Assembly (NCBI GenBank): GCA_045535815.1
Contig: JAZSMJ010000014.1
Coordinates: forward strand, 1,696-65,695
DNA from: Eubacteriales bacterium
GTDB lineage: Bacteria > Bacillota > Clostridia > Oscillospirales > CAG-272
DNA length: 64,000 nucleotides
Reading direction: 5' to 3'
Positions 1-64,000 of this stretch are shown here, in pieces. The notes under the pieces are model-generated. The model saw nothing but the letters and a program-made list of their open reading frames with translations. It did not search any database and was not told where the DNA came from. Positions within the stretch are counted from its first letter, which is position 1. The number at the start of each line of letters is the position of its first letter. The position numbers were made by a program, and so were the translations under genes.

Positions 1-2685
1 AAGGTTGAAGCCAAGTATTGCAACGTCGATAGCATCTCTGTACGTATCCTTGTTTATATCGGACGTTGCATAAGCCGCAATCGAATCTTCCTTTCCAAGA
101 TCTGACACTAACATCGAAACGTCTGTCGCATCTATATATCCGTCTCCGTTTATATTACCCGCAATGTTGAATTCGATCTTGTTTGCTATCATAGCGTTTC
201 CGCTGACGTAAACATTCTTGATTATATTAGGAAGATAACCGGGCTTTCTTACAACGAGATCGTAAGTGCCCTGAGCAACTGCGTTTATCTCAAATTTGTT
301 CTCATTGGAAGCCTGTGCGGTATATACAACCTCACCATCACTTACAAGCTCAACTGTAACGTCAGCACCGTCCTCAACCGTACCTGTAACCGACGTTTTC
401 GGCGCTGTACGCTCTACAGTATCAAGAGTAAAGTTGAACTGATTGGTTCTGAAAAAGAACTTTTCCTGGACCGTAGAGTAATACTCGAGTTGAACGTTCT
501 TTCCGTCCTCGGAGAAGTACATCATACATACCATTCCGGTCGGACGGTCTGATCTGTCTATTTCCTGCGCGTCAATAAGAAAACTCGTTACGGTGTTACC
601 GTTATCGCCGGTCATTTTATTCATAACGACCTGCTCCCACGGATCGTGTCCCGAGAGCACCATTACGATATTATCGTATTTCTTTATAAACTGATCCCAC
701 ATAGCATCAGCATTATTGGGAGCTCCGCATCTTATGGGATACCATCCGTCGCCCTCTTCGGTAAGTGTTCCATCGTGGTAAAGGTATGCGTGAGTGGTTA
801 CTATAACGTTATGGTCGGGATAGGCTTCAACGACCTCGCACGCCCATTCAAGAACATCGTCTGACGCTCCGAAATCAAGGCAGAGGAGAAGATACTTAAC
901 ATCTCCTACTATGATCTCCTGATAGGTATTCTCCATTCTGTTGTTATAGCTTCCGTCAAACGTGTGAGCATACTCTTCGTATGTAAACGTAAGGTTGAAA
1001 TTTCTCATCGAGTCGTGATTTCCTCTTATGAGAGAATACGGGATAACTCCGTCAAGCTTTGTTATATGCTCTTTTGCGAGATTCCATTCGGCTATCGTAT
1101 CGCTGTTTGTTATATCACCGAGACCGAATACGAATTTGATATTCTTCTCTTCCGCATTGTCTACAAGCCAATCGTACAGCTTGGGGAACTCCTCGGGATG
1201 CTTCTCGAGAAGATATTGCGTATCGCCTATTATTGCAAACGAATAGGCATAATCTGTGACCGGCTCCTTATCGGTAAACCAGTTGCCATCCTGAGTATAA
1301 TAAGGCTGAAGATAAACGTCATGTCCATAGGGGCTGAGATCCTCGATCATGGAAGGCTGATCTCCCGCCTTATAGCTCGAAAGGTCGTGATGAACCATAA
1401 GCCCGTCGCTTCCGGGAGCAGTCATATCTGATTTGATCTCATCGGCGGTACGGACATCGCTATATATAGCTAACGATTCAACAACTCCAAGAAAATAGGT
1501 TGAGTTATTATAACGGATATTACCGCCCAGAACGCAGGGCTTCGTTATCGCATAATCTATTGCATATTCAAAATCAACAGTTTCGGCAAGCTCTCCGTTG
1601 AGATAACACATTGCCTTTTTGTTTGCCGAGTCAAGAACTATTGCAAAATGCTCTTTCTTTCCGGGAGTGAGACTAACTCCTGAAAAAGTAAGGTCATATG
1701 CCTTGCCCGCAGCATTTACAAGATACATACGGGGGCTATACTGAGCGGTGATCTCAAAGTTGACGCTATTTGCTTTATAACTATCTGCGTCACCCCAGTT
1801 ACCGTATATAACACCTACACGCTTGGTGGATGAAGCCGTAATCGGTATATGAACGGTTGCTTCATAGGTTTGCGGCATTTTTTCAAGAGCGGAATTTGCC
1901 CGATAGAGCTTTTCTTTCACAAAGGAAAGACCTGTGATCTCCTCATTAGTATAATATGGTCGAAGATAAACGTCATGTCCACAGGGGCTGAGATCCTCGA
2001 TCATGGAAGGCTGATCTCCCGGCTTATAGCTCGAAAGGTCGTGATATACCACAAGGTCGTCGTTTCCGGGAGCAGTCATATCTGATTTGATCTCATCGGC
2101 GGTACGGACATCGCTGTATATAGCTAACGATTCAACAACTCCAAGAAAATAGGATGAGTTATTATTACGGATATTACCGCCCAGAACGCAGGGCTTCGTT
2201 ACAGCATAATCTATTGCATATTCAAAATCTACAGTCTCGGCAAGCTCTCCGTTGAGATAACACATTGCCTTTTTATTTGCCGAGTCGAGAACAATTGCAA
2301 AATGCTCTGTCTTTCCGGGGGTGAGATTAACTCCTGAAAAAGTAAGGTCATATGCCTTGCCCGCAGCATTTACAAAATACATACGGGGTCTGTACTGAGA
2401 GGATATCTCAAAGTTGACGCTATTTGCTTTATAATTATCTGCGTCACCCCAGTTACCGTATATAATACCTACACGCTTGTTTTCTGCAGCCGTTGTCGGT
2501 ATATAAACGGTTGCTTCATAGGTTTGCGGCATTTTTTCAAGAGAGGACCTTGCCTGATAGAGCTTTTCTTTCACAAAGGAAAGGCCTGTGATATCCTCAG
2601 CAGACACCGCAACAACAGATAAGGAAAGAATTACTGTTATTACCGCAATTACCGCTACCAAGATACTAAGCTTCATTGTTTTCAT
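1..2685 (-). CDS. Secreted multidomain dockerin protein (start inside window, C-terminus beyond window start): signal peptide, 2x LamG-like lectin modules, calcineurin-like metallophosphoesterase, CarboxypepD_reg-like beta-sandwich, type I dockerin
   Basis: Absent from the ORF track because it is open at the window edge. Hand translation of the minus strand from ATG 2685 (GGGGGA SD at 2695-2700) gives MKTMKLSILVAVIAVITVILSLSVVAVSAEDITGL. It continues through YEATVYIPTTAAENKRVGIIYGNWGD (LamG-like) and YSFAIIGDTQ..FGLGDITNSD..IRGNHDS (phosphoesterase motifs). It then reads TGTVEDGADVTVELVSDGEVVY..GTYDLVVRKP and GNINGDGYIDATDVSMLV..SDINKDTYRDAIDVAIL (two dockerin Ca-binding repeats). There is no stop through position 1 (895 codons). 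Confidence 0.85.
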   Translation of the reverse strand, partial: MKTMKLSILVAVIAVITVILSLSVVAVSAEDITGLSFVKEKLYQARSSLEKMPQTYEATVYIPTTAAENKRVGIIYGNWGDADNYKANSVNFEISSQYRPRMYFVNAAGKAYDLTFSGVNLTPGKTEHFAIVLDSANKKAMCYLNGELAETVDFEYAIDYAVTKPCVLGGNIRNNNSSYFLGVVESLAIYSDVRTADEIKSDMTAPGNDDLVVYHDLSSYKPGDQPSMIEDLSPCGHDVYLRPYYTNEEITGLSFVKEKLYRANSALEKMPQTYEATVHIPITASSTKRVGVIYGNWGDADSYKANSVNFEITAQYSPRMYLVNAAGKAYDLTFSGVSLTPGKKEHFAIVLDSANKKAMCYLNGELAETVDFEYAIDYAITKPCVLGGNIRYNNSTYFLGVVESLAIYSDVRTADEIKSDMTAPGSDGLMVHHDLSSYKAGDQPSMIEDLSPYGHDVYLQPYYTQDGNWFTDKEPVTDYAYSFAIIGDTQYLLEKHPEEFPKLYDWLVDNAEEKNIKFVFGLGDITNSDTIAEWNLAKEHITKLDGVIPYSLIRGNHDSMRNFNLTFTYEEYAHTFDGSYNNRMENTYQEIIVGDVKYLLLCLDFGASDDVLEWACEVVEAYPDHNVIVTTHAYLYHDGTLTEEGDGWYPIRCGAPNNADAMWDQFIKKYDNIVMVLSGHDPWEQVVMNKMTGDNGNTVTSFLIDAQEIDRSDRPTGMVCMMYFSEDGKNVQLEYYSTVQEKFFFRTNQFNFTLDTVERTAPKTSVTGTVEDGADVTVELVSDGEVVYTAQASNENKFEINAVAQGTYDLVVRKPGYLPNIIKNVYVSGNAMIANKIEFNIAGNINGDGYIDATDVSMLVSDLGKEDSIAAYATSDINKDTYRDAIDVAILGFNL
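1291..2598 (-). repeat. Intragenic tandem duplication, two 654-bp units (1291-1944, 1945-2598), each encoding one ~218-aa LamG-like module
   Basis: By-eye alignment, e.g. 1311-1520 vs 1965-2174, differs at roughly a dozen of 210 positions. Unit boundaries are marked by cacaaaggaaagRcctgtgatMtcctc at 1918-1944 and 2572-2598. Confidence 0.9.
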
Positions 2686-2771
2686 AGATTTGATTCCCCC
2701 AAAAAATTAATGTAAGAAGATTATCCATTTGCTTTAGAATAAAGTTCTAAACATTTTTTATTTTTTGATTA

Positions 2772-2800
2772 ATTGTATCACGCGCATAATGTTTTGTCAA
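2772..2800 (-). promoter_or_regulatory. Sigma-70-type promoter for the dockerin protein gene (TTGACA-17-TACAAT)
   Basis: The minus strand reads TTGACA (2800-2795), a 17-nt spacer, then TACAAT (2777-2772), about 85 nt upstream of ATG 2685. Confidence 0.5.
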
Positions 2801-2816
2801 GGGGGTAAACAAATTT

Positions 2817-4121
2817 TTATTTGTGTGATTTATTATCAAATCGTTTGTTAAATACCGAATACGTCGCCAAAACCACAACAAGAACAATTATCGAAACGAG
2901 CGCCGATAAGAATATATTTTCATTTGGCACAAAAGACTCCGTTCCGTCGCTGTTTATTACAGTTTTGGCATTTGCAAGGACTGTCTTTCCGATATACGGA
3001 CCGATAACACCGGGCACCAGCACCTGAGAAAAGATGCGCACGCCCTGAAACATTCCTGCCTTGCCCTCGGGGGTAAGATCTCGGATTTTTGCACCGAATA
3101 CCGCCATGCCCGACAGATATCCGCACATCATAAGAAGAGAGCCTATGAAAACGAGTGCATCCGACTTAAAGAAGTAAAGAATGATATAACCCACCGCAAG
3201 CCACGCAAGACTGAAGGCAGACGAGTATGAAAATCCCTTTTTATCGTATACTCTGCCCCACAGAGCAGTTGCTACCGACGCCAATATAATGGCTGGCGCC
3301 ATTATGAATACGTAGTTGCTCATACCGAGCGATACCTCGTAATACAAAATGAGGTAGGGCATAAATATCTGAATAGATATATTGAATAATATAAAGGTCG
3401 CAAGGTAGAAATAAAGAGAGCGGTTGCTCTTGATAGTAGACGGCAAAAAGCCGTGAATAACCGTTTTGAGATACCCATCGTCCGATCTCGTAAGCTCAGG
3501 CTCTTTTATAATAAAGCATCCGAGTATACCGACTGCAATAACGACTATTCCGATTATTGCAAAAATAACGCTCCAGCTTTGAGCGCTGTCGAGGTCAAAC
3601 GCCATAAATCCGCCGAACACGGCAAGTATTGCAACAAGAGGCATCATTGCGTTGATTCCCTCTGCAGCGCCTCTGTTTGATGCGTCCGTGCTGTCGGTCA
3701 GCCACGCATTAAACGCAGCATCGTTTGCACTTGAGCCGAAAAAGGTCATTACGCAGTCAAGAATAATAACAAGCGAAACGCCAAGCGATGCTGCCGATAC
3801 AGCCATCGGGAAAACTGCGTTTATTATATCCTCTCGCAAAAGGATAAAGCAAAGTATTGATATTCCCCAAAGGATATATCCTGCACACATAAATATCTTT
3901 CGCTTGCCTATCTTATCGGATGCCGCACCGATGAATACTGTAGTCAGCGTAGCCGACACGGCACTTGCGGCTACCATTGCAGAAATATCCGCAGCGCTTG
4001 CGTTGAACATTTTGTAGATAAAAACGTTCAGATACATATTTTCAACCACCCACGCAACCTGACCGATAAGGCTGAATAACGTAAGCGTAAGCCAGAATTT
4101 TGGAGAAAGCTTGGTTTTCAT
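2817..4121 (-). CDS. MFS transporter (substrate unknown)
   Basis: 434-aa ORF that is hydrophobic throughout with many predicted TM segments. The N-terminus KFWLTLTLFSLIGQVAWVVENMYLNVFIY resembles glycoside/sugar-type MFS proteins. Confidence 0.75.
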   Translation of the reverse strand: MKTKLSPKFWLTLTLFSLIGQVAWVVENMYLNVFIYKMFNASAADISAMVAASAVSATLTTVFIGAASDKIGKRKIFMCAGYILWGISILCFILLREDIINAVFPMAVSAASLGVSLVIILDCVMTFFGSSANDAAFNAWLTDSTDASNRGAAEGINAMMPLVAILAVFGGFMAFDLDSAQSWSVIFAIIGIVVIAVGILGCFIIKEPELTRSDDGYLKTVIHGFLPSTIKSNRSLYFYLATFILFNISIQIFMPYLILYYEVSLGMSNYVFIMAPAIILASVATALWGRVYDKKGFSYSSAFSLAWLAVGYIILYFFKSDALVFIGSLLMMCGYLSGMAVFGAKIRDLTPEGKAGMFQGVRIFSQVLVPGVIGPYIGKTVLANAKTVINSDGTESFVPNENIFLSALVSIIVLVVVLATYSVFNKRFDNKSHK

Positions 4122-4194
4122 AAAATCTTCCTTCCTTTCGGAATAATCTCATAAATAGAATATACCACAAATTGATTTATTTTTCAATTAAATT

Positions 4195-4230
4195 ATAAAA
4201 AGCTTTCCGACTGATCGGAAAGCTCTTTTT
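4195..4230. terminator. Bidirectional rho-independent terminator between the MATE and MFS genes
   Basis: Stem agctttccga (4201-4210) pairs with tcggaaagct (4215-4224). It is flanked by an A-run on one side and a T-run on the other. Confidence 0.7.
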
Positions 4231-4231
4231 G

Positions 4232-5638
4232 TTATTCGTTTTCGCTTAACGCTTGTTTATTTGCTTTTTCAAGCGATCTTCTTTTTATCTCCTTTGCAAC
4301 CTTCATAAGAAGGACTATGCCAAGAATTGCCGCAAGCATATTTACACCCACGAAGTTCAGCCATATGCCGCTAAGACCCATGCTCCAGAGTGCACCGAGA
4401 ATGATAACGGGGAAAATCAGCGCAGTCGATACCGACATAAGCGTTGCAAAAAAAGGCTTTTCTATAGCGCTGAGGAAGCTTTGAGTCGATACCACGAACC
4501 ATCTGAACAGATACGCGAAGCAGAAAAGTCTGATAGCGACTGAGGATTCTGCCAAAAGCATAACGTCCTCCGCCTTTGAAAACAGCGAAGCGACCGTATC
4601 CGAGAAAAAGAACAAAATAGACGTTGACACAAGTCCGACTGTTGCAGTTCCTATGTAGCCGCATTTTGCGATCTTTTTGACTCTTTTATAGTTTTCAGCA
4701 CCCCAGTTATAGCCAATAGATGGAGCAAGTGAGTCGCTTATGCCGTAAAGAAGAGGCCAGCAGAGATCACTCGAATACATCAGCACAGCGTAAACGGCAA
4801 CTGCCGTCGTTCCGCCGTTCTCACCCCAGACCTGCACGCCGAGAGTCATAAGCGATATATTCATCAGAATGGAGGTAACACGCCCTGAGATATTACTGAG
4901 GAACACCGGCGATCCGCAGGCGGCTATCTCCTTAAACATCGCAAGATGAAATTTCGGTTTTGTAAACTGAAGAAGAGTCCTTCGGCGCAGAAAAGGTATC
5001 ATTGCAACAAACGAGCACAGACACATCGAGACAGACGTTGCGAGTGCAGAGCCTACAACGTCCATATCAAGCACGATAAGGAAGAAGGTCAGAAGTCCAA
5101 GCGTTGCAATATTTGAGGCAACGTTTATAACCATGCTGGTCTTTACGTATCCGCTGATACGCAGGTAGTTATCCATAGCAAAGAAGATGGACGATAGCGG
5201 ACTGCACAGCGCACAGGTTCGAAGATATCTCACCGACGTTTCAAGCAGAACGTCGTCTGCTCCCATCATACGGCAAAGTGGCTCTGCCGCAAAAAACATT
5301 ACCGTTCCCATAACGAGCGACGTTATGAAGATCATTATTACAGAACACGAAAAAACGTTATTGGCAGTTTTGTTATCCTTTTTGCCGAGTGCTATGGATA
5401 TCGGCACAGACGCACCGACACCGACAAGATCAGCAAGCGAAAAATTTATCATTACGAGGGGCATTGCGATATTAACCGCCGCAAATGCGCCCTCACCAAG
5501 TCTTTGTCCTATAAAAATGCCCTCAATGATACTGTATATCGACATGGCGAACATACTTATCATTCCGGGCAGCGCCACGATAAAAAACAGCTTCCACGGC
5601 TTCATGGTGGCGTACATAGCCTCTGTATCACGTTTCAT
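4232..5638 (-). CDS. MATE family efflux transporter
   Basis: 468-aa polytopic ORF. The N-terminal KPWKLFFIVALPGMISMFAMSIYSIIEGIFIGQRLGEGAFAAVNIAMPL matches the typical MatE repeat architecture. Confidence 0.8.
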   Translation of the reverse strand: MKRDTEAMYATMKPWKLFFIVALPGMISMFAMSIYSIIEGIFIGQRLGEGAFAAVNIAMPLVMINFSLADLVGVGASVPISIALGKKDNKTANNVFSCSVIMIFITSLVMGTVMFFAAEPLCRMMGADDVLLETSVRYLRTCALCSPLSSIFFAMDNYLRISGYVKTSMVINVASNIATLGLLTFFLIVLDMDVVGSALATSVSMCLCSFVAMIPFLRRRTLLQFTKPKFHLAMFKEIAACGSPVFLSNISGRVTSILMNISLMTLGVQVWGENGGTTAVAVYAVLMYSSDLCWPLLYGISDSLAPSIGYNWGAENYKRVKKIAKCGYIGTATVGLVSTSILFFFSDTVASLFSKAEDVMLLAESSVAIRLFCFAYLFRWFVVSTQSFLSAIEKPFFATLMSVSTALIFPVIILGALWSMGLSGIWLNFVGVNMLAAILGIVLLMKVAKEIKRRSLEKANKQALSENE

Positions 5639-5794
5639 TTTCTTTTCCTCCGAATACAGACGTTTTTGACCAACTTTTTATATTATACTTGATAACCGAT
5701 AAAATTGCAAGAGATAAACATAAGCTGTGCGAAGTTGACTCAAAAAGCCTAACGCTTTTGCGTACTATCCTTAACGAAGAATTAATCTTGGTGT

Positions 5795-5833
5795 ATAGCC
5801 GGAAGTCATAATGGCTTCCGGCTATATGTTTTT
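5795..5833 (+). terminator. Orphan plus-strand rho-independent terminator with no annotated upstream plus-strand gene
   Basis: Stem atagccggaag (5795-5805) pairs with cttccggctat (5815-5825), followed by atgttttt. The nearest upstream gene (MATE) is on the opposite strand. Confidence 0.5.
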
Positions 5834-6054
5834 CGTGTCTTTCCTATACTACCTAACAAGTCAGATAGTATTTATAAAAGAGCGAACTCCCTCATAAGCA
5901 GACTGCTCCTTTACATCTCAGCGAAAATATACTATAATTTAACCAAATCTCAAAATAAACAAATCTCAAAAAATATGTGACCTCCTTCATCCAAATGTCG
6001 ATATATAGGGTGAAGGCCTTCAAAACATAATCTGCACGAAAGGAGAGTAAGGCT

Positions 6055-6615
6055 TTGGAAGACGACAGAATTGTAGCTCTGTACCTCGAAAGAGATGAAG
6101 CAGCACTCACACACACTTCGGAAAAATACGGAAGAAAACTCAAAAACATATCCTACGGCATCACGGAAGATAAACAAGCAGCAGAGGAATGCGAAAACGA
6201 TACATATCTTGAGGCTTGGAATACTATCCCGCCGCAAAATCCGGTGGATTATCTGTTTGCCTATCTTGCACGGATCATCCGGCATATTTCCATTGATGTG
6301 TGCCGTACACGTGGCAGACTGAAGCGAAGCGCGGTCATCACCGAACTGACATTGGAAATGGAAGAATGTATTCCAGCTCCGGATGATACCGCCTGTAAGG
6401 TGGAATATAAGGAACTGGGTGAAGCGATCAGCCGGTATCTCTACACGCTGTCCGAGGAAAAGCAGGTGATTTTCATTCGTCGTTATTGGTATCTCGATTC
6501 TGTGGATGCCATTTCCAGACGGCTGGGTATTGGACAAAGTAAGGTGAAAATGACTCTGCACCGATGCAGGAACGAACTGAGAGCTTACTTGGAGAAGGTG
6601 GGGTACGATTTATGA
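6055..6615 (+). CDS. ECF-type RNA polymerase sigma-70 family factor
   Basis: 186 aa with a TTG start 8 nt after AAGGAGAG. The region-2-like segment is AAEECENDTYLEAWNTIPPQNP. The region-4 HTH is SVDAISRRLGIGQSKVKMTLHRCRNELRAYL. Confidence 0.8.
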   Translation: MEDDRIVALYLERDEAALTHTSEKYGRKLKNISYGITEDKQAAEECENDTYLEAWNTIPPQNPVDYLFAYLARIIRHISIDVCRTRGRLKRSAVITELTLEMEECIPAPDDTACKVEYKELGEAISRYLYTLSEEKQVIFIRRYWYLDSVDAISRRLGIGQSKVKMTLHRCRNELRAYLEKVGYDL

Positions 6616-7769
6616 GAGGAAAAGAAATGTTGGAGGCAGTTGGGTACGTAGAACCCACCTTCATTGAAAAAGGTGAAAAGAAAAAGAGAATTGATTGGAA
6701 GAGGTGGACGGCGATTGCGGCCTGCGCATGTCTTATCCTTGGCGGTGCATTGATATACCGGTACAGTCTCCCACAGTACGCAACGGAAATCCTTTCGATT
6801 TCTGATATGCAGATTGGAATGGGATACGAAGGCTATCAAGTATACAATGTCAATGACATCCGTCGAGACAATCCGACAGACGGTATGAAAATCAAAGCAC
6901 TGAATGCCTATCGGAATACCATATCCTATGATGAACGCCTATATCCCTATGGGCAGGATCTGGATGCGATGAAAGAATATCTTCTGTCATTGGCTGAAAA
7001 ATTCGGACTGGATACCACCTCGCTTGAAATCTTTGATAATGCACCGGGTGAGGGACAGATGCAGGGACTCATCATGGAGTTTGCAAGCAGAGGGCTTGAA
7101 GTACCGGAATATTATTCACTTCCGTATCAGTTATGGGTAAAAACCGAAGAGGTGCAAATCACTGTCGATGCCAATATGACGGCAACGATTATGTTCAATG
7201 AAGGAATCCCTGTTCCCGAGGAGCACCACTTTGATCACTACTCCACTCCCGAAGAATTGACAGCAGTAGCTGAGTATTTGTGGGATCAGTATGGGAACAT
7301 CATTGGGTACGAAGACCCTACGCTCTGTCTTAATGGAGGAAACTATAACACCTATGGTACACAGAAATACACACTGTCCTTCTATGACGGAGAACGAGAC
7401 AAGATTGAAAACTTTGAAAACTATTCCTTCAACCACACGGAATTTACGCCGAGTATTATTCGCATCTACAGCGATATGGCTCTGGAAAAGATCGGCTTGT
7501 ACCCGATCATCAGCGAAGAGGAAGCTATGCAGCTTCTTCTGGACGGACAGTATTACACCAATGTTATGGAAGAATTCCCGGGTGAGACTGCCGTAGAGCG
7601 CTGCGAAATCGTGTACCGCACCAGGGGCTACGATAAAATTATGATGCCGTTCTACCGTTTCTACGTGTATCTTGAAAACGCGCCCGGAATGCATCTGCAC
7701 CCCGAAGGAATGAAGACCTACGGTGCGTACTACGTTCCGGCAGTGGATCCGGCATATCTGGAGAAGTAA
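6612..7769 (+). CDS. Putative membrane-anchored anti-sigma factor with a large extracytoplasmic domain of unknown fold
   Basis: ATG 6612 overlaps the sigma gene stop (ATGA). A short cytoplasmic N-terminus is followed by one TM segment (WTAIAACACLILGGALIYRY) and a ~330-aa C-terminal domain. The role is inferred from position only. Confidence 0.5.
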   Translation: MRGKEMLEAVGYVEPTFIEKGEKKKRIDWKRWTAIAACACLILGGALIYRYSLPQYATEILSISDMQIGMGYEGYQVYNVNDIRRDNPTDGMKIKALNAYRNTISYDERLYPYGQDLDAMKEYLLSLAEKFGLDTTSLEIFDNAPGEGQMQGLIMEFASRGLEVPEYYSLPYQLWVKTEEVQITVDANMTATIMFNEGIPVPEEHHFDHYSTPEELTAVAEYLWDQYGNIIGYEDPTLCLNGGNYNTYGTQKYTLSFYDGERDKIENFENYSFNHTEFTPSIIRIYSDMALEKIGLYPIISEEEAMQLLLDGQYYTNVMEEFPGETAVERCEIVYRTRGYDKIMMPFYRFYVYLENAPGMHLHPEGMKTYGAYYVPAVDPAYLEK

Positions 7770-7811
7770 CGGTCAAGCACAGCCGTACCCGTGATTCAGG
7801 AACTAATATTT

Positions 7812-8261
7812 ATGTACAATACAATAACTGAAAACTATACCCTATACGAACAAGCCTGCTCAAAGTGCATTGACGATATGTATCACATAGCCTACCTCGC
7901 ACTTGTAGATGCGGATGCTGCGGAAAAGCTCGTCACCGAAATCTGCGTGACCGGCGTACACAAATACGACAATCTGGAAGATGAGGCGTCTATCCGTTTC
8001 CGCCTTACTTCTGATCTGTATCACCGTTTGAAGCGCAAACTGTGGTTCCTTACGCCAAATACAGATGCACTTCCGGAATATCTGCAGACTCTGACCAAAC
8101 AGGATCGGCTTATTATTGCCATGCGATTTTTATCAGGGTTGTCTGTATCAGATTCCGGACAAATACTTAAGTTGTCTAAGGCAGAGTACCGTAGACTTGT
8201 AAATGATGTTATGCATAAACAAATAGCTGCGCGGAATGGATTAAGAGAAAACTTAAAATAA
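7812..8261 (+). CDS. Small sigma-70-like protein (region 2-like plus region 4 HTH), second sigma-type gene of the module
   Basis: About 149 aa from ATG 7812. It contains LALVDADAAEKLVTEICVTG (r2-like) and LTKQDRLIIAMRFLSGLSVSDSGQILKLSKAEYRRLVNDV (r4-like). Confidence 0.5.
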   Translation: MYNTITENYTLYEQACSKCIDDMYHIAYLALVDADAAEKLVTEICVTGVHKYDNLEDEASIRFRLTSDLYHRLKRKLWFLTPNTDALPEYLQTLTKQDRLIIAMRFLSGLSVSDSGQILKLSKAEYRRLVNDVMHKQIAARNGLRENLK

Positions 8262-8278
8262 ACTTATCAGATAAAGAA

Positions 8279-8316
8279 TAATCCATCACAGACTTTCCCC
8301 TGTGATGGATTTTCTT
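8279..8316 (+). terminator. Rho-independent terminator of the sigma module
   Basis: Stem atccatcaca (8281-8290) pairs with tgtgatggat (8301-8310), followed by tttctt. Confidence 0.7.
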
Positions 8317-8399
8317 ATCCTATTCGGTTATTATATTCTCTTGCAAAGGACATCGCCTTTTCGCGTTAGGCTTTTTGAAATGTATATATAAAGCAATAA

Positions 8400-9284
8400 T
8401 CAGTAGCACTGTAAAACAAGCCAAACTTTATCAAAGTTGCATTCTTTCAAGTCCTGCTTTCGAATATAGAAATAAAGATTACCAAGATCTCCAAACATCA
8501 GCTCGTATTCTTCATCTTGTATAGATGACATTTGGAACAGTAATATCCAATCGGTTGCAGATTTTTTAATATCTTTTTTTATATCGTCGGGTGTATTTTG
8601 GTAGCTTTCCGCGTCACCGCAATACAATCCCCTTGTAGTTCTCTCACACTCGGTCAAAATTTCACCTTGAATAAGGTCAGCGTATCCAAGAAGCTTATTC
8701 CGTTCACTATTTATCTCATACCCCCTCTTTTCAACAGCTTCATCGTATGTATCCCAATCGCAATCAATATCACTATAACAATCAAACTCATCAAAACTCG
8801 GGTAAGAATTCCTTGCTGAGAAAGACAAATCATATTCTTTAATTTTATATTCATCCTTCAAATCATTTGGAAAATCAGCAAAATCAAGCTTGCTCACATC
8901 ATTAAAGTAATATACATGTGAGCATCCCTTATCAGCCGGATCAAATCCCCAACGCATAGACCCCTGCTCATAGAAGAAAAGGAGCATGCCTGTATTTGGG
9001 AGCAAGTTTTCTTTGTCGTATGCACTAATCTCTTCAAGATTTATCTGACAGAGAAAAGAAAGCGGTCTGTTTGCCATTTCTCCGTCATAACTCTTCGCTT
9101 CAAAGTATGGCCATTCAAAGCCTGCGGGAACAGCAGGCTTTCCGCCAAACTTGCTTTTTTGAGGAGTACCATCCTGCTGTGCTTTGCACATAATAACAGA
9201 TATTTCATTTCTGCTTAAGATATCCAAAATTTGATCTAACTTTTGATTTTTCTTTTCTTTTGCTTTTTTCTTGAAACCAAACAT
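8400..9284 (-). CDS. DUF1963 (YwqG-like) domain protein
   Basis: 294 aa. SKFGGKPAVPAGFEWPYFE and later LLFQMSSIQDEEYELMFGDLGNLYFYI match my recollection of the YwqG/DUF1963 family. Confidence 0.65.
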   Translation of the reverse strand: MFGFKKKAKEKKNQKLDQILDILSRNEISVIMCKAQQDGTPQKSKFGGKPAVPAGFEWPYFEAKSYDGEMANRPLSFLCQINLEEISAYDKENLLPNTGMLLFFYEQGSMRWGFDPADKGCSHVYYFNDVSKLDFADFPNDLKDEYKIKEYDLSFSARNSYPSFDEFDCYSDIDCDWDTYDEAVEKRGYEINSERNKLLGYADLIQGEILTECERTTRGLYCGDAESYQNTPDDIKKDIKKSATDWILLFQMSSIQDEEYELMFGDLGNLYFYIRKQDLKECNFDKVWLVLQCY

Positions 9285-9534
9285 ATTCTTTCTCCTTATT
9301 CACTTCGAGGTTTTCCTTGACTTAACAGATTACTAATCTTCTGTTTCATATGTATTATACAACGATTCAGTAAATATTTCAATAAAAGCTAAAAATCGCC
9401 CCGAGCTTCGTCCGAGGAGATTTTTGTGATGTAACTGCGATTTGGATGCACGCTAATTCTGCAGAGAGTACACTTATACTTAGCGGTGATTAAATTGCGA
9501 TACGGTGATGTTTTCTTTATACGTAATGCTTCTT

Positions 9535-9975
9535 CTAACATCCTATCGACAAACAATATCTTCTTTTCCCATCATCTTCGTGTGTCATAGCAATGCACCA
9601 ATCAAAATCATCGTCAAAAAAATAAATATCTTCAGGAAGTGTATTTGCAATTTTTGAAAATTCTTGAAAGGAAAGCTTCAAGCAAGCTTCCTGCGGATAT
9701 TTATAATAATTCGGTATAAAAATATGCTCCGAACTTAAAACATCCCACAAAACATAAAAATCATCCTTGCCTGACAAAACATCGACACAATATTTTTCAG
9801 TTTTTCGGTTATGCTCTTTAAAGCAGTCCCAAAAATATCCTGTTTGAAACATTCCGTCTGAATAACGTTTTTTCTCTTTTATATGCTCCAAATAATAGCT
9901 TGAATCTTGATTAATAAACTGCTCGATGAATAATTCCTTGATTATTGAATATTTTTCTCCTTCAATTATTTGCAT
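9535..9975 (-). CDS. Hypothetical cytoplasmic protein (146 aa)
   Basis: ORF with AGGAAAGGCGG SD-like sequence before ATG 9975 (MQIIEGEKY...). It ends at a TAG stop (9535-9537). I cannot assign a family. Confidence 0.4.
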   Translation of the reverse strand: MQIIEGEKYSIIKELFIEQFINQDSSYYLEHIKEKKRYSDGMFQTGYFWDCFKEHNRKTEKYCVDVLSGKDDFYVLWDVLSSEHIFIPNYYKYPQEACLKLSFQEFSKIANTLPEDIYFFDDDFDWCIAMTHEDDGKRRYCLSIGC

Positions 9976-10048
9976 ATCTACACCGCCTTTCCTGAATTGA
10001 TTATACAAACGATCGGTATGGTCATGAACCGGTTAATGTAGTTGTATG

Positions 10049-11377
10049 TCAGAGCCCCTTTTCTCGCAACTCGCTTACAAGTTCGGTATAGAAAGCTCTA
10101 ACGTCAAACCCATCTATGTTTTCACGGTTGAGATCGATCATATCTCCGTGAGATATGCCACGGTTACCCTCGGTGCGAAGAAGTGTGTATTTCTCTCCCC
10201 AAGCAAACGATGATTCACCGACTAAGCCGTCGTTTTCGCCGTCAAAGTTTTTTACGTATCTGTAAGATAAGTTAAGAGGAAATTGACCTTTTTGAGGATG
10301 CCCCATTACCGAGCCAACGCTTTGAGCATAAATTTCGTCAGGCCACGAGAGCTTTTCGTTCAGAGCTTTGCAGGATTCTGCTGTAAGCTCGCTCACAGCT
10401 TCTAAAAAATCAGGAGTTTCATCGCCAATCATATGTAAGGCTTTATTATAATAGTCAGCTACTTTGTTTTTGACTTTATCAGGAATCGCATACAATAGAT
10501 TTTCAGCAAAAACACAACCTCTATGCGGTGTGTTGATTGTAGTCAGTGAAGCAACGTAAGGCGCCAAACCAAACTCGGATATTGCATAACGGCAATCCAA
10601 TCCGCCTTTTGAATGCGCTATAATATTAACCTTTTCGCAACCGGAGCGCTCCACGATAAGCTTTATTCTTGCACAGAGCTCTCTTGCGCTTTCTTTAACG
10701 GTCAGTGCCGACTGATGCTGTCCGTAATATATCGTTGCTCCGTGTAATTTAAGCACGTTCGGAACTCTTCCCCAATAGTTAAACAATTTACTGTCACGGA
10801 AAAAGATGCCGTGCACAAGAACGATAGGGTATTTTGTTTTACATATCGAAGCTAATGCAGGGTCTGAAGAAATACGTTCTTTTTCAATCTCAAACTCAAT
10901 CTCGCTTGACGTAATACCTATAATTTTTGTAAGAACGATTAAATTCAGTATCGGTATCATACCGCATAGCGCCCCGATTACACGCCATTTTATACCCATC
11001 TGTACCGAAGTGCAGTATACGCATATGATTCCGTTCCAAAACAGAATAGCAGAAAACAGTATACATAATAAGGCGCTGAATATAAAATCCATATAAAAGT
11101 CAGGAAGCAAACGAAAGGCTAATATTATATGCCATACCAACGAGGGAATAAGTGAAAATGCGAAAATAGAGAGAAGAAGCGTTCCGTGATTGCACAGCTT
11201 TATATGAAGCTTTTTAGTACCCTTCGGTCTCATACCGGGAATGATATTCAGCAAAATAAAAAGCGGTATGATCAGTATAAGGAAATATGGGGATAATCTT
11301 ATGATCATATAACAATTGAATATAATGCTGATCAAAATAAAGTAGATCACGTTGAGCAAATTCATATATCTTCTCAT
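10049..11377 (-). CDS. Membrane-anchored alpha/beta hydrolase, lipase-like
   Basis: 442 aa. The N-terminal ~170 aa form a polytopic hydrophobic domain. The C-terminal domain has the nucleophile elbow IIAHSKGG (GxSxG-type) and YPIVLVHGIFF, typical of class-2-like lipases. Confidence 0.65.
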   Translation of the reverse strand: MRRYMNLLNVIYFILISIIFNCYMIIRLSPYFLILIIPLFILLNIIPGMRPKGTKKLHIKLCNHGTLLLSIFAFSLIPSLVWHIILAFRLLPDFYMDFIFSALLCILFSAILFWNGIICVYCTSVQMGIKWRVIGALCGMIPILNLIVLTKIIGITSSEIEFEIEKERISSDPALASICKTKYPIVLVHGIFFRDSKLFNYWGRVPNVLKLHGATIYYGQHQSALTVKESARELCARIKLIVERSGCEKVNIIAHSKGGLDCRYAISEFGLAPYVASLTTINTPHRGCVFAENLLYAIPDKVKNKVADYYNKALHMIGDETPDFLEAVSELTAESCKALNEKLSWPDEIYAQSVGSVMGHPQKGQFPLNLSYRYVKNFDGENDGLVGESSFAWGEKYTLLRTEGNRGISHGDMIDLNRENIDGFDVRAFYTELVSELREKGL

Positions 11378-11457
11378 AAGGCATTTCCTTTCTTTATATT
11401 ACTTGTATTTTTATCTACAATTTAACTATACCATATTTTTGTAAATATTTCAACCGT

Positions 11458-11576
11458 TTCCCGGATCGAATCTGTCTACAGACCAGAAATGCACGAATGC
11501 ATCTACAAAATCCCGTCCTTGATGATATACGCCGCACTTCGTGCGTCAATGATATACCAAGCCTGCGGCTTGGATG
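11458..11576. repeat. Intergenic repeat element, short copy (conserved 60-nt head plus 2 hairpin units)
   Basis: tttcccggatcgaatctgtctacagaccagaaatgcacgaatgcatctacaaaatcccgtccttgatgatatacgccgcacttcgtgcgtcaatgatataccaagcctgcggcttggat. It is near-identical to the two ends of 12857-13119. Confidence 0.85.
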
Positions 11577-11580
11577 AGGA

Positions 11581-11610
11581 AAAAGCCGCATTCTGTGAAT
11601 GCGGCTTTTA
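11581..11610 (-). terminator. Rho-independent terminator of the XRE-TPR gene
   Basis: Stem gccgcattc (11586-11594) pairs with gaatgcggc (11598-11606). A- and T-runs lie on both sides. Confidence 0.7.
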
Positions 11611-11694
11611 GTTATTATTTTAAGAGAAAAACTTTGTAGATTGATAACAGGAACTTACCTTTCCGTATGTTTGTATATGAGGTTTATGATTGAA

Positions 11695-12738
11695 TTATCT
11701 CTGCAATTTTTTTATTTGTCTTTCAACCTCTACTACAGCAGCATCCTCGTCGTTACATCCCCACTCACTCTTTAAACACGCAATAAGCCTGTCATACGTT
11801 TCAAATGCTTTCTCATGGTTTCCCAATATTTCATAAATGGTAGCAATACCTTGCAAAGCATCTGTGAACCTTGGCTTTTGATCATTTTCTGCTTCCCACG
11901 ACCGTTCATAATACACTATCGCTTTCTCGTACTCGCATTTGCGAGCATGATATTGTGCTTTTTCAAAGAGGAAACCGCTGTTGTATTCAAAGTCATGTAA
12001 AGCAACTTCCATTATGTCGTCTGCTTTTTTTACATCGTATTCGGCAAGTGCTATATATGCTTTGTATACCGGAATCAAGAATGGTTTATGAGCAGGCAGC
12101 GTTTGGCATATTTCAAGATATTTTTCCGCCTCTTTTGTTCGGTGATCTGCAATCAAATTGTCTATGATCTCATAATAGGGCAAGGGTGTTTCGGGAGCAA
12201 TCGTGTCATTTTCAATTATTTTCTTATAAAAATCAATAATATCCGTGTGGTTGGAGCAATTCCAATCCCATGCAACTGCACCTTCGGATTTTTGTAATAA
12301 CCATTGACAATCCTTGATATCAGGGGCTATTAAAATCGCTTGACGAGCATATTTACTTACCTTTCTTGAATCTGATTCCATACGATGATGGTAAAGACGT
12401 GCAATAAGGGACAAAATTTTTCTTTTGTCACCGTACTCGTCAATTTGGTTTTTTAAAAAGCTCTCGTATTCATTAAAAACACCGTCCGAAAATTCATCTT
12501 CAATATCAAGGCTTCTTTCTATACGCTGTAATTTTTGATCCGCGGTGAGGTCAAAAATTTCGTCAATGCTAACACCAAGTTCGCTTGATAGAAGTGGCAA
12601 AAGAGATATATCCGGCATAGTTATGCACGTTTCCCACTTTGATATTGATTGTGCACTGATTCCCAACGCCGCTCCAAGCTGCTCTTGCGTTAGCCCCGCT
12701 TTCAATCGCAACTGCTTAATTTTATTTCCAATATCCAT
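11695..12738 (-). CDS. XRE-family HTH transcriptional regulator with C-terminal TPR-like domain
   Basis: ATG 12738 follows GGAGGA. The N-terminus MDIGNKIKQLRLKAGLTQEQLGAALGISAQSISKWETC is a canonical HTH_3. The C-terminus has TPR-like helices (AIVYYERSWE..ALQGIATIYEILGNHEKAFETYDRLI). Confidence 0.8.
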   Translation of the reverse strand: MDIGNKIKQLRLKAGLTQEQLGAALGISAQSISKWETCITMPDISLLPLLSSELGVSIDEIFDLTADQKLQRIERSLDIEDEFSDGVFNEYESFLKNQIDEYGDKRKILSLIARLYHHRMESDSRKVSKYARQAILIAPDIKDCQWLLQKSEGAVAWDWNCSNHTDIIDFYKKIIENDTIAPETPLPYYEIIDNLIADHRTKEAEKYLEICQTLPAHKPFLIPVYKAYIALAEYDVKKADDIMEVALHDFEYNSGFLFEKAQYHARKCEYEKAIVYYERSWEAENDQKPRFTDALQGIATIYEILGNHEKAFETYDRLIACLKSEWGCNDEDAAVVEVERQIKKLQR

Positions 12739-12856
12739 ATGTAATATTCCTCCGGTTTGGTTTCTCAAGCACTTGATGTATTTATTATAGCATCAGAAAC
12801 TTGCAATATCAATAACGCATATTTATTATTAATTCACCCATTTGGAGAAAAATGCA

Positions 12857-13119
12857 TTTCCCGGATTGAATCCGTCTACAGATCTGAAATACACGGAATG
12901 CATCTACAAAATACCGTTCTACGCATCCCAATCACGCGTCAGCGTGTATATCATCAATTCCGAAGGAATTGCATATCATCCGCAACTTGTTGCGGTATAT
13001 CATCAAGCCGCAGGAAAGATGCACGCTGGCGCGTGATGAGATACAAGGACGGCAAGCCGTCCTTGATGATATACGCCGCACTTCGTGCGTCAATGATATA
13101 CCATACCTGCGGCTTGGAT
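12857..13119. repeat. Intergenic repeat element, long copy (same head and tail as 11458-11576 plus ~145 nt of extra hairpin units)
   Basis: The head at 12857-12920 and tail at 13061-13119 align with the short copy. The interior carries hairpins acgc-gtca-gcgt, aattcc-gaa-ggaatt, cgcaac-tt-gttgcg, cacgc-tggc-gcgtg and aaggacgg-caag-ccgtcctt. These are separated by GYATATCATC (12946, 12971, 12995) or its reverse complement RATGAKATAC (13035, 13065, 13092). Confidence 0.85.
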
Positions 13120-13146
13120 AAAAAAATTCGATGCTTTTGCATCGGA
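13120..13146 (-). terminator. Terminator downstream of tRNA-Gln
   Basis: On the minus strand, stem cgatgc pairs with gcatcg around an aaaa loop, followed by aattttttt. Confidence 0.6.
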
Positions 13147-13151
13147 TTTTT

Positions 13152-13228
13152 TGGCTGGGATAGCTGGACTCGAACCAGCGAAATGCAAGAGTCAAAGTCT
13201 TGTGCCTTACCACCTTGGCGATATCCCA
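13152..13228 (-). tRNA. tRNA-Gln (anticodon TTG), CCA encoded
   Basis: The minus strand reads TGGGATATCGCCAAGGTGGTAAGGCACAAGACTTTGACTCTTGCATTTCGCTGGTTCGAGTCCAGCTATCCCAGCCA. The acceptor stem is TGGGATA/TATCCCA. The anticodon stem is CAAGA/TCTTG with loop CTTTGAC. The T arm is GCTGG-TTCGAGT-CCAGC. Confidence 0.93.
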
Positions 13229-13313
13229 ATATGAACGTAGAAAATTATACCACAAAGTAGCTCTGCTGTCAATAAAAAAATGAGCTCAGCCTGCATTTTC
13301 ATCAGATAATATT

Positions 13314-14291
13314 TCAGTTTTGAATATAGATCTGCTGTTCTTTAATCATCGGATATGATACGAGCCTATCTGAGTCCAGCTTCTCCCTTTTCATATCCAC
13401 ACCGCATATATTGGCGTTTTCATACGTCTTATAATAGTATATCCCCTTCTCCGTGTCACAGCACGATGCATATACGGTTATCTCATATCTGCCGTCGTCC
13501 ATCATAACGCATCCTCTTATCTGCTCTACCGATCCCAAAATGTGAAAGAATTGATTTATGATAGCGGTATCGGTATTGTCTTTTGAAACAGAATTGAGCT
13601 TTACAAAGCTTGCACGAACAAATCTCGACTGTGACGAAAAATCCCCCGGCAGACCGATTGCCCCCATCCCTCTGCTGTATTCATAAAGGTCAATGCTTTT
13701 TGCAAAAGTGTTTTTAGCTCCGCATATGCTTAAATTGATATAGTTATTCAGGTTCATCATCTGGTAATCAAACGGTGGATTGTTGGTAAGCACTCCTACC
13801 TCATTTTTGTAGACCCTGATGCCATTTCGCAAAGGCTCTACCACTATCGAGGAGCTTTTGTCAGATATCATCCAATGAAGAGGTGTCAAAGGGAGATCTG
13901 AGCTGAAATCAACGTCAATTAAATTCAAGCCTTGCACTGCCTTTTCGGCTTCTTCAACGTTTGAACAGCTACCGAGTATATACGGGATAAATTCAAACGG
14001 AGCGATATTATCCTTGCCCTCTTTTTCCTTTTGGTAATAAGCATTACCGGGAAAATTAAGACCTGCTATCGCAAGTCCTTTTTCGTTTACTGCATCATAA
14101 TATAATGGATATCCATCCTGAACATAGGCAATGCCTATCATTGCAAAATGCTCTCGCATCTCTTTATGCTTTCTGAATACAAAAGGATATCTCCTCGGTG
14201 TCACAGTCACCGTTTCGTTATACGAATACTCAAGATCGAGCGTCCTTCCAAAAAAATGATTATTTGGTTTATAGCTTACTGCCGTGCACAT
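13314..14291 (-). CDS. Choloylglycine hydrolase family protein (bile salt hydrolase / linear amide C-N hydrolase, Ntn type)
   Basis: 325 aa beginning MCTAVSYKPNNHFFGRTLDLEYSYNE, with Cys2 as the N-terminal nucleophile typical of the family. Confidence 0.85.
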   Translation of the reverse strand: MCTAVSYKPNNHFFGRTLDLEYSYNETVTVTPRRYPFVFRKHKEMREHFAMIGIAYVQDGYPLYYDAVNEKGLAIAGLNFPGNAYYQKEKEGKDNIAPFEFIPYILGSCSNVEEAEKAVQGLNLIDVDFSSDLPLTPLHWMISDKSSSIVVEPLRNGIRVYKNEVGVLTNNPPFDYQMMNLNNYINLSICGAKNTFAKSIDLYEYSRGMGAIGLPGDFSSQSRFVRASFVKLNSVSKDNTDTAIINQFFHILGSVEQIRGCVMMDDGRYEITVYASCCDTEKGIYYYKTYENANICGVDMKREKLDSDRLVSYPMIKEQQIYIQN

Positions 14292-14344
14292 ATTTTTCTC
14301 CTTGCTATTCTCGTTATATTATGACCCACACGCCCAAAAATTAT

Positions 14345-14377
14345 AAAAAAACATCAAGCATTGCTTGATGTTTTTTC
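14345..14377. terminator. Bidirectional terminator
   Basis: Stem acatcaag (14351-14358) pairs with cttgatgt (14364-14371), flanked by an A-run and a T-run. Confidence 0.65.
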
Positions 14378-14473
14378 TTCAGAAACCTTTGCCCGACAAA
14401 AAATTTAACCTCAGTTTTTCTCAGCTGTTATTTATTTTAAACGTCAGTTAAAGAGATTCGCCTATCAACCCTT

Positions 14474-14965
14474 TTAGAACAGATCGGGAATGTCGATGGA
14501 AATGAACCAGTCATTACCTTCCTTCACAGCCTTAAACTCTACAAATTCAGATACAGATTCGTCCATAACACTCATATCCATAGTGCATGTTACAATTGCA
14601 GACTTGGGAGATTCCATTTCAATGCTCACGTCGGAAAATTTCATAATTTCATCGCCCAAAAGTCCGGTCAAGCCGAAAAGATCCGATAAACTTATGTCAT
14701 CCATAAATCCACCCATCAGCTCGCCCATAATTCCGCCCATAAATGAATCCACAAGCTTGAGAGATGTCTCAACCACATTCTTTGTTTTCTTATCAAGACA
14801 CGCCGTAACACCGTCTAAGTCGCCGGCGTTGTAGCATTCCGCAAATTCAGTTATTCTATCAAATATCTTTTCTTCATCGGTTCTACTGTCACAAGAGCAA
14901 AATGAAAACACAAGAAGAGATGACACAACTGCAAGCGCAATAATTCTGATAAACGTCTTTTTCAT
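14474..14965 (-). CDS. Putative lipoprotein, unknown function
   Basis: 163 aa. The signal peptide MKKTFIRIIALAVVSSLLVFSFCSCDS has a lipobox-like Cys. Confidence 0.6.
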   Translation of the reverse strand: MKKTFIRIIALAVVSSLLVFSFCSCDSRTDEEKIFDRITEFAECYNAGDLDGVTACLDKKTKNVVETSLKLVDSFMGGIMGELMGGFMDDISLSDLFGLTGLLGDEIMKFSDVSIEMESPKSAIVTCTMDMSVMDESVSEFVEFKAVKEGNDWFISIDIPDLF

Positions 14966-15014
14966 TTTTTATCCCCTTTAAACTTCATTGATATCTTTAG
15001 GCTAAGCCTGATGT

Positions 15015-15638
15015 TCATTTCGTATAGGTATTGTCCCAAATAACCTCCGGCTCCGGATATCCTTTATTTCTGCAAAGCATCAGACATATAGGCATTCCGA
15101 GCGGAACGAGCAATGATATTATAAAATATTTGAGTGCTTTTTCCGGAACAGTTGATTCAAACAACTTGAAGTAGCATATAGACGCACATATTGTCCACGC
15201 GGTAGCCACTGCTATCATAGCTATAATAAATGTGTAAAGCACTATCATAAATGCAATAGCACCGGGAATAACATCTGCCTCCGTTATTGCTTGGTTATAA
15301 GCCACCGTTATTGCAATAGAAACCGAATATACGATCAATGCAACTATCATCAAAAATGCCAAAGCCATTACTGCAATATTCATTGACAGCAATACGACGT
15401 TCCACTTTCTTTTGATTCCCTTGCGCTCATCGTATTCTCTTGCAATGTTTCCTATTGCCCATGAATTAGCCACCGGTATCCATGCAAGCCAGGGATACCT
15501 GATCTGTCTCCTCTTGCCTATCGTATGTATAGCAAGCGATGACATTACGTAAGAAGCAATAGATATTCCGACAGCACAAAGCTCAATAATAAGGAATATA
15601 ACAATACCTCCCAATCCAATAGCAACCACATCTCCCAT
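15015..15638 (-). CDS. Hypothetical integral membrane protein
   Basis: 207 aa with about 5 hydrophobic segments. No recognisable motif. Confidence 0.5.
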   Translation of the reverse strand: MGDVVAIGLGGIVIFLIIELCAVGISIASYVMSSLAIHTIGKRRQIRYPWLAWIPVANSWAIGNIAREYDERKGIKRKWNVVLLSMNIAVMALAFLMIVALIVYSVSIAITVAYNQAITEADVIPGAIAFMIVLYTFIIAMIAVATAWTICASICYFKLFESTVPEKALKYFIISLLVPLGMPICLMLCRNKGYPEPEVIWDNTYTK

Positions 15639-15823
15639 AATATATCCTCCTTTTAAGTCATAACAAAATATGGCTTATTGATTTAATTATAGCATAATTA
15701 TATGCCTCGGTCAACGATTTTTTGAGCATTGTTATATCATCTTGCATTTTTTTGCACCATTTGCTTTTTGATTGTATTTTATTAAATCTTATCAATATAT
15801 CCAAATGTTAAATTCGCTTACTC

Positions 15824-15852
15824 TTGACAATTTTTAACAAAAGGAGTATAAT
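15824..15852 (+). promoter_or_regulatory. Perfect consensus sigma-70 promoter of the rnf operon (TTGACA-17-TATAAT)
   Basis: TTGACA at 15824-15829, a 17-nt spacer, then TATAAT at 15847-15852, about 75 nt upstream of the rnfC ATG. Confidence 0.7.
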
Positions 15853-15928
15853 CTTATAGATAATACACTTTGCGATTTATGCGCAACATTTGTTGTATTT
15901 GCACAAAAAACACTAAAGGTATCTTCAT

Positions 15929-17248
15929 ATGACTTTCTTTCTTAACGGAATAAAAACACCTCACAGAAAAAACACGATAAATAAGCCAACCGTGCGTATG
16001 TCTGACGCATCATCGGTAACTATTCCGATGGTTATGCATATAGGCAAGCCGGCTATTCCCACGGTTAAAGTGGGGGATACGGTTAAGGTTGGTACAAAAA
16101 TTGCTCAGGCAGACGGAAGGTTATCGTCTAATATATATTCGAGTGTATCGGGAACAGTATCAAAATCTGTTGAATATTTGCTGTACAGCGGTGAGATAAC
16201 AACGGCATTGGTAATTGAATCGGACGGAGAAATGACGGTTGATCCCACAATCTGCCCTCCTTCTGTCAACAGCAAGGAAGAGCTTATATCGGCACTTGCC
16301 GAAAGCGGTATCGTAGGTCTTGGCGGTGCAGGATTTCCGGTTCGCGTCAAGCTCGACGTTGACGTCGAGCGTATTGATTATCTTATCATAAACGGTGCCG
16401 AATGCGAGCCATACGTTACAAGCGATACCGTAACCATGCTTTCAAAGGCTGACGATATGTCCTATGCTTTGCGTGAGCTAAGTCGCCTTATGGGAATAAA
16501 AAACGTAATTATAGGAATTGAAAGCAACAAGAAAAACGCAATCACACGCATGCGTGAAATGGCGTCTTCGATAAACGAATGCTCCGTTAGTGTAAGGTCG
16601 CTTCCCGCAGTCTACCCACAGGGTGGAGAAAAGGTGCTGATCTATCACACCACAAAGCGTAAGGTTGCCTCCGGAAAACTTCCTATTGACGTTGGCTGTA
16701 TAGTCCTCAACTGTACCACGCTTGCTTCCATAGGTGCATATCTTAAAACAGGTATGCCGCTTGTTGAAAAATGCGTTACGGTTGACGGAGGAGCAATAAA
16801 AAATCCTCAGAACGTAATAGCACCCATAGGCACTCATATCGAAGATCTGTTTGCCTTCTGCGGCGGTCTTACCGAGCAGCCCTCAAAAATTATTTCCGGT
16901 GGTCCTATGATGGGTATAACAATGCCCAACGCTTCATATCCGGTGATCAAAAATTCCAACGCTATCCTTGCGCTGACAGCCAAAGAGGCTAAGCTTCCCA
17001 AGGAGACCGCTTGTATTCGTTGCGGTAGCTGCACGAACACCTGCCCATTTGGTCTTGCCCCTGCCTCCGTGGCTGCTGCTTATGAAAAAAACGATCCGGA
17101 CGAGCTTAAGGCTCTTTCTGTTGAAACCTGTATGGAATGCGGCTGCTGCAGCTTCGTGTGTCCGGCAAACCGTCCCCTCGTACATATTAACAAGCTGTCC
17201 AAGAAGCTTCTGAGGGAATCACAGAAGAAGGAGGTAGCAAAACAGTGA
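15929..17248 (+). CDS. rnfC: Rnf electron transport complex subunit C
   Basis: 439 aa. It contains GLGGAGFPV, INGAECEPY and two 4Fe-4S motifs (CIRCGSCTNTCP, CMECGCCSFVCP). It is first in the rnfCDGEAB order. Confidence 0.93.
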   Translation: MTFFLNGIKTPHRKNTINKPTVRMSDASSVTIPMVMHIGKPAIPTVKVGDTVKVGTKIAQADGRLSSNIYSSVSGTVSKSVEYLLYSGEITTALVIESDGEMTVDPTICPPSVNSKEELISALAESGIVGLGGAGFPVRVKLDVDVERIDYLIINGAECEPYVTSDTVTMLSKADDMSYALRELSRLMGIKNVIIGIESNKKNAITRMREMASSINECSVSVRSLPAVYPQGGEKVLIYHTTKRKVASGKLPIDVGCIVLNCTTLASIGAYLKTGMPLVEKCVTVDGGAIKNPQNVIAPIGTHIEDLFAFCGGLTEQPSKIISGGPMMGITMPNASYPVIKNSNAILALTAKEAKLPKETACIRCGSCTNTCPFGLAPASVAAAYEKNDPDELKALSVETCMECGCCSFVCPANRPLVHINKLSKKLLRESQKKEVAKQ

Positions 17249-18165
17249 CTTCTTTAACAAAACTAACGGTCTCTCCGCATATTCACAGCGGAAGATCGAC
17301 GTCGGGTATTATGCGCGACGTTTTGATCTCGCTTCTTCCGGCTGCAATCGCAGGAATCGTGATTTTCGGCCTATGGTCTCTCTTACTTATATTTGTATGC
17401 ATTGCAAGCTGTGTGCTGTTTGAAGCTCTTTTTAATATCATCACAAAAAAAGAACAGACAGTCGGTGATCTTTCAGCGGCAGTCACAGGACTTCTTCTTG
17501 CCTTGAATCTTCCCGCAAACACTCCGATCTGGCAGTGCGTTGTCGGGTCGTTCTTTGCAATTATCGTTGTAAAATGCATATTTGGCGGTATCGGTAATAA
17601 CCTTGTCAATCCTGCCATAACCGCCCGTGTATTTATGCTGATTGCATTTGAATCGTTGGCAGTAGCATCATTTCCCGTTGATGCAGTTGCAGGCGCAACC
17701 CCGCTCGCTGCCGAAACGATGCCTTCACTAAAGGTATTATTTTTAGGGTATTACGGCGGAGCCATCGGTGAAACCTGCACGCTGGCTTTACTGATCGGCT
17801 TTGTTTATCTGTTGTGCCGTCGGGTTATCACCTGGCATATCCCCGTAGTATTTATTGGTACAGTATTCGCCTTCTCCTTCTTTATGGAAGGATTTGATGC
17901 ACTTGCCGCACTATCATTTGTAATGGCAGGAAGTGTGTTTCTTGGCGCAATTTTTATGGCAACCGATTACGTTACCTCACCTTCTACGTCGTGGGGCAAG
18001 ATTGTATTTGCTCTCGGTGCGGGCTTGATCACCTCCGTTATGCGCTATTTCAGCGTTTATCCGGAGGGAGTATCGTTTGCAATACTGTTTATGAACATAC
18101 TTACCCCATATATTGACATATGGACAAAGCATAAAGTATTTGCAAAAGGAGCGGTAAAAGCATGA
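17245..18165 (+). CDS. rnfD: Rnf complex subunit D
   Basis: 306-aa polytopic protein. Its GTGA start overlaps the rnfC stop. It contains GAIFMATDYVTSP (NqrB/RnfD-like flavinylation region). Confidence 0.9.
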   Translation: MTSLTKLTVSPHIHSGRSTSGIMRDVLISLLPAAIAGIVIFGLWSLLLIFVCIASCVLFEALFNIITKKEQTVGDLSAAVTGLLLALNLPANTPIWQCVVGSFFAIIVVKCIFGGIGNNLVNPAITARVFMLIAFESLAVASFPVDAVAGATPLAAETMPSLKVLFLGYYGGAIGETCTLALLIGFVYLLCRRVITWHIPVVFIGTVFAFSFFMEGFDALAALSFVMAGSVFLGAIFMATDYVTSPSTSWGKIVFALGAGLITSVMRYFSVYPEGVSFAILFMNILTPYIDIWTKHKVFAKGAVKA

Positions 18166-18701
18166 AGCAGAACGTCAAAAATCTTGCTGTGTTCGTTTGT
18201 ATCTGCACAGTGATAACCCTTCTTTTAGCCATTACAAATTCAATCACTGAACCAATTATAGAGCAAAATCAAAGAGATGCGTCAAATAAAGCACTGCTCG
18301 AGGTCATGCCCGAGGGCAAAGGCTTTGAAGCTGTGCCTTTAGCGTATTATGATCTGTCCTCAAACGTAACATACGTTTACCGCGAAACCTCCGGCAAAGG
18401 CTACGTAATCAAGCTGATCACTTCCGGATACGGAAGTGATATGGTCATTATGTGCGGTATCGACTCCAATTACATTGTCACCGGCGCTGTTTGTCTGTCT
18501 TCAAATGAAACTTTGGGAAAAGAAAAGACGTACGGTGAAAGCTTTAAGGGTAAAGATCTTGCCGGTGTTGACACCGTTGATACCGTCAGCAGTGCCACAA
18601 AAACAACGGCTGCATACAAAAATGCAATTAAAGATGCTATCAATACTGCAATCATTCTCGACAACACTGCATCACCGCGAATTTTGAAGGGAGGGGAATG
18701 A
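18162..18701 (+). CDS. rnfG: Rnf complex subunit G (FMN-binding)
   Basis: 179 aa with an N-terminal TM anchor and VDTVSSATKTTAAY (the S/T-G-A-T FMN attachment motif). Confidence 0.9.
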   Translation: MKQNVKNLAVFVCICTVITLLLAITNSITEPIIEQNQRDASNKALLEVMPEGKGFEAVPLAYYDLSSNVTYVYRETSGKGYVIKLITSGYGSDMVIMCGIDSNYIVTGAVCLSSNETLGKEKTYGESFKGKDLAGVDTVDTVSSATKTTAAYKNAIKDAINTAIILDNTASPRILKGGE

Positions 18702-18702
18702 A

Positions 18703-19389
18703 GTGAGTAAAAAGAGCTCTCTTTCCGTGCTCACAAACGGAATTTTAAAGGAAAATCCCGTTTTAGTTCTCATCCTTGGTACATGCCCCACTCTTGCAAC
18801 AACTACTACGGTAACGGGCGCACTTGGCATGGGTATTGCAGCATTATTGGTTTTGGTGTGCTCCAATATTTTTATTTCCATGCTCCGCAAGATAATTCCG
18901 GAAAGCATGCGTATACCCTGCTATATCGTAATCATAGCAGGATTCGTCACGATAGTTAAAATGCTCGTTCAGGCACATCTCCCCGATCTTTACGAAATGC
19001 TTGGAGTTTATCTCGATCTTATCACGGTAAACTGTATCATTTTAGGCCGTGCTGAAGTGTTTGCAAATAAAAATCCCGTTCTTGCCTCTGCACTTGACGG
19101 AATCGGGATGGGGCTTGGATTTACTATTGCTCTCGGAGCGATGGCAACAGTTCGAGAGGTATTTGGCACAGCCTCATTTGCAGGAATTTCCATTCCTTTT
19201 ATGGAAGAATTCAAGATCGCATTTTTTGCAAAAGCGCCCGGCGGACTTGTTGTCTACGGATTACTTATCGCTCTTATTTACGTCATAACCAAGGGTAAAT
19301 TTCCGAAGAAGACGTCATTTTCCTGCGAAGGATGTTCAAGGGCTGATGGCTGTGTGATCGGAGCTTGTTCAAAGAAGGGAGTTGAATGA
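18703..19389 (+). CDS. rnfE: Rnf complex subunit E
   Basis: 228 aa. NPVLVLILGTCPTLATTT is the RnfE/NqrD signature. Confidence 0.9.
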   Translation: MSKKSSLSVLTNGILKENPVLVLILGTCPTLATTTTVTGALGMGIAALLVLVCSNIFISMLRKIIPESMRIPCYIVIIAGFVTIVKMLVQAHLPDLYEMLGVYLDLITVNCIILGRAEVFANKNPVLASALDGIGMGLGFTIALGAMATVREVFGTASFAGISIPFMEEFKIAFFAKAPGGLVVYGLLIALIYVITKGKFPKKTSFSCEGCSRADGCVIGACSKKGVE

Positions 19390-19991
19390 TAATGCCGGAT
19401 TTTAAAGTACTTATAGTTATTATGCTTTCGGCCGTATTTGTTGATAATTACGTGCTTTGCCGTTTTTTAGGCATTTGTCCCTTCCTCGGCGTTTCAAAAA
19501 AAATTGACCAGGCATCCGGTATGGGCATTGCAGTAACCGTCGTTATGATTTTGGCAACTGCGGTTACATGGCCAATTCAGCATTTGGTGCTTAACCCGCT
19601 TAACATGAGATATTTACAGAATATCGTATTTATTTTAGTTATCGCAACCTTAGTGCAGATATTGGAAATGCTTTTAAAAAAGCTGTCGCCTTCTCTTTAT
19701 AAGGGACTCGGTGTATATCTTCCTCTTATCACCACAAACTGTGCTGTGCTCGGCGTAACCATCAACAATATACTCGACGGATATTCGTTTATCGAATCTA
19801 TGGCAAGCACGATCGGCTGCGGACTCGGTTTTCTTTTGGCAATGGTGCTCTTCTCCGGTCTGCGTTCACGAATAAATGAAACAAAAATTCCTATGCCCTT
19901 CCGCGGTCTTGCGGTCACACTTATAGCCGCATCATTTATTTCACTTGCCTTTATGGGATTCAGCGGTGTTGTTGAAAACATTTTTGCTTGA
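19386..19991 (+). CDS. rnfA: Rnf complex subunit A
   Basis: 201 aa. It contains NYVLCRFLGICPFLGVS and LPLITTNCAVLGV. Confidence 0.9.
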   Translation: MIMPDFKVLIVIMLSAVFVDNYVLCRFLGICPFLGVSKKIDQASGMGIAVTVVMILATAVTWPIQHLVLNPLNMRYLQNIVFILVIATLVQILEMLLKKLSPSLYKGLGVYLPLITTNCAVLGVTINNILDGYSFIESMASTIGCGLGFLLAMVLFSGLRSRINETKIPMPFRGLAVTLIAASFISLAFMGFSGVVENIFA

Positions 19992-20002
19992 CAGGTGACG
20001 AT

Positions 20003-20836
20003 ATGGAAATTTTAACCGCATTTATTTTTATGCTTGCCGTATCATTGGCAGCTGGACTTTTACTTATCGTTTTCTCGCATATTTTCGCTGTACAGACAGA
20101 TCCTTTGAAAAAAGCTGTGCGTGAATGCTTGCCCGGCATCAATTGCGGCGCTTGCGGATACAAGGGCTGCGATGATTACGCAAACGCATTGATCGAAGAC
20201 GCAGTCAAGCCCAACCTTTGCGTGCCCGGCACGCAGAAGACTGCCGACAGCATAAGTGAAATACTTGGAATTGAAAAAATTCAGATAAAGGACGTTGTTG
20301 CCTATATTGCATGCAACGGAAGCTGCGAGGCTACCTCTTCAACTGCAATCTACGAGGGTGTGACAAGCTGTCATGCGGCTTCTATGCTTTACGGCGGAAC
20401 AAACTCCTGCCGATACGGATGCCTTGGATTCGGAGACTGCGCTATAGCCTGTCCTTCTGATGCCATATACATTGCAAGCGGCATTGCTCACGTTGATACG
20501 TCACGCTGTGTCGGCTGTGAAATATGTAAAAACGTCTGCCCAAAACAGATAATAGTTATGCTCCCTCAACTGTCTGACGTTGCCGTTAAGTGCCAAAATA
20601 AGCAAAGCGGTGCTCTTGCCCGAAAGGCTTGTAAGAATGCCTGCATCGCCTGCAAAAAGTGCGAAAAGGCTTGTCCGAGCGGTGCGATTACCGTAAAGGA
20701 CAATCTTGCTAAGATCGATTACAGCGCATGCAACGGTTGTACTCTATGCGTTGACGTATGCCCGACCGGATGTCTGAAAAAAGTTAGGTTTTATGATCTT
20801 CCCGAAGATTATAGTGCCAAAGAGCTGAGCGAATAA
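20003..20836 (+). CDS. rnfB: Rnf complex subunit B (polyferredoxin)
   Basis: ATG 20003 follows AGGTGA (the ORF opens at 19988). It has an N-terminal TM segment, CGACGYKGCDDYA, and several CxxCxxCxxxCP clusters. Confidence 0.88.
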   Translation: MEILTAFIFMLAVSLAAGLLLIVFSHIFAVQTDPLKKAVRECLPGINCGACGYKGCDDYANALIEDAVKPNLCVPGTQKTADSISEILGIEKIQIKDVVAYIACNGSCEATSSTAIYEGVTSCHAASMLYGGTNSCRYGCLGFGDCAIACPSDAIYIASGIAHVDTSRCVGCEICKNVCPKQIIVMLPQLSDVAVKCQNKQSGALARKACKNACIACKKCEKACPSGAITVKDNLAKIDYSACNGCTLCVDVCPTGCLKKVRFYDLPEDYSAKELSE

Positions 20837-20837
20837 T

Positions 20838-21239
20838 ATGAAAGATAAAAATAGCACCGTAGGATCAAAATTAAGAAATGATCTGATATTCATTGCTGTA
20901 CTCCTTCTGATATCGGCTGTAGGCTTTTTGTGTCTGTTGGTCTTTCGAGGCAAGGGTGATGTTGTCCGGGTTACCGTAAACGGAGAAGTATACAAGGTTT
21001 ACTCTCTGTCGGAAAACATTACCGAGGATATTCTATCCGGAGAAAATGGCGAACAATTCAACCGCCTTGTCATTCAAGACGGACAAGCTTATATACAGAG
21101 TGCAAGTTGTCCCGATGGGATCTGTGTCGATCACCGACCGATCTCCAAAAGCGGTGAAAGTATCATTTGCCTGCCAAATAAAGTTGTTGTTACTGCTATT
21201 GCCGATGAAAAAAACTACAGTCCTGACATAGTATCTTAG
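20838..21239 (+). CDS. NusG domain II-containing membrane protein
   Basis: 133 aa with a TM anchor and the ..CPDGICVDHRPISKSGESIICLPNKVVV motif typical of this Rnf-linked family. It ends with TAG at 21237-21239. Confidence 0.7.
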   Translation: MKDKNSTVGSKLRNDLIFIAVLLLISAVGFLCLLVFRGKGDVVRVTVNGEVYKVYSLSENITEDILSGENGEQFNRLVIQDGQAYIQSASCPDGICVDHRPISKSGESIICLPNKVVVTAIADEKNYSPDIVS

Positions 21240-21251
21240 AAAGGTCTCACT

Positions 21252-21746
21252 ATGAGCAAAAAAATAAATAAGTTGGCTTTACTGGGCATATGTACGGCAC
21301 TTGCGTTGATATTGGCTTACATAGAGCTGCTTTTGCAACCGCTTTTCCCTGCTATACCGGGAATAAAAATGGGATTGCCTAACGTTATAATCATCTTTTT
21401 GCTATACAGAAGGGATGCTTTATCAGCATTTAGTGTGTCCCTTTTGCGTATAATCCTCTCAAGTATCCTTTTCGGTAATCCTGTTACGTTCTTATATAGC
21501 TTAACGGGCGGTATACTCAGCCTAACCGTTATGACAGTTATTCGACGTATCAATTTGATGTCAACGGTAGGAGTAAGCGTTGCAGGCGGAGTCACGCATA
21601 ATATCGGACAGGTACTGATAGCAAGTCTCCTGCTCGAAACGTCAGAGATCGGTTACTATCTCGTTGTGCTCACACTCGCAGGTACGATAGCAGGAATTTT
21701 TATCGGGCTATGCGGATCAATTCTGATAAAAAAGCTCCCGAAATAA
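21252..21746 (+). CDS. Gx transporter family membrane protein (heptaprenyl diphosphate synthase component I-like)
   Basis: 164 aa with 4-5 TM segments. The fold type and its position beside rnf/apbE match this family. Confidence 0.65.
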   Translation: MSKKINKLALLGICTALALILAYIELLLQPLFPAIPGIKMGLPNVIIIFLLYRRDALSAFSVSLLRIILSSILFGNPVTFLYSLTGGILSLTVMTVIRRINLMSTVGVSVAGGVTHNIGQVLIASLLLETSEIGYYLVVLTLAGTIAGIFIGLCGSILIKKLPK

Positions 21747-21756
21747 CTTAATTAAG

Positions 21757-21786
21757 GAAAAAAAGGAGATTCTTCTCCTTTTTTGT
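21757..21786 (+). terminator. Rho-independent terminator after the Gx transporter gene
   Basis: Stem aaggaga (21763-21769) pairs with tctcctt (21774-21780), followed by ttttgttt. Confidence 0.6.
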
Positions 21787-21799
21787 TTAACCCAAGATC

Positions 21800-22852
21800 A
21801 TGAAACAACGAATTCAATGCATATCACTTATTCTATGTCTCTTTTTCATTTGCACAGCACTCTCTTCGTGCTCGCAAAAAATGACAAAAAACAAATATAC
21901 TGCCTATTCGATGGACTATTTTGATACGGTGATCACCATTGTAGGATATGAAAACACAAAACAAGAATTTGACGCTGTTGCGAATGAGATCATTGCACAG
22001 CTCAAAGAATATCATATGCTTTATTCTATTTATCACCGCTTTGAAGGTATGGAAACCCTCTGTACGATAAATGATATATATAACGGCGAGCATCGCACAA
22101 CCGAAGTTGATAAGCGTATAATCGATATGCTTCTTTACGCAAAGGATATATACACAGCAACAGATGGCACCGTTAATATTGCTATGGGAAGCGTTCTCTC
22201 AATTTGGCATTCATACCGTGAAGAGGGCATAAATAATCCGTCAGAGGCTTCCCTGCCCCCTATGGATAAGCTTAGGACAGCCGCAGAGCATACCGATATA
22301 ACAAAGATGATTATCGACGTTGATAATAACACCGTTACCCTAAACGATCCTCTGATGAAGCTTGACGTCGGCGCTATCGCAAAAGGATATGCAACCGAAT
22401 GTGTCGCTCGCAGTATGGAAAAAATTGGGATCACGGGTTATATCCTGAACGTAGGCGGAAATATTCGTGCAATAGGATCAAAGCCCGACGGTGAATCCTG
22501 GACTGTGGGAATTGAAGATCCGCAGGGTGGAGACTATCTCGAATACCTTCAGCTGAATGGCTACTCGGTTGTGACAAGCGGCGCATACCAACGTTATTAT
22601 TACGTTGACGAAAAGGCATATCATCATATTATTCATCCCGATACGCTTATGCCGGCGGAAAACTATGTTTCAGTATCGGTCATCTGTAAGGATTCGGGGC
22701 TTGGAGATGCTATGTCTACTGCGCTCTTTTGTCTGCCGCTCGATCAAGGAATTGCTCTTGTTGAATCATATCCCGATCTCGAGGCTATGTGGATAACCGA
22801 AGACGGCGAAAAAGCCGTATCGTCCGGTTGGGATGAGTTTGTAAAAAAATAA
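21800..22852 (+). CDS. apbE: FAD:protein FMN transferase (ApbE family lipoprotein)
   Basis: 350 aa with lipobox TALSSC. It contains MDYFDTVITI, LDVGAIAKGYA, NVGGNI, SGAYQRYY and HHIIHPDT, the ApbE hallmarks. Confidence 0.9.
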   Translation: MKQRIQCISLILCLFFICTALSSCSQKMTKNKYTAYSMDYFDTVITIVGYENTKQEFDAVANEIIAQLKEYHMLYSIYHRFEGMETLCTINDIYNGEHRTTEVDKRIIDMLLYAKDIYTATDGTVNIAMGSVLSIWHSYREEGINNPSEASLPPMDKLRTAAEHTDITKMIIDVDNNTVTLNDPLMKLDVGAIAKGYATECVARSMEKIGITGYILNVGGNIRAIGSKPDGESWTVGIEDPQGGDYLEYLQLNGYSVVTSGAYQRYYYVDEKAYHHIIHPDTLMPAENYVSVSVICKDSGLGDAMSTALFCLPLDQGIALVESYPDLEAMWITEDGEKAVSSGWDEFVKK

Positions 22853-22906
22853 AATCGCAGACAATGAAAAGGAAGCCTTCGTTTATCGAAGGCAACGGCC
22901 AAAATT

Positions 22907-23290
22907 ATGATACAGAATTTTATAGCTCAATATAAGGACGTGCTCTATTTACTTGCCGAGTTTTCGTCCGGCACACTTGAACTTATAGGAATTATAATAA
23001 TTATAATTGGCTCTGTATATGCATTGATGCGTCTCATCAGCTCCATGCTGAAAAAGCAACAGTCCCATATCGTTGCTTCCCTTGGACGATCACTCGTGCT
23101 TGCATTGGAATTTAAAATGGGTGCAGAGATCATAAAAACGGTCACCATTCACGATCTTGAAGAGCTGGCTATCCTGGGAGTGGTAATTGTCATTCGTGCC
23201 CTGCTCGCATTTATTATCCATTGGGAAATAAGGAGCGAAGAAAAGGAAAAGGATCTAAAGAGCAAAAACAAACCCGTTGAGGATTTGTAA
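22907..23290 (+). CDS. DUF1622 domain membrane protein
   Basis: 127 aa. LGRSLVLALEFKMGAEIIKTV is the DUF1622 signature as I recall it. Confidence 0.6.
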   Translation: MIQNFIAQYKDVLYLLAEFSSGTLELIGIIIIIIGSVYALMRLISSMLKKQQSHIVASLGRSLVLALEFKMGAEIIKTVTIHDLEELAILGVVIVIRALLAFIIHWEIRSEEKEKDLKSKNKPVEDL

Positions 23291-23649
23291 AATAAGATTT
23301 TAGATTTCAAAAAAGCTGAATAGTTTCTGTAAGATGATTAAATACAATTATATATGTAATCACTACATCATTTACTACATCATTTCAAACGATTTATAGC
23401 ATATCAAAGCATATCTAAACTACTAAACTGTTAAAAGCAACAAAAGCCTATAAACAGATGATTTTCAGCTGTTTATAGGCTTTAAGTATAGCTTGGGCTA
23501 CAAAAGATATTTTCGGCTTTTTTGCGTATGAATTTGAACTCTTACGGCTTTAGTGATAGAGCAAATCAATGGTGTTTGCAAATACCTTCCTTTTTAGTTG
23601 CCCAATTGCTTCATAAAGTCCACCTCTTAAGAATGGCAAACGGGAATTT

Positions 23650-24102
23650 TTATAAGAATTTAATCATCTTGTAGAATTTGCCGTCTTTATCCTCATCTAA
23701 TTCGTAAATACTAAATCCGAGTTTTTTATACAGATTTAATGCTACAGTATTATCACAATCCACTCCAAGCACGATTTCTGAGTACCCTTTTTCCTTTGCA
23801 ATGGAGAGTATATATTGTAAAATCGCTTTACCATACCCTTCACCACGATAATTTTTCTTCACAACCAGACGGGGGAGATACAGACGTTTATCGGGCACGG
23901 TTTCGTATTCGGGCTTGTCATACACTAAATCACACATAGCAATATATTGATCTTCTACGGTCAGAATAAAAACATCACGATTCCCCGTTTTGATTTGTTC
24001 TTTAATCATATTTTCAGTATACTGGAATTTCTGCTTATTCCAAATCTCACTGCAATTCGAGTATTCTTCTGATCCAATTTGTTTAACACTATAAGCTTTC
24101 AT
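23650..24102 (-). CDS. GNAT family N-acetyltransferase
   Basis: About 150 aa from ATG 24102 (GGAG SD). RLVVKKNYRGEGYGKAILQYILSIAKEKGY is acetyl-CoA binding motif A. Confidence 0.8.
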   Translation of the reverse strand: MKAYSVKQIGSEEYSNCSEIWNKQKFQYTENMIKEQIKTGNRDVFILTVEDQYIAMCDLVYDKPEYETVPDKRLYLPRLVVKKNYRGEGYGKAILQYILSIAKEKGYSEIVLGVDCDNTVALNLYKKLGFSIYELDEDKDGKFYKMIKFL

Positions 24103-24507
24103 ATTTTTTCGTTCTCCTTTTGCCTTATTTGTTGAAGCCATATGATTTTTTCGTCAAATGCTTATTTAACTGTCTGTATCATAGTATAAATGAAAACGAT
24201 TTTCAATGCGAAAGGATTTGATTCTCATCGCTACGACCCTTCAAGTCCTTGTTTTATGCCTGTATCAAATAGAAAAACACTCCTTTCGGAGTGCTTCTCT
24301 ATTTGGTGGATGTCTATCGACTATAAAAAAGATATTTTGCGTTTTTAGTGATCGGATTTGAACCTACACATTATATCAATGCATAATAGATAATTGCAGT
24401 TATCTATTGGATTTTTTGCATTGGCATATCATAACATCTTGTATCATGTGTAACTACATATTGTATGATATCTTTGGAATATCGCATATTCAATTCAAAA
24501 TGCTATC

Positions 24508-24536
24508 TTGAAAAATTGTGAACTCTATTGTATAAT
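24508..24536 (+). promoter_or_regulatory. Sigma-70-type promoter (TTGAAA-17-TATAAT) of the ATPase-DUF4435 gene
   Basis: TTGAAA at 24508-24513, a 17-nt spacer, then TATAAT at 24531-24536. This leaves a ~155-nt leader before ATG 24698. Confidence 0.6.
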
Positions 24537-24697
24537 AAAAAGTGAGCAATATAGATATGTTGCTACTATGAGGTATATCTGTTTCTACAGCTAATCAGAT
24601 TTTGGCTGCAATGATGTTGCAGCCGGTAGGCCTGCTACATATCGCGAGGATAGACTTTGAGCATAAAAGAAAACTCCGATAAGGGAGGGAGTAGAAA

Positions 24698-26293
24698 ATG
24701 AGAATTAAAAAAGTGCATTTGGAACAGTTTAAACGCTTTACCGACCTAAGCATTCAAAACATACCCTCAACAGCAAAACTTGTAGTCTTGCTTGGTCCTA
24801 ATGGATGCGGGAAGAGTTCTGTTTTTGATGCATTCAAAACATGGCATCTTTTTAATGGCTATAGAAATGGAGCCAATAATGACTATTGTCGGAAAGATTC
24901 TGATAGTGCAAAAAATAGTTTTGAATTGGTTAACATAGATTTTCATACCGACATCTCTTCGTTTTCACAGGAGCAATGTCATCAATTTTTCTATTTTAGA
25001 ACGGCATACCGAAATTCTCCTCAAATTTCAATTAAAACGTTGAGTGAAGTAAAATCTCCACTTGAAACGGCTGATCATAAAATGATGATTCAGAATGATT
25101 CAACTGTAGATGATAACTATCAACGGCTTATTTCTGAAACTTTGTCACAATTTTATAGTGAAAAGAATGATGGAAAAACAGTTAAGTCATTAAGAGATGA
25201 AACGCTCAAAAAAATCAGAGAACCACTGAAGCGGCTTTTTTCTGATTTAACATTGACGGAAATTGGTTTGGTTACAGATAAGGCTGAGTTCTACTTTTCT
25301 AAGGGAACAACGACAAAGTTCGGTTATGAAAAATTATCTGGTGGAGAAAAGGCTGCTTTTGATTTGCTTTTAGATATGGTTATTAAAAGTGAATTTTACA
25401 AGAATACTATTTTCTGTATCGATGAACCTGAAACGCATATTCATACCAATTTACAAGCACGGCTTCTTACTGAACTATTCCAGCTTGTTCCAAATGAATC
25501 TCAGTTATGGATTGCCACCCATTCTTTTGGAATGTTAAAAGAAGCCAAAAAGCTCTTGGAGCAGCATCCTGGAGAAGTTGTTTTCTTAAACTTTGATGGA
25601 TATGATTTTGATGAGAATGTGACTTTAGAACCAAGTAGTTGTGACACATCCATCTGGAATAAAATGGTGGAAATAACGCTGGACGATTATGCACCGTATC
25701 TTTCTCCTGAGACAATTGTTTTTTGTGAAGGAACCACTCGAGGTAGAAAAAGGAAAGACTTTGACGCTCGTTGCTATTCTACCATTTTCAAGAGTACACA
25801 TCCGAACACCATTTTTTATTCACTTGGAGGTTGCAACGATATAGAAAGCAAACAATCTGTTGTTGATTTCATAACCAGTGTATCTCCATCTTCGACCATA
25901 GTACGTCTTGTAGATCGAGATGATAGAAGTCCTGAGGAAATTGCAGACCTACGAGCTGATGGCATTAAAGTGATTTCGCGCAGACACATTGAATCTTACA
26001 TCTTAGATGATTCTGTTTTAAAGAAATGGTGTCAAGAGACTAATTCACCGGATAAGGTGAATGATTTGTTAGCTATTAAAACACAAAAAGTCTCGGAAAG
26101 TGTTGCTCGCGGAAATGCACCCGATGATATCAAGTCCGCAGGAAACGACATTTGCACATTAGGGAAAAAACTTCTTGGTGTTACGTGTTGTGGTAATACC
26201 GGTGAAATGATTATGCGTGATACATTGGCAAAACTAATTACCCCAGATATGGATATTTATCAAGAATTAGAAAACGACATTTTTGGAAGCTAA
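24698..26293 (+). CDS. ABC-type (SMC/OLD-like) ATPase fused to a C-terminal DUF4435/TOPRIM-like domain; candidate single-gene defense protein
   Basis: 531 aa with GGGAGGGAG SD. Walker A is LLGPNGCGKSS (res 31-41). The signature-like motif is KLSGGEKAAFDLL. Walker B is IFCIDEPETHIH. The H-loop is WIATHS. The C-terminal ~200 aa carry IVFCEG (TOPRIM Glu), LVDRDDRS (DxD) and RRHIESYIL. Confidence 0.75.
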   Translation: MRIKKVHLEQFKRFTDLSIQNIPSTAKLVVLLGPNGCGKSSVFDAFKTWHLFNGYRNGANNDYCRKDSDSAKNSFELVNIDFHTDISSFSQEQCHQFFYFRTAYRNSPQISIKTLSEVKSPLETADHKMMIQNDSTVDDNYQRLISETLSQFYSEKNDGKTVKSLRDETLKKIREPLKRLFSDLTLTEIGLVTDKAEFYFSKGTTTKFGYEKLSGGEKAAFDLLLDMVIKSEFYKNTIFCIDEPETHIHTNLQARLLTELFQLVPNESQLWIATHSFGMLKEAKKLLEQHPGEVVFLNFDGYDFDENVTLEPSSCDTSIWNKMVEITLDDYAPYLSPETIVFCEGTTRGRKRKDFDARCYSTIFKSTHPNTIFYSLGGCNDIESKQSVVDFITSVSPSSTIVRLVDRDDRSPEEIADLRADGIKVISRRHIESYILDDSVLKKWCQETNSPDKVNDLLAIKTQKVSESVARGNAPDDIKSAGNDICTLGKKLLGVTCCGNTGEMIMRDTLAKLITPDMDIYQELENDIFGS

Positions 26294-26702
26294 CTTGATT
26301 GATGAGTGGTTACTCAACTTAATAATCTAAAAACTGACGCCCGGGGAGCCTTTAGGTCCTCGGGCATCGTTTACATAAGTTACGAAACGATAAACGGTAT
26401 TGATTTGAATTCAAAAGAGACAAATGTTTTTCATACTGTATCACTCCTTGTTTGTAATGGAACGATATAGGGTAACGATTTGTTTTTTCTTTAGGATAAT
26501 AGCATAAATTTTACAAGTATAAAATTTTAATATATTTTCCATCATTATAGGAAGCATCTTTGCTCACTCGTATGTGGAACAATATTTTCTAAACATAGTT
26601 TTGTCTTGTGGTTTTCATCGTGCGTTTACCAATCAGCCCCTTTAATTCCTACGAAGAATAGCGTAAAATTGTAATACCATATTCAATAAAGGAGCTGAAA
26701 AT

Positions 26703-27843
26703 ATGAGAACTTACACACAAGAAGAAAAACAAGCAGTTATTGATCGTTTCGTGTCCGGTGAACCGTCAGTAAATATCCTTGCTGAGACCAGCATACCCAA
26801 GAGTACATTTTATGGTTGGCTGCGTGCTTACCGAGAGGAGCAGGAATCCGACAAGCGAAAGACCGTTAACATTCGCAATTTTCATTTGCTTAAAAACAAG
26901 GTTGCACGCTTGGAAAGTATTATTGAAATTCTGAAATCTGCGACTTGTACAGCGAAGTCACCATTGAAGCAACGGTTATATGCTGCTGAACAGCTTTACG
27001 GGAAATACAATGTACACATTATTTGTGATGCGTTTGACATCCCCCGAGGAACATTCTATAACCATGTTCTCCGTAACAAAAGAGACAACACGTGGTATGC
27101 AAAACGTCGAGAAGAATTGAGGCTTCGCATACAGGAAATTTTCGACGAAAACAATCAGATCTTTGGTGCTGCCAAAATCACAGCCGTTTTGAAAAGTGAA
27201 GGTGTCAAGACAAGCAAAAAAATGGTAAGCACACTCATGCGTGACATGGGATTGGTAAGCATTCGTCAATCCGCAAAGAAACTGTACGATGATGAAGGAC
27301 GCGAACACAAAAATTACCTTAACCAAGAATTTGACACGAACAAGCCCAATGAGGTGTGGGTCAGTGATGTTACCTATTTCAAGTATAATGGAAACGCTTA
27401 TTACATTTGCGTAATCATCGACCTGTTCTCTCGTATGGTCGTGGGGTATAAAATAGGCAAGACCAACAGCACGCAGCTCGTAAAGTCAACTCTTCAAATT
27501 GCATATAGAGAACGTCAACCGGATTCAAATTTGATCTTCCATACCGACCGTGGTGGCAACTACCGTTCCAAAACAATGAACGATTATATTCGGTCGCTGA
27601 ACATCACACACTCATTCTCGCGTTCACACGTTCCATACGACAATTCTGTAATGGAGTCTTTCTTTTCATCCATGAAGCGTGAGGAACTGTATCGGACGAA
27701 GTACCGCTCAGAAGCAGACTTTCGAAAGGCTGTAGATCAGTACATAGTTTTCTATAATACCAAGCGTCCGCACCGAAAACTGTAATACAAGACTCCTGCA
27801 CAGAAGGAAGAGGAATATGCCTTGGAATATGAGGATTTATAAG
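26703..27843 (+). mobile_element. IS3-family transposase gene (single 360-aa ORF, HTH plus DDE/rve), with conserved C-terminal tail cut off by an in-frame TAA
   Basis: The N-terminal HTH is EKQAVIDRFVSGEPSVNILAETSIPKSTFYGWLRAY. The rve core is WVSDVTYF..DLFSRMVVGY..HTDRGGNY..YDNSVMESFF. After RPHRKL-TAA (27783-27785) the same frame continues YKTPAQKEEEYALEYEDL to 27843. I could not locate the IS terminal inverted repeats. Confidence 0.8.
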
Positions 27844-27983
27844 ACATGTGCAGTCAGACTGTAGGGTTCGAAAAGGATTGTTTTTGAATTTTTGGATTGC
27901 AAAATTGGGATTTTTCTGTTTTTAGTTCGAGTGATAAAAAGAAAATGCGACCTCGAAAAGCCGCATAAATACTGAGTTTATAA

Positions 27984-28031
27984 CAAAAACACCATTGAGT
28001 CCGAACTTATGGGTTCAGATTTCAATGGTGT
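27984..28031 (-). terminator. tmRNA rho-independent terminator
   Basis: Stem acaccattga (27989-27998) pairs with tcaatggtgt (28022-28031) around an inner imperfect stem. A U-run follows on the minus strand. Confidence 0.75.
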
Positions 28032-28038
28032 CTTCATA

Positions 28039-28381
28039 TGGTGGAGGTGGGGGGAGTCGAACCCCCGTCCGAAAAGGCATCCTCACAGCTTTCTCCGGGC
28101 GCAGACTGCCAGAAGTCTTACGTTAAGATATTTGACAGACGGAATGTCTTAACGGCAACCTTTTTATCCGTGACCGCTATAAAGATAAACTCACGGTTCA
28201 CGTTCACCACTGCGTCATGCCCCAAGCGAAGCCGTGGTACTCTTCGGTGGGACAGCTGCACTTAGGCAGCGAGAGCTAATTCGTCGTTAGCGTTTAATTT
28301 TAAGTTTGCGGCTTTGAAGAGTTTCCGCTACTCTGCCCGCTTACTGAGTCTCAACCTCCCCGTCGAAACCATTACACCCCC
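28039..28381 (-). ncRNA. ssrA: tmRNA (SsrA)
   Basis: The minus strand begins GGGGGTGTAATGGTTTCGACGGGG and ends GGACGGGGGTTCGACTCCCCCCACCTCCACCA. The acceptor stem has a G3:U pair. The internal tag reading frame is ..GCT AAC GAC GAA TTA GCT CTC GCT GCC TAA (..ANDELALAA). Confidence 0.95.
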
Positions 28382-28392
28382 ATATAATAATT

Positions 28393-28863
28393 TTACCAAT
28401 TACCCTTCATCGCACGGTCGATATCTCTGTCCGCCTGCTTTTTTGCCTCGCTGTCACGCTTATCGTAAAGCTTTTTACCCTTGCAAAGTCCAAGCTCAAC
28501 CTTTACTCTCGAGCCTGAAAAATACAGCGACAGCGGTATCAGCGTATAGCCCTGCTGTCCGATAAGACCGAGAAGCTTCATTATCTCCTTTTTATGCATC
28601 AGAAGCTTTTTATCTCTGAGCGGTTCACGGTTGAAGATATTGCCGTGCTCGTACGGACTTATATGGATACCGAAGGCAATAAGCTCGCCCTTTACGACCT
28701 GACAGTACGAATCCTTCAGATTTACAGAGCCGGCTCTTACGGATTTCACTTCCGTGCCGAAAAGCTGTATGCCCGCTTCGTATTTTTCCATAACGAAATA
28801 TTCATGATAAGCTTTTTTATTCTGAGCTATTATTTTGTTACCCGTTTTCTTTTTATCACTCAT
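28393..28863 (-). CDS. smpB: SsrA-binding protein SmpB
   Basis: ATG 28863 follows GGAGAAAG. It contains IAQNKKAYHEYFVMEKYEAGIQLFGTEVKSVRAG and LLLHKKEI-like motifs. It lies directly upstream of ssrA. Confidence 0.93.
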   Translation of the reverse strand: MSDKKKTGNKIIAQNKKAYHEYFVMEKYEAGIQLFGTEVKSVRAGSVNLKDSYCQVVKGELIAFGIHISPYEHGNIFNREPLRDKKLLMHKKEIMKLLGLIGQQGYTLIPLSLYFSGSRVKVELGLCKGKKLYDKRDSEAKKQADRDIDRAMKGNW

Positions 28864-28974
28864 ATTCTTTCTCCAAAGGTCGGTCATACTTTTCAGGAAG
28901 TGATAATATTATATCACATTCAAAAAAATATCTCAACATTTTTTATACAAGTATTTTTTACAAAAAAAGCGCTT

Positions 28975-29799
28975 TCATTCCATCAGCAGATTGGCATAGC
29001 CTTTATATGAAAGCTTTTCATACTCAAACGACAAAGCTACCTCTGCCTTATCGCCCAAAAGCGATGAATTTGGCAGATATACCTTTGCCTTTTTGCATCC
29101 GAATATTCTCATCATTGAATTTAAAATTCCTTGGATATATCCGTCGGGCGCAAGGCACTCCTTGATTATCAGCACACCGTCTTTTGCGCAGGAGACGAAT
29201 AGCGGAAATTCCCCATCGCAGGTCCTTGCCTTATAAAGACAACTGCCGTATTCCTTTGCAGAAAAGGCTATTGCATCCTCATCCCATATAATACATCCGG
29301 GATAGGATAAAGCTTTATTTCTTATGCTTGCATATTCAGAGGCTGAAACAGAGGCTATTTCAATTCCATCACCACAAGACAGCTCTGTTTTATATTTTTT
29401 CAGACAGAATGCTCCCGAAAAGCCAAGATTTTTATAATATCGTGATAGCTTTTCGTTTGCAGGGCAAAGGAAAAGGAGCGCTTCTCTTTTTTCGGCTTCC
29501 TCTTTTGCAAAAGCGATTATTCTCTCTCCAAAACCTTTTCCTCTGTATGACGGAAGAATTCCAAGGGCATACAGATAAAGGGCGTTTATACAGCCATTTT
29601 CGGCCACACACTGCGTATTCAAAAGATACGTTGCACCGATAAGCTCACCGTCGACATACGCTCCGATAATCACGGCCTTTTCTGCCCATTCGTCAAAAAA
29701 AGCGTTAATATACGAAACGTCATCTCCAAAGCAGGTCTTCCAAATATTGAACAGGGCCTGCCTTTCATTTATATCGGTTAAAGAAACTCGAAAATCCAT
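28975..29799 (-). CDS. GNAT family acetyltransferase-like protein
   Basis: About 274 aa from ATG 29799, 4 nt after the ispE stop. ALGILPSYRGKGFGERIIAFAKEEAEKRE is acetyl-CoA binding motif A. Confidence 0.65.
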   Translation of the reverse strand: MDFRVSLTDINERQALFNIWKTCFGDDVSYINAFFDEWAEKAVIIGAYVDGELIGATYLLNTQCVAENGCINALYLYALGILPSYRGKGFGERIIAFAKEEAEKREALLFLCPANEKLSRYYKNLGFSGAFCLKKYKTELSCGDGIEIASVSASEYASIRNKALSYPGCIIWDEDAIAFSAKEYGSCLYKARTCDGEFPLFVSCAKDGVLIIKECLAPDGYIQGILNSMMRIFGCKKAKVYLPNSSLLGDKAEVALSFEYEKLSYKGYANLLME

Positions 29800-29803
29800 A
29801 AGA

Positions 29804-30658
29804 TCAGTTAGGCAGACAGACAAACGCCCGATAGCCTTCCGATACAAGCAGATCTGCAACCTTTTTTGCGCTCGGTCTGTCAGGATATACGCCAAATATA
29901 GATGGTCCGCTTCCGCTCATTAGCGTACCGAGAGCTCCGTTTTCATCCATAATACCCTTTATTTTTGCGGCATTCGGATTTTTAGGAAGTATAATACTCT
30001 CAAAGGCATTATACATGTTTTGAGCTATTTTAAGAAGATTACCCGATTCAAGTGCTTCAAAAAACGAGGTGCTGTCACCGCCGACGTATCCTACACGGTC
30101 AAGCTCTGAATATGCGCTTGCAGACTGAGAGGTTTCATTGCTGACTGCGATAACGAACGCACATGAAGGAAGCTTGGGGCACTCCGAAAAGATATCCCCA
30201 ATTCCCTGCGCACGCAAAACTCCTCCTCTTATGCAAAAAGGAATATCTGCGCCAACGCTTGCACCTATCTCGCAAAGCTCGTCTACCGTAAGCTCCGTGC
30301 CGTATATTCGGTTGAGCAATATCAGTACCGCCGCGGCATTGGTACTTCCGCCTGCAAGCCCTGCGGCTATCGGGATATGCTTTTCTATGGTTATCTTTAT
30401 ATTGGCATCGGTAATATTATATTTATTATAAAAGCTCTGCGCAGCCTTTACTGCAGTGTTCTCGCAATCAAGCGGAATATCGCCGTTTGTGCAGTCCACG
30501 GTTATTCCACCGCCTTGAGTTTTTTCAACCGTTACGGTGTCTGACAAAGACACCGATTGCATAACGGTATCAAGCTCGTGATAACCGCTTGGAAGTCTGC
30601 CCACGACGTCAAGATAGAGATTTATTTTGGCAAAGGCTTCAATTGACGATCTATCCAT
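29804..30658 (-). CDS. ispE: 4-diphosphocytidyl-2-C-methyl-D-erythritol kinase
   Basis: FAKINLYLDVVGRLPSGYHELDTVMQSV and KHIPIAAGLAGGSTNAAAVL are GHMP kinase motifs. ATG 30658 follows GGAG. Confidence 0.9.
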   Translation of the reverse strand: MDRSSIEAFAKINLYLDVVGRLPSGYHELDTVMQSVSLSDTVTVEKTQGGGITVDCTNGDIPLDCENTAVKAAQSFYNKYNITDANIKITIEKHIPIAAGLAGGSTNAAAVLILLNRIYGTELTVDELCEIGASVGADIPFCIRGGVLRAQGIGDIFSECPKLPSCAFVIAVSNETSQSASAYSELDRVGYVGGDSTSFFEALESGNLLKIAQNMYNAFESIILPKNPNAAKIKGIMDENGALGTLMSGSGPSIFGVYPDRPSAKKVADLLVSEGYRAFVCLPN

Positions 30659-30669
30659 AATATCTCCGA

Positions 30670-31794
30670 TCATTTAATCAGTTTGTAGATGAAATACTTT
30701 TTTATCTTTACTGCTCTGAAGTGGCAAAGCTCCTGGCAGCAATAACATTTTATACAGTTTTTTGAGTTTATAAACGGCTTCCCGTTTTTTACCGATATAG
30801 TCTTGACGGGACAGCTTCTTACACAGTCACCGCAAGCCTTGCATACGGCTTTGTCGATAACGGGTCTGGGCTGCAAAAACTTTGGTATCTTCAAAAGGAA
30901 GCTGTTGGCGTTGCTGTCAGGCAGCTTAAGCTTGCCTACACAAAAATCTTCTACCGGCTGACCTATCAGCTCTATGTCCTCGACAGACGGTCTGTATCCA
31001 CGCTCCAAGGCCATGCTTACCATAGGAACCGTGCCCTCAAAGCCTATCAGCTTTTCGCAAACCGCATCAAGACAGAAGGGATTTAGTGAGGAAAGAATAC
31101 ACCCGACCTTTTTCGGAGAGCCTCCCGTAGGTCCGTTTCCTTCCATACATACGATAGCATCTACAATATCGATAACGTCCTTTTCCCGGTGAAGCATATC
31201 ACACAGCGAAAGGAAAAATTCGCACAGATCGTTTGGATTCTGATATCTTGCGTGCATTTCAAACTTTTCTATTCCGGGAACGACACCGAACAGATTTTTG
31301 ACACAAGCAGTCATTCTTGTCAGAGAGTGAGTCTTTAGCTTGGCTATATTTATAATAACGTCGGCTTTGAGTATTGGAGATATGACGTTAACGTCCTTGA
31401 TTTCCTTGCAGTTCACCTTTTCAAACGACGTATCGTAGTTGAGCTGAGCGCCTGAGCGCTGTGCCGCATCTGCTATACCGCAGGTCTTATATATGCCTCG
31501 AAGAAGTGTTTCACTATAAGGACCGCCCGAGCTTTCTGCTATCGTAACGCTTTGGGCTCCCATCTCAAATGCAAGAGATGCAACGGCTTCTACAACCGAC
31601 GGATCTGTAGTTGAAGCCTTAGCAGGATCTGTTTTCAGTATGAGATTTGGCTTTAAAACAACCTTTTTACCCAAAAGATATCCATCAGGAAGTATTGCAC
31701 TGAGCTGATCCTTCAAAATGCTCTTTATCTTCAAGGCATCGTACTCCATACACTCGGATATGCAAACGGTCTTGTTATTTAAATAATTCTCCAT
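30670..31794 (-). CDS. DUF362 domain protein with C-terminal 2x[4Fe-4S] ferredoxin domain
   Basis: VVLKPNL..KTHSLTRMT.. plus CKACGDCVRSCP and CIKCYCCQELCH. The start is placed at MENYLNN. Confidence 0.7.
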   Translation of the reverse strand: MENYLNNKTVCISECMEYDALKIKSILKDQLSAILPDGYLLGKKVVLKPNLILKTDPAKASTTDPSVVEAVASLAFEMGAQSVTIAESSGGPYSETLLRGIYKTCGIADAAQRSGAQLNYDTSFEKVNCKEIKDVNVISPILKADVIINIAKLKTHSLTRMTACVKNLFGVVPGIEKFEMHARYQNPNDLCEFFLSLCDMLHREKDVIDIVDAIVCMEGNGPTGGSPKKVGCILSSLNPFCLDAVCEKLIGFEGTVPMVSMALERGYRPSVEDIELIGQPVEDFCVGKLKLPDSNANSFLLKIPKFLQPRPVIDKAVCKACGDCVRSCPVKTISVKNGKPFINSKNCIKCYCCQELCHFRAVKIKKYFIYKLIK

Positions 31795-31910
31795 ATCTGC
31801 CTCCGCTATAAAACATACCAATATATTATATCATAAAATGCTCAAAAAAACAATAGCATACTCAAATAACGCAAAAAAGCAGTGCCGACAATATTAGCAC
31901 TGCTTTATCT

Positions 31911-33218
31911 TTATTCTTCATCTAATGCAAACTGATAGTCAAAATAGTCTCCGTTTCGGTAAACGTATACCGATACCGTATCCCCGGGAGCAAATTCCTG
32001 AAGGATATTTTCAAGCTCTACGGTCGAATAAATATATTCTCCGTCTATCGAAACTATTATATCACCTATCTGAAGACCTGCCGCCGATGCGTTTGAATCG
32101 GGCTGAAGAAGCTTTACCATGACACCCCTCGGAAGTCTGTAAAGCTTGGAGGTCATTTCGGTTATATCCTCTCCGGTGATTGCTATAGTAGCTTTACCGT
32201 AATCGATCGGATCGCTCGGACGGTCAATAACTCTTCCCTCTTCGATAAGATCCTCTATTATCGGAACTGCATCGTTTATCGGAATGGCAAAGCTCATTCC
32301 TTCATAAGCATCTGACAGCTTTATTGTATTAATACCAACTACCTGTCCCCTGTCATTAAGAAGCGGACCGCCTGAATTGCCGTAATTTACGCTTGCGGTT
32401 GTTTGTATAACGTTCATGGTCTTGGCAAGACCGTCATCGGTATTGAAAATAGGAAGATCGTCATATATTGCGGATACGATACCGCTGGTTACACCGCCCG
32501 ACAGCACGATACCTGCAGGCGTGCCGATAGCAACTACCGTGTCACCGCTGACAAGCTCATCTGAATTGCCTATTTCTGCCGCTTCAAGAAGATGCGCCTT
32601 GATCTTTAAAACTGCAAGGTCTGATACTCTATCTTTTCCAATAAGCTCGGCATCATACTGTTCGTTTTCACACGTTATGATATTGAATCTGATTCCACCG
32701 TCTACAACGTGACAGTTTGTGGCAATATATCCGTCATCGGTAACAATAATGCCCGTTCCGACAGCTTTTTCATATCCCATACCCCTGTCTGATATAACTC
32801 CGACTACCCACGGCTTTCCCTTTTCGGAGATCTGGGCAACGGTAAGGCTCTCCTGCTTGGGCGTGCCACTCTGGCTTACGTATACACCGGATATGCTATC
32901 GCTGCTCTGCATGGGAAAAATACTGTCCGAATTGATGGAAGACTGATCTCCCGACACTATATTCTTTTCAGAGTTAATATAATTCCACGAAAATACTCCT
33001 ATAGCGGTAAGTGCACACAGCAAAAAGACCGTCGCAAAGGTAACCGTAAAGGTTATCATTCCGGGATTATTGGCTTTTCTCTTTTTATTTTCGAGGCTGC
33101 GCTGATACTCGTCATAGTTCCAGCGGTACTGAAAACCGCCCCATGACGCTTCTGTAGCACGGCTGTATATCTCTTCGCCTTTATTCTTTTTATTGCGGAA
33201 ACCGTTCTTATCCGACAA
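31911..33218 (-). CDS. S1C (HtrA/DegP-like) serine protease with TM anchor and PDZ domain
   Basis: 435 aa with a TTG start after AGGAGG. TNCHVV (His), DLAVLKI (Asp) and GNSGGPL (Ser) form the catalytic triad. The C-terminal PDZ-like segment is AAGLQIGDIIVSIDG. Confidence 0.88.
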   Translation of the reverse strand: MSDKNGFRNKKNKGEEIYSRATEASWGGFQYRWNYDEYQRSLENKKRKANNPGMITFTVTFATVFLLCALTAIGVFSWNYINSEKNIVSGDQSSINSDSIFPMQSSDSISGVYVSQSGTPKQESLTVAQISEKGKPWVVGVISDRGMGYEKAVGTGIIVTDDGYIATNCHVVDGGIRFNIITCENEQYDAELIGKDRVSDLAVLKIKAHLLEAAEIGNSDELVSGDTVVAIGTPAGIVLSGGVTSGIVSAIYDDLPIFNTDDGLAKTMNVIQTTASVNYGNSGGPLLNDRGQVVGINTIKLSDAYEGMSFAIPINDAVPIIEDLIEEGRVIDRPSDPIDYGKATIAITGEDITEMTSKLYRLPRGVMVKLLQPDSNASAAGLQIGDIIVSIDGEYIYSTVELENILQEFAPGDTVSVYVYRNGDYFDYQFALDEE

Positions 33219-33333
33219 AAACGCATACCTCCTTTATCATCTTTACATAGCGACAGTTCTGCCTGCGCTATGATACATAATAAAGTATAGCATGCGTTTT
33301 TGAATAAAAAATGATTCTATTGTGTAATATTTT

Positions 33334-34821
33334 TTATTGTTTTGTAAATTTGTCTGTTTTAGGCTTGTCTGCTACCTCGTGAGTCTTGGTAAGCGTGAAG
33401 ACAAATTCACAGTAATTGCCGTAGCTGCTCTTTACCCAGATCTCTTCATCGTGAGCATCTATTATGGTCTTTGCAATATAAAGTCCCAATCCTACACCCG
33501 TCTTATCAAGACCACGGCTCTTGTCGCTCTTGTAGAATCGGTCAAATACGTGCGGAAGGTCACTTTCGGGAATACCCTGCCCCTCGTTATAAACGGAAAC
33601 GTATATCTTCTTTTCTCTTGAAACTATCGATATCTTATACTTACCGCCGTTTTTCGAGAATTTAACTCCGTTATCGCAGATATTGTAGAGTATCTGATAT
33701 ATTGCATCTCTGTCAGCCAGTGCAAACATCTTTTCGCTGTCGCAGTCAAATTCAACGTCAAGTTTTTTGGTATCGATCTTTTGCTCAAACGAAATGAGTA
33801 TCTGTCTCGCCATTTCGCATATATCGAAGGGAGTTTTATTGAATTTACGCTCGCCCGCCTGAATACGTGAAATATCGAGAAGGGTGGAAACAAGTCTTGA
33901 CAGACGTCTTACCTCCGAGGCTATAACGCTCAGATAGTATTCGTGCTTTTCGGGCGGTATCGCTCCGTCAATAATGCCGTCAATAAAGCCTGCTATGGTG
34001 GTCATAGGAGTACGCAGATCGTGCGATACGTTTGCAAGGAAGGTCCTTCTCGTATCCTCAAAGGTCGAAAGCTCACTCGCCATATTATTAAAGGCAACTG
34101 CCAGCTCCGATACCTCGTCGTTTCCGAATTCGGGAACCCTGATATCAAATTTACCCGACGCAAAGCTCTTGGCCGCCTTACTCATATCCTTAAGCGGTGC
34201 AATTATCTTTTCACTTATAAAATAAACTGCGATAAGAGCGGCAAGAAGCACCCAGAGAATAGTCATTATCATGGTCTTGACCATTACTACGACGAACTCG
34301 TTTATCTCCTCGTATGAAGCACAGGTGACAACCATTCCCACCGTATATCCGTTTTCATCTGTCACGGGAGAGGTGCAGATTGCACTTTCACTTGATAAAA
34401 GTCCGCCAAGCGCTCCTGTGGTCTGAACGTTTTCACCGCTTAACGTGCGTGTCAGTATATCTCCGCTTATAACCGCCCCGTTCTCAAAGCTTGAATTGCT
34501 GTCGTACAGAAGGATATTTCCTCCGGAGTCCGCAACGATCACCTGAAGCTTATCGGTATAACGTGCAAGCATTGAGATGTTCTGCTTCATTTCCTCACGG
34601 TTAAAGTAAATAAACTGATTAAAATCCTCTCTTGTCGAGCTGTGATACTTATATTCTAAATATTCCGAAACGTTTATTGCCGAATTTACTACCGTTTCCT
34701 GCTTTGATTCAAGAGAATAGCTCCTCACCATTGAGGTGATTATTCCCGCAAGAATAGCAAAGCTTACCAGTATTATCAGCATAAACGCAGTAATATATTT
34801 TGTAAATACGCTTTTAAACAT
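33334..34821 (-). CDS. Sensor histidine kinase (2 TM, extracytoplasmic domain, HAMP, HisKA, HATPase_c)
   Basis: 495 aa. The H-box is FLANVSHDLRTPMT. The N-box is YNICDNGVKF. The G boxes are GVGLGL. The HAMP region is IIAPLKDMSKAAKSFASGKFD. Confidence 0.9.
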   Translation of the reverse strand: MFKSVFTKYITAFMLIILVSFAILAGIITSMVRSYSLESKQETVVNSAINVSEYLEYKYHSSTREDFNQFIYFNREEMKQNISMLARYTDKLQVIVADSGGNILLYDSNSSFENGAVISGDILTRTLSGENVQTTGALGGLLSSESAICTSPVTDENGYTVGMVVTCASYEEINEFVVVMVKTMIMTILWVLLAALIAVYFISEKIIAPLKDMSKAAKSFASGKFDIRVPEFGNDEVSELAVAFNNMASELSTFEDTRRTFLANVSHDLRTPMTTIAGFIDGIIDGAIPPEKHEYYLSVIASEVRRLSRLVSTLLDISRIQAGERKFNKTPFDICEMARQILISFEQKIDTKKLDVEFDCDSEKMFALADRDAIYQILYNICDNGVKFSKNGGKYKISIVSREKKIYVSVYNEGQGIPESDLPHVFDRFYKSDKSRGLDKTGVGLGLYIAKTIIDAHDEEIWVKSSYGNYCEFVFTLTKTHEVADKPKTDKFTKQ

Positions 34822-34923
34822 AATTAAATCCCGATAAAAAACAATAACAGAGGCTGCTTCAGCCTTGCGCTTTTGTGCGCCGTTCAGCAGCCCCTTATTT
34901 TCTTAGTATCTGCGGCTTCCTGA

Positions 34924-35613
34924 TTACTGAAGTATTTCGAATTTATAGCCTACGCCCCATACGGTCTTAAGAATCCACTTATCGGAAACACCTTCGAGTT
35001 TTTCACGCAGTCTCTTTACATGAACGTCAACGGTTCTTGAGTCGCCGAGGTAATCAAAACCCCAGACCTTATCAAGAAGCTGATCTCTTGTAAATACCTT
35101 ATTGTAATGAGAAGCAAGGAAATAGAGAAGCTCAAGTTCCTTAGGCGGAATATCAACCGACTTGCCGTTAAGCTTAAGCTCATATTTCTGAAGACTTATT
35201 TCTATATTATCAAATTTTATAACTTCCTCGTCATTCTGATTATCGTGTGCAGAGTAACGTCTGAGAACAGCCTTTACTCTTGCTGAAAGCTCCTTCATAT
35301 CAAAGGGCTTGCAAACGAAGTCATCAGCGCCAAGCTCAAGGCCGAGAACCTTGTCAAAAACCTCGTCCTTGGCGGTAATCATTATTACGGGCTATGTTGA
35401 AAGCACTCTGATCTCACGGCATACCTGCCAACCGTCTTTCTTGGGAAGCATAATATCAAGAAGAACAAGATCGGGCTCATACATTTTAAAGTAGCTGATT
35501 CCCTCAGCTCCGTCGTTTGCACACTTGATCTCATATCCTTCGTTTTCAAGATAGAGTCTTAACATATCACATATATTTACGTCATCGTCTACTATAAGTA
35601 TTTTTGTTCCCAT
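34924..35613 (-). pseudogene. OmpR/PhoB-family response regulator interrupted by one in-frame TAG (codon 74)
   Basis: Receiver domain MGTKILIVDDD..LVLLDIMLPKKDGW..REIRVLST-TAG(35392-35394)-PVIMITAKDE continues in the same frame into the winged-helix domain (..RTVDVHVKRLREKL..TVWGVGYKF). The track splits it into 35392..35613 and 34924..35382. Confidence 0.85.
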
Positions 35614-36010
35614 TTTTCTCTTCCTCCGTTATATATAATCTTAAATTATTAATTTTGTCAGAAATTTAACTATCTTCATTATATACTATTCTGAAAATAT
35701 ATGTTATATTTTTTGTTAACATATTATTAAATTTCTATGAATTATAGAAAATTCTTTATCATATCATTAGTTTTGCTTGATTATTTGATAAATATGTACT
35801 ATAATTATAAAGATGTAAATTAAACGGATTTAAAAATCAACTGCTTTTTAAGGAGATATCATATATGAAACTTGGTATAGTCGTTCATGTACCTTTTTTC
35901 TATAAGTCTATATATCCTTATAAATCTCTCTGAACGGCTACATGCAAGGGAATTTTAAAAGATCTGAATTCTATACATTCCCGTATAACACTATATATTT
36001 CATAAAAAAC

Positions 36011-36030
36011 TGGTGTCAGAAATGGTGTCA
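36011..36030 (+). promoter_or_regulatory. Tandem direct repeat TGGTGTCA-N4-TGGTGTCA (site 1)
   Basis: TGGTGTCA at 36011-36018 and 36023-36030 (12-bp period). It lies in the intergenic region between the activase gene end and the response regulator start. Confidence 0.6.
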
Positions 36031-36075
36031 GGGCGTATATATAAGACTATTAAAAGAGTTTGACATAAAACACAT

Positions 36076-36112
36076 CAAAAAGCCCGCTATTGTTTTCGTA
36101 CAATAGCGGGCT
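36076..36112 (-). terminator. Rho-independent terminator of the GRE-activase operon (bidirectional shape)
   Basis: Stem agcccgctattg (36081-36092) pairs with caatagcgggct (36101-36112), flanked by A/T runs. Confidence 0.8.
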
Positions 36113-36140
36113 TTTTAATAAATATTTATTTCGTAAAAAA

Positions 36141-36971
36141 TTATGCTTTTTTTACCGTTTTTCTTGTTTTTGAGCCGATATAATCGATAATATCGTCAAT
36201 TTTTTCTCTTAGTAATGATATTTCAGGTTGCTGTTTCCCCAATGCTAAATACTTGCTCTCGCCAAATGTATGGTATGCCTCTATTTCAATCCCAATAATT
36301 GATGAAAAAGTATTTGCAAAGTGATAAATTTTGTCGTAATTTTCTTTTCTGTCATTATATCCGGGAATTATAGGGCAACGAAGAATTATATCTTTTTTCA
36401 ATTCATTCAGTAAAGCTAAATTTTCCAATATCAGTATATTGTCTACACCGGTATAGGTTTTGTGTAATTTTGGATTGCTTTCCTTAAAATCAAACAGAAA
36501 CAAATCTGTAAACTCTGCAATTTGCTTTATTTTATTTTTATCTGTGAAACCGCAGGTTTCTATTGCAGTATGCAGATTATTTTCTTTTGCCTTTTTCAAA
36601 ATTCCCAATGCAAACTCAAACTGAAAAAGTGGTTCTCCGCCCGAAAGTGTAATTCCGCCGCCTGAATTTTTGTAAAATTCATAGTCTTTCATTACCTCTG
36701 CAATTACTTCATCCGTTGTAACTGTTCTACCGCATATTTCTTTTGCACCATTTCGGCAGAGGAAATCTGTATTGTTTACAGTCAGATTTTCACATCTTCC
36801 GCAATGAGTGCATTTATCCGGATAAAACATTATTTGTCTATCCTGACTTTGACTTTCGGGATTGTGACACCACACACACTTTAGCGGACAACCTTTAAAA
36901 AACACAGTTGTGCGTATTCCAGGTCCGTCATTTATGCAAAACCTCTGAATGTTAAAAATAAATCCATACAT
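36141..36971 (-). CDS. Glycyl-radical enzyme activating protein (radical SAM)
   Basis: 276 aa. It contains RFCINDGPGIRTTVFFKGCPLKCVWCHNPE (CX3CX2C), an extra Cys cluster CTHCGRCENL, and GGITLSGGEP. Confidence 0.9.
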   Translation of the reverse strand: MYGFIFNIQRFCINDGPGIRTTVFFKGCPLKCVWCHNPESQSQDRQIMFYPDKCTHCGRCENLTVNNTDFLCRNGAKEICGRTVTTDEVIAEVMKDYEFYKNSGGGITLSGGEPLFQFEFALGILKKAKENNLHTAIETCGFTDKNKIKQIAEFTDLFLFDFKESNPKLHKTYTGVDNILILENLALLNELKKDIILRCPIIPGYNDRKENYDKIYHFANTFSSIIGIEIEAYHTFGESKYLALGKQQPEISLLREKIDDIIDYIGSKTRKTVKKA

Positions 36972-36981
36972 AATGAACCTC

Positions 36982-38976
36982 TTACTTATATTCGGTCCTG
37001 TTCAAAACAGCAATCTGCTGCCATTCGGGAAGACTTACAAAATATTCGCTAAAGCCGTATAGTCTTACTGTCAGGCTCTTGTATTTGTCGGGATTAACCA
37101 TTGCATCCTGCAAAGTGCTGCGGTCAATTACGCTTATTCCCACATGAAGCCCACCCATACTGAAATAAGTCAGTATAAGGGCTTTTAAAACATCCGATGA
37201 AACCTTTTGTGAAAAGGTCAAATTGAGTCCGCCGCCAGCAGTTCTCTCAAAGGGCAGTTTTGAAATACTTTTTAAAAGTGCTGTTATTCCATTCTTATCG
37301 GCACCATAAGTAGGTGACTGATTTTCGCTAAACGGTTCTCCGCTTTTTCTTCCGTCAGGCGAAGCTCCTATTTTGCCACACCAACTATTGTCACGTTCCA
37401 GAGAGTAAAATCCTGGAATGTTATATTCATTATCGCGCTTTTCAAGATTGTCAACTGCGTCAACCATAGCATTGCCTGCCATAGCTGTATAATTATCATT
37501 TTCACTGTCATTTCCGAATCTTTCGTAATTCAGTATTTCACTTCTAAGCTCTTCGTTATTTTCATAATTTTCATCAAGGATTTTCATAAATTCCGCGAAG
37601 GAATAACGTTTTTCTTTAAAAACAAGCTTATCCAGCACCATAAGTGAGTCGCCTATTGTTGCAACCCCAGGCAAAAATAAATTATTGAGGCAATACGCAC
37701 GGTCTTTGTCATATGCATATTTACATTCCATAGCTGTGTCGGTCAGGAGCAATGAGTCAAGTACAGCAGTCTGCCGCATATCCTCTATTGACTTTATACA
37801 GTGTTGGTTTTCCATATCCTTTGACAACGCCGCAGTGTAGTCCTTTAAAATTTCTTCTATTGAAGTATAATTTTTACTGTGCAGAACTTCAAGAAAAATC
37901 TGTACAGTCGGAACATAATAATCGCCCCTCGGGTTATGGTAATGCAAATCAAAAGTACAGCAAGCCGAATAAGTAAAATCTTTCGCCACATCAGGCTTTA
38001 CACCCCGGTCTGTAAGACATTTGAAGACGGTGTCATAATTATATATATTCACCTTGTCTGTTAAAACCGCAAGCGACTTAAATACCTGCTCGGTAAACTC
38101 TGCATCAGCGTCCGGTTTTAAACGGACAACTATTTCCGGCTGTGCCATGTTATTAAGTTCTGCTGCCTTCAGGCATACAATCGAAAATTTGTTTGGGAAT
38201 TCTCCGCCTATATTGACATATTGCTTGGATGCCTGACACAAGACCGGTTTTACGTTATAGTTGTGCGTACATCTTCCGCAAATTTCATTTGTTTTAATGA
38301 AGAATCCGGCAAGAAGTTCTGTAAGCTCCGTTTCAGTCTTGCCGTCGGCAAGAGCTTTTTCGTAAAATGGGAGCATATATTTGTCAAAGTTTCCGAATGC
38401 ATAATCACGAGAACCGATATAACAACTGAGTATCATATGCAAAATCCATATTCCCTGCAAAGCAGAATAGAAATCATACGCAGGTTCATAAGGAACAACC
38501 CGAAGTGCTTCTGCCATTTTATGAAATCCTGCTTTTTGGGCTTCTTCCGCATAGCGCAGGCAGTAAGCACGCACTGCTTCTGCCACAATTACAGCGTTTT
38601 CCGCAAAGCTTTTAGATTCGGCATCGCCCTTTTTTCTTGCAATATCATTTATTTCGGAAACTATACCTTTTAATCCGCAGTTCAAAACTTTTCCGTAATC
38701 CGGACTCAGATGTCCTGCTGAATTCAAAAGACAGTTTGCTATTTTCAGACCTTCATAGGGTAAAGCTTCAACAACACGTCCGGCAAAATAGTCATCTTCA
38801 TTTATGGGTACGGAAACCTCGCTTAACAGCTTTGAAAAAATAATTGCAAATTTGTCCGGTTTGTCATAATCAGCCATTTCAGTTTCCAGGCGTCCTAAAA
38901 TTTCATCTCTTTCAATAAAACACGCCTTATTATCTGTTTCAAATATAAACTCTTTTAAATTTGTCAAATTTCCCAT
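36982..38976 (-). CDS. Short PFL-type glycyl radical enzyme (about 664 aa), substrate unknown
   Basis: The C-terminal glycyl radical motif is SLTVRLYGFSEYFVSL. A Cys-Cys dyad lies in TYSACCTFDL (checked on DNA: tcg gct tgc tgt act). The start is placed at ATG 38976 (GGAGAA SD) rather than 38991. Confidence 0.8.
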   Translation of the reverse strand: MGNLTNLKEFIFETDNKACFIERDEILGRLETEMADYDKPDKFAIIFSKLLSEVSVPINEDDYFAGRVVEALPYEGLKIANCLLNSAGHLSPDYGKVLNCGLKGIVSEINDIARKKGDAESKSFAENAVIVAEAVRAYCLRYAEEAQKAGFHKMAEALRVVPYEPAYDFYSALQGIWILHMILSCYIGSRDYAFGNFDKYMLPFYEKALADGKTETELTELLAGFFIKTNEICGRCTHNYNVKPVLCQASKQYVNIGGEFPNKFSIVCLKAAELNNMAQPEIVVRLKPDADAEFTEQVFKSLAVLTDKVNIYNYDTVFKCLTDRGVKPDVAKDFTYSACCTFDLHYHNPRGDYYVPTVQIFLEVLHSKNYTSIEEILKDYTAALSKDMENQHCIKSIEDMRQTAVLDSLLLTDTAMECKYAYDKDRAYCLNNLFLPGVATIGDSLMVLDKLVFKEKRYSFAEFMKILDENYENNEELRSEILNYERFGNDSENDNYTAMAGNAMVDAVDNLEKRDNEYNIPGFYSLERDNSWCGKIGASPDGRKSGEPFSENQSPTYGADKNGITALLKSISKLPFERTAGGGLNLTFSQKVSSDVLKALILTYFSMGGLHVGISVIDRSTLQDAMVNPDKYKSLTVRLYGFSEYFVSLPEWQQIAVLNRTEYK

Positions 38977-38999
38977 AAAAATGTTCTCCATAATATACT

Positions 39000-39027
39000 T
39001 AATGTGTAATAAATATATTACACATTA
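39000..39027. promoter_or_regulatory. Perfect 12-4-12 palindrome TAATGTGTAATA-aata-TATTACACATTA overlapping the GRE promoter -10/TSS (candidate operator)
   Basis: The left arm at 39000-39011 is the exact reverse complement of the right arm at 39016-39027. Confidence 0.6.
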
Positions 39028-39040
39028 GTCAAGTTGTCAA
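39012..39040 (-). promoter_or_regulatory. Promoter of the GRE-activase operon (TTGACA-17-TATATT)
   Basis: The minus strand reads TTGACA (39040-39035), a 17-nt spacer, then TATATT (39017-39012). Confidence 0.6.
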
Positions 39041-39142
39041 CTGATTTCAAAAAAATCAATCCATCAAAATCGATAAAATTATTGATTTTATATTAATTTT
39101 ATGGTGTAATAAATAAATTAGATATTTATTTTTTGAAATAAA

Positions 39143-39161
39143 TGGTGTCAAATTGGTGTCA
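39143..39161 (+). promoter_or_regulatory. Tandem direct repeat TGGTGTCA-N3-TGGTGTCA (site 2)
   Basis: TGGTGTCA at 39143-39150 and 39154-39161 (11-bp period). It lies between the HAD gene terminator and the GRE promoter. Confidence 0.6.
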
Positions 39162-39191
39162 GGCTAATTTAGAAACCATTGAAAATAAATG

Positions 39192-39225
39192 AAAATTAAA
39201 AGGACAATGGAATTTACCATTGTCC
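39192..39225 (-). terminator. Rho-independent terminator of the glp-HAD operon
   Basis: Stem ggacaatgg (39202-39210) pairs with ccattgtcc (39217-39225), followed on the minus strand by ttttaatttt. Confidence 0.75.
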
Positions 39226-39254
39226 ATATCCTTGGAATTGGGTGATAAAACGGC

Positions 39255-40043
39255 TCACTTCAGATCCTCATATATTTTTCTGATATTATCGTATATGAAT
39301 TCAGGCTTTACCTCGCTTTTTTCGAGGTCCTCAACTGTTCCCTCGCCGCTTAACACGAAAACCGTACTTATACCTGCATTAACGCCGCAGGCTATATCTG
39401 TATAAAGTCTATCTCCCAAAAGCACCGTTTCTTCCTTTGAGAAGCCGGTTGAATTCATTGCAAGATATGCCATTTCGGGCTCAGGCTTACCAATAAACTT
39501 TGGACGCTTTTTTGTTGCATTGTAAATTATGTCGGCAAAAGATCCGCAATCAGGAACAAAGCCATACCACGTAGGGCATACCCAGTCAGGATTGGTTGCA
39601 ATATAGTCTATATTTCCTCCAAGGAGAATACAGGCATCCTCAAGCTTATTGAAAGTAAGCTCTGTGTCATTAGAAAGACACAGACAATCTATTCCATCTT
39701 CTCTTTGGGTAGTTACGCAAAGACCTGCATCTTTCAACTGCTTTACAAAGGATACTGTACCGAATGCATATATTTTTTTGTACCTTTTTTCCTTTAAATA
39801 AAGAATTGTAGCATCGGTAGAAGTCAAAAAGTCATCGGCTGTAGAGTTAATTCCCATTTTTTCGAGCTTTTCAATATACTTATCAACTCCTTTTGAAGAG
39901 TTATTCGTAAGGAAAATATATCTTCCTCCAATTGATTTTACGTAGCTCAAAAAGTCAAGCGTTCCGTCAAAGATATCGTTATCAAGATATATTGTTCCGT
40001 CCATGTCAAGTAAAAACAGTCGTTTGCCTTTTAAATCACTCAT
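39255..40043 (-). CDS. HAD-IIA family phosphatase (NagD-like sugar/glycerol-phosphate phosphatase)
   Basis: ATG 40043 overlaps the glpP end by 8 nt. Motif I is FLLDMDGTIY, motif II is LTNNSS, motif III is GKP, and motif IV is LLGDRLYTDI. Confidence 0.8.
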   Translation of the reverse strand: MSDLKGKRLFLLDMDGTIYLDNDIFDGTLDFLSYVKSIGGRYIFLTNNSSKGVDKYIEKLEKMGINSTADDFLTSTDATILYLKEKRYKKIYAFGTVSFVKQLKDAGLCVTTQREDGIDCLCLSNDTELTFNKLEDACILLGGNIDYIATNPDWVCPTWYGFVPDCGSFADIIYNATKKRPKFIGKPEPEMAYLAMNSTGFSKEETVLLGDRLYTDIACGVNAGISTVFVLSGEGTVEDLEKSEVKPEFIYDNIRKIYEDLK

Positions 40044-40587
40044 CGCTATTCTCCCAAAATTCCTGCTTTCCTGTAGAAATAGCCGTTGCTCCACATGAAA
40101 GCGCTTCATTTATTTCTTCTTTTGTTTCTATAAGTCCGCCTGCCACAATAGGCGTTTTTAATTCATCCTTTAATCTGCTTATTATTTTAGAAAGTGTTCC
40201 GGGCATTATTTCTATCATATCAGCCTTTGACATTTTTGCCGATTCAACTGTCGTAGTTACAGATTGAGAGTCAAGCAGAAAAAACCTTTGAACTGTAAAC
40301 AATCCTTCTTTTTTTGCCAGCTTGATTATGTTCGTTCTGGTGCTTATTATGCCGTCTACTCCCTGTTCTTTTACGAATTTTATCCCATATTCATCTTTCC
40401 CTATGCCCTCTGCCAGATCAAGATGTATTAGGATTTTTTTACCTGCAGAATGAACGATTTCCGTATGTTTTTTTATATCCAATATATTTGGCGAAAGCAT
40501 AAAAATTATATTAACCTTCGACTTTGACGCAACCAGAAGCTCTTCATCACTTCTTGCTGCCGCAATTATCTTAAATCTACTCATCAT
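40036..40587 (-). CDS. glpP: Glycerol-3-phosphate-responsive antiterminator GlpP
   Basis: 183 aa. It contains IHLDLAEGIGKDEYGIKFV, DGIISTRTNIIKLAKKEG, QRFFLLDSQS, IEIMPG and PIVAGGLI, the G3P_antiterm family pattern. Confidence 0.88.
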   Translation of the reverse strand: MMSRFKIIAAARSDEELLVASKSKVNIIFMLSPNILDIKKHTEIVHSAGKKILIHLDLAEGIGKDEYGIKFVKEQGVDGIISTRTNIIKLAKKEGLFTVQRFFLLDSQSVTTTVESAKMSKADMIEIMPGTLSKIISRLKDELKTPIVAGGLIETKEEINEALSCGATAISTGKQEFWENSDE

Positions 40588-40596
40588 GCTCCTCCG

Positions 40597-40941
40597 TTAT
40601 TTAATACTGCGGATAGCTACGACCTTGCTACCAAATACATCTTCAATTATAACATCTTCTACGTCAATTGGCAATACCGGACAAGCTTTATTTATAATCT
40701 TCATTGCTTCAAATATTTTTTCTTTTGGTATCGGAGAATCGGTTTTTACAGGAAGTATTTCACCGTTATTACATCTTACGGTCGTAGTAATAGTCCTCAT
40801 AGGTGCAGTGCATTCATTCTCGGCGTATACCCTTCCTCTCAGGCAACCGTTTCCTATTACTTCAACCTCTCCGTTATCCTTTATTTCCGCAACAAGACTG
40901 CATCCCACGGGACACACTATACAGGTTAGTTCTCTTTTCAT
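40597..40941 (-). CDS. DUF1667 domain protein (third subunit of the Clostridial-type G3P dehydrogenase cluster)
   Basis: MKRELTCIVCPVGC.. starts at ATG 40941, 2 nt after the upstream stop. The Cys-rich N-terminus and the position match this family. Confidence 0.7.
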   Translation of the reverse strand: MKRELTCIVCPVGCSLVAEIKDNGEVEVIGNGCLRGRVYAENECTAPMRTITTTVRCNNGEILPVKTDSPIPKEKIFEAMKIINKACPVLPIDVEDVIIEDVFGSKVVAIRSIK

Positions 40942-40943
40942 AG

Positions 40944-42188
40944 TTAAGCCTCCTCCAGATAAAAGCTCAGTTCCGTGCAATTTGACAAACTGTTGCTTTT
41001 AAGAGTAATCCTTTCCATTTCCATTGGAGCTACTTTTGCTTTTTTCTTGGAAAATACAACTTTTTCGCCGTCACTTACACAAATTTTTACATTTTTAAAA
41101 ACGTTTGATACTCTGAAAAAAACCGTAACATCCTTTTTTTCTGTTATTCTTTGAGGTACGGTATATCTTATTTTTCCGTCTGTTTTAAGATCAATATTAA
41201 CTCTTTCATCATTAGTGTTATTAATATAATTGGCAGCACCTATTGCAGCAATCTCTGCTTCCTCTGAAACAAAATCCACAAGGTCGTGAACGTGTAAAAC
41301 GTTTCCGCAGGCAAAAATTCCGTCACATGACGTATGCCTGTTCTGGTCAACTACTGCTCCGTTTGTAATTTTGTCAATGCAGATTGATGCTTTCTTTGAA
41401 AGCTCATTTTCAGGAATTAAACCAACAGATAAAAGCAGAGTATCACATTCAATAAATTCTTCTGTTCCGCAGATAGGCTTTTTGTTTTCATCGACCTTTG
41501 CAACGGTTACACCCGAGATTCGTTCCTTACCGTGAATTTCCACTACGGTATGGCTTAATTTAAGCGGAATATTAAAATCGTTAAGACACTGTTCAATATT
41601 CCGTGGCAGGCCTGCCGAAAAAGGCATGATTTCGCAAACGCATTGAACCTTCGCTCCCTCTAAGGTCATTCTTCTTGCCATAATCAGACCGATATCACCG
41701 GAGCCTAAAATGACAACCTTTTTACCCGGCATATATCCCTGTAGATTTACAAGCTTTTGTGCGGTTCCGGCGCTGTAGATTCCTGCAGGACGGGTTCCTG
41801 CAATGTTTAGGGCACCTTTTGCACGCTCGCGGCATCCCATGGCAAGAATTATCGCCCTTGCCTCTATCTGAAAAATTCCGTCTTCACTGTTTGTGGCAGT
41901 TATGATTTTATCTTCTGTAATGTCAAGCACCATGGTATTAAGCTTGTATTCTATTCCTAAATCTCTTACCTGCTTTTCATATCTCCATGCATATTCAGGA
42001 CCTGTGAGCTCTTCACCAAATTTGTGCAAGCCGAACCCGTTATGTATGCACTGCTGTAAAATTCCTCCCAAAGAGTTATCTCTTTCCAATAATAAAATAT
42101 CACGTATCCCTTCTTCATAAGCTTTTATAGCTGCACTCATTCCGGCAGGTCCGCCACCTATTATAACCAAATCCTTCATATCACTCAC
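40944..42188 (-). CDS. NAD(P)/FAD-dependent pyridine nucleotide-disulfide oxidoreductase (GlpB-position subunit)
   Basis: 414 aa. It contains DLVIIGGGPAGMSAA and VVILGSGDIGLIMA, two Rossmann motifs. Confidence 0.8.
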   Translation of the reverse strand: MSDMKDLVIIGGGPAGMSAAIKAYEEGIRDILLLERDNSLGGILQQCIHNGFGLHKFGEELTGPEYAWRYEKQVRDLGIEYKLNTMVLDITEDKIITATNSEDGIFQIEARAIILAMGCRERAKGALNIAGTRPAGIYSAGTAQKLVNLQGYMPGKKVVILGSGDIGLIMARRMTLEGAKVQCVCEIMPFSAGLPRNIEQCLNDFNIPLKLSHTVVEIHGKERISGVTVAKVDENKKPICGTEEFIECDTLLLSVGLIPENELSKKASICIDKITNGAVVDQNRHTSCDGIFACGNVLHVHDLVDFVSEEAEIAAIGAANYINNTNDERVNIDLKTDGKIRYTVPQRITEKKDVTVFFRVSNVFKNVKICVSDGEKVVFSKKKAKVAPMEMERITLKSNSLSNCTELSFYLEEA

Positions 42189-43614
42189 ACTCCTTGGTTT
42201 TACCCACTATTACCTTCGATTCGCCTCCGAATTTTGTAATATCCTCGTAAGAAACCTTCATTTCATCTGCAAGCAGTTTTATAATATATGATGAACAAAA
42301 GCCTCCCTGGCATCTTCCCATTTGCGCTCTTGTTCTGCGCTTTACTCCGTCAAGATCAGACGGAGTGGGATTGGTTCGGATTGCTTCTAAGATTTCGCCC
42401 TCGGTAACACCTTCACATCTGCAAACTATTTTCCCGAAAGCTTTATTTTCAGCAATAATTTTGTTTTTTTCTTCAATGCTTGCATTCTTAAAATAGTGCA
42501 TAGACTTTCTTGTTGGGATATAGTTTTCTTTATTAACAAGCCGTTCTCCCTGTTCTACCAGCATATCACTTACCATATTCGCTATGGCAGGTGAAGCAGA
42601 AAGTCCTGGGGATTCGATAGCAGCAACGTTGATAAAGCCTTTTTTGGGAGAATTAATTATAAAATCGCCCGTATCACCCACAGCACGCAGACCGCAAAAT
42701 GATGTGATCGTCCCTGCAAACGGTACGCCCTTCATATTTTCATTTGCTTCTTTGATTATATGTGCAAATCCATCAGCAGTTGTAGTTTTATCCTCTTTGT
42801 CCTCTAAATCAACAGATGTTGGTCCGATCAGCAAATTCCCGTCAACCGTAGGAGATACTAAAATCCCCTTGCCCATTTTTGACGGAGTTCTGAATACTGT
42901 ATTTGACACTAATCCGCCAAATTCCCTGTCAAGCAAAATGTATTCTCCCTTACGCGGCTTGATATTAAAAGATCTATCTCCCACCATTTGTGCGATTTTA
43001 TCTGCATAAATTCCTGCCGCATTTATAATACACCGCGTTTTTATACTGTCGTTTTTCGAAAGGACTTCGTAGACACCGTCATTTTCATTTATACTCAAAA
43101 CCTCGAAATTTGTTTTTAATTCTACCCCGTTATCCATGGCATTACCGATAGCAGCCAAAGTGAGCTCATACGGGCATACAATCGCACCTGTAGGCGCATA
43201 GAGTGCACAAATTACGTTATTTGAAATATTGGGTTCTAATTCTGACAGTTCTTCTTTTTCTATAATTTTAAGGTTATCAACGCCGTTTTTCTCACCTCTT
43301 TTTAAAAGTGCTTCTATAACGCTTCTGTCTTTCTCATTAAAGCCAATTACCAAAGAACCGTTATTTTTGTATTTAACTCCTAGCTCCTGAGTAACCTTTT
43401 TCATCAATCTTGAGCCCTCGATGTTCAACTTCGCTTTCAAGCTGCCTTCTTTTGCATCAAATCCGGCATGCACTATTGCAGAATTTGCCTTTGTAGCTCC
43501 CATTGCAACATCATTTTCCTTTTCCACCAACACTACCTTCAGTCTGTATGCGGAAAGGGTTCTTGCAATCATTCCCCCGACAACTCCTGCACCTATAATC
43601 ACTACATCATACAT
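42181..43614 (-). CDS. FAD-dependent glycerol-3-phosphate dehydrogenase-like oxidoreductase with BFD-like [2Fe-2S] domain
   Basis: 477 aa. It contains MYDVVIIGAGVVGGMIAR. The C-terminal CRCEGVTEGEILEAI..RRTRAQMGRCQGGFC is a BFD-like domain. Confidence 0.8.
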   Translation of the reverse strand: MYDVVIIGAGVVGGMIARTLSAYRLKVVLVEKENDVAMGATKANSAIVHAGFDAKEGSLKAKLNIEGSRLMKKVTQELGVKYKNNGSLVIGFNEKDRSVIEALLKRGEKNGVDNLKIIEKEELSELEPNISNNVICALYAPTGAIVCPYELTLAAIGNAMDNGVELKTNFEVLSINENDGVYEVLSKNDSIKTRCIINAAGIYADKIAQMVGDRSFNIKPRKGEYILLDREFGGLVSNTVFRTPSKMGKGILVSPTVDGNLLIGPTSVDLEDKEDKTTTADGFAHIIKEANENMKGVPFAGTITSFCGLRAVGDTGDFIINSPKKGFINVAAIESPGLSASPAIANMVSDMLVEQGERLVNKENYIPTRKSMHYFKNASIEEKNKIIAENKAFGKIVCRCEGVTEGEILEAIRTNPTPSDLDGVKRRTRAQMGRCQGGFCSSYIIKLLADEMKVSYEDITKFGGESKVIVGKTKECE

Positions 43615-43633
43615 AAGATAAATCTCCTTTGCA

Positions 43634-43681
43634 ACAAAAAAAGACGCATCAAAATAAACATACGTTTATTTTGATACGTCT
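43634..43681 (-). terminator. Leader terminator (likely GlpP antitermination target) upstream of the G3P dehydrogenase gene
   Basis: The minus strand carries an 18-bp stem agacgtatcaaaataaac/gtttattttgatgcgtct followed by ttttttt. It lies between the promoter and ATG 43614. Confidence 0.7.
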
Positions 43682-43702
43682 CCAAATCTCTGTATCATTA
43701 AT

Positions 43703-43731
43703 ATTATAACATAAAAGAATATTATTGTCAA
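43703..43731 (-). promoter_or_regulatory. Perfect consensus promoter of the glp operon (TTGACA-17-TATAAT)
   Basis: The minus strand reads TTGACA (43731-43726), a 17-nt spacer, then TATAAT (43708-43703). Confidence 0.7.
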
Positions 43732-43787
43732 TCAGCTCCTTCAACTTTTGGTTTTATTTCTTTTGAGAATAAAAACACTCAGAATAA

Positions 43788-43816
43788 TTGACTATTATCC
43801 GATGTTATGATATAAT
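43788..43816 (+). promoter_or_regulatory. ychF promoter (TTGACT-17-TATAAT with TGn extended -10)
   Basis: TTGACT at 43788-43793, TG at 43808-43809, and TATAAT at 43811-43816. Confidence 0.6.
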
Positions 43817-43856
43817 ATTACGTTGTAACTATTTGGTAGAAGCAACTGAGATTACA

Positions 43857-43875
43857 CGGTGTCAAGTTGGTGTCA
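43857..43875 (+). promoter_or_regulatory. Tandem direct repeat CGGTGTCA-N3-TGGTGTCA (site 3)
   Basis: GGTGTCA at 43858-43864 and 43869-43875 (11-bp period). It lies inside the predicted ychF 5' UTR and ~130 bp upstream of the divergent glp promoter. Confidence 0.6.
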
Positions 43876-43907
43876 TACCATTTGAGAAACCTTGAAATAT
43901 AAGGAGA

Positions 43908-45008
43908 ATGAAAATAAAATTAGATATAGTAGGTCTTCCTAACGTTGGTAAGAGCACCCTTTTTAACGCTCTGACAAATGCTGGAGCCGAATCAGCTAAC
44001 TACCCCTTCTGTACTATCGAACCGAACGTAGGAGTCGTTGCAGTTCCCGATGCAAGACTTGACGTTCTTGCTGAAATGTACACACCCGAAAAATACACCC
44101 CTGCCGTAATCGAATTCGTTGATATAGCAGGTCTTGTAAAGGGCGCGTCTCAGGGCGAGGGTCTGGGAAACAAGTTCCTTTCACATATAAGAGAGGTAGA
44201 CGCTATAGTTCACGTTGTGCGCTGCTTCTCTGACGATAATATAATCCACGTTGACGGATCGGTTGATCCTGCACGTGACGTTGAAACCATCAATACGGAG
44301 CTTATATTCTCCGACCTTGATATTCTTGAAAGACGCCTTGACAGAACTACGAAGCTGATGAAGGGTGATAAGACTCTTGCGTCAGAGGTCGCCTTGCTCG
44401 AGCGAATGATAAAAGCACTTGACGGCGGCGCTACTGCACGCAGTCTCGAATTCACAGAGGATGAAATGGCTATTCTTGCCGATATTCCGCTTCTTACAAA
44501 CAAGCCGGTAATATACGCCGCAAACATCTCGGAGGATGAGGTCGGCTCCGATCTTTCCTCAAACGAGGCATATCAGAAGCTGAAGGCTATCGCTGACGGT
44601 GAAAAGGCAGGAATACTTCCCGTCTGCGCTCAGATCGAGGCTGAAATAGCAGAGCTTTCTGCCGAAGAGAAAAAGATGTTCCTTGAGGATCTCGGAATAT
44701 CCGAAAGCGGTCTTGACCGTCTTATCAAGGAAAGCTACGCACTGCTCGGTCTTATAAGCTATCTCACCGCAGGACCCAAGGAGGTTCGTGCATGGACCAT
44801 AACCAACGGAACAAAGGCTCCGCAGGCGGCAGGTAAGATCCACTCCGACTTCGAAAGAGGATTTATAAGAGCCGAGGTAATATCCTACGATGAGCTTATC
44901 GAATGCGGAAATATGGTAACCGCAAAGGAAAAGGGACTTATCCGAAGCGAAGGCAAAGAATACGTAATGAAGGACGGAGACATCGTTCTCTTCAGATTCA
45001 ACGTTTAA
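43908..45008 (+). CDS. ychF: Redox-regulated ribosome-associated ATPase YchF
   Basis: 366 aa. It contains IVGLPNVGKSTLFNALT and the TGS-type C-terminus GFIRAEVISYDELIE..GKEYVMKDGDIVLFRFN. Confidence 0.93.
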   Translation: MKIKLDIVGLPNVGKSTLFNALTNAGAESANYPFCTIEPNVGVVAVPDARLDVLAEMYTPEKYTPAVIEFVDIAGLVKGASQGEGLGNKFLSHIREVDAIVHVVRCFSDDNIIHVDGSVDPARDVETINTELIFSDLDILERRLDRTTKLMKGDKTLASEVALLERMIKALDGGATARSLEFTEDEMAILADIPLLTNKPVIYAANISEDEVGSDLSSNEAYQKLKAIADGEKAGILPVCAQIEAEIAELSAEEKKMFLEDLGISESGLDRLIKESYALLGLISYLTAGPKEVRAWTITNGTKAPQAAGKIHSDFERGFIRAEVISYDELIECGNMVTAKEKGLIRSEGKEYVMKDGDIVLFRFNV

Positions 45009-45016
45009 AGTATATC

Positions 45017-45051
45017 GACCCACGCAGAACAAACTGCGTGGGTCTTTTTTT
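45017..45051. terminator. Bidirectional terminator between ychF and the convergent lipoprotein gene
   Basis: Stem gacccacgcag (45017-45027) pairs with ctgcgtgggtc (45034-45044), followed by ttttttt. Confidence 0.8.
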
Positions 45052-45052
45052 G

Positions 45053-47044
45053 TCAATATATTACTCCGCCCCATTCGATTGCCGCAAATCCTTCACGCTC
45101 AAACGAAGGAAGGATCTGCTCACGTATATAGGTGGGCTGATCTATCTTTTTTATATGGATCGCTATGCGAAGAAGCGAGTCCGGTCGCACCGAGAAATTA
45201 AGCTTATTATATATCTCACGGCTTTCGGTCGTTTCAAAATAAACAAGACTTGTACCGTTGTTTTTGAGCACCGGAAGCCAATACATTATAAATTCGTTAG
45301 CTTCTCTCTCAGAAAGTCCGAGTGCATCAAGCTTTTCTTCAAGAAAGTCTGCCGCATTATCTGCAGTCACACAGAATCCAACCTCAAAATCAGTGGGGCA
45401 ATATCCGCTTTCCTCCCAATACAATGCATAGTAGCTGCGACCGTTAGCATCGGTAAGCGTACCGTCAGGAGCAGCATTCACTTGCCAACCGCCATCCTCA
45501 TATTCGGGATATGTGACAGTCAACAGCTCAGGATGCTCGAAGCTGATAGTCAGATCACACTCATTTTCCGGATAAAGATAGAGCACGGGCTTAGCGTATC
45601 CGCCTATACCTATCGTCTTTATCATACCTACTCTGCCGGTATCGGGGTCATAAATATACTCGATACCGCTTCCGATAGTACCATATGAAATATCACTGTT
45701 TTCGCAAACTATATACAGCGCAGGAGAAAACGCATCTTCAAGCGATGCCTTCTGATATTCGGGAATGCCGTCTTTATATGTAGCGCTATAATATTCCGTT
45801 TCTTCCATACCGGGAAGCGAGGCATCAAGAGCCTTTGTATAATATCCGCAGAGCATATCATGGAAATACATTCGGTCATTCCATTCGCCAAGCACTGCAA
45901 GCTCTTCTCCGCCCTTATCTATAAGCTTGAGCATACCCTTGTCGTTTACGCATACGATATCCTTCCACAGATAGAATACGTCATCGTATGAAGGACTTTG
46001 AAATACGCATTCTCCATTGCGGTCAAGTATTATATAATATTTTTGAGTATGATCTCCATCGCATCCCCAGAGAATAATATTTCCGTCGGAAGTCACCGAG
46101 CATTGTAAATACTTCTCATCCGAGAGAGGTTCAAAGCTATCGTTATACACTTTGAAATTTCTCGAATACATCACATAATCTGACGAAAGAAAATACACAG
46201 CACCGTTTTCCGATTTTGCAAAAAAGAATCCGTCCATTGTTGTGACAAGCTCGCCTGTGCTTCTTCTGTAGATATAGCTTTTTACATCAGTTCCTTCCAT
46301 ATCTTCATCGTGAACGATGAGATAATCTCCATACGTGCTCTGATATATGCTCATATATTCATTTTCACGGTAAATATCGGTTAAAAGCATTTTACTGTCG
46401 ATATCATAATATACCGAGTCATAATTTACAGAATCTTCTCCGGCAAAGAACAATAAAATGATACCGGTAGGCTGACTGCTTTCATAATCGGTAGTAAAAA
46501 CAACAGGATCCTGCGGATCGGCTTCAAAATCGATCTCGGATATCTCTCCGCTTATTGCATTTCCGTACCGAAATCCACCGTCGTATATAATCATATGCTC
46601 ACCGTTACCGCTCATAAATGAGGAATACTCGGTTTCGCAAAGATAGATATACTCAAGGGTATGCATGCCGTTTTCTTCACCGTACAGATCCCGCTCTGAA
46701 TATCCCCAATAATTACCTGCATCATTATTTCGGTAAATATAGATCACCTTATCGTCCGGGGATATCTCTGCATCGGGTGAAAGCATTCTTTCAGAGCGGA
46801 TGCCGGCAACCTGCTCTCCATCTATCGGAGGGTCGATTGCAGTATCCTCCTCGGTTGATTCCTCGGCAGTTTCAGATTCTGCCGATTCTGACTCTAAGCT
46901 GTCGGTATCGCTTTCTGATAACGTGTTATCTTCGGTATTCTGCTCTTCATTTTCATAGCTGTCAACCTGATTCGCATCACACGAGACCAGCAGAGCAAAA
47001 GCTAAAATAACCGAAAGTATGCACATAACCTTCAAAGCCTTCAT
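45053..47044 (-). CDS. Large putative lipoprotein of unknown function with acidic N-terminal linker
   Basis: 663 aa. The signal peptide MKALKVMCILSVILAFALLVSC has a lipobox. An E/S/T/D-rich linker follows. I cannot name a domain. Confidence 0.6.
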   Translation of the reverse strand: MKALKVMCILSVILAFALLVSCDANQVDSYENEEQNTEDNTLSESDTDSLESESAESETAEESTEEDTAIDPPIDGEQVAGIRSERMLSPDAEISPDDKVIYIYRNNDAGNYWGYSERDLYGEENGMHTLEYIYLCETEYSSFMSGNGEHMIIYDGGFRYGNAISGEISEIDFEADPQDPVVFTTDYESSQPTGIILLFFAGEDSVNYDSVYYDIDSKMLLTDIYRENEYMSIYQSTYGDYLIVHDEDMEGTDVKSYIYRRSTGELVTTMDGFFFAKSENGAVYFLSSDYVMYSRNFKVYNDSFEPLSDEKYLQCSVTSDGNIILWGCDGDHTQKYYIILDRNGECVFQSPSYDDVFYLWKDIVCVNDKGMLKLIDKGGEELAVLGEWNDRMYFHDMLCGYYTKALDASLPGMEETEYYSATYKDGIPEYQKASLEDAFSPALYIVCENSDISYGTIGSGIEYIYDPDTGRVGMIKTIGIGGYAKPVLYLYPENECDLTISFEHPELLTVTYPEYEDGGWQVNAAPDGTLTDANGRSYYALYWEESGYCPTDFEVGFCVTADNAADFLEEKLDALGLSEREANEFIMYWLPVLKNNGTSLVYFETTESREIYNKLNFSVRPDSLLRIAIHIKKIDQPTYIREQILPSFEREGFAAIEWGGVIY

Positions 47045-47052
47045 ATTTTACC

Positions 47053-48174
47053 TTATCCTTCCCTTTGCTCAAACATTTCCTTATACATAAGCCTTATTTG
47101 ATCTTCTCCTATAGGATAGACACAGTTTTGGAAGTTTGCAGCAGTCTTAATTTTTTCCGTATATTCTTCGATTTCTTCAGGAGTAAGCGAAAGGTCAACG
47201 TCAAAATCGAGCTGTGCCAGAAGCGTTATGGTTTTCTTTAAGATATCGCTGTCAGTGCCGATATATCTGCAAAAATCAGATACACGCTTTTTACCCTCGT
47301 CACACTGCTCGCAGTAGTCAATATATCTCTGAGTGAATATTGCGCAGGCTCTTCCGTGCGGTACGCCCTTATAAAGCGTGAGATTATATCCCATAGGATG
47401 AGGGAATCCCGTTCCGGTGGTATCTATTGCAGCGCCTCCGCAGCTTGAAGCATAGAAAAGCTTCTCTCTTTGATATTCGTCAATATCGGCTATACCCTCC
47501 GAGAATACGGACCATATGGCACTTGCGCCGTCAAGAGCGTACTTCATCGACATATTCGTAGCCTTGGGCGACATATACGACTCAAGGCAGTGACAGAATG
47601 CATCAAGTGCCGTACTGAGCGTATAATTCTCGTTCAGGGTAAAGGTATATTTCGCATCAAGGAATACAACGTCTGCATAGGATTTGTTGTTATACGTTCT
47701 TTTTTTGACCTCATCGTCAAGGGTGAGAACGGAATACGGATTAGCCTCACTACCCGTTCCCGAGGTAGTAGGAACGAGCACAAGAGGCATCGGATCTCCC
47801 AGCTTATCGTATTCAAAAAGCATTTTTTCATCTGAGTGCGGATTTGCGGCAAATGCGGCTATCGCCTTGGCAGCATCCATAACTGATCCGCCACCTATTC
47901 CGATTATAAAATCAGCACTCTCTTCTATCGCTGTCTGTCCGCCCTTATAGCAAACCGACACCAGCGGATTTTCGGTTATTTCATTAAATACGGCAAATGA
48001 TATTCCGTTATTTTTAAGCGCACAGGTAACGTCGTCAAGTGCTCCGCTTTTAACTGCAGAGCGTTTCCCTGTAACAATAAGCGCTTTTTGTCCGAGACAG
48101 ATCTCACTCGATTTTTCGATTATGCAATCTCTTCCTGTAATAAATTTGACGGGTATACCGTTAAATAGTTCCAT
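47053..48174 (-). CDS. Iron-containing alcohol dehydrogenase family protein
   Basis: It contains GIGGGSVMDAAKAIA, PTTSGTGSE and HCLESY/HPMG metal-ligand regions. The start is placed at MELFNG (ATG 48174); the ORF opens at 48195. Confidence 0.8.
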   Translation of the reverse strand: MELFNGIPVKFITGRDCIIEKSSEICLGQKALIVTGKRSAVKSGALDDVTCALKNNGISFAVFNEITENPLVSVCYKGGQTAIEESADFIIGIGGGSVMDAAKAIAAFAANPHSDEKMLFEYDKLGDPMPLVLVPTTSGTGSEANPYSVLTLDDEVKKRTYNNKSYADVVFLDAKYTFTLNENYTLSTALDAFCHCLESYMSPKATNMSMKYALDGASAIWSVFSEGIADIDEYQREKLFYASSCGGAAIDTTGTGFPHPMGYNLTLYKGVPHGRACAIFTQRYIDYCEQCDEGKKRVSDFCRYIGTDSDILKKTITLLAQLDFDVDLSLTPEEIEEYTEKIKTAANFQNCVYPIGEDQIRLMYKEMFEQREG

Positions 48175-48252
48175 AATACTCTCCATATATATCAATACCC
48201 GAAAACCTGGGTTTTCGGGTATTGTTTATTTTAGTTAACTCTAATTAAGATA

Positions 48253-50202
48253 TCAGGTATATGTTGCCAAATACCAGGTCGCATACTGCGTAATCGGGGA
48301 GTCTTCTTCTTCAACGTCAAGAGCGGTTTCAAATATCTTGTTGTTGCTGAGCTCCTCGGCGAGCAATTCCATATATTCCATAAGAGTATATGCCTTGCCC
48401 TCTTCATCAACGTAACCCTCGAAGTTCCAGATCTTTTCAAGATATTCTTCAGAGAGACGGTTGATCTCTTCTGTGATCTCTTCAAGAGTGTATACCTTCT
48501 TTTCGGTTCTTGAGCCGGGCGTCTTCTTGGTTTCTTCCTCGGTAGCTTCTTCAGCTTCTTCACCTTCGGATGCTTCCTCGCCCTCTACAGGCTCTTCGCC
48601 CTCAACTGTTGTATCGGTTTCGGAATCAACCTCAACCGCTTCGGTCTCAGCCTCGGTTTCTACCTCTGTTTCAGCCTCGGTCTCGACCTCGGATTCAACC
48701 TCTTCCTCTTCCTTAACTATAAGGTTTCCTTCTTCATCATACATAGAAACCCAATAGAATCCGTTATAAGGATGAACAACTATATCAAGGTTCTGCTGCT
48801 TTGCAAGCTCCCAATTGTTTTCGGAGATCTCAATCATCTGAGGATCCATATCGCTGGAAGGCTCAAGTATGAACTGGTTTCCTGTGTGACGGTAGTCCAT
48901 TGAGTAGGTGTCATTCTTCATTTTGATAACGCCTGTCTCATCGTCTACATCATAGTTAACATCTTTAATACCGTACTGGAATATATTTCTGTATTCAGCA
49001 TTTGTAGTGAGAAGCTTTATAACGTCCATACATCTGTCGGGATATTTTGCATAAGAGCTTATGCAGTACATTCCGGCATAAAGATCTTCTTCATAAACGA
49101 TAGGATTCTTATGTACGGTAATATGATATTCATCCTCGTACTGTGCAGGAATGCATCCGTAACCGTCCATAAATGCAACGGCAAACTTCTGACCCTCTTC
49201 AAGCTCTTCAATGCTATGGAAATAATCCATATCGGTGAAGGTCTTCATAAACGAGAGGTAGTTTCTGTAAAGCTTAACGCCGAGAAGGTTTCTCGGATTA
49301 GCCTTTACTCCGTACGCTGCAGTCTTTGCAACGTATGATCCGAAGAGCGAATCTTCAAATCCGGGGAGATACTGAATCATTGAATAGGGCTCGCCTACTA
49401 TCGGGATATAATCCTCTTCGTATCTTATTGTATCAAGCAGGAAGTCCTGAAGATTTGCAAGGTTTGAAAGATCGGAAGCTTCGTACGAATACTTTTCAAC
49501 AAGCTCCTTGTTTACGAGAATGTACTGGTATGTTCCCATAACGTGGTTGTTGGGTACACCGTAGATCTCGCCGGTGCGGGTAGCAACGTTAAAGAACTGA
49601 GGATGAATGTAGTCTGTAAGAATGCTATATGTAGTAGTAATATCGCCGGAAAGGCCGTAAAGCATTTCTCTTTCGATATAATCTTCGAAATATTCTTTAT
49701 CGTTTACAAGGAATATATCAAACTGAGTTCCGTTTTCATCGGGATATATTACCTGGTTGACACCGTAAAGATTCTTTTCGGTTTCATCGCTCTCTTCACC
49801 GGTAGATTCTGTTTCCTTTGCTGTAGTAACACCGGCTTCTTTTATAGCCTTCTTAGCTACCTTTGCGGAATCTGCCTTAAGATCTTCGAGAAGGAGCTGA
49901 CCCTCTATAGTCTCAAGCTTTTCCTCGATAACGTCATAATAAACGTCCTCTGTATAGAGCTTGAGAATAACGTTTGTATTAAAATCTCTTTGTGTTATCT
50001 CGTTAAGCGCTTCTTCAACAGCTGCAATAGCCTCGGGAGTTGTTGTTTCTCCTGTTATGGAATAAAGCGTAACAGTTATAGCTTTGTTCGATGACTTTGT
50101 ACTTGAAAGCTCGGTTACAGTCTTAACCGAACAAGCACTCATCATAAGTGTAGGCACCAAAATGCACAGACATATGAACAAGCAAGCCAGTCTCTTTTTC
50201 AT
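48253..50202 (-). CDS. Extracellular solute-binding-protein-like lipoprotein with C-proximal acidic repeat insert
   Basis: ATG 50202 follows AGGAGG. The lipobox is TLMMSAC. The body resembles large family-1 SBPs. It is not adjacent to permease genes in this window. Confidence 0.6.
   Translation of the reverse strand: MKKRLACLFICLCILVPTLMMSACSVKTVTELSSTKSSNKAITVTLYSITGETTTPEAIAAVEEALNEITQRDFNTNVILKLYTEDVYYDVIEEKLETIEGQLLLEDLKADSAKVAKKAIKEAGVTTAKETESTGEESDETEKNLYGVNQVIYPDENGTQFDIFLVNDKEYFEDYIEREMLYGLSGDITTTYSILTDYIHPQFFNVATRTGEIYGVPNNHVMGTYQYILVNKELVEKYSYEASDLSNLANLQDFLLDTIRYEEDYIPIVGEPYSMIQYLPGFEDSLFGSYVAKTAAYGVKANPRNLLGVKLYRNYLSFMKTFTDMDYFHSIEELEEGQKFAVAFMDGYGCIPAQYEDEYHITVHKNPIVYEEDLYAGMYCISSYAKYPDRCMDVIKLLTTNAEYRNIFQYGIKDVNYDVDDETGVIKMKNDTYSMDYRHTGNQFILEPSSDMDPQMIEISENNWELAKQQNLDIVVHPYNGFYWVSMYDEEGNLIVKEEEEVESEVETEAETEVETEAETEAVEVDSETDTTVEGEEPVEGEEASEGEEAEEATEEETKKTPGSRTEKKVYTLEEITEEINRLSEEYLEKIWNFEGYVDEEGKAYTLMEYMELLAEELSNNKIFETALDVEEEDSPITQYATWYLATYT
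48540..48715 (-). repeat. Low-complexity acidic coding repeat (E/T/V/A-rich)
   Basis: It encodes EEEVESEVETEAETEVETEAETEAVEVDSETDTTVEGEEPVEGEEASEGEEAEEATEEE. The DNA shows the repeated unit tcagcctcggtYtc. Confidence 0.8.
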
Positions 50203-50473
50203 TGTGTTGGATCCTCCTAAAATCGTGGCTGTTAAGCCTAACAAACTAAAGTTTATTTTACACTATATATTAAAATATGTCAAGGTTATTTTAGTAAACA
50301 AATGAGTATTTAAGCACTTTATTTTGGGAGAAAAATCATCACTTTATTTGAGCGTCATAACCATTTTAGTTGAACTTTCATAATAAAATAATATTTTTTT
50401 GTTTCGTTTTTACATAAAGATTGTCGCATTGCCCAAAATAGCTGCATTTAAAATGTATCACTCGACGATTATT

Positions 50474-51568
50474 TTAATCAAGATAATCTTTCAAACGCTT
50501 TGAACGGCTTGGATGTCTGAGCTTTCTCAAAGCCTTGGCTTCGATCTGTCTTATTCTCTCTCTTGTGATGTTGAACACCTTTCCAACCTCCTCAAGAGTT
50601 CTCGGTCTTCCGTCATCAAGGCCGAATCTGAGACGCAGTACCTGCTCTTCTCTGTTGGTCAGCGTGTGAAGGACCTCACTGAGCTGTTCCCTGAGAAGCA
50701 TATAAGAAGCTGCCTCGGCAGGAGCAGGAGAATCTTCATCCTGGATAAAGTCACCGAGGTGGCTGTCTTCCTCTTCACCTATAGGCGTGTCAAGAGATAT
50801 GGGATCCTGAGATATCTTCATTATCTCACGCACCTTATCGGGACTCATATTTATTTCTTTTGCTATTTCATCAGCAGTTGCCTCGTGACCAAGCTCCTGC
50901 AAAAGCTGTCTTTGAACTCTTGACACCTTGTGTATGGTCTCCACCATATGAACGGGAATTCTTATCGTTCTTGCCTGGTCTGCAATAGCTCTTGTAATAG
51001 CCTGTCTTATCCACCAGGTTGCGTAAGTAGAGAACTTGTATCCTTTTCTGTAGTCGAACTTCTCTACCGCCTTCATAAGTCCGAGGTTGCCCTCCTGGAT
51101 AAGATCAAGGAAGAACATTCCTCTTCCAACGTATCTCTTGGCGATACTTACGACAAGTCTGAGGTTTGATTCAACTATCTCACTCTTTGCGGCCTCGTCT
51201 CCTTCAGACATACGCTCTGCAAGCTCAAGCTCCTTTTCGGAATCAAGAAGCGGAACCTTACCTATTTCCTTGAGATACATTCTTACCGGGTCGTCTATTG
51301 CAAGACCCTCGTGCGCAAGCATTTTTTCCATATCTTCCGCACTCTCGTACTGCTCTACCTCGGTTTCGATCTCAGCAAATTCGGGAGAGTCAAGATAACC
51401 GGTTACCTCAACTCCCATATTTTCGAGAGTTTCATACAGCTTCTCTATTTGCTCAATATCAAAATCAACGTCCTCAAGGGCCTCAAGTATTTCCCCGTTA
51501 GATATTGACCCTTTGGATTTTCCCTTTTCGATTATATCATTAACCGATATTTTTTTTGCTTCACTCAT
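50474..51568 (-). CDS. rpoD: Primary RNA polymerase sigma factor
   Basis: 364 aa. It contains [53 protein letters not shown] and [28 protein letters not shown]. Confidence 0.95.
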
Positions 51569-51592
51569 ATTTATATCCCCCAGTCGTCTGAC

Positions 51593-53353
51593 TTAATTTG
51601 TTTTTCTTTTTGCTTCAAGCATACTGCTGATGCCCGATATTCCGTCAGCAGCTTTTTCCCCCGCCTTGGAAAGCGTTTCGATACATTCATGCAATACTTT
51701 TTCGTCATTTTTCGCAAGACTCTTTCTTGACACTTGCATCTTGACTATCCTTCCCATTTCATCGGGTGAAAATTCACTTCCCAGCATCCCCATATCGAAG
51801 CTTCCGTCTGCCTCGGATGCTGCTTGTGCACATTTTAAGACAGCTTCAAATACCCGTTTATTGAATTCGGTTACGAACATATCGGATGAAAGCTCTATTT
51901 TACCCTGAATAATCATATCTAAATACTCAGGGAACAGCAAAAGAATGCCTATTATAGCTTCCTCTGCGTATGCCGCTTTAACGTTTTTCAGAGCATCGGG
52001 ATTTACTCTGTCGCCTATCCGCTCTGCAGAACGGATTATCTTGGCAGTATCGTCTTTCTTTCTCGCCCTTGCCCTCTGGCGGATAAGACGGTCGACGTCA
52101 GCCTTCATATTTGAGGACTGTATACCAAGCTTTTCTGAGGCTCTTGATATGTATACTTCCCTTTCAACAGACGAATAAACTCCCGAAATATATTCCGCAA
52201 GCTCACTCGCCGCTTTTATCTTATCGCTGTTCAGTGAGACGTCGTATTTGGCAAGTATGCCGCTCATCCTGTAGTCAAATTGCGTGAGGCTGTTGTCTAT
52301 CAGCTGCTTAAATCTGCCGACTCCGAATTTCTTTATATATTCATCCGGATCCTTAGCACCCTCCATCCTTATTATTTTGACCTCAAGACCTGCTTCTCCG
52401 AGCAGTGCAAACGCTCTTTCTGCGGCACGCTGTCCGGCGTCGTCGCTATCGTACGATATATACACCTTCTGCGTATATCTCTTCATCAATCTCGCCTGCT
52501 CGGGAGTAAGCGCCGTTCCGAGAGTTGCAACGGCATTTCCGAAGCCTGCGGCGTGAAGAGCTATAACGTCCATATAGCCCTCGCACAGTATCATATTTTC
52601 ACTGCACTGCGATTTTGCATAGTTGAGAGCGAAAAGATTTTTGCTCTTTTTAAACGCCGGGGTATCCGACGAATTCAGATATTTCGGCGTTGAATCATCC
52701 ATAACCCTTCCGCCAAAGGCAATAACGTTTCCGGAAACGTCTATTATCGGGAATATTACTCTGTTTCTGAAATAGTCGTAGGCTCTTCCGGTTTTCTTGC
52801 TGATACCGCAAAGGAAGCCTGCCGTAAGCTCCTCCTCGGTATATCCCAGCGATCTCATATGAGAGGTGAGAGCTCCGAAATCGTTTGGCGCAAAGCCAAG
52901 TCCAAAGCGTTTTATTACAGCTGCCGGGAGCTGACGCTTTTTCATCAGATAATCAAGACCCTCTCCGCCCTTCATCAGCTGAGAATGGAAGAACCTTGCC
53001 GCCTCCCTGTTCATATCGTAAACTCTGGAGCGCCTGATCTCACTTTTTTCTTCCTGCGGTGTTTTCGGGATGGTTATTCCTGCCCTTTTTGCAAGCTGTT
53101 CAACAGCCTGCATATAGTCAAGATTTTCCATCTTCATAACGAAGGTTATAACGTCTCCGCCTGCACCGCATCCAAAGCAGTAAAATGACGATGAATCGTT
53201 AAACACCGTAAAAGACGGTGTCTTTTCGCTGTGAAACGGGCAAAGCCCATTCATATTGGAGCCCGCACGCTTCAAGGTCACGTATCCGGAGATAACGTCC
53301 GATATATTATTTCGATATTTTATTTCTTCTATAAGCTGTGACGATATATTCAC
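51593..53353 (-). CDS. dnaG: DNA primase
   Basis: 586 aa. It contains the zinc finger CPFHSEKTPSFTV..YCFGCGAGGD and the TOPRIM segment LCEGYMDVIAL..SYDSDDAG. Confidence 0.95.
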   Translation of the reverse strand: MNISSQLIEEIKYRNNISDVISGYVTLKRAGSNMNGLCPFHSEKTPSFTVFNDSSSFYCFGCGAGGDVITFVMKMENLDYMQAVEQLAKRAGITIPKTPQEEKSEIRRSRVYDMNREAARFFHSQLMKGGEGLDYLMKKRQLPAAVIKRFGLGFAPNDFGALTSHMRSLGYTEEELTAGFLCGISKKTGRAYDYFRNRVIFPIIDVSGNVIAFGGRVMDDSTPKYLNSSDTPAFKKSKNLFALNYAKSQCSENMILCEGYMDVIALHAAGFGNAVATLGTALTPEQARLMKRYTQKVYISYDSDDAGQRAAERAFALLGEAGLEVKIIRMEGAKDPDEYIKKFGVGRFKQLIDNSLTQFDYRMSGILAKYDVSLNSDKIKAASELAEYISGVYSSVEREVYISRASEKLGIQSSNMKADVDRLIRQRARARKKDDTAKIIRSAERIGDRVNPDALKNVKAAYAEEAIIGILLLFPEYLDMIIQGKIELSSDMFVTEFNKRVFEAVLKCAQAASEADGSFDMGMLGSEFSPDEMGRIVKMQVSRKSLAKNDEKVLHECIETLSKAGEKAADGISGISSMLEAKRKTN

Positions 53354-53389
53354 GGCGCATCTCCTTTCAGCTTTAATTAAAGCGTATTA

Positions 53390-54409
53390 TCAATCGATAA
53401 GGCTTTCCTTTTTCCAGGATTTCGGGATAAACATCTCCTTGTAGACGCTGACTGCATATCTATCGGTCATACCCGATATAAAATCGCACACCGCTCTTTC
53501 CTTTCCCTCTTCTTCGAGAGTGCGTCTGGACTCAAGCGGAAGCTTATCCGGATTTTCTACGAAAAATCGATAAAGAGTTTCAAGCATTGACGATGCCTTT
53601 CCCTCTTCTGTTTTTGCGGCAGAATTTCTGTATACCCGCTCAAACAAAAACGTGTGGAGCATTTCGGTATACTCATTAGTTTCATCATCCATCAGAATAT
53701 CGTCTTTACCCATGCTTGAGCTTATAACGCTTTTTACCATAGAGTCAATTCTCTCTCCGTGAGTTGCGCCCAGCTTGAGATGTATCATTGCGTCTATATC
53801 ATCAGGGCTTATTATACCGCCTCTGCAGGCATCGTCGATATCGTGATTTATATACGCTATTCTGTCCGATATTTTAACAACTCTTCCCTCTAAGGTTGCA
53901 GCCTTGCCGTTGGTATGGTTAAGAATACCGTCTCTTACCTCCCAGGTAAGATTAAGCCCCTTGCCACCATCCTCCAGCTTCTCAACGACTCTTATGCTTT
54001 GGAGATAATGCCTGAAATTTTCATCATAGCATCTCTGCAGCATTCTTTCACCCTCGTGACCAAACGGAGTATGTCCAAGATCGTGGCCGAGAGCTATCGC
54101 CTCGGTAAGATCCTCATTCAGCCGAAGCGCTCTTGCTATCGTTCTTGCAATCTGAGTGACCTCAAGAGTATGAGTCAGTCTCGTTCGGTAATGATCTGCC
54201 TCAGGCGCAAGAAAGACCTGCGTTTTGTGCATAAGACGTCTGAATGATTTGGAATGTATTATTCTGTCTCTGTCACGTTGGAAATCTGTTCTTATATCGC
54301 AGTCATCTATCGGATATTCTCTACCCCTCGTTTTGTCCGACGGGCAGGCAAACTCCGACAAATAATTCTTTTCATGTTCAAAAATAAAGTCTTTTACAGT
54401 ATGATCCAT
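53390..54409 (-). CDS. dgt: dGTPase-like HD-domain triphosphohydrolase
   Basis: 339 aa. It contains FQRDRDRIIHSKSFRRL, RTRLTHTLEV, LGHDLGHTPFGH and INHDIDD. Confidence 0.88.
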   Translation of the reverse strand: MDHTVKDFIFEHEKNYLSEFACPSDKTRGREYPIDDCDIRTDFQRDRDRIIHSKSFRRLMHKTQVFLAPEADHYRTRLTHTLEVTQIARTIARALRLNEDLTEAIALGHDLGHTPFGHEGERMLQRCYDENFRHYLQSIRVVEKLEDGGKGLNLTWEVRDGILNHTNGKAATLEGRVVKISDRIAYINHDIDDACRGGIISPDDIDAMIHLKLGATHGERIDSMVKSVISSSMGKDDILMDDETNEYTEMLHTFLFERVYRNSAAKTEEGKASSMLETLYRFFVENPDKLPLESRRTLEEEGKERAVCDFISGMTDRYAVSVYKEMFIPKSWKKESLID

Positions 54410-54545
54410 ATATATCCTTTTCAGTTATTATTTTTCAGATAAAGACAAAATATTTATAATCTGCCATACTATTTTTTATAATATACTTTGTTTTTTTATA
54501 AAAACCTTTATTTTTTTGAAATTCTTCAAAAAATTCTTTTATATT

Positions 54546-54573
54546 CAAAAAACAAGGGAGGATATCTCCTCCC
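54546..54573 (-). terminator. Terminator of the hflX-yigZ operon
   Basis: Stem gggagga (54556-54562) pairs with tcctccc (54567-54573), followed on the minus strand by ttgttttttg. Confidence 0.7.
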
Positions 54574-54589
54574 AAAAATGCCTGTATAT

Positions 54590-55246
54590 TTATCTGAAAT
54601 CAAATCTTGAACCGCTTATGACCGGTTTAATTTTTCCGTTTGAAAGCTCAGACAATCTTTTTTCAAAGGCAAAATAGAGCCTGTCCTTTATTGCAAGCTT
54701 CAGATCAACGCTCTCTCCGAAAGACAGATCGTCGGTTATTATTCCGTACTGTGGCAGCTCATACTGCACCTTTTGATAGTCCGAATAGCTGCAGCTGAGG
54801 GTAAATTCGGTATAGCCCTCGTACGTCACTATCTCTGCTTCCTCTATTGCCATTCTTGCAGCGGCAGAATAAGCTCTGAGAAGTCCGCCTGCACCAAGCA
54901 ATATACCGCCGAAATACCTCGTTACGACCACGACGGTATCGTTAACTCCGCTTTTGCGTATAACGTCAAGAACGGGTATACCTGCAGTTCCCTGCGGCTC
55001 GCCGTCATCCGAATAGCGCATAATATTACCGTTTGCGAGCGAATAGGCATAAACGTTATGCGTCGCCTCACGGTGCATGGTGCGTATCCTTCTGATAAAA
55101 TCCGAAGCCTCCGCCTCGGTCTTGACAGGAGCAGCGTATCCTATGAACAGAGACTTTTTCTCTCTGAATTCGACCGCCGCCTCTTTAGCGATGGTAGTAT
55201 AAAGCCTTGCCGCCTCAGCAACCGGCGCCTTTTTATCTTTACTCAT
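54590..55246 (-). CDS. YigZ / IMPACT family protein
   Basis: It contains KKSLFIGYAAPV, ATHNVYAY and DDGEPQGTAGIPVL. The start is placed at MSKDKK (ATG 55246). An alternative GTG at 55282 abuts the hflX stop. Confidence 0.8.
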   Translation of the reverse strand: MSKDKKAPVAEAARLYTTIAKEAAVEFREKKSLFIGYAAPVKTEAEASDFIRRIRTMHREATHNVYAYSLANGNIMRYSDDGEPQGTAGIPVLDVIRKSGVNDTVVVVTRYFGGILLGAGGLLRAYSAAARMAIEEAEIVTYEGYTEFTLSCSYSDYQKVQYELPQYGIITDDLSFGESVDLKLAIKDRLYFAFEKRLSELSNGKIKPVISGSRFDFR

Positions 55247-55282
55247 AGATATATCTCCAAGCTTTTTTCGCTTTGATATCAC

Positions 55283-56581
55283 TTATTTTGCAATATATTT
55301 TGCAAGCATACCCTTGGTCTTCTCGTCTGCAGTTGCCAAAACCGTAACTGCCTCATCTCCGTACTCTATATCCTTAACTACGGCGTTTTTATAAAGGATA
55401 TTAAGCGCCGATTGCTCCGCATTGGGTATAACGAATGTTACGTCGGTCTTACCGAGATGAGCAAGCTCTGCCAGCTTCTCTGCAAGTCTGTCCATACCGA
55501 AGCCCGTCTGAGCCGATACGAATACCGCACGTGAATTTTCATTTCCGGCAAAGTTTTCCGTCAGGCTGACACCCGAAACATCGCACTTATTGTATACGTA
55601 TAAAACAGGCTTATCTCCTGCTCCAAGCTCTTCCATCAGCCCTTCTGTAACCTCAAGCTGATTTACGTGCTCGGGATCGGATACGTCTACAACGACTATT
55701 ATTATATCCGAATACGCCACCTCTTCAAGAGTAGATCTGAAGGCTTTTATAAGGTGGTGAGGCAGATTTCTTATAAAACCTACCGTATCGGTCAAAAGAA
55801 TTTCCGTGCCGTCAGGGAGCTCATATTTGCGTGTGGTTGGATCAAGTGTTGCAAACAGCTTATTCTCTGCAAGTATACCTGCTCCGGTAAGATAATTGAG
55901 TATGGTAGACTTTCCTGCATTAGTATATCCGGCGATAGCAACCTTGATTATTCCCGAGCGCTCTCGTGAGGATCTTTGAACCTTTCTGTTCTTTTCTATG
56001 GCAGAAAGCTTTTCCTCAAGCGCTTCCATTCTGCGTCTGACGTAACGTCTGTCGCTCTCAAGCTTTGTTTCACCAGGACCTCGCATGGCAATATTACCGC
56101 CCTGCTGTCTTGACATCGAAAGACCTTTTCCTGCAAGTCTTGGTACAGTATATTTAAGCTGAGCAAGCTCTACCTGAAGCTTGCCCTCTCCGCTTGTTGC
56201 GTGCAGGGCAAAAATATCAAGTATAAGCATACTGCGGTCTATTACTCTGACGTCTCCGCCTATGCCGTCCTCGATATTCCTTATCTGAGACGGAGAGAGC
56301 TCACAGTCAAAAACTACCAACCCTATATCGTTTGCATTGCAAAGAGAGGCAAGCTCAGCAAGCTTTCCACTTCCTATATAGGTACGGGAATCGGGATTAT
56401 CCTTCGATTGTACGAGCTTTGCAAAAACTTCTCCGCCTGCCGTTTCAAGCAATCTTTCAAGCTCATCAAACGATGCGTTCATTTCATGCTCGCTCATATC
56501 GGGCAGTAATACCGACACTATTATCGCCTGCTCTTTTTCCTCGGCGGTATCTATGCCGTTTTTTTCAAAATCCGTACTCAT
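55283..56581 (-). CDS. hflX: GTPase HflX
   Basis: 432 aa. It contains GEGKLQVELAQLKY, AIAGYTNAGKSTILN (G1), DTVGF (G3) and NKCD (G4). Confidence 0.93.
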   Translation of the reverse strand: MSTDFEKNGIDTAEEKEQAIIVSVLLPDMSEHEMNASFDELERLLETAGGEVFAKLVQSKDNPDSRTYIGSGKLAELASLCNANDIGLVVFDCELSPSQIRNIEDGIGGDVRVIDRSMLILDIFALHATSGEGKLQVELAQLKYTVPRLAGKGLSMSRQQGGNIAMRGPGETKLESDRRYVRRRMEALEEKLSAIEKNRKVQRSSRERSGIIKVAIAGYTNAGKSTILNYLTGAGILAENKLFATLDPTTRKYELPDGTEILLTDTVGFIRNLPHHLIKAFRSTLEEVAYSDIIIVVVDVSDPEHVNQLEVTEGLMEELGAGDKPVLYVYNKCDVSGVSLTENFAGNENSRAVFVSAQTGFGMDRLAEKLAELAHLGKTDVTFVIPNAEQSALNILYKNAVVKDIEYGDEAVTVLATADEKTKGMLAKYIAK

Positions 56582-56669
56582 TCTAAGCTATGCCCCCTTT
56601 CAATCAAAAAAGCAAGACAGCGTATAATAAATATCCGCAATCTTGCTTTATGCTGCTTGTGAATCCTTA

Positions 56670-56882
56670 TTATTTTGCCGATGCGGCTTCAAGACGCTTC
56701 TTGAACTTGTCAAGACGTCCGCCTGTGTCAACCAGCTTCTGCTTGCCCGTAAAGAAAGGATGGCATTTAGAGCAGATTTCAACTTTGATGTCCTCGCCCT
56801 TAGTGGATCTTGTCTTTACTTCAGAACCGCAAGCACACTTTATAGTTACTTCTGTATATTTCGGCTGAATTGCTTCCTTCAT
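56670..56882 (-). CDS. rpmE: 50S ribosomal protein L31 (type A, Cys-containing)
   Basis: 70 aa: [51 protein letters not shown]. Confidence 0.95.
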
Positions 56883-57069
56883 CTATTACACCTCATTTCG
56901 CTTCCGAATTTCATTTCCGATATATTATATCACACTTTTTTTCGTTTTGCAATAGTTTTTAAAAAAATGTTTTTTACTCTTTTAATATTTATTTTTATGT
57001 GTTATAATATCTCCTGTAGTCGTAATTTGCGACGATAATATTGGCAAAGCGTTAGATCAGAGGCATTTT

Positions 57070-57948
57070 ATGTTAGATACGTTAAAAACTTACGAGCTTG
57101 ACGTTTCAATGCGTGAGGAGATACGCAAAAGAACAAAAGGCATTGGAATATCCTACTACAATTTCACAAATATGTTTATGTGGCGAAGGACACTAAACTA
57201 CCGTGTGCTTGAAGCAGACGGATGTATCTGCATTATCGGAAGATACAGAAATTATCCGCCTTTTATGCTCTTCCCTCTCGGTGATGATCCGATATCAGCC
57301 ATAAAAACTGTACAGTCCGAGTCAGGCACTATAAATATATCACATCTCTCAAAGGAAATGGCAGACGTCATAAAAGAAAGCTTTCCGAGTGCAATCATAA
57401 CGGACAATCCCGACTTCAGAGACTATATCTACCTTGCATCCGATCTTGACAATCTTGCAGGGCGCAAATTTCATCAGAAAAGAAACCACATAGCAAAATT
57501 CCACTCCAGATATAATATGGAGTATATTTCGGTAACAAAAAACGACACCTCAAATCTTCATATATTAAGGCAGGCGGCAGAGGAGCTTTTCATAAACCGT
57601 GAAGACGATGAGCTTCTCGACGAGCACGAGGCAATAATCGAGGTGCTGAATAACATTGAAGCGCTTGAGGTTACCGCCGCCGTTATACAGGTTGACGGAC
57701 AAAACGTTGCGTATACCATCGGCGAGATGATGAGCGATGATACTGCGCTTATCCACATAGAAAAGGCAGACCGAAGCTTCGAGGGAAGCTACAGCGTTAT
57801 AAACAGAGAATTTATCCACCGTGAGTTTGCCGATAAGGCAATTTACGTAAACCGTGAGGAAGACCTTGGAATAGAGGGCTTGAGAAAAGCCAAAATGTCG
57901 TATAATCCTATATCAATGCCACCGTCTTATTTCGCACGCTTCAAATAA
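57070..57948 (+). CDS. DUF2156 domain protein (MprF C-terminal-like acyl/aminoacyl transferase fold)
   Basis: 292 aa. GRKFHQKRNHIAKF matches my recollection of the DUF2156 family. Confidence 0.65.
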   Translation: MLDTLKTYELDVSMREEIRKRTKGIGISYYNFTNMFMWRRTLNYRVLEADGCICIIGRYRNYPPFMLFPLGDDPISAIKTVQSESGTINISHLSKEMADVIKESFPSAIITDNPDFRDYIYLASDLDNLAGRKFHQKRNHIAKFHSRYNMEYISVTKNDTSNLHILRQAAEELFINREDDELLDEHEAIIEVLNNIEALEVTAAVIQVDGQNVAYTIGEMMSDDTALIHIEKADRSFEGSYSVINREFIHREFADKAIYVNREEDLGIEGLRKAKMSYNPISMPPSYFARFK

Positions 57949-57990
57949 AAAAATTGACCCCCCTGCATTTTGCAGGGGGTATTTCAATTT
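57945..57990. terminator. Bidirectional terminator between the DUF2156 gene and rplS
   Basis: Stem ccccctgca (57959-57967) pairs with tgcaggggg (57971-57979), with A/T runs on both sides. Confidence 0.8.
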
Positions 57991-57992
57991 AC

Positions 57993-58334
57993 TCAGATAA
58001 TTTCCTTCAGCTTGGATTCCTTACCAACTCTGCCACGGAGATAGTAAAGCTTAGCTCTTCTAACCTTACCGTGTCTGATAACTTCTACCTTATCAACGTT
58101 GGGGGAGTGGAGCGGGAATGTCTTTTCCACGCCTACACCGTAGGATATCTTTCTTACGGTAAAGGTTTCGGAAATACCGCCGTTCTTCTTTGCGATAACG
58201 ATTCCTTCAAAAATCTGAATTCTCTCACGCGAACCTTCCTTGATCTTGTTGTGAACCTTTACGGTGTCACCGATAAGGAACTTAGGTGCGTTTTCTTTCA
58301 ACTGCTCATTTGTTAAAGCCTTAATTAAATCCAT
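57993..58334 (-). CDS. rplS: 50S ribosomal protein L19
   Basis: ATG 58334 follows AAGGAGGG. The sequence is [62 protein letters not shown]... Confidence 0.95.
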
Positions 58335-58410
58335 AATATGGCCCTCCTTATTTCCGGGACATTCATGCAGAGCATACAGAGGACTGTCCGTTTTATAAAA
58401 TAACAAAGGT

Positions 58411-58439
58411 ATTATAACATATACCGATATTATTTGCAA
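58411..58439 (-). promoter_or_regulatory. rplS promoter (TTGCAA-17-TATAAT)
   Basis: The minus strand reads TTGCAA (58439-58434), a 17-nt spacer, then TATAAT (58416-58411). Confidence 0.6.
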
Positions 58440-58464
58440 GTTTTTTTAAAATATTTACAAAAAG

Positions 58465-59682
58465 TTAATTTTTGTCCCCTGCCATACGGTAAAACTTTTC
58501 TATTTCAGAGGTATTTCCGAAGTCTTTTTTGAAAAGCTTTTCCGAAAATGCATCTGCAAGGGCCTCATCGTCAAGCATTTTTTTCACGCCCGAATATATA
58601 CCGTCACTCGATATATCGGTAATTATACCGTATTCGCCGCCTGCAAGCTGTTCAGCAGCAGAAAGATAATCGGTTATAACTATCGGCTTATAAAGCATCT
58701 TGGCTTCTTCAACCGTTATGGGCTTTCCCTCGTATCTCGACGGCTGAACGTAAATATCACAGTCTCTGATATAGGTATAGGGATTATCGGTAACGCCGAG
58801 CAGTATAAGCCTGTCGGCAACACCGGCATCTACCGCCTGCACCTTCAGCTCATCAATATCTGCCTGATCTCCTCCTCCGAGAATGTACCATCGGAAGTCG
58901 TATCCGTCGTCAGACAGCCTTCTGATGACCGGGAGAATCATATCGTATCCCTTCTGATAGCTTATCCTTCCGACAGAAAGTATACGCTTGCCCGAGAACG
59001 CTGCGTCAGGATAGGTATCACCTCTCATCGAAAGCTCTCTTACAAGCGAGGGATCGTTTATATTTTCCATCATAACGCATCTGTCGGCTATCTCGGGAAG
59101 CTTTTCACAAAGAACGTCGTTTATCTTCTGCGAAACGGTTACTATATTATCGCATCTTTCAAAATACGATAGATAAAGCTGATCGTCACGGGGCGGATTT
59201 GCATAATCAAAATGGAGCCACGCTATCTTTTTGTCAGCGTTTACCTTATCGCACATATAGAACATGGTGCGATCGCCCCAATATGCCGCCGCAACGTCGT
59301 AATGCTCCTCAAGAGGCTTCATCTTGCCCATCATCTTGCACCAGAGCTTTGTTGCCGTAGCACTTCGCTTAGACTTTGATAATACTATCTTAATAAAATA
59401 AGGTAGTATTTCAAAAAGCGACAGCGGATTTTTCTTGACCACCGTATTCCACAGCGTTTTTGCGGCATTGGCTCCGCTCATAAGGAACAGATCGCCAAGC
59501 TCATCCATTTCGATAACGTTTATCTGCGAGGGTATCATCGAAAGAAACATTCCCTCTTTTTTGGCAAGAAGCAGATCAACGTCATATTTATCGTAATCCA
59601 GGCAGTTAGCAAAGGAAAGGAAGGATTTTTCCGTCCCTGCGTTATTCATTATTATTCCTATGATAAGCAGCTTTTTCTTCAT
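58465..59682 (-). CDS. Glycosyltransferase family 4 protein
   Basis: 405 aa. The C-terminal GT1/GT4 region is SVGRISYQKGYD..YVQPSRYEGKPITVEEAKMLYKPIV (E-X7-E-like). Confidence 0.8.
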   Translation of the reverse strand: MKKKLLIIGIIMNNAGTEKSFLSFANCLDYDKYDVDLLLAKKEGMFLSMIPSQINVIEMDELGDLFLMSGANAAKTLWNTVVKKNPLSLFEILPYFIKIVLSKSKRSATATKLWCKMMGKMKPLEEHYDVAAAYWGDRTMFYMCDKVNADKKIAWLHFDYANPPRDDQLYLSYFERCDNIVTVSQKINDVLCEKLPEIADRCVMMENINDPSLVRELSMRGDTYPDAAFSGKRILSVGRISYQKGYDMILPVIRRLSDDGYDFRWYILGGGDQADIDELKVQAVDAGVADRLILLGVTDNPYTYIRDCDIYVQPSRYEGKPITVEEAKMLYKPIVITDYLSAAEQLAGGEYGIITDISSDGIYSGVKKMLDDEALADAFSEKLFKKDFGNTSEIEKFYRMAGDKN

Positions 59683-59835
59683 ATTATAATTCTCTTTGAT
59701 TGTTATTTTTTGTATCCGTGTATCCTATATTATACCATTAAATAATATCCTCGTCAACAAAAAACAGCACACATTTGAGCTGCACGATACAAAAGCGCAG
59801 TTATTTATATTTTTTCACTTTTTTTGAAAAAAATA

Positions 59836-59864
59836 TTGCAATCAGCATATTTTTATGATAGAAT
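59836..59864 (+). promoter_or_regulatory. tRNA-Leu promoter (TTGCAA-17-TAGAAT with TGn)
   Basis: TTGCAA at 59836-59841, TG at 59856-59857, and TAGAAT at 59859-59864, about 15 nt upstream of the tRNA 5' end. Confidence 0.55.
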
Positions 59865-59879
59865 ATACGGGTAATAAAC

Positions 59880-59966
59880 GCCGGTGTGATGGAATTGGCA
59901 GACGTGCTGGACTCAAAATCCAGTGGTAGCGATACCGTGCGGGTTCGACCCCCGCCACCGGCACCA
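59880..59966 (+). tRNA. tRNA-Leu (anticodon CAA), long variable arm, CCA encoded
   Basis: GCCGGTGTGATGGAATTGGCAGACGTGCTGGACTCAAAATCCAGTGGTAGCGATACCGTGCGGGTTCGACCCCCGCCACCGGCACCA. The acceptor stem is GCCGGTG/CACCGGC. The anticodon loop is CTCAAAA. Confidence 0.93.
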
Positions 59967-59973
59967 AACAAGT

Positions 59974-60028
59974 ATAATCCGAACCAGATCTTCCCTGTGG
60001 GAGACGGGTTCGGATTATTTGTTTATTT
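59974..60028 (+). terminator. Terminator after tRNA-Leu
   Basis: A 12-bp stem ataatccgaacc (59974-59985) pairs with ggttcggattat (60007-60018), followed by ttgtttattt. Confidence 0.7.
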
Positions 60029-60136
60029 CGAGAGGTTTGAAGACACTCACTTCAAAAACGGCATAATCAAACGTCCGAACTCTAAACCAAGAGGACCGAG
60101 AAAGAAGAAACAATCTTGATTATGGAGGATTTGCTT

Positions 60137-60382
60137 ATGAGAAAACTTATCAGTTGTGAATTTAACTTCGATACCGTCTGTGTGGAGCTGAAGTTCTCGG
60201 ATGGCAGTATGATTGCTATTAATACCATTACAGTGGAGAATGAGATTGCCGACAATATGTATCAGCGGTCGGAACTGGACTATCTGATCTACAATGATCC
60301 CATAGCGTATGCCGAACTGATACTGAACGGCGATCCTGAAACATATTTGAAAACTGTAACCGAATACAAGCCGTTGGACTAA
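60137..60382 (+). CDS. Small hypothetical protein (81 aa)
   Basis: ATG 60137 lies 7 nt after GGAGGA. The sequence begins MRKLISCEFNFDTVCVELKFSDGSMIAINT... No family recognised. It is the first gene after tRNA-Leu. Confidence 0.5.
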   Translation: MRKLISCEFNFDTVCVELKFSDGSMIAINTITVENEIADNMYQRSELDYLIYNDPIAYAELILNGDPETYLKTVTEYKPLD

Positions 60383-60667
60383 TCACCACATACGGCTTTT
60401 CCGTATCTGGTTTTGCCATATATGGTAAAGCCACGTCTGGAAACTCCCGCACAAATAAATATAGATAAAAGAAATACTAATATAAAGAATTACTGACTAA
60501 TATTCTTTTTTTCTATTCTGATGAATGAAATGAATCGAAAGGAGAAAAAGGAGCACATGGTCTAATTCTTGAACTATCTGTCTTCTGCTATATTCCGGTG
60601 CACATATAGCAAATTAAAGCCGCCACAAGGAGCATTTGTTCCGTGTGGCGGCTGATTTATGACACGA

Positions 60668-60708
60668 TATAAAATGGCTCAGAGAGTGCTTGCTGCCCTC
60701 TGAGCCAT
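60668..60708 (-). terminator. Terminator of the 64-aa gene
   Basis: Stem atggctcagag (60674-60684) pairs with ctctgagccat (60698-60708), followed on the minus strand by tttat. Confidence 0.6.
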
Positions 60709-60717
60709 ACTTTATTA

Positions 60718-60912
60718 TTAAACGGACTTGCCGCTATTATTGTCTTTGGATGTCTTGAGCTTTTCTTGTTCCGCTGTCCATTCTGCGAATTCTCGCTGTC
60801 CTTCTTCGCTCTGATAGTATGCCATGATGTCGGGAAGGAGTCTGCGAGCGATGCTTTCGATGGTATGCTGCGGAATGTTGGTGTTATTGATGAGTTTTTT
60901 ACGTCTACCCAA
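60718..60912 (-). CDS. Small basic/acidic hypothetical protein (64 aa), possibly a DNA-binding protein of a mobile element
   Basis: TTG start 5-6 nt after AGGAGG. The sequence begins MGRRKKLINNTNIPQHTIESIARRLLPDIMAYYQSEEGQREFAEW... The functional guess rests on context only. Confidence 0.45.
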   Translation of the reverse strand: MGRRKKLINNTNIPQHTIESIARRLLPDIMAYYQSEEGQREFAEWTAEQEKLKTSKDNNSGKSV

Positions 60913-60947
60913 GAGTTCCTCCTTCGTATGCTGGTGGTTGAATTTGA

Positions 60948-61069
60948 AGGTGTCTTAGGTGTCTTTGGCGTTTGTGTTCTGCAACATTCCTTTCGTTTTG
61001 TTGTATGAAAAAAGCAGACCCTGTGTCAAGCAAATGCTTGTATAGGTGTCTGCGTGTCTTAGATGTCTT
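60948..61069. repeat. Two clusters of tandem 8-9-nt repeats RGRTGTCTT (iteron/operator-like) flanking the putative promoter of the 64-aa gene
   Basis: AGGTGTCTT occurs twice at 60948-60965. AGGTGTCTG, CGTGTCTT and AGATGTCTT lie at 61044-61069. A minus-strand TTGACA (61029-61024) lies between the clusters. Confidence 0.7.
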
Positions 61070-61154
61070 TGTTTAATTATATTATAGCAAAAAAGATGCG
61101 TTTTGTCAATGCTTCGATAGGTGTGAAATTCGGAACATTATGATTTATGTTTGA

Positions 61155-61624
<470 letters not shown>

Positions 61625-61646
61625 TTTTGTTAACATTTGTCGAAAA

Positions 61647-62070
<424 letters not shown>

Positions 62071-62287
62071 CTAAATGAAAGTCAACCAAAGGGGATAAGG
62101 ATGAAATTGAGATTGTATATGTCTATTATGTAGAATAAAAGTCAGAATACATATGTGCATACAAATGTGTCGTATCTGTAGATGTACCCTTTTGTATGTA
62201 TATAAAGTAAAAAACAAACTACAAATTCAAAAAAGCCAATCGCTATAATCATCATATAAACATAACACAGGAGTTCGTGTTTGAAAT

Positions 62288-63088
62288 ATGGAATACTCAA
62301 TAGAATATTTTTGCGTAAGTCATAAGGGCAATTTACGAAGTACAAATCAAGATAACTTCTACTGCCTTAACGAATATATGCCTTCCGATAATAATGGAAG
62401 CGATGGAGTCATTAACGGAGTGGCTCGTAGCATGGACACTCCCGTTTTTGCCGTTTTTGACGGTATGGGCGGCGAAGAATGCGGCGAGGTTGCTGCATAC
62501 ATTGCGGCAAAACAAATATCTGAATGTAAATTTGAGGACACTTCTCATTTGGAGCTATTGCAATACTGTAAAATCGCAAATGATGAAATATGCAAATATA
62601 CAGCAGAAAATTCACTGGTTTCTATGGGAACAACAGCGGCGATCCTAATGTTCGCAAAGAAAAAAATATTACTTTGCAATATAGGTGACAGTAAAATCTT
62701 CCGCTTTACTGATGGTGTTCTTCAGCAAATATCCTACGATCATGTGTCAATATCAGCGTTTGGAACAAAACCTCCTTTGACACAGAATTTGGGGATTAAA
62801 GAAGATGAGCTAATCATTTCACCATATACAGCAACAGGAGAATATCATAACCATGATATTTACTTGATTTGTTCAGATGGATTGACCGATATGGTTTCAA
62901 ACGAAGATATTGGCAACATACTGAATAACTCTCAGAAAGAAAACAGTGCTGATCTTTTACTCCAAAAAGCATTGGAAAACGGCGGTAAAGACAATATAAC
63001 CTTAATCCTGCTATACATAAGTAAGGATGACAAAAACATCGTTAAAAGAATCATAGAAAGTTTGAGGTATAGACATGGCAAAAATTAA
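62288..63088 (+). CDS. PP2C-family Ser/Thr protein phosphatase
   Basis: 266 aa. It contains RSTNQDNF, FAVFDGMGGEECGEVAA, LCNIGDSKIF, ICSDGLTDMV and GGKDNITLIL. Confidence 0.88.
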   Translation: MEYSIEYFCVSHKGNLRSTNQDNFYCLNEYMPSDNNGSDGVINGVARSMDTPVFAVFDGMGGEECGEVAAYIAAKQISECKFEDTSHLELLQYCKIANDEICKYTAENSLVSMGTTAAILMFAKKKILLCNIGDSKIFRFTDGVLQQISYDHVSISAFGTKPPLTQNLGIKEDELIISPYTATGEYHNHDIYLICSDGLTDMVSNEDIGNILNNSQKENSADLLLQKALENGGKDNITLILLYISKDDKNIVKRIIESLRYRHGKN

Positions 63089-64000
63089 CTTAGAACAAAT
63101 ATGGTCAGACTGGCACGCAGAAGAAAAACCTCTCGGTAAAGGCTCATATGGTACAGTCTATAAAGCGGTACGACAGGACAATAATCTGACGAGTTATTCT
63201 GCCGTCAAAGTTATTTCCATTCCGCAGGACCCTTCTGAAATCGATACTCTTCGTTCGGAAGGGCTGGATATGAATCAATCAAAGACTTACCTTAAAGGCG
63301 TTGTTGATGATTTTGTCAGAGAGATTCAGCTTATGCAATCTTTCAAGGGAACACAAAATATTGTCAGCGTAGAAGATTACAAGGTGGTTCCCAAAACCGA
63401 TGAGATCGGATGGGATATTTACATCCGGATGGAGTTGTTGACATCGTTCAACGAATATGTCTGTGACAAAAAGATGTCTGAGCAGGATGTTATTAAGTTA
63501 GGCATTGATATTTGTACTGCTCTTGAGATGTGCGAATCACGCAACATTATCCATCGTGACATTAAACCGGACAATATCTTTATCAATGATTTCGGCTATT
63601 TTAAGCTCGGTGATTTTGGTATTGCCCGTACAATGGCGAATATGACAAATGGAATGTCTCAGAAAGGCACACCATTTTATATGGCACCGGAAGTATTTGT
63701 AAGTAACAGATATGATGCCAGAGTCGATATTTGTTCTCTTGGTATAGTAATGTACAAGTTGTTGAATAAAGATTTACTTCCGTTCATCGAAAGCAAGGAT
63801 CAGCTTATGAATCCCAATGCTAAAGCGAATGCATTGGAACGCAGAAAACTTGGCGAACCTATGATCCCTCCGTGCGAAGCATCCCCTGCTATGGCTAACC
63901 TTATTCTCAGAGCTTGTGCTCATGATCCCGATGATCGTTTTGCCAACGCTTCTGAAATGAAAGCAGCACTTATGAGTGTACAGAACGGTACATACAAAAT
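63075..64000 (+). CDS. Hanks-type Ser/Thr protein kinase (N-terminal catalytic domain; 3' end beyond window)
   Basis: Not in the track because it is open at the window edge. ATG 63075 overlaps the phosphatase gene by 14 nt. It contains LGKGSYGTVYKA (G-loop), AVKVI (Lys), HRDIKPDNIFI (catalytic loop), LGDFGIAR (DFG) and PFYMAPE (APE). Confidence 0.88.
   Translation, partial: MAKINLEQIWSDWHAEEKPLGKGSYGTVYKAVRQDNNLTSYSAVKVISIPQDPSEIDTLRSEGLDMNQSKTYLKGVVDDFVREIQLMQSFKGTQNIVSVEDYKVVPKTDEIGWDIYIRMELLTSFNEYVCDKKMSEQDVIKLGIDICTALEMCESRNIIHRDIKPDNIFINDFGYFKLGDFGIARTMANMTNGMSQKGTPFYMAPEVFVSNRYDARVDICSLGIVMYKLLNKDLLPFIESKDQLMNPNAKANALERRKLGEPMIPPCEASPAMANLILRACAHDPDDRFANASEMKAALMSVQNGTYK

What the first reader, a model, noticed from the sequence alone, without database searches (positions are those of the whole stretch)
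24698..26293. One-polypeptide ABC-type ATPase + DUF4435/TOPRIM-like protein: candidate single-gene anti-phage module (PARIS/OLD-like)
Seen in sequence: the 531-aa ORF has a complete ABC/SMC-type ATPase motif set in its first ~330 aa. These are Walker A GPNGCGKSS, LSGGEK, Walker B CIDEPETHIH and H-loop ATHS. The ~200-aa C-terminal domain carries a TOPRIM-style acidic pattern: FCEG, then LVDRDDRS, then RRHIESYIL. It has its own strong promoter and SD. It has no co-oriented partner gene. It sits between a GNAT gene and an IS3 transposase, ~1.7 kb from tmRNA. Established knowledge: PARIS is described as an AriA ATPase plus an AriB DUF4435/TOPRIM nuclease. OLD-family nucleases (P2 Old, Gabija GajA) combine an ABC ATPase with a TOPRIM domain. 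Inference: this protein collapses both activities into one short chain without a GajB-like helicase. It is therefore either a fused PARIS variant, a class-1 OLD relative, or an undescribed minimal variant.
Basis: partly seen in the sequence, partly recalled or inferred. Interest (0 to 1): 0.75.

Follow-up and report, generated by a model that had tools for sequence, protein, structure and literature searches.

The report
Divergent single-gene PARIS-like defence protein
This gene encodes one protein that joins an ATP-driven sensor to a nuclease; it is a distant, unannotated relative of the already described fused form of the PARIS anti-phage system and is usually found inside restriction-modification operons, so it is a credible but not fundamentally new immune gene.

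Summary
Window 24698-26293 (+) is an intact 531-aa gene with a complete ABC-ATPase motif set, an invariant Toprim-like acidic pattern, its own promoter-like site and a strong ribosome-binding site. It belongs to a large, length-conserved family (>5,400 clusters; at least 324 species across many phyla) that sources name only 'AAA family ATPase'. Its best defence-library match is the fused AriAB (PARIS) model. Profile-profile comparison with two bona fide fused AriAB clades gives 99.4% and 99.0% probability, collinear across the ATPase-Toprim junction, with the catalytic acids aligned. It is not a member of either modelled clade: it scores 56 and 95 bits, whereas true members score 518 and 668. 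Pfam DUF4435 is below threshold, and the last ~85 residues are a family-specific helical subdomain. No partner gene is conserved. R-M genes lie within four genes in 32% of 81 loci, and close relatives sit between hsdS and hsdR. The window copy is an orphan cassette next to an IS3 transposase gene and tmRNA. Fused PARIS was already described in 2022 and 2024, so this is a new variant of a known kind. Function and target are inferred, not shown.

The parts
24508..24536 (+). Sigma-70-type promoter-like site (TTGAAA, 17 nt, TATAAT), about 160 nt upstream of the ATG
   Evidence: Consensus scan, 11 of 12 matches, the best site in 23500-28500. It is not conserved in the closest homologous locus L002, so it is a local feature of this copy. 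Function not shown.
24683..24689 (+). Shine-Dalgarno sequence GGGAGGG, 8 nt before the ATG
   Evidence: Read directly from the sequence.
24698..26293 (+). Coding sequence of the 531-aa single-chain ABC ATPase-Toprim protein (divergent AriAB-like)
   Evidence: ORF list. More than 5,400 homologues, nearly all 529-535 aa. Best PADLOC match is AriAB, E 9e-28. hhalign to bona fide AriAB clades: 99.4% and 99.0%.
24698..25597 (+). N-terminal ABC/SMC-type ATPase domain (aa 1-300). Walker A at 24794-24820, signature LSGGEK at 25334-25351, Walker B CIDEPE at 25415-25432, H-loop ATHS at 25514-25525, and a short helical insertion (aa 137-180) in place of a long coiled coil
   Evidence: Pfam AAA_21, AAA_15 and SMC_N. 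Motif residues are invariant. The full-length model (pLDDT 82.8) matches PtuA, GajA, retron Eco8 effector and Rad50 heads at E down to 1e-11.
25598..25702 (+). Inter-domain linker (aa 301-335), partly low-confidence in the model
   Evidence: pLDDT below 50 for aa 324-334. The hhalign alignments to AriAB run straight through this region.
25703..26032 (+). Toprim core of a DUF4435-like nuclease domain (aa 336-445). Candidate metal ligands are E344, D356, D406, D408 and E432
   Evidence: Pfam DUF4435 at E 3e-4 and 20.9 bits, below its cut-off of 27. PADLOC AriAB E 1e-7 and AriB E 4e-4 on the C-terminal part alone. hhalign of this domain against bona fide AriAB: 96.6%, E 7e-10, with E344/E296, D356/D303, D406 and D408/D348 and D350, and E432/E374 aligned. 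The model has a beta-alpha-beta-alpha-beta-alpha-beta order. The best PDB fold hit is the OLD Toprim region 6nk8, but it is weak (E 0.017, TM 0.31).
26033..26290 (+). Family-specific C-terminal helical subdomain (aa 446-531) with invariant S468, R471, D476, D477, K479, S480, C498, G499, R507 and D508. Candidate dimerisation or substrate-recognition module
   Evidence: Invariant columns. Confident helices in the model (pLDDT about 90-97). No similarity to bona fide AriAB (hhalign probability 0.4%). It travels together with the Toprim core in 641-659 aa proteins that have a non-ATPase N-terminus.
26339..26365 (+). GC-rich 3' hairpin (9-bp stem, GCCCGGGGA / TCCTCGGGC), probably a transcript-end structure and the last part of the cassette shared with other genomes
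   Evidence: RNA fold of 26294-26385: -29.5 kcal/mol, z = -3.2, and 0 of 200 shuffles fold as well. Conserved in L002, after which similarity ends near 26385. It lacks a clear T tract, so terminator function is inferred only.

Best explanation
The gene encodes a stand-alone anti-phage or anti-mobile-element protein of the PARIS / OLD-class-4 type, in which the AriA-like ABC ATPase (sensor and switch) and the AriB-like DUF4435/Toprim nuclease (effector) form one 531-aa chain. It is a third, divergent lineage beside the two described merged ariAB clades. Proposed mechanism, with the basis of each step marked. (1) The gene is expressed from its own promoter and strong ribosome-binding site (sequence shown; activity inferred). 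(2) The ATPase heads pair through Walker A and signature motifs, as in Rad50, PtuA and AriA, and hold the tethered Toprim domain inactive (inferred from homology). (3) A phage-encoded trigger binds the ATPase part. By analogy with PARIS, and because the gene habitually sits between hsdS and hsdR, this is most plausibly an anti-restriction protein that inhibits type I R-M. ATP binding or hydrolysis then drives a conformational change (inferred). (4) Because the nuclease cannot be released as free AriB, activation must happen in cis or by re-pairing of Toprim domains within an oligomer, possibly through the family-specific C-terminal helical subdomain (inferred). (5) The two-metal Toprim site (E344, D356, D406, D408, E432) cleaves nucleic acid, most likely tRNA anticodon stem-loops as AriB does, which stops translation and aborts infection (inferred; the target is untested). 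In this window the gene is an orphan copy: a ~1.7-kb cassette in a low-GC patch beside an IS3 transposase gene and tmRNA, with no R-M system in the 64 kb.
For: Architecture and motifs. Best defence-library match is fused AriAB for this protein and for all 28 family members tested. hhalign to bona fide AriAB clades: 99.4%, E 6e-22 and 99.0%, E 5e-18, both collinear from the ATPase C-lobe through the linker into the Toprim core. The C-domain alone gives 96.6%, E 7e-10, with the acidic residues aligned. The reference clades were verified as bona fide: 518 bits end-to-end on PDLC02982 with DUF4435 at 51.5 bits, and 668 bits end-to-end on PDLC02981. Defence-type context: no conserved partner; R-M components within four genes in 26 of 81 loci. 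In four exact-gene look-ups of relatives 67-72% identical, the order is hsdM-hsdS-X-hsdR, with 2-17 nt gaps in three (L113-L115) and an additional KAP NTPase gene between X and hsdR in L001. Other neighbours include type IIG enzymes, TIR proteins, PADLOC candidate systems, integrases and IS elements. Patchy distribution across many phyla. GC dip at 23000-27000. DNA similarity to the nearest locus is limited to the gene plus its 3' hairpin. Mechanistic precedent for ATPase-gated AriB tRNase activity and for Ocr as trigger: PMC11464382, PMC12409363. Existence of fused forms: PMC9122126.
Against: No experiment exists for this family or, as far as the searched literature shows, for any fused AriAB. 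Pfam DUF4435 is below its gathering score (20.9 against 27). Scores on both AriAB models are low and partial compared with true members (56 against 518 bits, and 95 against 668). Fold searches of a confident C-domain model gave no significant match, and AriB was not among the top 50. The C-terminal ~85 residues have no counterpart in AriAB, so dimerisation and substrate choice may differ. The release mechanism shown for AriB cannot apply to a fused chain. The window copy has no R-M neighbour, so the guard idea does not explain this locus. The family is nearly absent from phage and plasmid collections, unlike canonical PARIS, which is often carried by satellites and prophages.
Confidence: 0.65

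Rival explanations
1. It is a class-1 OLD-type nuclease: a single-gene ABC ATPase-Toprim enzyme that degrades DNA (exo- or endonuclease on phage or damaged DNA) rather than a PARIS-like tRNase.
For: It is a single gene with no conserved partner. The best PDB fold hit of the C-domain is the Toprim-containing C-terminal region of Burkholderia OLD (6nk8). GajA and the retron Eco8 OLD effector are among the full-length fold hits. A weak OLD-like 'ATP-dependent endonuclease' hit appears in the viral library. The 2023 OLD review notes that fused AriAB may not differ in operation from class 1 (PMC10568477).
Against: The 6nk8 hit is weak (E 0.017, TM 0.31). There is no Toprim_Old (PF20469) hit even at E <= 1, and the only Toprim-type Pfam or PADLOC hits of the C-domain are DUF4435, AriAB and AriB. 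hhalign to AriAB is strong and collinear. The full-length fold hits are driven by the shared ATPase head.
Confidence: 0.15
2. It is an accessory subunit or regulator of type I restriction-modification rather than an autonomous immune effector. For example, it could be an ATP-dependent factor that modulates or backs up HsdR activity, and the window copy would be a stranded remnant.
For: It is inserted between hsdS and hsdR, with 2-17 nt gaps in three of the four exact look-ups (L113-L115) and with a KAP NTPase gene before hsdR in the fourth (L001). Type I genes lie next to it in 17 of 81 loci.
Against: About two thirds of loci have no recognisable R-M neighbour, and some have type III or type IIG systems instead. 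The window copy is intact, has its own promoter-like site and keeps every invariant residue. The Zymomonas plasmid copy stands alone among toxin-antitoxin genes. Independent defence genes embedded in type I operons are a known pattern (bioRxiv 10.1101/2024.04.04.588119).
Confidence: 0.1
3. It is a selfish addiction-type or housekeeping DNA-repair ATPase-nuclease (RecF/RecN/SbcC-like head plus Toprim) with no role in immunity.
For: There are weak NCBIfam and Pfam hits to RecF, Rad50, SMC and UvrA heads. The Zymomonas plasmid copy lies between toxin-antitoxin modules.
Against: Those hits cover only generic ABC motifs and are far below the family cut-offs. The distribution is sparse and patchy, with variable neighbours (112 of 156 immediate neighbours are unique to one locus). 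The gene associates with R-M systems and mobile elements. The effector module also occurs behind a different N-terminal domain, as is typical of defence proteins.
Confidence: 0.05

Closest known systems
[quoted passage not shown] 2022, PMC9122126; 'merged 1' and 'merged 2' in Burman et al. 2024, PMC11464382; PADLOC models PDLC02981 and PDLC02982)
   Same: One polypeptide with an N-terminal AAA_15/AAA_21-type ABC ATPase and a C-terminal DUF4435-type Toprim core. The size matches one clade (531 against ~533 aa). Homology is collinear across the junction (hhalign 99.4% and 99.0%). The catalytic acids align. The unusual Walker A GPNGCGKSS and the 'HIE-YLL' motif are shared with the 694-aa clade.
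   Different: Identity is only about 21-24%. The protein scores 56 and 95 bits, with partial coverage, on models where true members score 518 and 668 bits end-to-end. Pfam DUF4435 is below threshold here but clearly above it in true members. The C-terminal ~85 residues are unrelated. The helical insertion in the ATPase is shorter than in the 694-aa clade. NCBI names the family 'AAA family ATPase', not 'DUF4435 domain-containing protein'.
Canonical two-gene PARIS (AriA + AriB, E. coli B185; PDB 8UX9)
   Same: An ABC ATPase paired with a DUF4435/Toprim two-metal nuclease. The spacing between the first glutamate and the DxD/E motif is the same (E26 to D88 in AriB, E344 to D406 here: 62 residues; PMC11464382). 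The logical link to anti-restriction and type I R-M is also shared.
   Different: There are two genes and a 6:3 propeller complex that releases AriB on trigger binding, and a fused chain cannot release its nuclease. AriA is reached only weakly by sequence (E 0.013) and AriB not at all. As a control, even a bona fide merged AriAB profile fails to reach AriB in the PDB. Canonical PARIS is often satellite- or prophage-borne, whereas this family is almost absent from phage records.
Class 1 OLD nucleases (P2 Old, Thermus scotoductus OLD, PDB 6P74) and class 2 GajA
   Same: ABC ATPase plus Toprim in one chain. Class 1 is also a single gene. The weak best fold hit of the C-domain is an OLD Toprim region.
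   Different: There is no Toprim_Old Pfam hit, and the Toprim core is of the DUF4435 type. No GajB-like helicase or any other conserved partner is present. OLD enzymes are DNA nucleases, and the target here is unknown.
Septu PtuA and retron-associated PtuA ATPases
   Same: They are the closest solved structures for the ATPase head (Foldseek E about 1e-11; PADLOC PtuA 79 bits).
   Different: PtuA works with a separate HNH nuclease, PtuB. No HNH domain or partner is present here, and the resemblance is confined to the shared ABC fold.

Membership tests
PARIS (AriA/AriB, including fused AriAB) | ABC ATPase of the AAA_15 / AAA_21 type | tested here: met
   AAA_21 at 65.4 bits (cut-off 27) and AAA_15 at 59.7 bits (cut-off 32.1). 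The motif set is complete and invariant.
PARIS (AriA/AriB, including fused AriAB) | DUF4435 (PF14491) Toprim nuclease domain at Pfam's threshold, the rule used for detection in Rousset 2022 | tested here: not met
   17.5 bits for the full protein and 20.9 bits for the C-terminal part, against a cut-off of 27, and only profile positions 4-112 of 238 are matched. A minority of the listed homologues (17 of 120) carry a precomputed PF14491 hit.
PARIS (AriA/AriB, including fused AriAB) | Homology of the nuclease domain to the AriB/AriAB Toprim core, with the catalytic acids conserved | tested here: met
   hhalign of the C-domain against bona fide AriAB gives 96.6%, E 7e-10, with E344, D356, D406, D408 and E432 aligned to invariant E296, D303, D348, D350 and E374. 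PADLOC AriAB E 1e-7 and AriB E 4e-4 on the C-domain alone.
Merged AriAB clades as modelled (PDLC02981, PDLC02982) | End-to-end, high-scoring match to one of the two fused-protein profiles | tested here: not met
   95.3 bits on PDLC02981 (best stretch covers profile positions 217-540 of 694) and 56.4 bits on PDLC02982. True members score 667.6 bits (positions 1-692 of 694) and 518.2 bits (positions 45-569 of 570). The scores would exceed the 80 and 20 bit cut-offs quoted in Rousset 2022 only if the PADLOC profiles are the same ones, which I could not verify.
PARIS (AriA/AriB, including fused AriAB) | Activation by a phage anti-restriction protein, and tRNA cleavage leading to abortive infection | not testable with these tools
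   This needs phage challenge, trigger co-expression and tRNA sequencing. Only contextual support exists: the gene is embedded in type I R-M operons.
PARIS (AriA/AriB, including fused AriAB) | AriA hexameric propeller scaffold with trigger-binding pores and a coiled-coil insertion | not testable with these tools
   Only a monomer model was made. The insertion is a short helical pair (aa 137-180). No multimer prediction was available.
OLD family, class 1 | Toprim_Old-type (PF20469) nuclease domain fused to the ABC ATPase | tested here: not met
   There is no PF20469 hit at E <= 1 on the full protein or the C-terminal part. The fold hit to the OLD Toprim region 6nk8 reaches only E 0.017 and TM 0.31.
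OLD family, class 1 | Single gene without a dedicated partner | tested here: met
   No neighbour cluster is present in more than 20% of 81 loci.
Gabija (OLD class 2) | Adjacent UvrD-like helicase GajB | tested here: not met
   The neighbours in the window are a GNAT gene and an IS3 transposase gene. No helicase cluster is conserved next to homologues.
Retron-associated OLD (class 3) / retron PtuAB | Adjacent reverse transcriptase and msr-msd non-coding RNA | tested here: not met
   The Rfam scan of 22000-30000 finds only tmRNA. There is no reverse-transcriptase ORF beside the gene, and none among the recurrent neighbours.

The most novel reading that the evidence does not exclude
This family is a separate lineage of single-chain ATPase-Toprim immune proteins that acts as an in-operon guard of restriction-modification. 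It would sense phage anti-restriction inhibitors of type I (and perhaps type III or IIG) systems. Because the nuclease is covalently tethered, it would be activated by a mechanism different from the AriB-release mechanism of PARIS, using its family-specific C-terminal helical subdomain for dimerisation or for a new substrate specificity. The same Toprim-plus-helical effector module also occurs behind a non-ATPase N-terminal domain, which would make it a portable effector with interchangeable sensors.
Probability: 0.3. Interest if true: 0.6.

Novelty: new variant of a known kind. Interest (0 to 1): 0.4.

Why it matters
If the inference holds, thousands of genes now labelled only 'AAA family ATPase', spread across many bacterial phyla and including gut Bacillota, are PARIS-like immune genes that domain-based annotation misses. 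The family would be a compact, one-gene model for a question the literature leaves open: how fused ATPase-Toprim proteins are kept off and switched on when the nuclease cannot be released. Its habitual position between hsdS and hsdR makes the 'anti-anti-restriction guard' idea directly testable with matched constructs. None of this changes the known categories. It extends the known diversity of the PARIS and OLD-type systems.

Tried and rejected
1. Sequence searches of the PDB with the protein, the family profile and the C-domain profile reached only ABC-ATPase heads and never AriB. This is not informative, because a bona fide merged AriAB profile also fails to reach AriB.

2. Fold searches of the confident C-domain model against the PDB and the viral library gave no significant match. 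Toprim proteins (OLD 6nk8, DnaG Toprim, RloB-like) appear only as weak hits. The full-length fold search is dominated by the ATPase head.

3. Exact-sequence look-ups of the window protein, SmpB (two possible starts) and ApbE, meant to find the source genome or an empty site, found nothing. P0086 was also not on record.

4. I looked for a direct repeat of the tmRNA 3' end and for IS or island terminal repeats, and found only chance-level matches. The island borders are therefore undefined beyond the GC dip.

5. A search for a conserved partner gene or partner RNA found none.

6. Phage carriage is negligible: 0 of 50,697 phage records and 5 close members in 2.9 million IMG/VR contigs. Plasmid carriage amounts to one full-length case.

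7. I considered and rejected membership of Gabija, retron-OLD, Septu, AbiL and MADS. Only the generic ATPase part matches their models, and their partner genes are absent.

8. No homologue of the R-M genes seen next to the gene elsewhere occurs in the 64-kb window.
Full report
**Observation**

The finding is accurate at the sequence level. Window 24698-26293 (+) is a 531-aa ORF with an ATG start. Every quoted motif is present. In an alignment of 28 family members that are 54-87% identical to the window protein, the key residues are invariant:
- ATPase: Walker A G33/K39, signature S214-G-G-E217, Walker B D242-E243, H-loop H275.
- C-terminal domain: E344 (FCEG), D406/D408/D409 (DRDD), R429/E432 (RRHIES).

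Pfam places AAA_21, AAA_15 and SMC_N on residues 1-290 with E-values of 1e-17 to 2e-13.

The expression claims also hold. A TTGAAA-17-TATAAT site lies at 24508-24536 (11 of 12 matches), the best promoter-like site in the surrounding 5 kb. GGGAGGG lies 8 nt before the ATG.

The neighbours are as described: a GNAT acetyltransferase gene on the opposite strand (23650-24141), an IS3-type transposase gene (26703-27785), and tmRNA (28039-28381) followed by smpB.

**The family**

The protein has more than 5,400 homologous clusters at E <= 1e-5. Almost all of those listed are 529-535 aa long, and where named they are called only 'AAA family ATPase'.

A pattern scan of one genome per species found 324 species with a full-length relative. 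They are spread over Bacillota, Bacteroidota, Spirochaetota, Pseudomonadota, Chloroflexota, Planctomycetota, Poribacteria, Saccharimonadia and others. The count is a lower bound, because only two peptide patterns were used. The distribution is sparse and patchy.

The family is absent from 50,697 phage records. It has 5 close members among 2.9 million IMG/VR contigs and is full-length on one plasmid, Zymomonas pZMOB01, where it sits between toxin-antitoxin modules.

**What the C-terminal domain is**

This was the key test, and the evidence is mixed by method.

Direct evidence is weak:
- Pfam DUF4435 is below its cut-off (20.9 bits against 27, covering only the first half of the profile). No Toprim_Old hit appears.
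- Profile searches of the PDB find nothing relevant.
- A confident model of the domain alone (pLDDT 87, pTM 0.84) shows a beta-alpha-beta-alpha-beta-alpha-beta core followed by helices. Its best PDB match is the Toprim-containing C-terminal region of Burkholderia OLD, at only E 0.017 and TM 0.31. The viral library gives only weak Toprim-type hits.

Profile-level evidence is strong:
- PADLOC's best match for the whole protein, and for all 28 family members tested, is its fused AriAB model. The C-terminal part alone hits only AriAB and AriB models (E 1e-7 to 4e-4).
- A distant tblastn hit on a Pseudoalteromonas replicon led to a 533-aa protein that is a bona fide fused AriAB. It scores 518 bits end-to-end on PDLC02982 and 51.5 bits on DUF4435.
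- A 694-aa protein from a viral contig is a bona fide member of the other fused clade, with 668 bits end-to-end on PDLC02981.
- hhalign of the window family against these gives 99.4% (E 6e-22) and 99.0% (E 5e-18). Both alignments run without a break from the ATPase C-lobe through the linker into the Toprim core.
- The C-domain alone gives 96.6%, E 7e-10. E344, D356, D406, D408 and E432 align to invariant acidic residues of AriAB.
- The 62-residue spacing between the first glutamate and the DxD motif equals that between E26 and D88 of E. coli AriB (PMC11464382).

As a control, the bona fide AriAB profile itself does not reach solved AriB by sequence. The absence of an AriB hit for the window family therefore says little.

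**Where it differs from known fused AriAB**

- The window protein scores 56 and 95 bits, with partial coverage, on the two fused-AriAB models. True members score 518 and 668 bits. It therefore belongs to neither modelled clade.
- Its last ~85 residues form confident helices with invariant R471, D476, D477, K479, S480, C498, G499, R507 and D508. They show no similarity to AriAB (hhalign probability 0.4%).
- The C-domain profile finds only 768 representatives among 1.84 billion proteins, so it defines a tight family.
- Four of those representatives (641-659 aa) carry the same Toprim-plus-helical module behind an N-terminal region of about 450 aa that is not an ABC ATPase. This suggests a portable effector module.
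- A sister clade of 535-536 aa proteins, 28-30% identical, also exists.

**Genomic context**

I called genes crudely in 81 homologous loci and clustered the neighbours.
- No neighbour family occurs in more than 20% of loci. Of the immediate neighbours, 112 of 156 are unique to one locus. The protein therefore has no obligatory partner.
- The recurrent neighbours are R-M genes: HsdS (16 loci), HsdM (14), HsdR (8), type III Mod/Res (6 loci) and another methylase (3). In total, 26 of 81 loci have an R-M component within four genes.
- Among the other neighbours are MmeI-like type IIG enzymes, RhuM, SLFN/AlbA_2 proteins, KAP NTPases, TIR proteins, PADLOC candidate systems, integrases and IS21 genes, mixed with unrelated housekeeping genes.
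- In four exact-gene look-ups of relatives 67-72% identical, the order is hsdM-hsdS-X-hsdR. Three (L113-L115) have 2-17 nt gaps. In L001 two unknown genes and a KAP NTPase gene are also embedded in the operon. One of these operons lies on an element with Mob, ParB and a serine recombinase.
- An 87%-identical relative lies next to an integrase, a recombinase and a DUF6602 gene.
- Embedding of independent defence genes in type I operons is an established pattern (bioRxiv 10.1101/2024.04.04.588119).

**The window copy**

Here the gene is an orphan. No homologues of those R-M genes occur in the 64 kb.

GC content falls to 31-39% across about 23000-27000, against 40-47% in the flanks.

DNA similarity to the closest locus (Bariatricus, 83%) starts about 10 nt before the ATG. 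It ends after a conserved GC-rich hairpin at 26339-26365 (fold z = -3.2). The shared unit is therefore a ~1.7-kb cassette of the gene plus its 3' hairpin, and the promoter is local to this copy.

I could not define island borders. There is no tmRNA-derived direct repeat and no clear IS ends.

**Mechanism**

What is shown: an intact gene, a complete ATPase motif set, a DUF4435-type Toprim core with conserved acidic residues, homology to fused AriAB across the junction, and a defence-type, R-M-associated, mobile context.

What is inferred: by analogy with PARIS (PMC11464382, PMC12409363), the ATPase part senses a phage trigger and uses ATP to license the Toprim nuclease, which cuts nucleic acid, most plausibly tRNA, and aborts infection.
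- Because the nuclease is tethered, the AriB-release step cannot apply. Activation must be conformational, or by re-pairing within an oligomer, and the family-specific C-terminal subdomain is the obvious candidate for that role.
- PARIS is triggered by Ocr, an inhibitor of type I R-M. Together with the hsdS-X-hsdR placement, this makes an anti-anti-restriction guard role attractive.
- That idea does not explain the orphan copy in this window, nor the two thirds of loci that have no R-M neighbour.

I put 0.65 on 'PARIS-like single-chain defence nuclease'. Within that, I give only about one chance in three that the target is tRNA.

**Comparison and novelty**

Single-gene ariAB fusions were reported when PARIS was described (PMC9122126), and two merged subclades were placed in the PARIS phylogeny (PMC11464382). 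The 2023 OLD review explicitly leaves open whether such fusions work like class 1 OLD proteins (PMC10568477). I found no experimental test of any fused form in the searched literature.

The finding is therefore not a new kind of system. It is a divergent third lineage with a different C-terminal subdomain. Domain-based annotation misses it, although PADLOC-type models probably flag it. I rate it a new variant of a known kind, with interest 0.4.

Noticed in passing
Proteins P0126, P0144, P0151 and P0204; the homologous region in the window is 25703-26290: Four 641-659 aa proteins carry the same Toprim-plus-helical C-terminal module (VFCEG, DRDDRS, LESYLL, RGNPADDLKSA) behind an N-terminal region of about 450 aa. 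That region has no ABC-ATPase hit in Pfam or PADLOC, and one protein shows weak squalene-hopene-cyclase-type repeat hits. The effector module seems to be combined with alternative sensor domains.
   Followed up: partly
L089:8001-9611 and L091:7401-9008 (IMG/VR contigs): This is a sister clade of 535-536 aa single-chain ATPase-Toprim proteins, 28-30% identical to the window protein. It has the same Walker A (GPNGCGKSS) and a similar C-terminal end, but lacks the RGNxxDDxKSA motif. It scores about 112 bits, with partial coverage, on the AriAB model PDLC02981.
   Followed up: partly
window 24698-26293 (protein residues C37, C240, C343, C359, C379, C445, C498): Seven cysteines are invariant across the family alignment, from several phyla. 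One lies inside the Walker A motif, one precedes the Walker B motif and one precedes the Toprim glutamate. C379 aligns with an invariant cysteine of bona fide AriAB.
   Followed up: no
window 26703-27785 (+): The IS3-family transposase is encoded as one uninterrupted 360-aa ORF (HTH plus rve core), without the usual orfA/orfB frameshift arrangement. I could not identify terminal inverted repeats for the element, so it may be a fused-frame variant or a remnant.
   Followed up: partly
window 23000-27000: A low-GC patch (31-39% against 40-47% in the flanks) covers the GNAT gene, the ATPase-Toprim gene and the start of the IS3 gene, immediately beyond the 3' end of tmRNA, a classic integration hotspot. 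No flanking direct repeat of the tmRNA 3' end was found.
   Followed up: partly
window 28039-28381 (-): ARAGORN reports an unusual tmRNA tag peptide (VPPKSTTASLGA) that does not resemble the common alanine-rich tags ending in LAA. The resume codon may be mis-assigned. The gene itself is a solid Rfam tmRNA match (159 bits).
   Followed up: no
window 23443-23483: A near-perfect 19-nt inverted repeat with a 3-nt loop lies between the DUF1622 gene and the convergent GNAT gene. It is probably a bidirectional terminator.
   Followed up: no
L113 (ENA contig k141_1321520), 1-15593: A complete type I R-M operon with the embedded homologue and an upstream SLFN/AlbA_2-HATPase_c_4 gene sits between Mob_Pre/ParB/TnpV genes and a serine recombinase gene. 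The whole defence block appears to be carried by a mobilisable element in a gut metagenome.
   Followed up: no

Follow-up and report, generated by a model that had tools for sequence, protein, structure and literature searches.

The described systems closest to the locus presented here are two C-O-cleaving 1,2-eliminases, the B12-independent glycerol dehydratase and the 1,2-propanediol dehydratase (1R8W, 5I2G and 9RCO), the best matches in both sequence and fold to the glycyl radical enzyme (GRE) that it encodes. High-ranking matches are also found to PflD and YbiW (8yjo, 8e-50; TMq 0.81-0.85), which are isomerases of 1,5-anhydrohexitol-6-phosphates. In the pathways of these two enzymes the substrate is a sugar phosphate and an aldolase splits the product into glyceraldehyde-3-phosphate and a small carbonyl compound, so that they represent a precedent for GREs feeding an aldolase (PMC13450708). 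According to a 2026 review of the superfamily, the CXE motif's glutamate is kept by all characterized GRE eliminases and isomerases, and a Cys loop with two cysteines is found, among non-RNR GREs, only in pyruvate formate-lyase (PFL) and the 2-ketobutyrate formate-lyase TdcE (PMC13450708). The assignment of function to unannotated clades is considered in the same review as the current bottleneck of the field.

The window analysed, by which we mean the whole stretch of 64,000 nucleotides (64 kb) from an Eubacteriales bacterium, encodes a GRE, an enzyme of an oxygen-sensitive type, followed by a radical-SAM activase (Table 1). When read from its first ATG, the GRE open reading frame covers 36982..38991 (-) and 669 aa. 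The second ATG (38976) is the real start, as it is preceded 9 nt upstream by a GGAG sequence and yields a protein of the size of its homologues (663-665 aa); the in-frame ATG at 38991 overlaps the ribosome-binding site (RBS) and is probably not used. The first-pass annotation had described a 664-aa protein with a C-terminal glycyl radical motif and an SACCTF stretch, and both are present in the DNA, with the RLYGFS codons at 37065-37048 and the SACCTF codons at 37968-37951.

Table 1. Features of the GRE-activase cassette and its edges (positions in the window)
Feature	Position	Strand	Remarks
GRE coding sequence	36982..38976	-	664 aa + stop; start at the second ATG, 38976
GRE RBS, GGAG	38986..38989	-	9 nt before ATG 38976; junction of the 1245-bp deletion immediately upstream
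Gly641 codon	37054..37056	-	Radical-bearing Gly in TVRLYGFSEYF
Cys339 and Cys340 codons	37957..37962	-	Cys loop S-A-C-C-T-F-D; thiyl radical predicted on C339
His89 codon	38710..38712	-	G-H-x-S-x-D-Y motif; aligns with His164 of glycerol dehydratase
GRE-activating radical SAM enzyme	36141..36971	-	276 aa; CX3CX2C at C28/C32/C35; 5-Cys insert
Sigma-70-type promoter, TTGACA-17-TATATT	39012..39040	-	11/12 positions match
Perfect 12-4-12 palindrome, TAATGTGTAATA-TATT-TATTACACATTA	39000..39027	.	Extends over the -10 box and the probable start of transcription
Intrinsic terminator of the cassette	36073..36120	-	20-pair stem + T-run
Terminator of the upstream HAD gene	39202..39225		Separate from the cassette terminator
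Tandem direct repeat TGACACCAATTTGACACC	39144..39161	-	Upstream cassette edge; kept in L008
Tandem direct repeat TGACACCATTTCTGACACC	36012..36030	-	Downstream cassette edge

The protein holds the features that define the superfamily: a Gly_radical domain (PF01228, 2.5e-18, next to a PFL-like match of 5e-52), a catalytic Cys, a barrel fold and an adjacent activase. Its radical motif, R-L-Y-G-F, is a variant of R-V-x-G-[FYW] in which Leu takes the place of Val, and Tyr occupies the position where other GREs carry Ala, Ser or Thr. This variant is characteristic of the core family, where G641 is found in 180/180 members, Y640 in 178/180 and L639 in 170/180. The AF2 model of the GRE (pLDDT 91.4, pTM 0.91) and its Foldseek matches to GRE eliminases and isomerases (TMq 0.80-0.86) strongly support the prediction that it adopts the ten-stranded GRE barrel fold.

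The GRE belongs to a coherent, unnamed family of 180 sequences (median 669 aa, about 660-720 aa) found in gut Clostridia of at least 57 species; where the source gives these proteins a name, it is nearly always 'hypothetical protein'. The family is covered by neither a curated model nor a solved structure, and the 2026 superfamily review does not describe it (PMC13450708). The window GRE scores far below the cutoff of every NCBIfam equivalog, including HypD, HpsG, HpfG, CutC, IAD and HPAD. The best-scoring equivalog is NF007437 (PRK09983, formate C-acetyltransferase), with 200 bits against a cutoff of 1109. The curated subfamily model TIGR01774 (PFL2-3) gives 249 bits against 678. Its closest relatives in the PDB are only 18-23% identical, and the best sequence matches there are 1r8w (8e-57) and PflD (8yjo), with PFL at 6e-18. 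The enzyme does not cluster with any characterized GRE class and, as proposed in the first-pass annotation, is about 100 aa shorter than usual, carries a divergent RLYG motif and has no assigned substrate. Among structures, Foldseek ranks glycerol dehydratase, propanediol dehydratase, PflD, HplG, YbiW and CutC highest; the top 44 matches are all eliminases, isomerases or the PFL2 of A. fulgidus, and PFL is not among the top 50. It is thus strongly supported that the family lies nearest to the eliminases that cleave C-O, C-N and C-S bonds and to the PflD/YbiW isomerases, and not to PFL.

The adjacent cysteines of the Cys loop had been taken as a sign of PFL-like thiyl chemistry. In such a case, this would be a short formate-lyase-type enzyme, in which a thiyl radical adds to a 2-keto acid to form an acyl-enzyme whose acyl group is transferred to CoA. 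The pair is indeed present on the loop in 175/180 members of the family, in the superfamily review this feature is limited to PFL and TdcE (PMC13450708), and the local A-C-C string is the same as that of the I-A-C-C sequence of PflB. Moreover, the glycyl-radical domain is 39% identical to that of PflB/TdcE over 141 aa, and Arg350, located 11 residues past C339, loosely recalls Arg435 of PflB, 16 residues past C419. However, the register of the pair is shifted by one. C339 falls on the universal catalytic Cys when the GRE is aligned by HMMER with glycerol dehydratase and PflD, and also in a MAFFT alignment of 312 sequences, where this column is Cys in all 312 GREs. The D[FY]-x4-C spacing (D-Y-A-I-A-C418-C419 in PflB, D-F-T-Y-S-A-C339-C340 in the window GRE) makes C339 the equivalent of C419 and Ala338 that of C418, so that the cysteines occupy the 419/420 positions and not the 418/419 positions of the formate lyases. 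The second Cys is not invariant either, since C340 is replaced by Ser in four members and by Thr in one, while C339 is conserved in 180/180. Judged by this register, the two adjacent cysteines do not constitute the PFL dyad.

The rest of the protein argues in the same direction. By both hhalign and BLASTP, PflB aligns with the GRE only along the last ~140-210 residues, which correspond to the glycyl-radical domain. The region with the pyruvate-binding Arg176 and Arg435 and the CoA site of PflB does not align, which speaks neither for nor against their retention, and the invariant Arg350 has a different spacing. TIGR01255 (PFL) gives 68 bits against a cutoff of 994. Furthermore, phosphotransacetylase, acetate kinase or formate channel genes do not recur in the neighbourhoods of the loci. 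From the Cys register, the TIGR01255 score, the C-terminal-only alignment and the Foldseek ranking, the enzyme is not a PFL, and formate-lyase-type chemistry in a shortened enzyme is very improbable.

The likeness to the glycerol and propanediol dehydratases extends to the barrel, the position of the catalytic Cys, the G-H-x-S-x-D-Y motif with the equivalent of His164 (a residue whose role in glycerol dehydratase is described in PMC13450708), an acidic residue about 13 positions past the Cys and an adjacent activase of the TIGR02494 type. Within the family, His89 and Arg350 are invariant (180/180 each), and the acidic E/D352 is found in 179/180. Nevertheless, the differences are considerable. 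The GRE, 20-23% identical to these dehydratases, is ~120 aa shorter, with ~65 N-terminal residues missing and internal deletions; it has RLYGF instead of RVAGY around the radical-bearing Gly, and it lacks microcompartment genes and the pdu/dha-type aldehyde-processing partners. In addition, Thr replaces the Glu of the CXE motif and Cys replaces the intervening Val. Position 341 is Thr in 166/180 members, Ser in six, Asn in five, Ala in three and Glu in none, and for this reason the chemistry of the family may differ from that of any known dehydratase. PflD and YbiW, which have 765-810 aa, also keep the CXE motif that the 664-aa window GRE lacks.

The gene for the activase starts 10 nt past the stop codon of the GRE, and its product reaches 302.6 bits with TIGR02494 (cutoff, 174). 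The extra Cys cluster previously attributed to this protein is correct insofar as it is a radical-SAM activase with a Cys-rich insert, which PflA lacks, but this insert contains five Cys (C54, C57, C60, C72 and C80) across ~30 residues and not the full 8-Cys ferredoxin-like domain. Hence, the two CX2CX2CX3C motifs (eight Cys, for two auxiliary [4Fe-4S] clusters) were not found in it. The activases of the family range from proteins of 300 aa with both motifs to proteins of 254 aa with none. From the motifs present, it is strongly supported that GRE and activase would form a working pair, in which the activase would cleave S-adenosylmethionine and generate the glycyl radical at Gly641, and Cys339, at the position of the thiyl Cys in every other GRE, would be the thiyl-forming residue.

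As previously noted, the cassette is provided with its own promoter, which a perfect 12-4-12 palindrome overlaps, and with its own terminator, and all of them are present in the sequence. In 3.4 kb, only one other inverted repeat reaches 11 nt with its arms separated by 40 nt or less. Regarding the operator assigned to the cassette, the palindrome is real, but it belongs, together with the promoter, to an iclR gene that has been deleted in the window. The cassette promoter is a homologue of the promoters found before iclR at related loci. At L008, the locus of the nearest relative, iclR is preceded by the same promoter and by a version of the palindrome with two mismatches, and related TTATWAC...AAATATATWAC elements recur in the iclR promoters across the family. 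The palindrome thus probably served the deleted IclR regulator as its operator. With respect to L008, a 1245-bp deletion has joined the former iclR promoter/operator to the RBS of the GRE, as a consequence of which expression of the window cassette is probably no longer under substrate control.

The same deletion history raises the question of whether this copy is still of any use to its host. The alternative is a recently arrived cassette that has lost its regulator and partners, is becoming a pseudogene and has no role in this organism. Besides iclR, an NHL-propeller gene has been deleted in the window, of which fragments of 105 aa and 92 aa are kept in L008 and L009, respectively, and the L008 activase carries a 604-bp deletion. 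The cassette DNA is 98.7% identical to that of L008 (dS 0.029), in contrast to the 72-78% of the flanking ychF and response-regulator genes, which points to recent transfer. On this short branch dN/dS reaches 0.24 (12 synonymous and 11 non-synonymous changes), above the value of 0.12 obtained against L009 for both the GRE and the activase; the latter value counts in favour of the preferred reading given below. A nonsense codon is present in the adjacent response regulator, and the partner genes of the family operon described below were not found within the 64-kb window. Decay would be in line with all these observations; however, both open reading frames are intact and hold all the family-invariant residues, the promoter, RBS and terminator are in good order, the GRE-activase pair is found alone in many other genomes and is evidently self-sufficient, and the partner genes may sit beyond the 64 kb. 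A non-functional remnant is therefore an improbable explanation, although somewhat less so than the one considered next.

The neighbours of the cassette in the window are a GlpP gene (PF04309, 2e-60), a HAD-IIA hydrolase gene and DAO/BFD, Pyr_redox_2 and DUF1667 genes, all of them confirmed, and the functional link to these glp/HAD genes is not supported in the form that had been suggested. The glp/HAD-IIA neighbours appear in 0/56 other loci, a terminator and a promoter separate the glp-HAD unit from the cassette, and, on comparison with L008, the glp-HAD block proves to be an insertion with a ~50-bp direct repeat at its boundaries. The window copy is an orphan cassette with misleading neighbours, and the absence of partner genes means that its substrate in this organism is not readable from the context.

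The associated idea of a phosphorylated polyol survives in a weaker form. In its full version, the GRE would dehydrate glycerol-1/3-phosphate, or would remove phosphate by elimination from this compound or from a related short polyol phosphate, and the adjacent phosphatase or dehydrogenase genes would process the product. In its favour, glpP, G3P-dehydrogenase genes and a HAD-IIA phosphatase gene are located directly upstream in the window. A DeoR regulator and a glycerol-1-phosphate-dehydrogenase-like gene (191 bits with NF002022, below its cutoff) also lie upstream of the GRE at L010, L011, L012 and L039, which belong to the same subclade as the window (81-86% identical); three of these four loci have, in addition, a HAD-IIB hydrolase, and a GDPD glycerophosphodiesterase is encoded just downstream of the GRE in six loci of a 46-52% identical subclade. 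The invariant Arg350 would fit an anionic substrate, and a phosphate leaving group might render the CXE Glu dispensable. Conversely, C-S lyases retain this Glu despite their good leaving group (PMC13450708), and the commonest partners in the family, a pentose-type kinase, DeoC and a Zn-dehydrogenase, misfit a C3 substrate. This makes a role in glycerol-phosphate metabolism unlikely, a little more so than decay of the cassette.

These partners were scored in 57 species-level loci (the window and 56 others). An NHL beta-propeller is encoded in 20 of them, mostly immediately upstream of the GRE, and IclR is found in 20, an FGGY kinase in 17, a Zn-ADH in 15, DeoC in 12 and a GH43-like protein in eight, nearly always on the same strand. 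Another recurrent partner, encoded in the same operon, is a second odd short GRE with an NSCMG loop. The DeoC partner reaches 233 bits with TIGR00126 (cutoff, 117) and the kinase 396 bits with TIGR01312 XylB (cutoff, 380). In about one third of the genomes, the GRE lies at the end of an operon with the order iclR, deoxyribose-phosphate aldolase, Zn-dehydrogenase, xylulokinase-like kinase, NHL propeller, GRE and activase; the aldolase set is absent from about two thirds of the loci. L010, with a GRE that shares 86% identity with that of the window, carries the full set.

From this operon, with its aldolase, dehydrogenase, kinase and propeller, we infer that the GRE would break a C-O bond by radical chemistry, through dehydration or ring-opening isomerization of a pentose-derived sugar or polyol, which would probably be phosphorylated. 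A 2-deoxy-aldose phosphate would result, to be split by the aldolase into glyceraldehyde-3-phosphate and acetaldehyde; the conversion of a pentitol-5-phosphate into 2-deoxypentose-5-phosphate would be a concrete example. This logic of kinase and aldolase is that of the PflD/YbiW pathways, except that the DeoC-type aldolase implies a 2-deoxy-aldose phosphate instead of a 1-deoxy-ketose phosphate. The kinase partner is of the FGGY type while known deoxyribokinases are of the PfkB type, which counts against this inference, as does the absence of the aldolase set from most loci. With a probability of roughly 45%, the preferred reading is thus that of a compact GRE with its activase that would break a C-O bond of a sugar or polyol, or of its phosphate, by radical chemistry to feed an aldolase, in a cassette that has lost its regulator and partners.

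A broader proposal, doubtful at present but less so than any of the alternatives above, is that the ACCT-loop family represents a new GRE catalytic class without the CXE Glu, in which the second Cys, Tyr640 and Arg350 would have novel mechanistic roles. Together with the second short GRE, it would form a new anaerobic route in gut Clostridia from a plant-derived pentose, pentitol or glycoside to a 2-deoxy-sugar phosphate for deoxyribose-phosphate aldolase.

In gut microbes, GREs are responsible for demanding anaerobic reactions, among them those that yield trimethylamine, p-cresol and hydrogen sulfide. The window copy, as an orphan cassette, is of lower value than the family to which it belongs, which is compact, well conserved and found in the guts of ruminants, rabbits, chickens and humans, in at least 57 species. 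This clade breaks two generalizations of the 2026 review, namely that a two-Cys loop is found only in PFL/TdcE and that eliminase-like GREs keep the CXE motif. Its activases, which range from those with two auxiliary clusters to those with none, offer a natural series on the purpose of these clusters. Finally, the partners encoded in the operon, with a kinase, a deoxyribose-phosphate aldolase, a dehydrogenase, a propeller protein and the second GRE, provide a concrete hypothesis that is directly testable, and Ructibacterium gallinarum DSM 107454 is a cultured host of the operon.

The cassette reported by the first-pass annotation, with its glycyl radical enzyme (GRE), activase, motifs, promoter, palindrome, terminators and upstream genes, is confirmed by translation, Pfam searches and consensus scans. 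Pfam assigns PFL-like and Gly_radical domains to the GRE ORF, Radical_SAM and Fer4_12 to the activase ORF, and DAO/BFD, Pyr_redox_2, DUF1667, GlpP and HAD-IIA to the genes upstream of the cassette. The first ATG of the GRE (38991) overlaps a GGAG box; the second (38976) is preceded by GGAG at a 9-nt spacing and yields a product of 664 aa, the same length as the closest homologues. In the 3.4 kb scanned for inverted repeats (11 nt or longer, arms separated by up to 40 nt), only the palindrome and the terminator were found. Both genes show a dN/dS of 0.12 between the window and the related locus L009, and it is strongly supported at the sequence level that this is a functional-looking pair under purifying selection.

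Coordinates of the features of the window and of the second short GRE in related loci
Feature	Location	Strand	Basis or remark
GRE ORF from first ATG	36982..38991	minus	ORF call
Activase ORF	36141..36971	minus	starts 10 nt after GRE ORF
SACCTF	37968-37951	minus	direct translation
RLYGFS	37065-37048	minus	direct translation
SAGHLS	38721-38704	minus	direct translation
Promoter TTGACA-17-TATATT	39040-39012	minus	consensus scan
Perfect 12-4-12 palindrome	39000-39027		inverted-repeat search
Cassette terminator	36120-36073	minus	consensus scan
Own terminator of upstream HAD gene	39225-39202	minus	consensus scan
Tandem direct repeat TGACACCA-N3/4-TGACACC	43858-43875, 39144-39161, 36012-36030	minus	period 11-12 bp
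OmpR-family response-regulator gene	34924-35612	minus	directly downstream of cassette
Second short GRE	L022 2814-4871, L029 1921-3978, L030 2244-4301, L032 2779-4842, L065 3668-5725
Second short GRE, other loci	L013, L014, L027, L033

This GRE most probably (roughly 85%) belongs to a new eliminase-like clade and is not a PFL. Among NCBIfam models, the broad PFL2-3 subfamily scores best, at 249 bits where the cutoff is 678; the PFL model gives 68 bits (cutoff 994), and none of the NCBIfam equivalogs comes close to its cutoff. By sequence, the nearest solved structures are those of glycerol dehydratase (1R8W, 8e-57), PflD (8YJO, 8e-50) and HplG, while PFL is matched in the PDB at 6e-18 through the C-terminal domain only; BLASTP and hhalign concur that PflB can be aligned to approximately the last 140-210 residues of the GRE and nowhere else. 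A confident AlphaFold2 model (pLDDT 91.4, pTM 0.91, built on 66 family sequences) retrieves with Foldseek glycerol and propanediol dehydratases, PflD, HplG, YbiW, HypD, CutC and C-S lyases as leading matches (TMq 0.80-0.86, 18-23% identity), and PFL is not found among the best 50. The short length of the protein is explained by the absence of some 65 N-terminal residues (query residue 90 corresponds to profile position 153) together with internal deletions.

A search of 5.8 billion proteins returned 352 relatives, the best 120 of which are all 663-700 aa long and at least 61% identical; where these are named, the name is "hypothetical protein", with the exception of one JGI entry called formate C-acetyltransferase. 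The core family, defined as the 180 sequences at least 42% identical to the query within a 312-sequence alignment, measures 661-722 aa (median 669), and the GRE thus appears as a family member and not as a one-off. A scan of GTDB species representatives located 66 loci, every one in Clostridia (Oscillospiraceae, Acutalibacteraceae, a few "Lachnospiraceae" and Syntrophomonadales), from the gut of sheep, goat, deer, rabbit, chicken and human, and the sole cultured carrier was Ructibacterium gallinarum DSM 107454, whose GRE-activase pair lies at L032 10001-12007 and 12017-12910. Clustering at 50% showed short GREs of 670-750 aa grading down to approximately 33% identity, below which ordinary GREs of about 800 aa begin. 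In some distant relatives (e.g., P0207, P0219, P0230 and P0248), the radical Gly is replaced by Ala, Thr or Ser (VRVAAYS, VRVATYS, VRVASFV), which would match the aminoacyl radical enzymes reported in 2024; the paper on those enzymes makes no mention of the topics searched for the present clade. No description of the clade was found in Pfam, NCBIfam, the PDB or the searchable literature, and literature searches combining GRE with IclR/aldolase/kinase, deoxyribose-phosphate aldolase, or pentitols/deoxyribose returned nothing relevant. The superfamily is already known, but this clade seems to be undescribed, and it departs from class-defining motifs.

The motifs include the Cys loop, whose Cys-Cys dyad had initially been taken as a sign of PFL-like chemistry. 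In the core family, C339 is Cys in 180/180 sequences and C340 in 175 (Ser in four, Thr in one); T341 is Thr in 166 and Glu in none, position 343 is Asp in 174 and Glu in six, R350 and H89 are kept in all 180, E/D352 in 179, and the R-L-Y-G-F glycine motif is nearly invariant. Among the 132 other GREs of the alignment, the C339 column is always Cys, that of C340 is chiefly Val or Asn, and that of T341 is Glu in 69. Pairwise HMMER alignments with glycerol dehydratase and PflD place a-C-c-t on g-C-v-e, the register being unchanged. The loop reads D-D-Y-A-I-A-C-C-V-S in PflB and K-D-F-T-Y-S-A-C-C-T in the query, and the residue six from the common D-[YF] is C419 in PflB, C433 in glycerol dehydratase and C339 in the query; by this count, Ala338 occupies the position of PflB C418, and the second Cys that of Val420. 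Since all GREs need the C419-equivalent Cys, and C340 varies, this equivalent is C339 and not C340. The register is based on the eliminase alignments, the D[FY] anchor and conservation, as the family profile aligns with E. coli PflB over its C-terminal 213 columns alone. There is strong support for the prediction that the thiyl radical forms on Cys339 and the glycyl radical on Gly641. The initial step from the dyad to PFL-like chemistry is therefore not supported. With the register shifted, C340 replaceable in some members and PFL similarity absent, formate-lyase chemistry is highly improbable.

The Cys loop of the family, judged from its sequence, is unusual even so. According to the review by Imrich et al. 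(2026, PMC13450708), PFL and TdcE alone among non-RNR GREs have two cysteines on this loop, and all characterised eliminases and isomerases keep a CXE motif, the Glu of which hydrogen-bonds the substrate hydroxyl. In glycerol dehydratase, His164 is proposed to give a proton to the leaving hydroxyl group (Imrich et al. 2026, PMC13450708). This His aligns with the conserved His of the family, and the Asp in the G-L-H-D of PflD aligns with its acidic residue 352. This Asp would correspond to the substrate-binding Asp447 of glycerol dehydratase. An active-site framework resembling that of the eliminases is strongly supported.

Gene neighbourhoods suggest what such an enzyme might act upon. ORFs were called in the window and the 66 related loci and grouped by BLASTP, and neighbours were counted at the 57 loci with a full-length GRE (600-720 aa), where they lie almost always upstream on the same strand. 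An activase is present at more than 40 loci, an IclR regulator at 20, an SGL/NHL beta-propeller protein of 327 aa, mostly immediately upstream, at 20, an FGGY kinase at 17, a Zn-dependent dehydrogenase at 15, DeoC at 12, a GH43-like protein at eight, a DeoR regulator on the opposite strand at seven and a GDPD at six. Independent gene calls on metagenome contigs give this gene order as well (IclR, DeoC, ADH, FGGY, SGL/NHL, GRE, activase). DeoC scores above the deoxyribose-phosphate aldolase equivalog cutoff (233 versus 117 bits) and the kinase barely above that for xylulokinase (396 versus 380 bits); the propeller protein retrieved from the PDB only designed propellers, PknD and weak lactonase matches. 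A second, likewise uncharacterised short GRE (approximately 685-712 aa, 23-25% identical to the query), with an N-S-C-M-G Cys loop lacking CXE and a V-R-I-G-G-Y-S glycine motif, belongs to the operon at nine loci; its immediate upstream neighbour, present on the contig at 7/9 loci, is iclR each time, and wherever activases are visible, one is common to both GREs. In L009, a MAG from water-deer caecum that is 90% identical to the query, positions 10001-20800 hold three consecutive GRE-activase pairs (680, 762 and 710 aa), each followed by a divergent AraC-type regulator gene, forming a small island of uncharacterised GREs.

In the favoured reading, the GRE would use radical chemistry to cleave a C-O bond of a sugar or polyol that derives from a pentose and probably carries a phosphate, with a 2-deoxy-aldose phosphate as the product. 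This is proposed because the GRE resembles C-X-cleaving GREs, because its gene stands last in an operon that in family loci also encodes a kinase and a deoxyribose-phosphate aldolase, and because PflD and YbiW provide a precedent, an aldolase splitting the product of these GREs (PMC13450708); this specific class of chemistry is put forward tentatively. The FGGY kinase would convert a pentitol to pentitol-5-phosphate, which the GRE would dehydrate across C1-C2 to 2-deoxypentose-5-phosphate; DeoC would cleave this to glyceraldehyde-3-phosphate and acetaldehyde, and the Zn-dehydrogenase would reduce the acetaldehyde. Such a pathway would be redox-neutral and employ four of the five conserved enzymes, and as a hypothesis it leaves unaccounted for the missing Glu, the second Cys, Tyr640 and Arg350, as well as the propeller protein, the GH43-like protein and the second GRE.

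The first-pass annotation had linked the GRE to the adjoining glp/HAD genes. When co-occurrence was checked, neighbours of the glpA, glpP or HAD-IIA type were found at no locus besides the window among the window and 66 loci clustered, where these proteins of the window are singletons. The glp-HAD block (about 43.85-39.2 kb) is flanked by two copies of a ~50-bp sequence ending TGACACCA-N3-TGACACC; in L008, the nearest relative, this site has just one copy. The comparison indicates an insertion relative to L008, so that the glp adjacency is specific to the window genome. An enzyme for glycerol phosphate or a short polyol phosphate would agree with scattered neighbours resembling glycerol-1-phosphate dehydrogenase, HAD-IIB hydrolases and GDPD. 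Within the subclade to which the window belongs, the full partner set of L010 (86% identical) has two genes ahead of it, one resembling that of glycerol-1-phosphate dehydrogenase and one for a HAD-IIB hydrolase; in L011, L012 and L039 the dehydrogenase-like gene lies directly upstream of the GRE, accompanied there by the hydrolase gene in the last two. Such a function is nevertheless quite unlikely, as it ill fits the commonest partners and the glp block was evidently inserted. For the glp operon, the promoter is perfect at 12/12 positions (43703-43731, minus) and is followed by a leader with a 20-pair terminator-like hairpin (43640-43683, minus), the layout expected for GlpP-mediated antitermination. 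The longest HAD-IIA ORF runs 74 nt into the end of glpP (40036-40109); as the domain match begins at residue 30-32, translation probably starts at an ATG inside this ORF (MSDLKGKRLF…).

The arrangement in the window can be traced by comparison with L008, a Clostridia MAG from sheep rectum. DNA identity reaches 98.7% across 2144 bp that span the GRE and the first part of the activase gene (GRE dS 0.029) and 95-98.7% between L008 9985-12380 and window 38992-35993, whereas the flanking ychF and response-regulator genes are just 72% and 78% identical, which therefore points to recent lateral transfer or recombination of the cassette into a syntenic site between well-diverged lineages. In L008, ychF (opposite strand) is followed by a 200-bp region, iclR, an N-terminal NHL-propeller fragment of 105 aa, the GRE and an activase gene from which 604 bp are deleted internally, at about 12127-12130 (window 36245-36849). 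The 200-bp region, 88% identical to window 39201-38999, holds a TGACACC repeat, a TTGACA promoter and the palindrome with two mismatches. The equivalent of L008 8740-9984 (1245 bp) is missing from the window, where the iclR leader ...AAGTATATTA is joined straight to GGAGAACATTTTTATG, the GRE's own RBS and start. L009 keeps iclR and has a propeller gene reduced to a 92-aa C-terminal fragment. As more distant genomes hold the whole operon, the change is a loss and not a gain. The L008 activase deletion and the two propeller fragments mark the operon as decaying in this lineage. An accessory subunit was considered for the short ORFs that precede the GRE in L008 and L009, but these are fragments of the propeller gene.

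Across the family, iclR promoters share TTGACA, a TATAnT box, TTATWAC just past the box and AAATATATWAC close to the RBS, consistent with an autoregulated IclR operator. The palindrome is homologous to these regions, and was discarded as a glp-related operator. It is indeed present, as first described, but rather than the cassette's own operator it is best read as that of the IclR deleted in the window genome. Loss of iclR would result in constitutive expression or lost induction, depending on whether IclR is a repressor or an activator.

The window has three tandem TGACACCA-N3/4-TGACACC repeats where the expected number is none; they border the glp-HAD block and the GRE cassette. Two copies in L008 (8580-8597 and 12343-12361) bracket the high-identity cassette, and L025, another related locus, has an iteron-like run of six TGACAC units (9351-9440). 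They could be cassette or recombination boundaries, or candidate binding sites of the adjoining OmpR-type response regulator. Their reverse complement, GGTGTCA-N4-GGTGTCA, has what we take to be a Pho-box-like layout. The response-regulator gene itself carries an in-frame TAG at 35392-35394 (minus; …REIRVLST*PVIMITAK…), where the L008 orthologue has Lys. Recoding was rejected, since TAG is merely a rare stop (1/44 long ORFs of the window) and a point mutation is simpler; the codon probably reflects either a nonsense mutation or a fault in sequencing. This codon, the lost partner genes and the broken L008 activase would suit a cassette that is itself a decaying orphan, but the window's two ORFs and all their signals are intact, making this rather unlikely.

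The activase scores above the TIGR02494 cutoff and has the CX3CX2C motif. The extra Cys cluster attributed to it, as typical of non-PflA activases, exists as an insert with five cysteines (C54, C57, C60, C72 and C80), and is a shortened form of the usual domain. Activases of the family occur in three forms: about 300 aa with two full CX2CX2CX3C motifs (e.g., L056 12000-12899, 299 aa), about 276 aa with the reduced five-Cys insert (e.g., the window, 276 aa), and about 254-259 aa with no insert (e.g., L018 7491-8261, 256 aa). This series within one GRE family constitutes a natural experiment on the need for auxiliary clusters. Recurrent-neighbour representatives (16) searched by tblastn against the 64-kb window matched the GRE, the activase, an HtrA-like protease and ychF, and no others; the window copy is an orphan, whose gene context misled the first reading. 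For the enzymology of GREs the clade as a whole is a good lead, having a cultured host and an operon hypothesis that can be tested.
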